From the IMG/VR virus record IMGVR_UViG_3300046007_013272: 20,000 nt of DNA. One strand, 5' to 3'. The notes under the pieces are model-generated. The model saw only the letters and a list, made by a program, of their open reading frames with translations. It made no database searches and was not told where the DNA came from. This document shows, piece after piece, positions 1 through 20,000 of the stretch; the stretch's first letter is position 1, and every line of letters starts with the position of its first letter. The DNA comes from an uncultured virus (IMG/VR IMGVR_UViG_3300046007_013272). Lineage: Duplodnaviria; Heunggongvirae; Uroviricota; Caudoviricetes. A program made the translations under genes and the position numbers.

Positions 1-89
1 CTTATCATAGTGGAGGAGGGCCTATAGGAGAAGGACCATGGTTATCTTTAAAAGCTAAATATCTAAAATTTTACAGATTAAAAGAATAA
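1..89 (+). CDS. 3' end of a hypothetical protein (partial)
   Basis: Frame 3 is open from the window start (YHSGGGPIGEGPWLSLKAKYLKFYRLKE) to TAA at 87-89, followed by an intergenic region. Confidence 0.5.
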   Translation, partial: YHSGGGPIGEGPWLSLKAKYLKFYRLKE

Positions 90-102
90 TTTTTTACTTA
101 AC

Positions 103-133
103 TTGCCCCCAACTAGTATGTTTAGTATATTTA
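103..133 (+). promoter_or_regulatory. putative host-RNAP promoter
   Basis: TTGCCC (103-108), 17 nt, TATATTTA (126-133); also reads as Bacteroidota-type TTG-N20-TAnnTTnn; same layout at 1220, 6855 and 12082. Confidence 0.55.
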
Positions 134-152
134 TTAAAAATAAAATAAACAA

Positions 153-350
153 ATGGAAAATTTTCTAACTGAACAGGACAAAAAGAAAACACAACTTATT
201 GATGAGCTTTTATCTGTAGCTAGCCTATTAGATGAAGCCTATCAATACCACCCCGCAAATCCTAAACAAATTAAAGTAGAGGATTATTTCCAAGAGTTAA
301 GTGAGAGAAAAGTACAAATTGAAACTGAATTATCTAATTTAGAAAATTGA
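153..350 (+). CDS. hypothetical protein, 65 aa, coiled-coil-like C-terminus
   Basis: ATG after an A-rich leader, downstream of the promoter motif; no family recognised. Confidence 0.65.
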   Translation: MENFLTEQDKKKTQLIDELLSVASLLDEAYQYHPANPKQIKVEDYFQELSERKVQIETELSNLEN

Positions 351-592
351 GCAAAAAAAAGTTAATTAAAGGATCCAAAATTAAAGTTAAAGGTATCTCT
401 GAACAAGGTATCTCTAGAACTTCTATTCACGGAAAAATCTGGCAAATTGAGCGAGTTGTTAACGACTTGTCTGAATTTTACTCTAGCAAAGGTCCTTTAA
501 TTGCTTTAAAAAGTTGTAGTGAAAGGAATGCTTGTTTTTGGTTTTATTATAAAGAAGATCCTCATTTTAAAATAACAAAATTTTTAGGATAA
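347..592 (+). CDS. hypothetical protein, 81 aa (TTG start)
   Basis: TTGA overlap with the upstream stop; fills the gap; no family recognised. Confidence 0.55.
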   Translation: MSKKKLIKGSKIKVKGISEQGISRTSIHGKIWQIERVVNDLSEFYSSKGPLIALKSCSERNACFWFYYKEDPHFKITKFLG

Positions 593-653
593 GAATTATT
601 CTTTTAAAAAATCCTAATATGTATTATTGTATAACAAAATACCATAAATAAAA

Positions 654-1169
654 ATGGCAATAACAACTTTAGCAGTTAGACAATTTTACCAAATTCCTTC
701 AGAATATGGCACTTTTAACCGTCCTGCATCAACTTTTGTAGTTACTGGATCTGTTAGTAGACTACTAGTTGATGGTGGTCGATCAAATTTAGCTAATGAT
801 TCTATGACTATCACCACTCAAAATAGCAGCCCCTATATTGCAAACTCAGGCACTGCAGAAGGTTGGTGGCCTAGTCCTAGTATTGACGGAGCTACGGGAT
901 ATGGTATTATTGTAGGTGGAAATGATGTATTTGCAAATACTTCTCCAGATGGTAGAATTTCAACAGTTTCATGTTGGGGTTGGATTGCACAAGAAGATCA
1001 AGCTGCTAATGATGCTGAATTTATTGCTTTAGCTGAAATTGTAACTGGAGTTGAAATAGCTAATACAGCATCTGCTAAAACTAATTTACAAAGCCGTGGT
1101 TATTACTATCAATACCCAACTGGGTATCAAGGACAAAGCCCAGGCACAGGACCAGGTTCAGATTCTTAA
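654..1169 (+). CDS. hypothetical protein, possibly virion-associated (Gly/Ser/Thr-rich)
   Basis: 171-aa ORF with only one Lys, unlike its Lys-rich neighbours; followed by a terminator. Confidence 0.75.
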   Translation: MAITTLAVRQFYQIPSEYGTFNRPASTFVVTGSVSRLLVDGGRSNLANDSMTITTQNSSPYIANSGTAEGWWPSPSIDGATGYGIIVGGNDVFANTSPDGRISTVSCWGWIAQEDQAANDAEFIALAEIVTGVEIANTASAKTNLQSRGYYYQYPTGYQGQSPGTGPGSDS

Positions 1170-1194
1170 TTGAAATAAAAAATATTTTAGAAAG

Positions 1195-1231
1195 AAGGGA
1201 AAATTTTTATAATTTTCCCTTGCTTTTTTTT
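1195..1231 (+). terminator. intrinsic terminator
   Basis: AAGGGAAAATT (1195-1205), loop TTTAT, AATTTTCCCTT (1211-1221): perfect 11-bp stem, then GC and a T-tract. Confidence 0.75.
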
Positions 1232-1250
1232 AAAATTGGTTGTAAATTCA
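1220..1250 (+). promoter_or_regulatory. putative promoter for the deazaguanine cluster
   Basis: TTGCTT (1220-1225), 17 nt, TAAATTCA (1243-1250); overlaps the terminator 3' arm. Confidence 0.5.
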
Positions 1251-1267
1251 AGATAAATAAATTCTTA

Positions 1268-2056
1268 ATGATAAAAGTTAGTCACGAAACTCCGTTATGT
1301 CTATTAGAAGATAGTCGTTTATTTAATGATTATGATTATTGCCTCCCCCACTTGCTCGATCAAGAGCAAGGCTATCAAGATTATTTTTTAACATCAGTAG
1401 CACAAGGTCGCTATGTTATTATGGATAATTCACTTCATGAGCTAGGACATGCTTATGATGAGGATCGTTTGCTACACTGGATTAGTGTACTTCGCCCTAA
1501 TGAATTTATTGTACCTGATGTTTGGCAAGATCGAGACAAATCAGTAGTAAACGCTCGTAAATGGGCTCAAGTTAAACTACCTATGGGGGTAGAAAAAGTA
1601 GCAGTAGTTCAAGCAACTACTATTCACGAAGCTGCTACTTGCTATCAAACCTACAAAGATCTAGGTTACAAGAAAATTGCATTTTCATATGGCGCTTCTT
1701 ACTATAATGATGTAGTACCTCACGCTAATAAAAACCTAGGTAAAGCACTTGGACGTTTATCTGTTATCTCAGCTCTATATGAAACTAAAGTAATTGAAAA
1801 TAACGATCGAGTACATTTATTAGGATGTCAAGTACCACAAGAATTTGGATGGTATAATGGATTTCAATTTATCGAATCAATTGATACTTCAAACCCAGTA
1901 ATGGCTGCTCTAGAAGGCATGCGTTACACAAATGCGGGTTTAATTGAAAAACCAAAAGCAAACATGAACGATTATTTCTTTATGTTGTCTGATCAAGTTG
2001 ATTATGAGCTTTTATCTTATAACATTTTAAAGTTTCGTGAAATTAACGATTTGTAA
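1268..2056 (+). CDS. TGT-fold deazaguanine transglycosylase-like protein (DpdA-like)
   Basis: TGT-like motifs IMDNS, IVPDVW, AVVQ, RVHLLG and SIDTSNP, directly upstream of queC. Likely start is ATG 1268 (MIKVSHE), because the track's TTG 1220 lies in the terminator/promoter. Confidence 0.7.
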   Translation: MIKVSHETPLCLLEDSRLFNDYDYCLPHLLDQEQGYQDYFLTSVAQGRYVIMDNSLHELGHAYDEDRLLHWISVLRPNEFIVPDVWQDRDKSVVNARKWAQVKLPMGVEKVAVVQATTIHEAATCYQTYKDLGYKKIAFSYGASYYNDVVPHANKNLGKALGRLSVISALYETKVIENNDRVHLLGCQVPQEFGWYNGFQFIESIDTSNPVMAALEGMRYTNAGLIEKPKANMNDYFFMLSDQVDYELLSYNILKFREINDL

Positions 2057-2118
2057 AAGCGTTTGCCTATACGCTTACAATACATGGCAAATTAAATATT
2101 TATACAAAACATGGCAAA
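2051..2118 (+). promoter_or_regulatory. candidate cis-regulatory RNA pseudoknot upstream of queC
   Basis: Stem AAGCG(T)/(A)CGCTT at 2057-2062 and 2071-2076; loop TTGCC is complementary to GGCAA at 2086-2090 and to GGCAA at 2113-2117, which overlaps the queC start codon. Confidence 0.45.
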
Positions 2119-2989
2119 ACACGTTGTAGTTTCGTTATCTGGAGGAATGGATTCCTCAACACTATTGCTTAGAGCGCTAAGCGAATTTGATACTGTAACA
2201 GCAGTATCGTTTGACTATGGTCAAAAACATAAAGTAGAGCTTGATCGAGCCCAATCACTGGTAAATTATATTAATGATAATCCTACTAGAGTATTCCATC
2301 ATGATCATGCTCCAAATGGATTTGAAGAATCGTATCCATTAGTAAATTACCGAGTAATTAAACTTGATGGTTTAGTTGATTTACTTAACTCAGCCCTAGT
2401 AACAGGTGGTGCCGAGGTACCAGAAGGTCACTATGCTGAAGAAAACATGAAAGCTACAGTAGTACCCAATCGAAACAAGATTTTCAGTTCAATTACTCAG
2501 GCAATTGCTTTGTCTATTGCTACTGAAAAAAAAGAAGAATGTTCTATTGCTTTAGGTATTCACGCAGGTGATCACGCTATTTATCCTGATTGTCGTCAAG
2601 AGTTTCGTGACGCTGATGACCTCGCCTTTCGAGTAGGTAACTGGGATAGTGAATTAGTTTCATATTGGACTCCATATCTTGAAGGTGATAAATTTACTAT
2701 TTTGCAAGATGGAGAGAAATTGTGTGCTAATCTAGGAGTTGACTTTAATGAAGTTTATAAACGCACTAATACCTCTTATAAACCACTTCAACATATTATT
2801 GAAACGCAACCTGGATGGACTGAGCTAGTATGGTTTAGTGATTACAAATCAGCATCATCTGTTGAACGAGTTGAAGCGTTTATTAAGCTGGGTCGCCCCG
2901 ATCCCGCAGAGTATGCTGACGAGACCGGTCCTGTAACTTGGGAACATGTAATAAATGAAGTATCTAAAGTACTATCTAATCATGAGTGA
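2111..2989 (+). CDS. queC: 7-cyano-7-deazaguanine synthase
   Basis: SLSGGMDS PP-loop, FDYGQKH, VPNRN, GIHAGDHAIYPDCR motifs. Confidence 0.95.
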   Translation: MAKHVVVSLSGGMDSSTLLLRALSEFDTVTAVSFDYGQKHKVELDRAQSLVNYINDNPTRVFHHDHAPNGFEESYPLVNYRVIKLDGLVDLLNSALVTGGAEVPEGHYAEENMKATVVPNRNKIFSSITQAIALSIATEKKEECSIALGIHAGDHAIYPDCRQEFRDADDLAFRVGNWDSELVSYWTPYLEGDKFTILQDGEKLCANLGVDFNEVYKRTNTSYKPLQHIIETQPGWTELVWFSDYKSASSVERVEAFIKLGRPDPAEYADETGPVTWEHVINEVSKVLSNHE

Positions 2990-3284
2990 TGGAATAACAG
3001 AAGCTCGTAGAGGCACCTATTTTAAATCCGATAAATATAACCATGATGATAGTATTATTAATCCTGAGTTATACGGAAAAATAAAAAGTACAAAAAACGT
3101 GAAAATAGATACTAAAATTAAAGATTTTAAACATATGCCTAATCAAAAATGGCATAAAATTATGAGCTTTATTAAATCAAGTATCCGTATAACTGGTTAT
3201 ATTCTTATCCCATTCGACTTGACCTCAGCTGCTCTTGTTCTTATATTTAGTGAAATAGTAGGTATATTAGAAGAATTAGTATGA
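2982..3284 (+). CDS. hypothetical membrane protein
   Basis: Likely ATG 2982 overlapping the queC end; hydrophobic C-terminus (GYILIPFDLTSAALVLIFSEIVGILEELV); ATGA-coupled to the next ORF. Confidence 0.6.
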   Translation: MSDGITEARRGTYFKSDKYNHDDSIINPELYGKIKSTKNVKIDTKIKDFKHMPNQKWHKIMSFIKSSIRITGYILIPFDLTSAALVLIFSEIVGILEELV

Positions 3285-3427
3285 AAAAATTCGAAACTTG
3301 GTTTTTGAAATATGGACATTGGAGTTTTTTAACAAGCTCACTTTTTGAAGCATCAGAGAGTCGTTGGTTAACGGCGGCTGCTTTTATGTTTCTTTTTATT
3401 AACTATCAATTTTTAAACAAAAAATGA
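3281..3427 (+). CDS. small hydrophobic protein, 48 aa (not in ORF track)
   Basis: MKKFETWFLKYGHWSFLTSSLFEASESRWLTAAAFMFLFINYQFLNKK; ATGA overlaps at both ends fill the gap exactly. Confidence 0.6.
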   Translation: MKKFETWFLKYGHWSFLTSSLFEASESRWLTAAAFMFLFINYQFLNKK

Positions 3428-3672
3428 AACAACTTTGGTATTTTTCAGCCCCATGGTGCGGTCCATGTCAATCTTTTGGTCCTATTATGGATCAAGTAAC
3501 AAATGCAGGTGTAAATGTAAAAAAAGTTAATATTGATTATGAACCTAATGCCTCAACTACTTATGGTATTAAAAGTGTTCCAACTGTTATTTTAGTTGAA
3601 GACGGACAAGAAAAAGCACGTTTTATAGGAGCTCGTTCTTTGAATGATGTGATTAAATTTTACAATCAATAA
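3424..3672 (+). CDS. thioredoxin
   Basis: FSAPWCGPC active site and SVPT cis-Pro loop. Confidence 0.92.
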   Translation: MKQLWYFSAPWCGPCQSFGPIMDQVTNAGVNVKKVNIDYEPNASTTYGIKSVPTVILVEDGQEKARFIGARSLNDVIKFYNQ

Positions 3673-4136
3673 TGAGTAGTTTTAGGTCAACAAAAGTATT
3701 TGATGGCTACTCAACAGTATTCCGCCAATGGAAAGCTGAAGGAACACATTGTAGATTCCTTCATGGCTATGGAGTAAGTTTAAAAGTATGGTTCGAAGGT
3801 GAACTTGACCAGCGTAACTGGGTATGGGACTTCGGAGGTATGAAGCGTGCTAAAGGTACTATCGATGGTATGAACCCTAAAGCATGGATGGATTATATGC
3901 TTGATCATACTACAATTATTGCAGATGATGATCCATACCTTTCTTACTTCCATAACATGTACACCGAAGGTCTAATTCAACTACGAATTATTCCAGCTAC
4001 AGGAGCAGAGCGTTTTGCAGAGTACTTCTACAACAAATTAAATACATTTATTCAAGAAGAAACAGATGGTCGTGTTAAAGTAGTTCAAGTTGAATTTCGT
4101 GAACACGAGAAAAACACAGCATTTTATAAAGGATAA
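3672..4136 (+). CDS. queD: 6-carboxy-5,6,7,8-tetrahydropterin synthase
   Basis: HCRFLHGY, WDFG, LDHT and GAERFA T-fold motifs; lies between queC and queE. Confidence 0.88.
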   Translation: MSSFRSTKVFDGYSTVFRQWKAEGTHCRFLHGYGVSLKVWFEGELDQRNWVWDFGGMKRAKGTIDGMNPKAWMDYMLDHTTIIADDDPYLSYFHNMYTEGLIQLRIIPATGAERFAEYFYNKLNTFIQEETDGRVKVVQVEFREHEKNTAFYKG

Positions 4137-4138
4137 TT

Positions 4139-4921
4139 ATGTCACTAGGAAGAATAGAAGACTACAATAAAATTCTACCAATTGTAGAATTATACACTTG
4201 TGTGCAATCAGAGGGTAGCCGAGCAGGTCGCCCTACTGTTGCAGTCCGCACTACGGGTTGCACCCACCGCTGCTACTTTGGTGAAGGTGGATGGTGTGAT
4301 TCTTGGTACACAAGTATCCACCCTGAAAAAGGTAAATACACTTTCCAGGATATTATTAACATTTACGATCAAAATCCTGAAATTAAGGAGATGATGTTAA
4401 CTGGAGGTTCTCCAACTATGCATCCAAAACTCGTAAACGAACTAACTCACTTTGCAAATGAAAGGCAAATCATCATCACGATCGAAACAGAAGGGTCTGC
4501 TTTCCTTGAAACAGATTATCCTATTGGGCTTATTAGTTTCAGCCCTAAATTTAGTAACAGCGTGCCTGTACTTGGGGGTACTACACCTCTTGGGAGTATT
4601 GTAGATCAAAAATTCATTGATACTCACAATCGACTACGTCTAAACAAAGACGCGATTAAAAAGTCAATGGCTTATCATTCAGACTACCATATGAAGGTAG
4701 TCGTTAACCCAGATGAAATGCCAGAAACTTGGGCTGAAATTCGTTCATTTATGGATGAGCTAGAAGTACCAAAAGATAAAATCTGGATTATGCCTCCTGG
4801 AGATAATCGTCAAGAACTAATTCGTGTTTATCCTATGGTAATTGATTGGTGTACTAAGAATTACTATAACTTTACAGGTCGTGAACATATTATTGCTTTT
4901 GATACTAAACGTGAAGTCTAA
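4139..4921 (+). CDS. queE: 7-carboxy-7-deazaguanine synthase (radical SAM)
   Basis: VQSEG...RTTGCTHRCYFGEGGWCDS, LTGGSP, IETEG, SPK motifs. Confidence 0.92.
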   Translation: MSLGRIEDYNKILPIVELYTCVQSEGSRAGRPTVAVRTTGCTHRCYFGEGGWCDSWYTSIHPEKGKYTFQDIINIYDQNPEIKEMMLTGGSPTMHPKLVNELTHFANERQIIITIETEGSAFLETDYPIGLISFSPKFSNSVPVLGGTTPLGSIVDQKFIDTHNRLRLNKDAIKKSMAYHSDYHMKVVVNPDEMPETWAEIRSFMDELEVPKDKIWIMPPGDNRQELIRVYPMVIDWCTKNYYNFTGREHIIAFDTKREV

Positions 4922-5100
4922 TGCCTTTTGTCATTTTTAAGCATACTAACATCCAAGGAATCCCTCGTACTATCATCGTGAATGATAGTGAGGGTATTCC
5001 TATGGAGTTTGAATCTATGAGTGCTGCTACAAAATTAGCTGAACTATTTCAAGCCAACACCACTTCAGGAAATATTTACGAAGTAAAAAAAATAAAATAA
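4921..5100 (+). CDS. hypothetical protein, 59 aa (not in ORF track)
   Basis: MPFVIFKHTNIQGIPRTIIVNDSEGIPMEFESMSAATKLAELFQANTTSGNIYEVKKIK; TAATG overlaps at both ends. Confidence 0.65.
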   Translation: MPFVIFKHTNIQGIPRTIIVNDSEGIPMEFESMSAATKLAELFQANTTSGNIYEVKKIK

Positions 5101-5252
5101 TGGCTAAAACTAGTGAAAAAATAGTTTGCCATAACTGTTTAGATTCTATAACTTTTAAAAAAGGAGTTAAAGTAGAAAGAAATAACTTTGGGATTCCTCA
5201 TTTTGTTTGGATTTGTAAAAAATGTTACGATGCAGCTCCTACTAGAAAATAA
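5100..5252 (+). CDS. small zinc-ribbon protein, 50 aa (not in ORF track)
   Basis: MAKTSEKIVCHNCLDSITFKKGVKVERNNFGIPHFVWICKKCYDAAPTRK; two CxxC pairs; TAATG-coupled start. Confidence 0.65.
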   Translation: MAKTSEKIVCHNCLDSITFKKGVKVERNNFGIPHFVWICKKCYDAAPTRK

Positions 5253-5403
5253 TAAAGGACATGTTATAGTAGACGATTCTACAGGTAAAATTATTTCTGT
5301 TGTCGTTCATAATGCTATTAAAAATAAACAAGATTTTATTAACTTAGCCAGTTTTACAAATAACCCAGATGGGACTCACTCTGCAACACGTTTTGTAAAA
5401 TGA
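5230..5403 (+). CDS. hypothetical protein, 57 aa
   Basis: ATG 5230 (MQLLLENN) in the frame of track ORF 5188..5403; ATGA overlap with thyA. Confidence 0.5.
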   Translation: MQLLLENNKGHVIVDDSTGKIISVVVHNAIKNKQDFINLASFTNNPDGTHSATRFVK

Positions 5404-6338
5404 ACAATTTAGATAAAACATACCAAGCACTCCTACAAGATATCCTAGATAACGGAGTAAAAAAGGAAGACAGAACAGGTACCGGAACTATTTCAGTATT
5501 TGGTCGTCAGATCAGACATAAAATGTCTGACGGTTATCCTTTGCTTACTACTAAGAAAATGGCATTCAAAACTATGGTAACTGAGTTACTGTGGTTTTTG
5601 AAAGGAAATACCAACATTAAGTATTTGGTTGAGAATGGATGTAACATATGGACTGGGGATGCATACAAACGTTATAAAACTGTATGGGAATACGAATTAG
5701 ATGAACCATTGTCAATGGAAGACTTTGTTCAGCGTATTAAAACAGATCCTATTTTTGCACACGTTTGGGGTGAGTTAGGACCAATTTATGGAGCACAATG
5801 GAGAAAGTGGCCATCATCTGATTTAGCAGGTGGTGATATTGACCAAATTAAAAATCTAATTTATCAACTCAAAACAAACCCAGATTCAAGACGATTAATG
5901 GTTTCAGCTTGGAATGTTGATGATCTAGAACATATGGCTCTACCTCCTTGCCATTACGGATTTCAAGTTTATACAAGACCAACTACACGTGAAGAGAAGA
6001 TTATTAATCCTGGAAAATACAGAGCAATCTCTCTAATGTGGAATCAACGTTCAGTAGATACATTCTTAGGTTTACCATTCAATATTGCCTCTTACGGATT
6101 ATTGCTTGAAATGATTGCTAAAGAAGTAGACATGGTACCTGATGAATTGATTGGTAATTTAGGTGATGTTCATTTGTATTCAAATCACGTTGAACAGGCA
6201 AAAGAACAAATCACTAGAAAACCAATGACTTTACCTACAGTAGAGATAACAGAACTAGATTTGTTGGAAGGTAGTGTATCGGCAGAATTAAAAAACTATA
6301 TTCACCACGATCCAATCAAAGCACCTTTATCTAATTAA
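5400..6338 (+). CDS. thyA: thymidylate synthase
   Basis: DRTGTGT, ELLWFLKG, LGPIYG, SRR, LPPCH, QRSVDTFLGLPFNIASY, HLYSNH. Confidence 0.97.
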   Translation: MNNLDKTYQALLQDILDNGVKKEDRTGTGTISVFGRQIRHKMSDGYPLLTTKKMAFKTMVTELLWFLKGNTNIKYLVENGCNIWTGDAYKRYKTVWEYELDEPLSMEDFVQRIKTDPIFAHVWGELGPIYGAQWRKWPSSDLAGGDIDQIKNLIYQLKTNPDSRRLMVSAWNVDDLEHMALPPCHYGFQVYTRPTTREEKIINPGKYRAISLMWNQRSVDTFLGLPFNIASYGLLLEMIAKEVDMVPDELIGNLGDVHLYSNHVEQAKEQITRKPMTLPTVEITELDLLEGSVSAELKNYIHHDPIKAPLSN

Positions 6339-6340
6339 TT

Positions 6341-6865
6341 ATGATTGAATTATATTCTGCTCACGATATAGACATTAAAACCAAAATTATTGCTCAACAA
6401 ATTTCTCGCGAGCATAAAAATGATGCTACACCTGTTGTAATGGTAGGAGTACTAAATGGAGCATTTATGTTCTATTCAGATCTAGTTCGTAATATGGATA
6501 TTGATGTAGAATGTGATTTTGTTCGAGTCAAATCCTACTCAGGTAAAGAACGAGGCAGTATTCAACTCACTAAAGATATTGAAACATCAGTGCAGGGTAA
6601 GTACGTTTACTTAGTTGATGATATTTTTGATTCAGGAGAAACAATGCGATTTTTAGCTAAATATTTTAATATTAAAGGTGCAAAAGATATCAATGTTGTT
6701 ACTCTAGTAAAACGAGCTAAAAATGAATTTAACCCTATAGGACCTCATAGTCTTATATCTTCATTTAGACATGCTTTTGAATGCGAGGATGAATGGTTGA
6801 TTGGTTATGGAATGGATTCAACAGGGGGTTATAAAAGAAATCTTAAATCTATCTTTGCTCTTTAA
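6341..6865 (+). CDS. hpt: hypoxanthine/guanine phosphoribosyltransferase-like protein
   Basis: VLNGAFMFYSDL, KSY loop, PRPP-binding LVDDIFDSGET, IGYGMD...RNL. Confidence 0.88.
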   Translation: MIELYSAHDIDIKTKIIAQQISREHKNDATPVVMVGVLNGAFMFYSDLVRNMDIDVECDFVRVKSYSGKERGSIQLTKDIETSVQGKYVYLVDDIFDSGETMRFLAKYFNIKGAKDINVVTLVKRAKNEFNPIGPHSLISSFRHAFECEDEWLIGYGMDSTGGYKRNLKSIFAL

Positions 6866-6884
6866 AAAAAAGTTATTATATTAA
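6855..6884 (+). promoter_or_regulatory. possible promoter upstream of folE
   Basis: TTGCTC (6855-6860), 16 nt, TATATTAA (6877-6884); very close to the ATG, implying a nearly leaderless transcript. Confidence 0.3.
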
Positions 6885-6888
6885 TGTT

Positions 6889-7593
6889 ATGGAAAATATA
6901 GAAAATAAACGTCGTAAAAAACACGAAAATATTGAATGCGTTCCTGTTGGTTTCGCAAACGGAGTAGCAGGTGATTTCCCACTTTCAGCTGAACAAAAAG
7001 AAGCAATGATCGAGGAAGCAGCAGAGCACTTTGGACGCTTTCTTACAGCACTAAAATGTGATTGGCAAAATGACCCTAACTCAATGGAGACACCTCGTCG
7101 CGTAGCTAAAGCATACGTAAACGATTTATGGAAAGGCCGTTATACTCCATTTACAGAAATTACTTCATTCCCCTCAGATGGTTATGATGGAATTATCATT
7201 GAACGTAACATTCAACTTACATCAATGTGTTCACACCACCACCAAACAATTCGTGGTGTAGTACATATTGGTTATGTAGCTGGAGATAATGGTCGTGTAA
7301 TTGGTTTATCTAAACTAAACCGAATTGTAGAACATTTTGGTCGTCGAGGTGCTATCCAAGAACAACTTACATCAGCTATTCACCAAGCAGTAAATAAAGT
7401 ATGTGAAGGTAATCGTGGTGTAATTGTAACTGTAGTTGCTACACACAACTGTGTATCTTGTAGAGGTATTAATCACCAAGGTGCAGCAATGGTAACTACC
7501 AAAGCATCAGGTGTGTTCATGGAAAATGATAACCAAGCTCGTAAAGAATTCTTTGATAGTCTTAAAATAAATAATGGTCATGTCTCAATTTAA
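6889..7593 (+). CDS. folE: GTP cyclohydrolase I
   Basis: ETPRRVAK, SMCSHHH, GLSKLNRIV, IQEQLT, HNCVSCRG. Confidence 0.95.
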   Translation: MENIENKRRKKHENIECVPVGFANGVAGDFPLSAEQKEAMIEEAAEHFGRFLTALKCDWQNDPNSMETPRRVAKAYVNDLWKGRYTPFTEITSFPSDGYDGIIIERNIQLTSMCSHHHQTIRGVVHIGYVAGDNGRVIGLSKLNRIVEHFGRRGAIQEQLTSAIHQAVNKVCEGNRGVIVTVVATHNCVSCRGINHQGAAMVTTKASGVFMENDNQARKEFFDSLKINNGHVSI

Positions 7594-8197
7594 AGAATTA
7601 ATAACAATAGAATTAATTAATAGTTTAGGATTACTTCGTTCATTCTCTGATCGAGATGAAGCAACCCGTAACCCTGAAATAGATTGGGCTGAAGAAACTG
7701 CAGGTAGAATTGCAAAATTATTCAATTCCAAATATGTACCATTCGTAAGCGAGGTTGAAGAGTTCAACAGCTTAATGAATAAACCCAACAATTATGCACC
7801 CACAATTCCAGCAAAATCTGAATGGGATTTTGTCTACAACTTCGTTTTGGAAGAACTTGAGGAATATAAACAAGCTTGTGAAAAACAAGACATCGTGGAA
7901 ATTTTGGATGCATTGTGTGACATTGCTTATGTATCCCTTGGGAACGGTACTATGCTTCATGGCCTTAAGAATCAAATTTGGCCCGCTTATATGGAAGTAC
8001 AGGCATCAAATCTTTCAAAAGCTTGTTTTACACAAGAAGAGGCACAAAAGACTGTTGAAACACGTTCACAAGAACAAGGCGAAGGCTGTCACTATGAGCA
8101 GGTTGGTAACAAGTATGTTGTATATCGTACTCGAGACCGTAAAGTAATGAAATCAATTAATTATTTTAAACCTGATCTGAATCAATTCTTTAAATAA
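7580..8197 (+). CDS. MazG-like/PRA-PH family all-alpha NTP pyrophosphohydrolase with N-terminal extension
   Basis: LEELEEY...VEILDALCDIAYV, SNLSK, KVMKS..YFKPDL; start at 7574 or 7580. Confidence 0.8.
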   Translation: MSQFKELITIELINSLGLLRSFSDRDEATRNPEIDWAEETAGRIAKLFNSKYVPFVSEVEEFNSLMNKPNNYAPTIPAKSEWDFVYNFVLEELEEYKQACEKQDIVEILDALCDIAYVSLGNGTMLHGLKNQIWPAYMEVQASNLSKACFTQEEAQKTVETRSQEQGEGCHYEQVGNKYVVYRTRDRKVMKSINYFKPDLNQFFK

Positions 8198-9912
8198 TGA
8201 GTTACAAATCTTGTTTTGCTACTAGATTAGGCAATAACAAATATAAAATCCATTTATGGGAAGATAAGGGTTACACTAATTTTGAGTGGAACTACCCTGC
8301 CTACATCGAATGTGACGAACAAGAAGAAGAATTTGTTGGTTTAAAAAAAGAATCTCTTAGGAAAACTTACAAATGGGATAAAGAAGATAATAAAGTTCAT
8401 TTTAACGATATGAAACCTTACCAAAGGTTTTTAGTTGAAAAGTATGGAACTAATGATGAACCTTCAACAACCCATAAAGAAGTATTTTTTGATATTGAGA
8501 TTGAAATGGGGGGAGCACTTACGGAAGAATATATCAAAAGTGCTCCCAAACCCGTTACTTCAATTGCATGGTGGTACAAACAAGAGGATCAATGGGTAAT
8601 TCTTATTTTAGATAAAAAAGGACAATTAAAGCACACCAAAGCTAAAAATAAAGAAATTGTTCCTTGTGAAAGCGAAGAAAAGCTTTTAGAAACTTTCTTA
8701 ATAAGAATGCGCGAAATTAATCCGGATATACTCATAGGGTATAATAGCGATTATTTCGACATACCCTACCTCTACTACCGCATCTCTAATGTATTCGACC
8801 AAGAAATCGCTAGTGCTATCTCTCCGGTTAACATTGTTTACGACCAAAGTGAGTGGAATAAAGACCAACCCCTACTAATGGCGGGAGTTGAAAATCTTGA
8901 CTACATGAAGCTACACAAAAAATATAGCTTTAAAGATGAACCCTCGTATAAATTAGATGCGTTAGGTAAAAAATACGTTGGTTTAGAAAAAATTGAATAC
9001 GAAGGTAGTTTAGATCGGTTGTTTGAAGAAGATATTCAAACTTTTATTCAATATAACTTTCGAGATGTTGAGATCTTAAAAGCGTTAGACGAAAAATTTC
9101 AATATATTTCGTTAACAAAAAACCTAGCCCACAAAGGTAAGATCAATTATAGTGACGTCTATAAAAACAGCATGATTCACGACGGCGCAATTAGTGCTTA
9201 CCTATTGTCTCAAGGTACTATACCGCCTAGCCGCGATAAAAACCCAATTACTAAGTTGAACTACGCCGGTGGTTACTTATTTTGCCCCCAAGCAGGGTTA
9301 TATAAGTATATGTTTGACGAAGATTTAACTTCTCTATACCCATCTATTATTATGTCTTTAAACATTGGTAAAGAAACGCTAGTAGGGCGTATAATTATAC
9401 CAAATGAGAAAGTTATAGTGGAAGGAAAGGAAATATTTAACTGCCGTTACGGATTAAATGATTTGAAAAAACTAAATCCGGAAACCGAACTTACACTGGA
9501 AAATTCATCCAGAAAACGAACCAAGATAGAGGCTGGGAAACTTATAAATCTAATTGAAGATATGGGATTTGCAGTGTCTGCTAATGGTGTTATGTATAGA
9601 ACAGATTTCGATTCAGTATTGAAAACTATTCTTGCTAAATGGTTTGAAGAAAGGGTTTTGTATAAAAATAAAATGAAGGAATCTTATAAAGCAGGTGATA
9701 AAGAGAAAGGGGCTCAATACCACTTACTACAACATACAATGAAGATCTTGTTGAACTCATTGTATGGTGCTACTGCTTTAGGGGGTTTTCGTTATGGTAA
9801 TGTTATTCTAAGTGAGAGTATTACATTGTCCGGTCAGCGTATTATCCAAGAATCGGCCTTGTTTGCTAACACACATATGAACAAAATAATGCGAGAAGAG
9901 ATAGCCTTATGA
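8197..9912 (+). CDS. family B DNA polymerase, N-terminal part (exonuclease, motifs A and B)
   Basis: ExoI FDIEIE, ExoII GYNSDYFDIPYL, ExoIII YNFRDV, YAGGY, motif A DLTSLYPSII, motif B KILLNSLYG; ends before motif C. Confidence 0.93.
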   Translation: MSYKSCFATRLGNNKYKIHLWEDKGYTNFEWNYPAYIECDEQEEEFVGLKKESLRKTYKWDKEDNKVHFNDMKPYQRFLVEKYGTNDEPSTTHKEVFFDIEIEMGGALTEEYIKSAPKPVTSIAWWYKQEDQWVILILDKKGQLKHTKAKNKEIVPCESEEKLLETFLIRMREINPDILIGYNSDYFDIPYLYYRISNVFDQEIASAISPVNIVYDQSEWNKDQPLLMAGVENLDYMKLHKKYSFKDEPSYKLDALGKKYVGLEKIEYEGSLDRLFEEDIQTFIQYNFRDVEILKALDEKFQYISLTKNLAHKGKINYSDVYKNSMIHDGAISAYLLSQGTIPPSRDKNPITKLNYAGGYLFCPQAGLYKYMFDEDLTSLYPSIIMSLNIGKETLVGRIIIPNEKVIVEGKEIFNCRYGLNDLKKLNPETELTLENSSRKRTKIEAGKLINLIEDMGFAVSANGVMYRTDFDSVLKTILAKWFEERVLYKNKMKESYKAGDKEKGAQYHLLQHTMKILLNSLYGATALGGFRYGNVILSESITLSGQRIIQESALFANTHMNKIMREEIAL

Positions 9913-10157
9913 TATCAAAACAATCAATTCGAAACGGAGTCACTATATTTTGTGATGGAGAACAATTAAATAAAGATCAATTAATTAATCTTACTTTAAA
10001 TTGGTCAGATAAAGAAACCTCTTTATTAAAGAAAATGTTAAAACAAGGAGGTACTTTTAAAATTAAAGGTAAAAAATTTACTATTTTTGCTCTAGAAACC
10101 ATTTATAATTCTAAAGGAGAAGAAGAACAACCTTTAGAAGTATTTGATGAAGAATGA
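9909..10157 (+). CDS. hypothetical protein between the polymerase halves
   Basis: 82-aa ORF with ATGA overlaps on both sides. Confidence 0.7.
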   Translation: MISKQSIRNGVTIFCDGEQLNKDQLINLTLNWSDKETSLLKKMLKQGGTFKIKGKKFTIFALETIYNSKGEEEQPLEVFDEE

Positions 10158-10378
10158 AAACACAAAGAACCCTAGATTTACATGGTGTTAAACATGAGGA
10201 TGTTGAGAAAGAATTAGTTGATTTTTTCTTTTGGCATTCTCAAGAATTTAAAAATACTAAAATTATCACTGGTAAGTCTTCTGCTATGCAGAAAATTGTT
10301 ACTGAATGGCTTGATGGGTATGATTTTAAATATTATATTCCGTCTGATAATTTAGGCGAAATTCAAGTAATAGAATGA
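10154..10378 (+). CDS. stand-alone Smr/MutS2-like domain protein
   Basis: TLDLHGV...KIITGKS...NLGEIQV matches the Smr pattern LDLHG / IITGKG / GxxxV. Confidence 0.7.
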   Translation: MKTQRTLDLHGVKHEDVEKELVDFFFWHSQEFKNTKIITGKSSAMQKIVTEWLDGYDFKYYIPSDNLGEIQVIE

Positions 10379-11304
10379 TTCATTTAGAAGGTACTCCGTG
10401 GTTCATCTGTAAAGAAGATGACGTGAATTTCTGTGCTTATGTAGATACGGATTCTAACTATTATAATGCAGAGCCTTTATTAAAGCATCTTTATCCTAAT
10501 TTTGATGAGATGTCTGAAGCAGAAAGAGATGAAGCATTAGAAAAGATTGCCCTTAAATACCAAGATTTAATTACGGGGTACTACCAACAAATGGCTGAAG
10601 AAGTATTCAATATTAAAGAACACCGATTTGAAATGAAAACTGAAGCAGTTATTCGTTCGGCCTATTTTAGAGCTACTCGTAGATATGCTCAATGGATTAC
10701 TAAAAAAGAAGGTGTAACTAAAGAAGAATTAGATATTAAAGGGTTAGAGTTTATGAAAGCTAATTTCCCTCCAATATTTGGTAAATTCTTTAATTCAATC
10801 TTAGAAAAAGTACTAAAAGGATCTGATCAAAAAGAAATTGATAAATTACTTTTAGATTTTAAAAATTATATTCTTTCTAAAGATTTAGATATTGCTATTT
10901 TAGGTAACCCTACTTCAGTTAAAACTTTAGATAAATACATTGAACGTAAAGCTAAAAAAGGTGAAATGTTCTCTGCTATTAAACAAGGAGCACCTGCTTC
11001 AGTTAAAGCTGCTATTAAATATAATGATTTATTATCATTTTGGGGCTTAGATAAGCAACATTCTCGTATTGTACAAGGTGATAAAGTAAAATGGATTTAC
11101 TTAAAAGATAATCCTTATAAAATAGAGGCACTTGCTTTTCTTGATTTTGATATGCCTGATAAAATAAAAGATCTTTTAAATAAGTACGCAAATAAAAATA
11201 AATCTTTTGAGTCTATTCTTGAAAGTAAATTAGAAGGTTTTTATCATGATTTGGGTTGGAGTTTAAATCTTAACCCTTACATTACAATGTTTTTTAATAT
11301 ATAA
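10375..11304 (+). CDS. family B DNA polymerase, C-terminal part (motif C, thumb)
   Basis: YVDTDS motif C, RRYA, IKGLE. Confidence 0.92.
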   Translation: MIHLEGTPWFICKEDDVNFCAYVDTDSNYYNAEPLLKHLYPNFDEMSEAERDEALEKIALKYQDLITGYYQQMAEEVFNIKEHRFEMKTEAVIRSAYFRATRRYAQWITKKEGVTKEELDIKGLEFMKANFPPIFGKFFNSILEKVLKGSDQKEIDKLLLDFKNYILSKDLDIAILGNPTSVKTLDKYIERKAKKGEMFSAIKQGAPASVKAAIKYNDLLSFWGLDKQHSRIVQGDKVKWIYLKDNPYKIEALAFLDFDMPDKIKDLLNKYANKNKSFESILESKLEGFYHDLGWSLNLNPYITMFFNI

Positions 11305-11307
11305 GTT

Positions 11308-12054
11308 ATGATTAATAAAAGTGAACTCCAATCAATTATTTCAAAATATTTTTTGGGAGGTCTTAATGAAGCTGTTAGGTGGGAAGTAAGTGATAAAAAA
11401 TTAAATATTAGTTTTAAATCACCTAATAAGGAAATGATTGGTAAAATATGCCATAAAAATTTTCCTTTAAATAATTGTGAAATTGGTATAACTGATACAA
11501 GTAAACTTAATAAATTACTTGCAGTAACAACAGGATTAATAGAATTAAAATTAGATTCTATAAATAAAGTATTTACTAAACTTTCATTTTCAGATACCAA
11601 TTACACACTACATTATCCACTAGGTGATATTTTACTTAACCAGTTTAAAAAATTAAATGAACCTACTGATAATTTTACATTTGAGATTAATTGTGATTTA
11701 ACTAAAGAAATAGTAGATAACATTATTAGAGCAAAATCAGCTTTAGATAGTGATAATGTTATTTTTAATGTAGGTAGAAATTTTGATGGTGAAGCTGTAT
11801 TAGAATTAATCTTTGGAGACAATTCAGAACATTCTAATAAAATTAATTATATAATTCAAGATGTTTCTTTATCAAATGGAACTATGGATTTTGTAATTCC
11901 GTTTAATTCTGACATTCTTAAAACTATATTAAGTAATAATAAAGATTTTGAAACAGCTCACATGAGTTTAAACACTCAAGGGTTATTAAAATTGCAATTT
12001 GAAAACGAAAATATTGAAAGTACTTACTTTTTAGTAAGAAAAGCAGATCTTTAA
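11308..12054 (+). CDS. sliding clamp (gp45/PCNA-like)
   Basis: 248 aa, two-domain alpha/beta pattern, C-terminal STYFLV; follows the polymerase; clamp loader nearby. Confidence 0.7.
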   Translation: MINKSELQSIISKYFLGGLNEAVRWEVSDKKLNISFKSPNKEMIGKICHKNFPLNNCEIGITDTSKLNKLLAVTTGLIELKLDSINKVFTKLSFSDTNYTLHYPLGDILLNQFKKLNEPTDNFTFEINCDLTKEIVDNIIRAKSALDSDNVIFNVGRNFDGEAVLELIFGDNSEHSNKINYIIQDVSLSNGTMDFVIPFNSDILKTILSNNKDFETAHMSLNTQGLLKLQFENENIESTYFLVRKADL

Positions 12055-12061
12055 TATTTAT

Positions 12062-12102
12062 AAAAGACCTCGTACTTTAGCTTGCCGGGTATTAGGTCTT
12101 TT
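12062..12102 (+). terminator. hairpin, probable terminator after the clamp gene
   Basis: AAAAGACCT (12062-12070) pairs with AGGTCTTTT (12094-12102); inner GTACTT/GGGTAT extends the stem with G-U pairs. Confidence 0.55.
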
Positions 12103-12112
12103 CGTATCTTCG
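12082..12112 (+). promoter_or_regulatory. putative promoter for the chaperonin/clamp-loader operon
   Basis: TTGCCG (12082-12087), 17 nt, TATCTTCG (12105-12112). Confidence 0.55.
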
Positions 12113-12130
12113 GTTATAATTAAAAAGTTT

Positions 12131-12418
12131 ATGAGTGACAACCAAAAACCGACAGGAATCCGGTACATTAAAGATCCTGCTCTCGAACCTTATTTTATAC
12201 AATTAGATGACTACTGCTATGCAGTACAAGAAATAATTGTAGCCCAAGAAAGTGGTAAAGAATATCAAAACACTTTAGGGTTTTTCTCTGATTTTGGTAG
12301 TTGTTTAAAGGCAATTGCTAAAAGTGAAGTTAAAAAAGGTAGTTACGAAAGTGTAAAAGAATTCATTAAAGAATATAATAAAATAATTGATAGATTAAGT
12401 AAACTAACAGAGTTATGA
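12131..12418 (+). CDS. hypothetical protein, 95 aa
   Basis: ORF after the promoter motif; ATGA overlap with groES. Confidence 0.75.
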   Translation: MSDNQKPTGIRYIKDPALEPYFIQLDDYCYAVQEIIVAQESGKEYQNTLGFFSDFGSCLKAIAKSEVKKGSYESVKEFIKEYNKIIDRLSKLTEL

Positions 12419-12705
12419 AATTAGAAGCCCTATTTAATGCCATTATAGTAAAACCAATTGAATTGGAAGAAACTCTTTATGGTAATATTATTGTACCTGA
12501 TTTGGGTAGTGAAAGAAATAAAACAGCAGAAGTTATTTCTATTGGCCCTGGTTTTGAATCAGGTTATGGAAAATTTGTTAAAACTATCCTCGAAGTAGGA
12601 GATATTGTTGTATTACCTGCATTAGGATTTACCAAATTTGAATATCAAGGTGAAGAATACTGGATTGGTAAAGAAAATGATATTTTAGCAAAAATTAATA
12701 AATAA
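12415..12705 (+). CDS. groES: co-chaperonin GroES
   Basis: Mobile loop GNIIVPD, AEVISIGPG, LEVGDIV, ENDILAKI; adjacent to groEL. Confidence 0.9.
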   Translation: MKLEALFNAIIVKPIELEETLYGNIIVPDLGSERNKTAEVISIGPGFESGYGKFVKTILEVGDIVVLPALGFTKFEYQGEEYWIGKENDILAKINK

Positions 12706-14361
<1,656 letters not shown>

Positions 14362-14370
14362 CTTCTAAGT

Positions 14371-15276
14371 ATGAAAGAACATACTTTACTTGTTGAGAAG
14401 TACCGAAGTAAAACCCTTGATGAATATGTAGGAAATGAGAATGTCAAACTGACAATTTCTAAATATTTAGAACAGAACGACATTCAAAATCTTATATTTT
14501 ATGGACCCGCTGGAACTGGCAAAACTACTCTTGCTAAGCTCATTGTTAATAACCTTAATTGTGACCATCTTTACATCAATGCCTCAGACGAAAGAGGAAT
14601 TGAAACAATTAGGGACAAAGTGTCCGGTTTTGCTTCGGTTGCTTCGTTCAAACCACTCAAAGTAGTTATTTTAGACGAAGCAGATTTCTTAACAATTCAA
14701 GCCCAAGCTTCATTAAGAAGTGTTATTGAAACTTTTTCACGAAGTACTCGTTTTATTTTAACTTGTAACTTTGTTGAGCGTATTATTGACCCTCTTCAAT
14801 CACGTTGTCAGGTACTTAAAATTATACCTCCTTCAATGAAGGATGTTGCGCGACACGTAGCAGGTATTTTAGATAAAGAAAATATTGATTGGGATAAAGA
14901 ATCATTAGGCACTATTGTTAAACAATTTTACCCAGATGTTCGTAAAATTTTAGGTACAGCTCAATTATCTACAATTGATAATAAACTTACTTTAGATAAA
15001 TCAATACTTGTATCGAATAATTACATTGAGCAAGTTATAAACGAACTTAAAACCAGTAAAAACTGGAAAAATATCCGCCAGATAATTACAGATTCTAATA
15101 TTAATGATTATGATGAATTATTTAAAGCACTTTACGAGAAAGCTTCAACATATGCTGGAGGGAACGAGGGAGTTATAACAATTATTCTTGAAGAATATCA
15201 ATATCATGCTAATTTTAGAATAGATAAAGAAATTAATATCATGGCTTGTATTGCAAAAGTTATTCAAGCTCTATGA
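14371..15276 (+). CDS. clamp loader AAA+ subunit (RFC small subunit/gp44-like)
   Basis: VEKYR, Walker A GPAGTGKTT, NASDERG, Walker B ILDEAD, SRC motif LQSRC. Confidence 0.93.
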   Translation: MKEHTLLVEKYRSKTLDEYVGNENVKLTISKYLEQNDIQNLIFYGPAGTGKTTLAKLIVNNLNCDHLYINASDERGIETIRDKVSGFASVASFKPLKVVILDEADFLTIQAQASLRSVIETFSRSTRFILTCNFVERIIDPLQSRCQVLKIIPPSMKDVARHVAGILDKENIDWDKESLGTIVKQFYPDVRKILGTAQLSTIDNKLTLDKSILVSNNYIEQVINELKTSKNWKNIRQIITDSNINDYDELFKALYEKASTYAGGNEGVITIILEEYQYHANFRIDKEINIMACIAKVIQAL

Positions 15277-15470
15277 AAAAATTTATCTCATATACATTAA
15301 GTTGGATTAGTGGTAATTTGTCAATACCTTTTTGGATGGTAGGACACGTTCACCTAACAACAAATGTATATGAAGATTTATATGAAATTATAGCTTCCTT
15401 TGGGATGAATATAATAGTAGGAATAGGCTTTTATTTAGATTGGTTAAAACACAAAAAAGAAAACTCATGA
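15273..15470 (+). CDS. small membrane protein, 65 aa
   Basis: Likely ATG 15273 (ATGA overlap); two hydrophobic segments. Confidence 0.6.
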   Translation: MKKFISYTLSWISGNLSIPFWMVGHVHLTTNVYEDLYEIIASFGMNIIVGIGFYLDWLKHKKENS

Positions 15471-15709
15471 AAAACACAGAACAACCTAGATTAAATATTA
15501 ATCTAAAAAATACAGAAATCGTAAAATCAGAAGATGGTAATGTAGTATTTGCTGAAGGTCTTATTCTTCGCAAAGCTTCTAAATTTATGACCGGAACTGC
15601 AGAGGATGCTATTATCCCTATCCCCGTATTTTATGATGTAACTAGTGGTAAAATTCTAAAAGATACTTTACCTAAGGATTTACAAGACGAGTACAATGAA
15701 TTTGTTTGA
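15467..15709 (+). CDS. hypothetical protein, 80 aa
   Basis: Likely ATG 15467 (ATGA overlap); sits between the clamp-loader subunits. Confidence 0.7.
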   Translation: MKNTEQPRLNINLKNTEIVKSEDGNVVFAEGLILRKASKFMTGTAEDAIIPIPVFYDVTSGKILKDTLPKDLQDEYNEFV

Positions 15710-16112
15710 TTGGTTAAAAGAAATAACAACCAATAAAACACCTTGGGAAAATTTTTCTGAGAAAGATCGCGAGTCTTTTAATGTTTTCATGATTAATCGG
15801 TATTTATCGATGGATGTTAATTATATAGAATTTGTAAATTATGTCCAAACAATCCCGTTTACCGAAAAAGAAAAATATTATACCATTTATTGTCAAATGA
15901 TTCCCAAGAAAAATGTATTTTTAAAATACACTAAATCAAATAAAAAAATAAAACCACAAGAAGTAGTAGAATACATAGCAAAATATTATGAATGTAGTTT
16001 AGGTGAAGCTGATCACTATATTGATATAATTCGAGAACCAGGTGTTCGACATATTTTGTGGGAAATGGGAGTTGACGTTAAAGAACAAGATAAGTTAATT
16101 AAAAAACTTTAA
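15696..16112 (+). CDS. clamp loader subunit (gp62-like)
   Basis: FNVFMINRYLSM...IPKKNVFLKY...IAKYYECSLGEA resembles T4 gp62-family motifs; replication context. Confidence 0.72.
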   Translation: MNLFDWLKEITTNKTPWENFSEKDRESFNVFMINRYLSMDVNYIEFVNYVQTIPFTEKEKYYTIYCQMIPKKNVFLKYTKSNKKIKPQEVVEYIAKYYECSLGEADHYIDIIREPGVRHILWEMGVDVKEQDKLIKKL

Positions 16113-16113
16113 T

Positions 16114-16791
16114 ATGGATTTAAAAGGTTTTGACTGGGGTTGGATGGCTGAAGGAGATGCTTTTCACCAAAAGGCTATTACATTTGAAATTTTTGAACAA
16201 AATTTATACGAAAAGTTTTTTGAAGTTGAAGAAGGTGATATTGTATTAGATGTTGGTTCTAGCATTGGTCCTTTTACTTATTCTATACTTCATAAAAATC
16301 CATCTAAAGTATTTTGTATAGAACCATCAGTAATTGAACACCCTACTTTAGAAAAAAATACACAAGGAGGTCCTGTTACTATTATTAAAAAAGCTATAAC
16401 ACCTACTGATGGTGAATTAGCTACTACTGAAATTTTTGATCCAACAAAATCTTCAACATTAGAGGGTATTTCATTTAAAACTTTACTAAAAGAAAATAAT
16501 ATTAATAAGATAGATTTTCTTAAAACAGATTGTGAAGGAGGAGAATATAGTATTTTTAATTTTGAAAATCTTTGTTGGTTAAAAGATAATCTAGGAGTAG
16601 CAGTAGGTGAATGGCATCTATCTACCCCAGAACTAAAACAACAATTTAGAGTATTTAGGGATGTTTTCCTTAGGCTTTTTCCAAATCATGCTGTATATTC
16701 TGTAGATGGGATAGATATAAAATGGGATTTGTGGAATGAGCATTTTATAGAATACTATAATGAAGTTATAATTTACATAAACAATAAATAA
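16114..16791 (+). CDS. FkbM-family SAM-dependent methyltransferase
   Basis: VLDVGSSIG, IEP, IDFLKTDCEGGE, GEWH. Confidence 0.88.
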   Translation: MDLKGFDWGWMAEGDAFHQKAITFEIFEQNLYEKFFEVEEGDIVLDVGSSIGPFTYSILHKNPSKVFCIEPSVIEHPTLEKNTQGGPVTIIKKAITPTDGELATTEIFDPTKSSTLEGISFKTLLKENNINKIDFLKTDCEGGEYSIFNFENLCWLKDNLGVAVGEWHLSTPELKQQFRVFRDVFLRLFPNHAVYSVDGIDIKWDLWNEHFIEYYNEVIIYINNK

Positions 16792-16792
16792 A

Positions 16793-17155
16793 ATGGAAGA
16801 ACAAGCAGGTTACGGTAATTCAAAAGCAGTTACAGATTTTCAAAAAACATACCCTGAATTAGCAGCTGAATTTAAGCAAATTCAAGAGGAACAATATGAA
16901 TTGTTCGCTGCTAAAATGATGGATTACGGTCTAGGTAATATTGCTTTGGGCTCAACACTCGAAGACCAAGATGATATAAACCTTTCAATCACAGGCATCT
17001 GGCTTCGCTGTAATGATAAAATCAATCGCTTAAAGAATATTCTTAAGCGTAATGGTAAAAATTACGTAGCAGGAGAAGCCGCAATTGATAGTTTTATTGA
17101 CATTTCAAACTATGGAATCATTGCCCAGCTAGTTATGAGAAATAAGTGGAAATGA
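16793..17155 (+). CDS. nucleotide-modification-associated domain 1 (Nmad1/DUF1599-like) protein
   Basis: FAAKMMDYG...RCNDKINRL...SFIDISNYGII pattern. Confidence 0.7.
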   Translation: MEEQAGYGNSKAVTDFQKTYPELAAEFKQIQEEQYELFAAKMMDYGLGNIALGSTLEDQDDINLSITGIWLRCNDKINRLKNILKRNGKNYVAGEAAIDSFIDISNYGIIAQLVMRNKWK

Positions 17156-18519
17156 TAAAGTTAATTATTTTTGATTTAGATGGAGTATTAGTTGAAGCTA
17201 AAAATCTTCATTATGAAGCCCTAAATAAAGCTTTAGGGAATGAATATTCTATTAGTTGGAAAGAACATTTAAGTAAATATGATGGTTTAAAAACCAATCA
17301 AAAACTTGAAATGTTAACTAAGGAAAAAGGTTTACCAGTTGAATTACATTCTAAAGTTTGGGAAGATAAACAAAAATATACTTTAGAAGAACTTCGTGCC
17401 CTTAAACCGAATGAAGAATTTCAATTAATGATGTCATCTTTATCTGAAAGCGGTTATAAACTAGCAGTTTGTTCTAATAGCATTCGAAAAACAGTATTAA
17501 CTGTACTTTCTAAGTTAGGGATAATGGAATTTATGGATTTAGTTATTTCTAACGAAGACGTTAAAAATAGCAAACCACACCCTGAAATGTATTGGAAGGC
17601 TATTTCTATGATGAGTTGCCTCCCAGAAGAAACACTTATTGTAGAAGATTCACCTTATGGATTATTAGCAGCTTCAAGAAGTAAATCACATATTTTAAGA
17701 GTAAAAAATCCAAAAGAAGTTACTTATACAAATATTTTTAATAAATTAACAGAAATAGAAAAAGGATACGTCATGAAATCACCTGCTTGGAGAGATAATA
17801 AATTAAATGTAATTATACCAATGGCTGGAGCAGGTTCTAGATTTGCTCAAGCGGGTTATACATTCCCTAAACCTTTAATTGATGTTAAAGGTAAACCTAT
17901 GATTCAAGTTGTAGTTGAAATGCTTAACATTAAAGCTAATTTTATCTATGCAGTACAAAAAGAACATAGAGAAAAATACAACTTAGATACTCTACTCAAT
18001 TTACTTACTCCAGGATGTAAAATTATAGAAGTAGATGGTGTAACCGAAGGTGCTGCTTGTACTGCTTTATTAGCTAAAGAATATATTGATAATGATTCTC
18101 CACTTTTGTTTGCTAATTCAGATCAACATATTATTTGGGATTCAAATGAATTCTTTTATAAAATGAATGAAACTAGTGTTGATGGAGGTATTTTATGTTT
18201 TAAAGGCACTCATCCTAAATGGTCATTTGCTAAAGTAGATGAAAATAATAGAGTAACCGAAGTAGCAGAAAAAAACCCAATCTCAGATAATGCAACAGTT
18301 GGAATGTATTACTGGAAACAAGGTTCAGACTTTGTAAAATATGCTGAACAAATGATTTCTAAAAATATTAGGGTAAATAATGAATTTTATGTTTGTCCTG
18401 TATATAATGAAGCTATTCAAGATGATAAACATATTTCATGTTTTATGATTGATAAAGATGATATGTGGGGATTAGGTACCCCTGAAGAGTTAACGTATTA
18501 TCTTGAAAATTTTAAATAA
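17152..18519 (+). CDS. fusion of HAD phosphatase and sugar-phosphate nucleotidyltransferase (BcbE-like/NTP_transferase)
   Basis: N-terminal FDLDGVL, CSNS, KPHP, VEDSPYG; C-terminal IPMAGAGSRF...PKPLI, NSDQ, GLGTPEEL; likely ATG 17152 (ATGA overlap). Confidence 0.88.
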   Translation: MIKLIIFDLDGVLVEAKNLHYEALNKALGNEYSISWKEHLSKYDGLKTNQKLEMLTKEKGLPVELHSKVWEDKQKYTLEELRALKPNEEFQLMMSSLSESGYKLAVCSNSIRKTVLTVLSKLGIMEFMDLVISNEDVKNSKPHPEMYWKAISMMSCLPEETLIVEDSPYGLLAASRSKSHILRVKNPKEVTYTNIFNKLTEIEKGYVMKSPAWRDNKLNVIIPMAGAGSRFAQAGYTFPKPLIDVKGKPMIQVVVEMLNIKANFIYAVQKEHREKYNLDTLLNLLTPGCKIIEVDGVTEGAACTALLAKEYIDNDSPLLFANSDQHIIWDSNEFFYKMNETSVDGGILCFKGTHPKWSFAKVDENNRVTEVAEKNPISDNATVGMYYWKQGSDFVKYAEQMISKNIRVNNEFYVCPVYNEAIQDDKHISCFMIDKDDMWGLGTPEELTYYLENFK

Positions 18520-18839
18520 TGGACGTTTTAAAAGGTAAAAATATGGTAGGTGGTTGGTTTGTAGGTGACTTCGAACCAACTGCTTATTCTACAAAAGAAT
18601 TTGAAGTTAGTTATAAGTTTCACCCAAAAGGAGAAATTTGGGATAACCACTACCACAAAGTAGCTACTGAAATAAATTATATTATTCGTGGGAAGATGAA
18701 GTTAAGCGGGACTTACTTAAAAAAGGGTGATATATTTATTCTACACCCGGGTGAAGTAGCAGTTCCTGAATTTTTAACTAATTGTGAACTAATAGTTGTA
18801 AAAACCCCTAGTGTAAAAGGAGATAAGTATATAGTATAA
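18519..18839 (+). CDS. cupin-domain protein
   Basis: HYHKVATEINYIIRGKM (HxHxxxxE) and KGDIFILHPGE. Confidence 0.82.
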   Translation: MDVLKGKNMVGGWFVGDFEPTAYSTKEFEVSYKFHPKGEIWDNHYHKVATEINYIIRGKMKLSGTYLKKGDIFILHPGEVAVPEFLTNCELIVVKTPSVKGDKYIV

Positions 18840-18842
18840 GTT

Positions 18843-20000
18843 ATGATTAAAATTTTTAGAACAGAAGAAGAAATAAATAAAGAAAAATACTTTATAGTTA
18901 CTTATTATTTAGAAGCAAAAACTTCACTTCGAGAAGCAGCTTGGAATTTAGCTATAGGTCAAAGTATAGGTAATCCTAATAATAGAAGTATATGGGAAAC
19001 AGAAGAAATGTTTGAAAACCATAGTTGTTTTATTTTAGCTAATCAAGAATATCTTAAATCTACTAAAGCAGGAAATGTAAAAATAGCATTTCCTTTAGCT
19101 AATATTAATCTTGAAGAAGATGGTATTTCTCAAATTTTATGCCATATAGCAGGTGGTCAAGTTGATATCTTAGAAATTCAAAAATGCCAAGTACTTGATA
19201 TCCAACTCCCAGAAAAAGTAGAGGAACAATTTGCTTTAAAACCTGCCTACGGAATTGATGGTTGGAGAAAATTTAATAAGGTTTATGACAAACCATTTTT
19301 AGGAGGTATTATTAAACCTAAAGTAGGGATGAGTCCTGAAGTACTACTAGAAGCAGTAAAAGAAATGGTTTATGGGGGAGTTAATTTTATTAAAGAAGAT
19401 GAATTATTAGCTAACCCAGAACATTGTCCTCTTGAAGTAAGAGTACCTTTGATTGTATCTTGGCTTAAAGAAAACGCTCCAGATGTTATTTATTGTTTTT
19501 GTATAAATGGAGATAGCCCATATGCTTTAGAAAGAGCTAAATTTGTAGCAGATAATGGTGGAAATGGTATTCACATTAATGTTTGGAGTGGATTAGGAAT
19601 ATACAGAGCAATTAGAAAACAAAATCCTAATTTATGGATTCACTTCCAAAAAAGCGGTGATAAATTCTTTACAGATAGAAGAGCCCCATTCCATATTTAC
19701 TGGCCTGTAATCTGTAAAATAGCAGGATGGTCAGGTGCTGATTCAATTCATGCTGGTATGATTGGTGGTTACATGAATCAAGATGAAGAAGAATTAAAAG
19801 ATGCTTTAAAAGTACTTTGGCATTACAATATTGTCCCTGCTTTAAGTTGCGGTATGCACCCAGGATTAGTTCAATTTATTAACCAGTCACTTCATAGTAA
19901 TGATTGGTTAGCTAATGTAGGAGGAGCATTACATGGTCATCCTATGGGAACTTTAGCAGGTGGTTTAGCTATGAAACAAGCAATTAATCACGAAACAGAT
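18843..20000 (+). CDS. RuBisCO-like protein (form IV-like), 3'-truncated by the window, absent from ORF track
   Basis: Hand translation of 386 stop-free codons: GGIIKPKVG, GGVNFIKEDE, GADSIHAG, PALSCGMHPG, NVGGALHGHP. Confidence 0.92.
   Translation, partial: MIKIFRTEEEINKEKYFIVTYYLEAKTSLREAAWNLAIGQSIGNPNNRSIWETEEMFENHSCFILANQEYLKSTKAGNVKIAFPLANINLEEDGISQILCHIAGGQVDILEIQKCQVLDIQLPEKVEEQFALKPAYGIDGWRKFNKVYDKPFLGGIIKPKVGMSPEVLLEAVKEMVYGGVNFIKEDELLANPEHCPLEVRVPLIVSWLKENAPDVIYCFCINGDSPYALERAKFVADNGGNGIHINVWSGLGIYRAIRKQNPNLWIHFQKSGDKFFTDRRAPFHIYWPVICKIAGWSGADSIHAGMIGGYMNQDEEELKDALKVLWHYNIVPALSCGMHPGLVQFINQSLHSNDWLANVGGALHGHPMGTLAGGLAMKQAINHETD

What the first reader, a model, noticed from the sequence alone, without database searches (positions are those of the whole stretch)
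18843..20000. Phage-encoded RuBisCO-like protein with a remodelled active site, missed by the ORF track
Seen: a frame open from ATG 18843 to the window end (386 codons) has RuBisCO large-subunit motifs in order: IIKPKVG (K158, K160), GGVNFIKEDE (K184, D186, E187), IHFQKSG, GADSIHAGMIGGY, PALSCGMHPG, VGGALHGHP. Known: these match spinach K175/K177, carbamylated K201 with D203/E204 (same 26-residue K-to-K spacing), H327, S379 and G403/G404. By eye alignment, carboxylation residues are replaced: E60 to G, N123 to G, H294 to Q, R295 to K, K334 to Y, G380 to C. Inference: not a CO2-fixing enzyme but an Mg/carbamate enolase, isomerase or decarboxylase for a phosphorylated sugar-like substrate. Phage-borne RuBisCO-like genes are uncommon and I know of no assigned function for this residue pattern.
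Basis: partly seen in the sequence, partly recalled or inferred. Interest (0 to 1): 0.85.

Follow-up and report, generated by a model that had tools for sequence, protein, structure and literature searches.

The report
Phage RuBisCO-like enzyme, sugar-activation cassette
A T4-like lake-water phage carries an intact relative of the CO2-fixing enzyme RuBisCO that lacks the CO2-handling residues and sits in one operon with a sugar-activating enzyme and a small metal enzyme, so it most likely reshapes a sugar phosphate for an unusual activated sugar; such phage genes have been known since 2019, but their function has never been tested.

Summary
The frame from 18843 is open to the window end and continues to 411 aa in the 170-kb phage assembly. 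It is not a carboxylase.

It belongs to a deep, well-separated clade with its own invariant active-site signature. The clade is not rare: at least 291 IMG/VR contigs carry it, and so do SAR11, Legionella, CPR and DPANN genomes. Phage RuBisCO-like proteins (RLPs) were published in 2019 (Jaffe et al.) with no function assigned. This scan has also reported the same cassette on other DNA at least eight times.

What I tested here:
- The RLP travels with a sugar-1-phosphate nucleotidyltransferase in 77 of 80 viral loci, a 107-aa cupin in 72 of 80, and a 146-aa GDPD-like mini phosphodiesterase in 59 of 80.
- The nucleotidyltransferase occurs fused to the RLP, the cupin, a HAD domain or the mini phosphodiesterase in other genomes.
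- In cellular genomes the set lies in surface-glycan loci, including the start of SAR11 hypervariable region 2.

Best reading, by inference only: a Mg/carbamate enolase-type isomerase or epimerase feeding a nucleotide-sugar pathway. Substrate and product are unknown.

The parts
16114..16791 (+). FkbM-family methyltransferase (225 aa), first gene of the tightly packed same-strand run. It is an accessory gene, not a core one: FkbM-type genes lie near the RLP in 15 of 128 loci.
   Evidence: Pfam Methyltransf_21 2.8e-07. NCBIfam fkbM_fam 51.3 bits against a cut-off of 37.7. Locus count.
16793..17155 (+). DUF1599 protein ('nucleotide modification associated domain 1'), 120 aa. Its stop overlaps the next gene's probable start (ATGA at 17152-17155). 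It is not conserved with the cassette.
   Evidence: Pfam PF07659 1.1e-05. Sequence junction read. The DUF1599 HMM hit only 6 ORFs among 139 loci.
17146..18519 (+). Fusion of a HAD (beta-phosphoglucomutase-family) domain, residues 1-205, with a sugar-1-phosphate nucleotidyltransferase-like domain, residues about 219-456. The probable true start is ATG 17152.
   Evidence: Pfam HAD_2 1.3e-32 and NTP_transferase 1.7e-09. PDB 4evw NDP-sugar pyrophosphorylase 2.3e-21. NCBIfam best hit is beta-PGM family hydrolase at 95.8 bits (cut-off 153.35), and rmlA_long at 43.7 bits. A nucleotidyltransferase homologue lies within 4 kb of the RLP in 77/80 viral and 44/48 genome loci.
18519..18839 (+). 106-aa single-domain cupin with the canonical metal motif G38-x5-H44-x-H46-x4-E51-x6-G58. 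Its start overlaps the previous stop (TAATG).
   Evidence: AlphaFold model pLDDT 96.8. Foldseek finds small cupins, including Thermococcus mini phosphomannose isomerases 7zvm/7zvy at TM 0.64-0.70 and 25% identity. H44 and E51 are invariant and H46 is kept in >=90% of 39 homologues. Atlas Cupin_2 clusters score 0.96. It lies within 4 kb of the RLP in 72/80 viral loci. Junction read.
18843..20000 (+). RuBisCO-like protein, residues 1-386 of 411. The gene continues 78 bases beyond the window end in the assembly. A 3-base gap separates it from the cupin stop.

Best explanation
The gene encodes a catalytically competent but non-carboxylating RuBisCO-like protein of the phage/CPR/DPANN/SAR11 'form IV-like' clade.

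It most likely uses the retained carbamylated-lysine/Mg2+ site (K184, D186, E187) with K158 and K160 to enolise a phosphorylated keto-sugar. It would then isomerise or epimerise that sugar, without adding CO2 and without C-C cleavage.

The product would enter a short nucleotide-sugar pathway encoded by its constant neighbours:
- the small metal cupin, a probable aldose-ketose isomerase or epimerase;
- in this phage, a HAD beta-phosphoglucomutase-like domain, acting as mutase or phosphatase;
- a sugar-1-phosphate nucleotidyltransferase that makes the NDP-sugar.

The 146-aa GDPD-like mini phosphodiesterase and the methyltransferases downstream would act on a phosphodiester or on the sugar. The activated, probably O-methylated, sugar would be used by glycosyltransferases for a surface glycan, either of the infected cell or of the virion.

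Shown here: family membership, loss of the carboxylase residues, clade separation, gene linkage and the fusions. Inferred: catalysis, the order of steps and the fate of the product. Unknown: the substrate and the sugar made.
For: (1) Not a carboxylase.
- E60, N123, H294 and K334 are replaced by G, G, Q and Y in 28/28, 27/28, 28/28 and 28/28 family rows.
- All NCBIfam RuBisCO/RLP models score far below their cut-offs; the best is rubisco_III at 157.7 bits against 497.45.

(2) Probably still an enzyme.
- K175, K177, K201, D203, E204, S379, G381 and G403 are invariant in 28/28 rows, and H327 is kept in 25/28.
- The two co-existing alleles of this gene differ at 25 codons, 21 of them synonymous. 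Both alleles stand in one lake metagenome.
- Family-specific invariants lie at active-site positions: Q40, S41, N44, P45, H244, N246, Q269, D300, Y310.

(3) Distal anion site partly kept. R295 is K or R in 27/28 rows and H327 is kept. In MtnW, whose substrate is a monophosphate, these positions are P and L in 3/3 rows.

(4) Linkage within 4 kb of the RLP.
- Nucleotidyltransferase: 77/80 viral and 44/48 genome loci.
- Cupin: 72/80 and 13/48.
- 146-aa protein: 59/80 and 22/48.
- The order N-C-R-P occurs in 34/80 viral loci. All 9 of 9 first loci, on different phage backbones, keep N-C-R.

(5) Fusions.
- RLP-nucleotidyltransferase: P0123, 667 aa, 54% identity.
- Nucleotidyltransferase-cupin: 8 loci.
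- HAD-nucleotidyltransferase: 4 distinct contigs.
- Nucleotidyltransferase-146-aa protein: 1 locus.

(6) Partner identities.
- The nucleotidyltransferase is nearest to sugar-1-P nucleotidylyltransferases: 4evw at 2.3e-21, and rmlA_long, Arch_glmU, HddC, AglF and MurU, all below their cut-offs.
- The 146-aa protein carries the HRG..EN..ExD..HD pattern, invariant in 35 sequences. Its profile hits GDPD 7e0v at 2.5e-4.

(7) Cellular context is glycan synthesis.
- GT9, CTP_transf_3, WavE, GT1, GT2, GT25, Bac_transf, RmlC, LicD, PMT_2 and an ABC exporter lie nearby.
- In a complete Pelagibacter chromosome the set lies 1.3 kb beyond the 23S rRNA gene. That is the start of HVR2, which Grote et al. 2012 describe as rich in glycosyltransferases and methyltransferases (passage).

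(8) In this phage the same-strand run continues with two Methyltransf_24 genes, the 146-aa gene, DegT aminotransferases, GNAT, a PglD-like acetyltransferase and a GT4-type glycosyltransferase.

(9) Accessory genes near the cassette elsewhere: SDR epimerase/dehydratase in 26/128 loci, FkbM in 15, GT2 in 7, WavE in 12, DegT in 6, TylF in 4.

(10) Cultured Synechococcus myophages carry the cupin (3 records) and the 146-aa protein (17 records). They lie in islands with phosphoheptose isomerase, kinase, HAD, nucleotidyltransferase, epimerases and glycosyltransferases, but without an RLP. This suggests the RLP takes the place of another sugar-phosphate isomerase.
Against: - No activity, substrate or product is shown. 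All function is by linkage and analogy.
- The cupin fold match is generic. DMSP lyases, KdgF, quercetinases and uncharacterised cupins score as well as the phosphomannose isomerases.
- The cupin was found in only 13/48 genome loci. SAR11 loci are P-N-R-N and Legionella loci R-N. So the cupin is not obligatory, or my HMM misses divergent ones.
- The GDPD assignment rests on about 52 N-terminal residues. 0 of 35 members reach any GDPD Pfam hit, and the atlas lead is weak at 0.86 and 0.80.
- In more distant cellular loci the nucleotidyltransferases hit only MobA-like NTP_transf_3, or nothing. A CDP-alcohol-phosphate product, with LicD next door in Legionella, is as possible as an NDP-aldose.
- No kinase or dedicated mutase is universal.
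- DUF1599 ('nucleotide modification associated') is translationally coupled to the cassette here, and a 7-deazaguanine pathway lies in the same window.
- RNA evidence is only short contigs, 90-97% alike, in RNA libraries. These may contain DNA.
- The trees hold no form I rows and no named DeepYkr, Photo or OiaT references. Labels come from NCBIfam best hits.
Confidence: 0.6

Rival explanations
1. The activated sugar made by the cassette is used to hypermodify the phage DNA, as glycosylation of a modified base, and not for a surface or virion glycan. The RLP chemistry would be as in the best explanation; only the destination differs.
For: - In this phage the cassette is translationally coupled to DUF1599, 'nucleotide modification associated domain 1'.
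- The same window encodes FolE, QueD, QueE and QueC for 7-deazaguanine.
- The gene run sits among replication genes.
- T4-like phages are known to glycosylate DNA (recalled).
Against: - DUF1599 matched only 6 ORFs among 139 loci, so it is not part of the conserved set.
- The same cassette in bacteria lies among GT9, WavE, Bac_transf, GT25, LicD and an ABC exporter, and in SAR11 at HVR2.
- The ThyA-like gene scores as an ordinary thymidylate synthase (322.5 bits Pfam; phrog_160). I therefore saw no sign of a hydroxymethyl-pyrimidine acceptor, though I did not search the whole genome for one.
- DegT, PglD and GT4 neighbours are typical of glycan loci.
Confidence: 0.12
2. The RLP works in a salvage pathway for methylthio- or deoxy-pentose phosphates. 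The model is MtnW with MtnX (a HAD) and MtnD (a cupin), or the DeepYkr RLP with its cupin methylsulfurylase. It would detoxify by-products of SAM enzymes during infection.
For: - RLP + cupin (+ HAD) is the enzyme set of the two known RLP salvage routes (PMC5893883, passages).
- The phage encodes a radical-SAM QueE and several SAM methyltransferases, which produce such by-products (the link is my inference).
Against: - No MtnA, MtnB, MtnK, MtnP or MtnN-like gene was seen among the neighbours scanned.
- The universal partner is a nucleotidyltransferase, which has no role in those pathways, and it is fused to the RLP, cupin and HAD.
- The family is separated from the MtnW and MtnW-like rows with SH-aLRT 99.
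- MtnW models score 120.9 bits against 409 and 91 against 513.6.
- H294 is kept in all MtnW and MtnW-like rows (14/14) but is Q in 28/28 family rows. N123 is K in MtnW and G here.
- HAD is present in only 2/80 viral loci.
Confidence: 0.08
3. It is a true, if divergent, CO2-fixing or RuBP-consuming RuBisCO acting as an auxiliary metabolic gene.
For: - Full-length large-subunit fold.
- K175, K177, K201, D203 and E204 are kept.
- The JGI source name for close homologues is 'ribulose-bisphosphate carboxylase large chain'.
Against: - K334, N123, E60, T65, W66, H294 and H298 are all replaced, invariantly across the family.
- Scores are 157.7 bits against a cut-off of 497.45 for form III and 98.5 against 489 for form II.
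- No phosphoribulokinase, R15P isomerase or AMP phosphorylase lies next to it.
Confidence: 0.01
4. The RLP is a non-catalytic scaffold or regulatory subunit for the nucleotidyltransferase or cupin.
For: Fusion to the nucleotidyltransferase and constant adjacency would also fit an assembly role.
Against: - The metal/carbamate triad, both lysines, the phosphate-binding glycines and a set of family-specific pocket residues are invariant across sequences only 37-54% identical.
- A binding test could not be run, because the complex predictor was not available.
Confidence: 0.03

Closest known systems
Phage and Beckwithbacteria 'form IV-like' RuBisCO-related proteins (Jaffe, Castelle, Dupont & Banfield 2019, Mol Biol Evol; PMC6389311, passages read)
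   Same: - Encoded by large myovirus-type phages taken from IMG/VR.
- Highly divergent from other RLPs.
- Key residues unlike the known form IV proteins.
- Grouping with a Beckwithbacteria sequence. Here a Beckwithbacteria MAG locus (L023) holds a 51%-identical homologue in the order N-P-C-R.
- Separate from all other forms in trees.
   Different: That paper left function open. The passages I read do not mention the nucleotidyltransferase/cupin/phosphodiesterase neighbours, the fusions or the SAR11 HVR2 copy. I did not compare with their sequences; their supplements were not opened.
MtnW / YkrW RLP (2,3-diketo-5-methylthiopentyl-1-phosphate enolase) with MtnX (HAD) and MtnD (cupin)
   Same: - RuBisCO fold.
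- K175, K201, D203, E204 and the P1 glycines are kept.
- Enolisation without carboxylation.
- Works beside a HAD enzyme and a cupin (PMC5893883).
   Different: - Below both MtnW cut-offs and on the other side of a 99-supported branch.
- MtnW keeps H294 and has lost K177, R295 and H327. This family has Q294 and keeps K177, K/R295 and H327.
- The partners here centre on a nucleotidyltransferase.
DeepYkr RLP (5-methylthioribulose-1-P 1,3-isomerase) with its cupin methylsulfurylase, MTA-isoprenoid shunt
   Same: An RLP gene lies next to a small cupin gene. The RLP moves a carbonyl along a pentulose phosphate (PMC5893883). This is the kind of chemistry proposed here.
   Different: - No named DeepYkr sequence was in my trees. 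The MtnW-like rows that may include it do not group with this family.
- No MtnP or MtnA context.
- The cupins were not compared.
Type II phosphomannose isomerase / GDP-mannose pyrophosphorylase (ManC/AlgA-type) and the NDP-heptose pathway (GmhA, kinase, GmhB, HddC)
   Same: - Nucleotidyltransferase followed by a cupin, as separate genes or fused in 8 loci.
- A HAD step before nucleotidyl transfer.
- Weak similarity of the nucleotidyltransferase to HddC and to a 6-deoxy-heptose pathway protein, 5xhw.
- Cyanophage islands combine the same cupin or 146-aa protein with phosphoheptose isomerase, kinase, HAD and nucleotidyltransferase.
   Different: - The ManC architecture and the heptose pathway are recalled, not tested.
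- No known pathway of this type contains an RLP or a mini GDPD-like protein.
- All NCBIfam scores are far below their cut-offs.
OiaX / apiose-pathway RLPs (3-oxo-isoapionate-4-phosphate decarboxylase)
   Same: An RLP acting on a phosphorylated keto sugar-acid. OiaX is among the NCBIfam hits at 115.3 bits.
   Different: - The cut-off is 700 bits.
- OiaX-like rows keep H294 (14/14) and K334 (13/14) and have lost K177 (0/14).
- They form a separate clade.

Membership tests
RuBisCO large-subunit superfamily | N-terminal alpha/beta domain plus C-terminal TIM-barrel catalytic domain | tested here: met
   Pfam PF02788 (27.6 bits, cut-off 20.7) and PF00016 (107.6 bits, cut-off 30.1). The model matches form III and RLP structures at TM 0.76-0.85.
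RuBisCO large-subunit superfamily | Carbamylatable lysine with Asp/Glu metal ligands (K201, D203, E204) and K175 | tested here: met
   K184, D186, E187 and K158 are invariant in 28/28 family rows. Carbamylation itself is not testable here.
Bona fide carboxylase (forms I, II, III) | Complete set of catalytic residues, including E60, N123, H294 and K334 | tested here: not met
   G39, G105, Q269 and Y310. The 6 form III rows and 1 form II row have E, N, H and K.
Bona fide carboxylase (forms I, II, III) | Score above the NCBIfam curated cut-offs | tested here: not met
   TIGR03326 157.7 bits against 497.45. NF003252 139.8 against 438. NF010002 98.5 against 489.
Form IV MtnW/YkrW enolase | Score above the equivalog cut-off, and placement with MtnW in a tree | tested here: not met
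   NF007095 120.9 bits against 409. TIGR03332 91 against 513.6. Separated from MtnW and the MtnW-like rows by a branch with SH-aLRT 99.
OiaX decarboxylase RLP | Score above the equivalog cut-off | tested here: not met
   NF042437 115.3 bits against 700.
Phage/Beckwithbacteria 'IV-like' RLP clade (Jaffe 2019) | Phage-borne (myovirus), divergent from all named forms, grouping with Beckwithbacteria sequences | tested here: met
   T4-type capsid and portal on the contig. The family is monophyletic against 78 other superfamily rows and, under a C20 mixture model, against 38 other rows. A Beckwithbacteria MAG homologue is 51% identical.
Phage/Beckwithbacteria 'IV-like' RLP clade (Jaffe 2019) | Direct clustering with the published sequences | not tested
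   Their sequences and supplements were not opened. The identity of the two clades is inferred from the description.
GDPD (glycerophosphodiester phosphodiesterase) family, for the 146-aa neighbour | Catalytic His-Arg, metal-binding Glu/Asp and second His in the N-terminal half (motif recalled) | tested here: met
   H6, R7, E18, N19, E35, D37, H49 and D50 are invariant in 35 sequences. They align to the same residues of GDPD 7e0v at E 2.5e-4.
GDPD (glycerophosphodiester phosphodiesterase) family, for the 146-aa neighbour | Full-length GDPD domain passing the Pfam threshold | tested here: not met
   0 of 35 members give any GDPD Pfam hit at E<=0.1. The protein is about 145 aa against 255 aa for 7e0v.
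Cupin superfamily, for the 106-aa neighbour | Double-stranded beta-helix fold with the HxH...E metal motif | tested here: met
   Model pLDDT 96.8. 264 PDB cupin-type matches at E<=0.001. H44 and E51 are invariant and H46 is kept in >=90%.

The most novel reading that the evidence does not exclude
This RLP clade supplies a previously undescribed step in nucleotide-sugar biosynthesis. It would be a RuBisCO-fold, carbamate/Mg enolase that epimerises or isomerises a ketose phosphate. Because the distal anion site is partly kept, the substrate could be a bisphosphate or a nucleotide-linked ketose. The step would replace the usual SIS-type isomerase or SDR chemistry.

The cassette would be shared between phages and the surface-glycan hypervariable islands of their most abundant hosts (SAR11 HVR2, CPR, DPANN). 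Phage and host would then draw on one toolkit to repaint, or to copy, the cell surface in their arms race.
Probability: 0.3. Interest if true: 0.8.

Novelty: new member of a known kind. Interest (0 to 1): 0.5.

Why it matters
RuBisCO-like proteins are a classic case of one fold taking on new chemistry, and only a handful of RLP functions are known: methionine and MTA salvage, and apiose and acid-sugar catabolism. This clade is very abundant in aquatic metagenomes, with 2234 protein clusters and at least 291 viral contigs. It also occurs in SAR11, Legionella, CPR and DPANN genomes, yet it has no assigned reaction.

If it does make an activated rare sugar, that would be the first biosynthetic, glycan-directed role for the RuBisCO fold. 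It would also name a component of the surface-variation islands thought to govern phage-host recognition in the ocean's commonest bacteria.

For annotation, it warns that 'ribulose-bisphosphate carboxylase large chain' labels on viral contigs should not be read as viral carbon fixation.

Tried and rejected
- **Complex prediction (RLP + cupin).** This was meant to test whether the cupin is a bound small partner. The queue was full, and the tool was declared unavailable. Nothing was folded, so nothing can be said on binding.
- **tblastn of the RLP against 50,697 phage records.** No match at E<=1e-5. PHROGs gave no family for the RLP.
- **Pfam on the 146-aa protein.** Nothing, neither for single sequences nor across 35 members.
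- **The 260-aa neighbour family (45/128 loci).** No Pfam hit for the representative and no PDB sequence relative at E<=1 worth naming. Some members gave weak DUF7796/WavE hits.
- **RNA evidence.** Three RNA-library runs hold short contigs 90-97% alike on parts of the HAD-nucleotidyltransferase and RLP genes. These are contigs, DNA carry-over cannot be excluded and cover is partial, so I do not count this as expression. Bins without cover in these runs mean nothing.
- **Pelagimyophage paper (PMC7029224).** Zero occurrences of rubisco, ribulose, GroEL, chaperonin, queuosine or methyltransferase, so it was no help.
- **Tabita et al. 2007 'IV-GOS' clade (recalled).** It could be this family, but the paper is not held, and one full-text search found only a review that names the clade. 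Untested.
- **Literature searches for a published function or cassette.** Searches found none. This covers only the held open-access library.
- **Considered and dropped: a chimeric or cellular contig.** The RLP lies inside a same-strand run of phage replication genes, on a contig with a T4 capsid and portal. An identical 17-kb stretch stands on a second IMG/VR contig, L003.
Full report
**What is there.**
The frame from ATG 18843 is open to the last base of the window: 386 codons with no stop. It appears in an ORF list only when frames that run off the end are allowed. The window is G000:C1:48509-68508 (minus strand) of a 170,105-bp IMG/VR virus record that CheckV rates 100% complete. There the gene continues to 411 aa (L001:1423-2658:-).

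The window differs from the held assembly at 28 bases, all between 19456 and 19895 and therefore all inside this gene. These fall in 25 codons, of which 21 changes are synonymous and 4 are not: V205A, N263C, K319R and H351E. One lake-water DNA run holds both versions side by side; for example, at 19456 the other letter has depth 36.1 of 52.9. This is natural microdiversity under purifying selection, not an artefact.

**Family.**
- Pfam gives RuBisCO_large (9.3e-31) and RuBisCO_large_N (3.8e-06), both above their cut-offs.
- All six NCBIfam RuBisCO/RLP models match but fall far below their curated cut-offs: form III 157.7 against 497.45, MtnW 120.9 against 409 and 91 against 513.6, OiaX 115.3 against 700, form II 98.5 against 489.
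- 98 distinct PDB sequences match at E<=1e-3. The best are the Burkholderia RLP 3nwr (1.6e-33) and form III enzymes.
- An AlphaFold model built on 25 family sequences has pLDDT 92.0 and pTM 0.90. It superposes on form III RuBisCO (TM 0.84-0.85) and on RLPs (3nwr, 1tel, 2qyg, MtnW) at 21-27% identity.

**Active site.**
I aligned the protein with 27 family relatives, 6 form III rows and 1 form II row that pass NCBIfam cut-offs, and 3 MtnW rows (labels). I read the canonical positions off a form III sequence that carries the textbook motifs. A second alignment of all 106 rows gave the same picture. Spinach numbers are recalled.

- Kept, and invariant in 28/28 family rows: K175, K177, K201, D203, E204, S379, G381, G403. 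H327 is kept in 25/28 and G404 in 26/28.
- Replaced, and just as invariant: E60->G (28/28), T65->N (27/28), W66->P (27/28), N123->G (27/28), H294->Q (28/28), K334->Y (28/28), G380->C (26/28).
- R295 is K or R in 27/28 rows. H298 is mostly D.
- The 20-site signature shares at most 10 positions with any of the 78 non-family rows.

Three points bear on mechanism:
- The residues that handle CO2 addition, hydration and cleavage are gone, so carboxylation is excluded as far as sequence can exclude it.
- The metal/carbamate site, both lysines and the P1 phosphate cradle are intact, which fits enolisation of a phosphorylated carbonyl compound.
- Unlike MtnW, which has lost K177, R295 and H327, this family keeps a cationic distal site. 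The substrate may therefore carry a second anionic group. This last point is my inference.

**Place in the superfamily.**
A search of 1.84 billion cluster representatives gave 946 hits at E<=1e-3. About twenty full-length clusters stood at 37-54% identity, followed by a drop to about 30-35%.

I built a tree from:
- the query;
- 24 family rows;
- 3 very low-scoring rows;
- 75 other full-length rows labelled by their best NCBIfam model;
- 3 fusion proteins trimmed to their RuBisCO part.

I left out fragments under about 340 aa and the long fusions P0225, P0263, P0265 and P0267. No form I row and no named DeepYkr, Photo or OiaT reference was available.

- With LG+G4, the 28 family rows form one side of a branch with SH-aLRT 99.
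- With the site-heterogeneous LG+C20+F+G4 model, on 56 rows, the 18 family rows again do so at 99.
- The family does not nest in form III, MtnW or MtnW-like, or OiaX-like groups.

This matches the description by Jaffe et al. 2019 of about 80 phage sequences 'related to Form IV'. They report some from Myoviridae, grouping with Beckwithbacteria as an outgroup to other RLPs, with function unclear (PMC6389311, passages). I also found a Beckwithbacteria MAG homologue at 51% identity. The GOS paper of 2007 had already noted new RuBisCO-homologue branches in ocean metagenomes (PMC1821046, passages).

**It is a phage gene, and a common one.**
- The window holds a split family-B polymerase, clamp-loader subunits, GroES/GroEL, thymidylate synthase and a 7-deazaguanine set, all on one strand.
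- The contig also encodes a T4-type major capsid protein (201.8 bits) and portal (235.6 bits).
- Cultured relatives are distant: PolB is at most 32.5% identical (Microcystis phage Mel-JY01), and GroEL is 57.2% identical to Flavobacterium phage vB_FspM_immuto.
- Near-identical DNA stands in 12 lake-water runs and 2 marine-plankton runs.
- The protein has 2234 matching clusters in the 5.8-billion-protein set. The best 120 are 78-94% identical and 407-417 aa long.
- No cultured phage record holds it, and PHROGs has no family for it.

**The neighbours are the main evidence for function.**
In the first nine viral loci, on at least four different genomic backbones, the order nucleotidyltransferase - ~107-aa protein - RLP is kept in 9 of 9. 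I then built HMMs from session loci and counted genes within 4 kb of the RLP.

| Set | Nucleotidyltransferase | Cupin | 146-aa protein | Methyltransf_24 of the window's type | HAD fusion |
|---|---|---|---|---|---|
| 80 viral loci | 77 | 72 | 59 | 20 | 2 |
| 68 viral loci with at least 3 kb on both sides | 66 | 62 | 50 | - | - |
| 48 of 50 genome loci in which an RLP ORF was called | 44 | 13 | 22 | - | - |

- The order N-C-R-P occurs in 34 of the 80 viral loci.
- SAR11 loci are typically P-N-R-N without a cupin, and Legionella loci are R-N.
- The low cupin count in genomes may partly reflect the viral bias of my HMM.

Fusions tie the set together:
- RLP-nucleotidyltransferase: P0123, 667 aa, 54% identical.
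- Nucleotidyltransferase-cupin in 8 loci.
- HAD-nucleotidyltransferase on 4 distinct contigs, including this phage and a Pelagibacter chromosome.
- Nucleotidyltransferase-146-aa protein in 1 locus.

In the window the genes are packed with an ATGA overlap (DUF1599 / HAD-nucleotidyltransferase), a TAATG overlap (nucleotidyltransferase / cupin) and a 3-base gap (cupin / RLP).

**What the partners are.**
- *Nucleotidyltransferase half.* It is nearest to NDP-sugar pyrophosphorylase 4evw (2.3e-21). It also matches the sugar-1-phosphate nucleotidylyltransferase models rmlA_long, Arch_glmU, HddC, AglF and MurU, all far below their cut-offs.
- *HAD half.* It is nearest to beta-phosphoglucomutase-family hydrolases (95.8 bits against 153.35), so it could be a mutase or a phosphatase.
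- *106-aa protein.* It is a cupin: the model has pLDDT 96.8, and H44 and E51 are invariant with H46 nearly so. Its structural neighbours are generic small cupins, among them the minimal archaeal phosphomannose isomerases 7zvm/7zvy.
- *146-aa protein.* It carries, invariant in 35 sequences, the H-R-G ... E-N ... E-x-D ... H-D pattern of glycerophosphodiester phosphodiesterases (the motif is recalled). Its profile hits GDPD 7e0v at 2.5e-4, but only over the first ~52 residues. No member passes a Pfam GDPD model. It is thus a miniature GDPD-like protein, a label that earlier notes of this scan also used.

**Context in cells.**
The family is also present in 50 loci of GTDB representative genomes. 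Many are SAGs or MAGs that could be phage DNA. Others are complete or long chromosomes: Pelagibacter, Verrucomicrobiae, Turneriella, three Legionella species, Nonomuraea, Elusimicrobia and Sphingobacteriales.

Their neighbours are surface-glycan genes: GT9 heptosyltransferase, CTP_transf_3, WavE, GT1, GT2, GT25, Bac_transf, RmlC, LicD, a PMT_2/ArnT-like transferase, an ABC exporter and radical-SAM enzymes.

In the complete Pelagibacter chromosome the P-N-R set lies 1.3 kb beyond the 23S rRNA gene of the 16S-tRNA-tRNA-23S cassette. That is where Grote et al. 2012 place hypervariable region 2, rich in glycosyltransferases and methyltransferases (PMC3448164, passage).

In this phage the same-strand run continues beyond the window with:
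- two Methyltransf_24 genes;
- the 146-aa gene;
- DegT aminotransferases;
- a GNAT;
- a PglD-like acetyltransferase;
- an 818-aa FkbM-domain protein;
- further on, a GT4-type glycosyltransferase.

Across 128 loci the commonest further neighbours are:
- a 260-aa protein of unknown family, in 45 loci;
- an SDR epimerase/dehydratase, in 26;
- FkbM methyltransferases, in 15;
- WavE-like proteins, in 12;
- GT2, in 7;
- DegT, in 6;
- carbamoyltransferase, in 5.

**Cultured comparators.**
Synechococcus myophages carry the cupin (3 records) and the 146-aa protein (17 records). One record annotates the 146-aa protein as glycerophosphoryl diester phosphodiesterase. These genes lie in islands with phosphoheptose isomerase, a kinase, HAD phosphatases, nucleotidyltransferases, epimerase/dehydratases and glycosyltransferases, but without an RLP. 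This suggests, by non-orthologous displacement, that the RLP supplies a sugar-phosphate isomerisation step. It is a hint, not a test.

**Reading.**
The most economical account is a nucleotide-sugar pathway with these steps:
- The RLP enolises a ketose phosphate and returns an isomer or epimer.
- The cupin performs a further isomerisation.
- A HAD enzyme, where present, moves or removes a phosphate.
- The nucleotidyltransferase activates the sugar-1-phosphate.
- Methyltransferases and glycosyltransferases finish and use it.

I put this at 0.6. What the mini phosphodiesterase does is open. Because some distant cellular partners look MobA/IspD-like and sit beside LicD, a CDP-linked sugar-alcohol or ketose phosphate is a live variant.

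Rivals:
- The sugar goes to DNA rather than to a glycan (0.12). The DUF1599 coupling and the deazaguanine genes argue for it; the cellular glycan context argues against.
- A salvage role like MtnW or DeepYkr, whose pathways also pair an RLP with a cupin and a HAD (PMC5893883) (0.08). The universal, fused nucleotidyltransferase, the tree and the residue pattern argue against.
- A scaffold role (0.03).
- True carboxylation (0.01).

**Novelty.**
Phage RLPs of this kind are in print since 2019, without a function. My full-text searches found no paper that links an RLP to a nucleotidyltransferase/cupin cassette, but they cover only the held open-access library. This scan has already reported the same cassette on other genomes at least eight times, with the same reading. 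Those notes are not independent evidence.

What I tested myself:
- linkage counts;
- the fusions;
- the GDPD-like motif;
- the SAR11 HVR2 position;
- the cyanophage RLP-less islands;
- the allele pair;
- the residue tables.

This window therefore adds a new, complete, lake-water member and some context, not a new kind.

**Not done.**
The complex predictor was unavailable, so whether the cupin or the nucleotidyltransferase binds the RLP is untested. RNA-library contigs lie on parts of the genes but do not establish transcription.

Noticed in passing
window 2111-7593: A 7-deazaguanine precursor set lies on one strand: QueC (2111-2989), QueD/PTPS (3672-4136), radical-SAM QueE-like (4139-4921) and GTP cyclohydrolase I (6889-7593). 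It is interleaved with thioredoxin, thymidylate synthase, a phosphoribosyltransferase and a MazG-like pyrophosphohydrolase. I did not look for a DpdA-type transglycosylase. The 278-aa ORF at 1220-2056 (phrog_19058, unknown function) is unexplained.
   Followed up: no
window 8197-11304: The family-B DNA polymerase is split into two ORFs (8197-9912 and 10375-11304). Two small ORFs separate them, one with an Smr domain (10154-10378).
   Followed up: no
window 12415-14361: The phage encodes a GroES/GroEL pair. The nearest cultured GroEL is in Flavobacterium phage vB_FspM_immuto, at 57.2% identity. A Saprospirales MAG contig (L012) carries an 80%-identical RLP cassette. Both are weak hints of a Bacteroidota host.
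   Followed up: partly
window 19456-19895: The window and the held assembly differ at 28 bases, confined to this 440-base stretch of the RLP gene. 21 of the 25 changed codons are synonymous, and both alleles co-occur in one lake metagenome. The sharp clustering suggests a recombined patch between co-existing strains.
   Followed up: partly
P0204, P0154, P0163, P0265 (protein hits): Other RuBisCO-superfamily fusions outside this clade: TIR domain + RLP (P0204, 583 aa), IF-2B-type isomerase + form III-like RuBisCO (P0154, P0163), and RuBisCO + APH-type kinase (P0265, 1265 aa). The TIR fusion hints at an RLP acting on an NAD-derived sugar phosphate in a defence setting.
   Followed up: no
L142 (MT408532.1), L143 (NC_047838.1), L144 (NC_031922.1): Cultured Synechococcus myophages carry homologues of the cupin and the 146-aa GDPD-like protein. 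They lie in glycan islands with phosphoheptose isomerase, aldolase, kinase, HAD phosphatases, nucleotidyltransferases and epimerases, but no RLP. These are lab-tractable relatives of the cassette.
   Followed up: partly
L089:7669-8451 and 50 relatives (e.g. L004:9695-10477): A ~260-aa protein family with no Pfam or PDB sequence match follows the cassette in 45 of 128 loci. It has the invariant residues G9, R140, D142 and D172. Some members give weak DUF7796/WavE hits, so it is possibly the transferase of the pathway. It is absent from this window's phage.
   Followed up: partly
L085:1272-2897, L082:4111-4944: In 5 viral loci each, a DHBP synthase (RibB, acts on ribulose-5-P), an APH-like kinase and a transaldolase-like protein lie just upstream of the cassette. 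This may point to a pentose-phosphate-derived precursor.
   Followed up: no
L018 (NZ_CP159823.1) 743-9957: A complete Pelagibacter chromosome holds the P-N-R set, a second HAD-nucleotidyltransferase fusion like the phage's, a GT9, a 2-hydroxyacid dehydrogenase and a CTP_transf_3 gene. They lie directly beside the 23S rRNA gene, at the edge of HVR2.
   Followed up: partly
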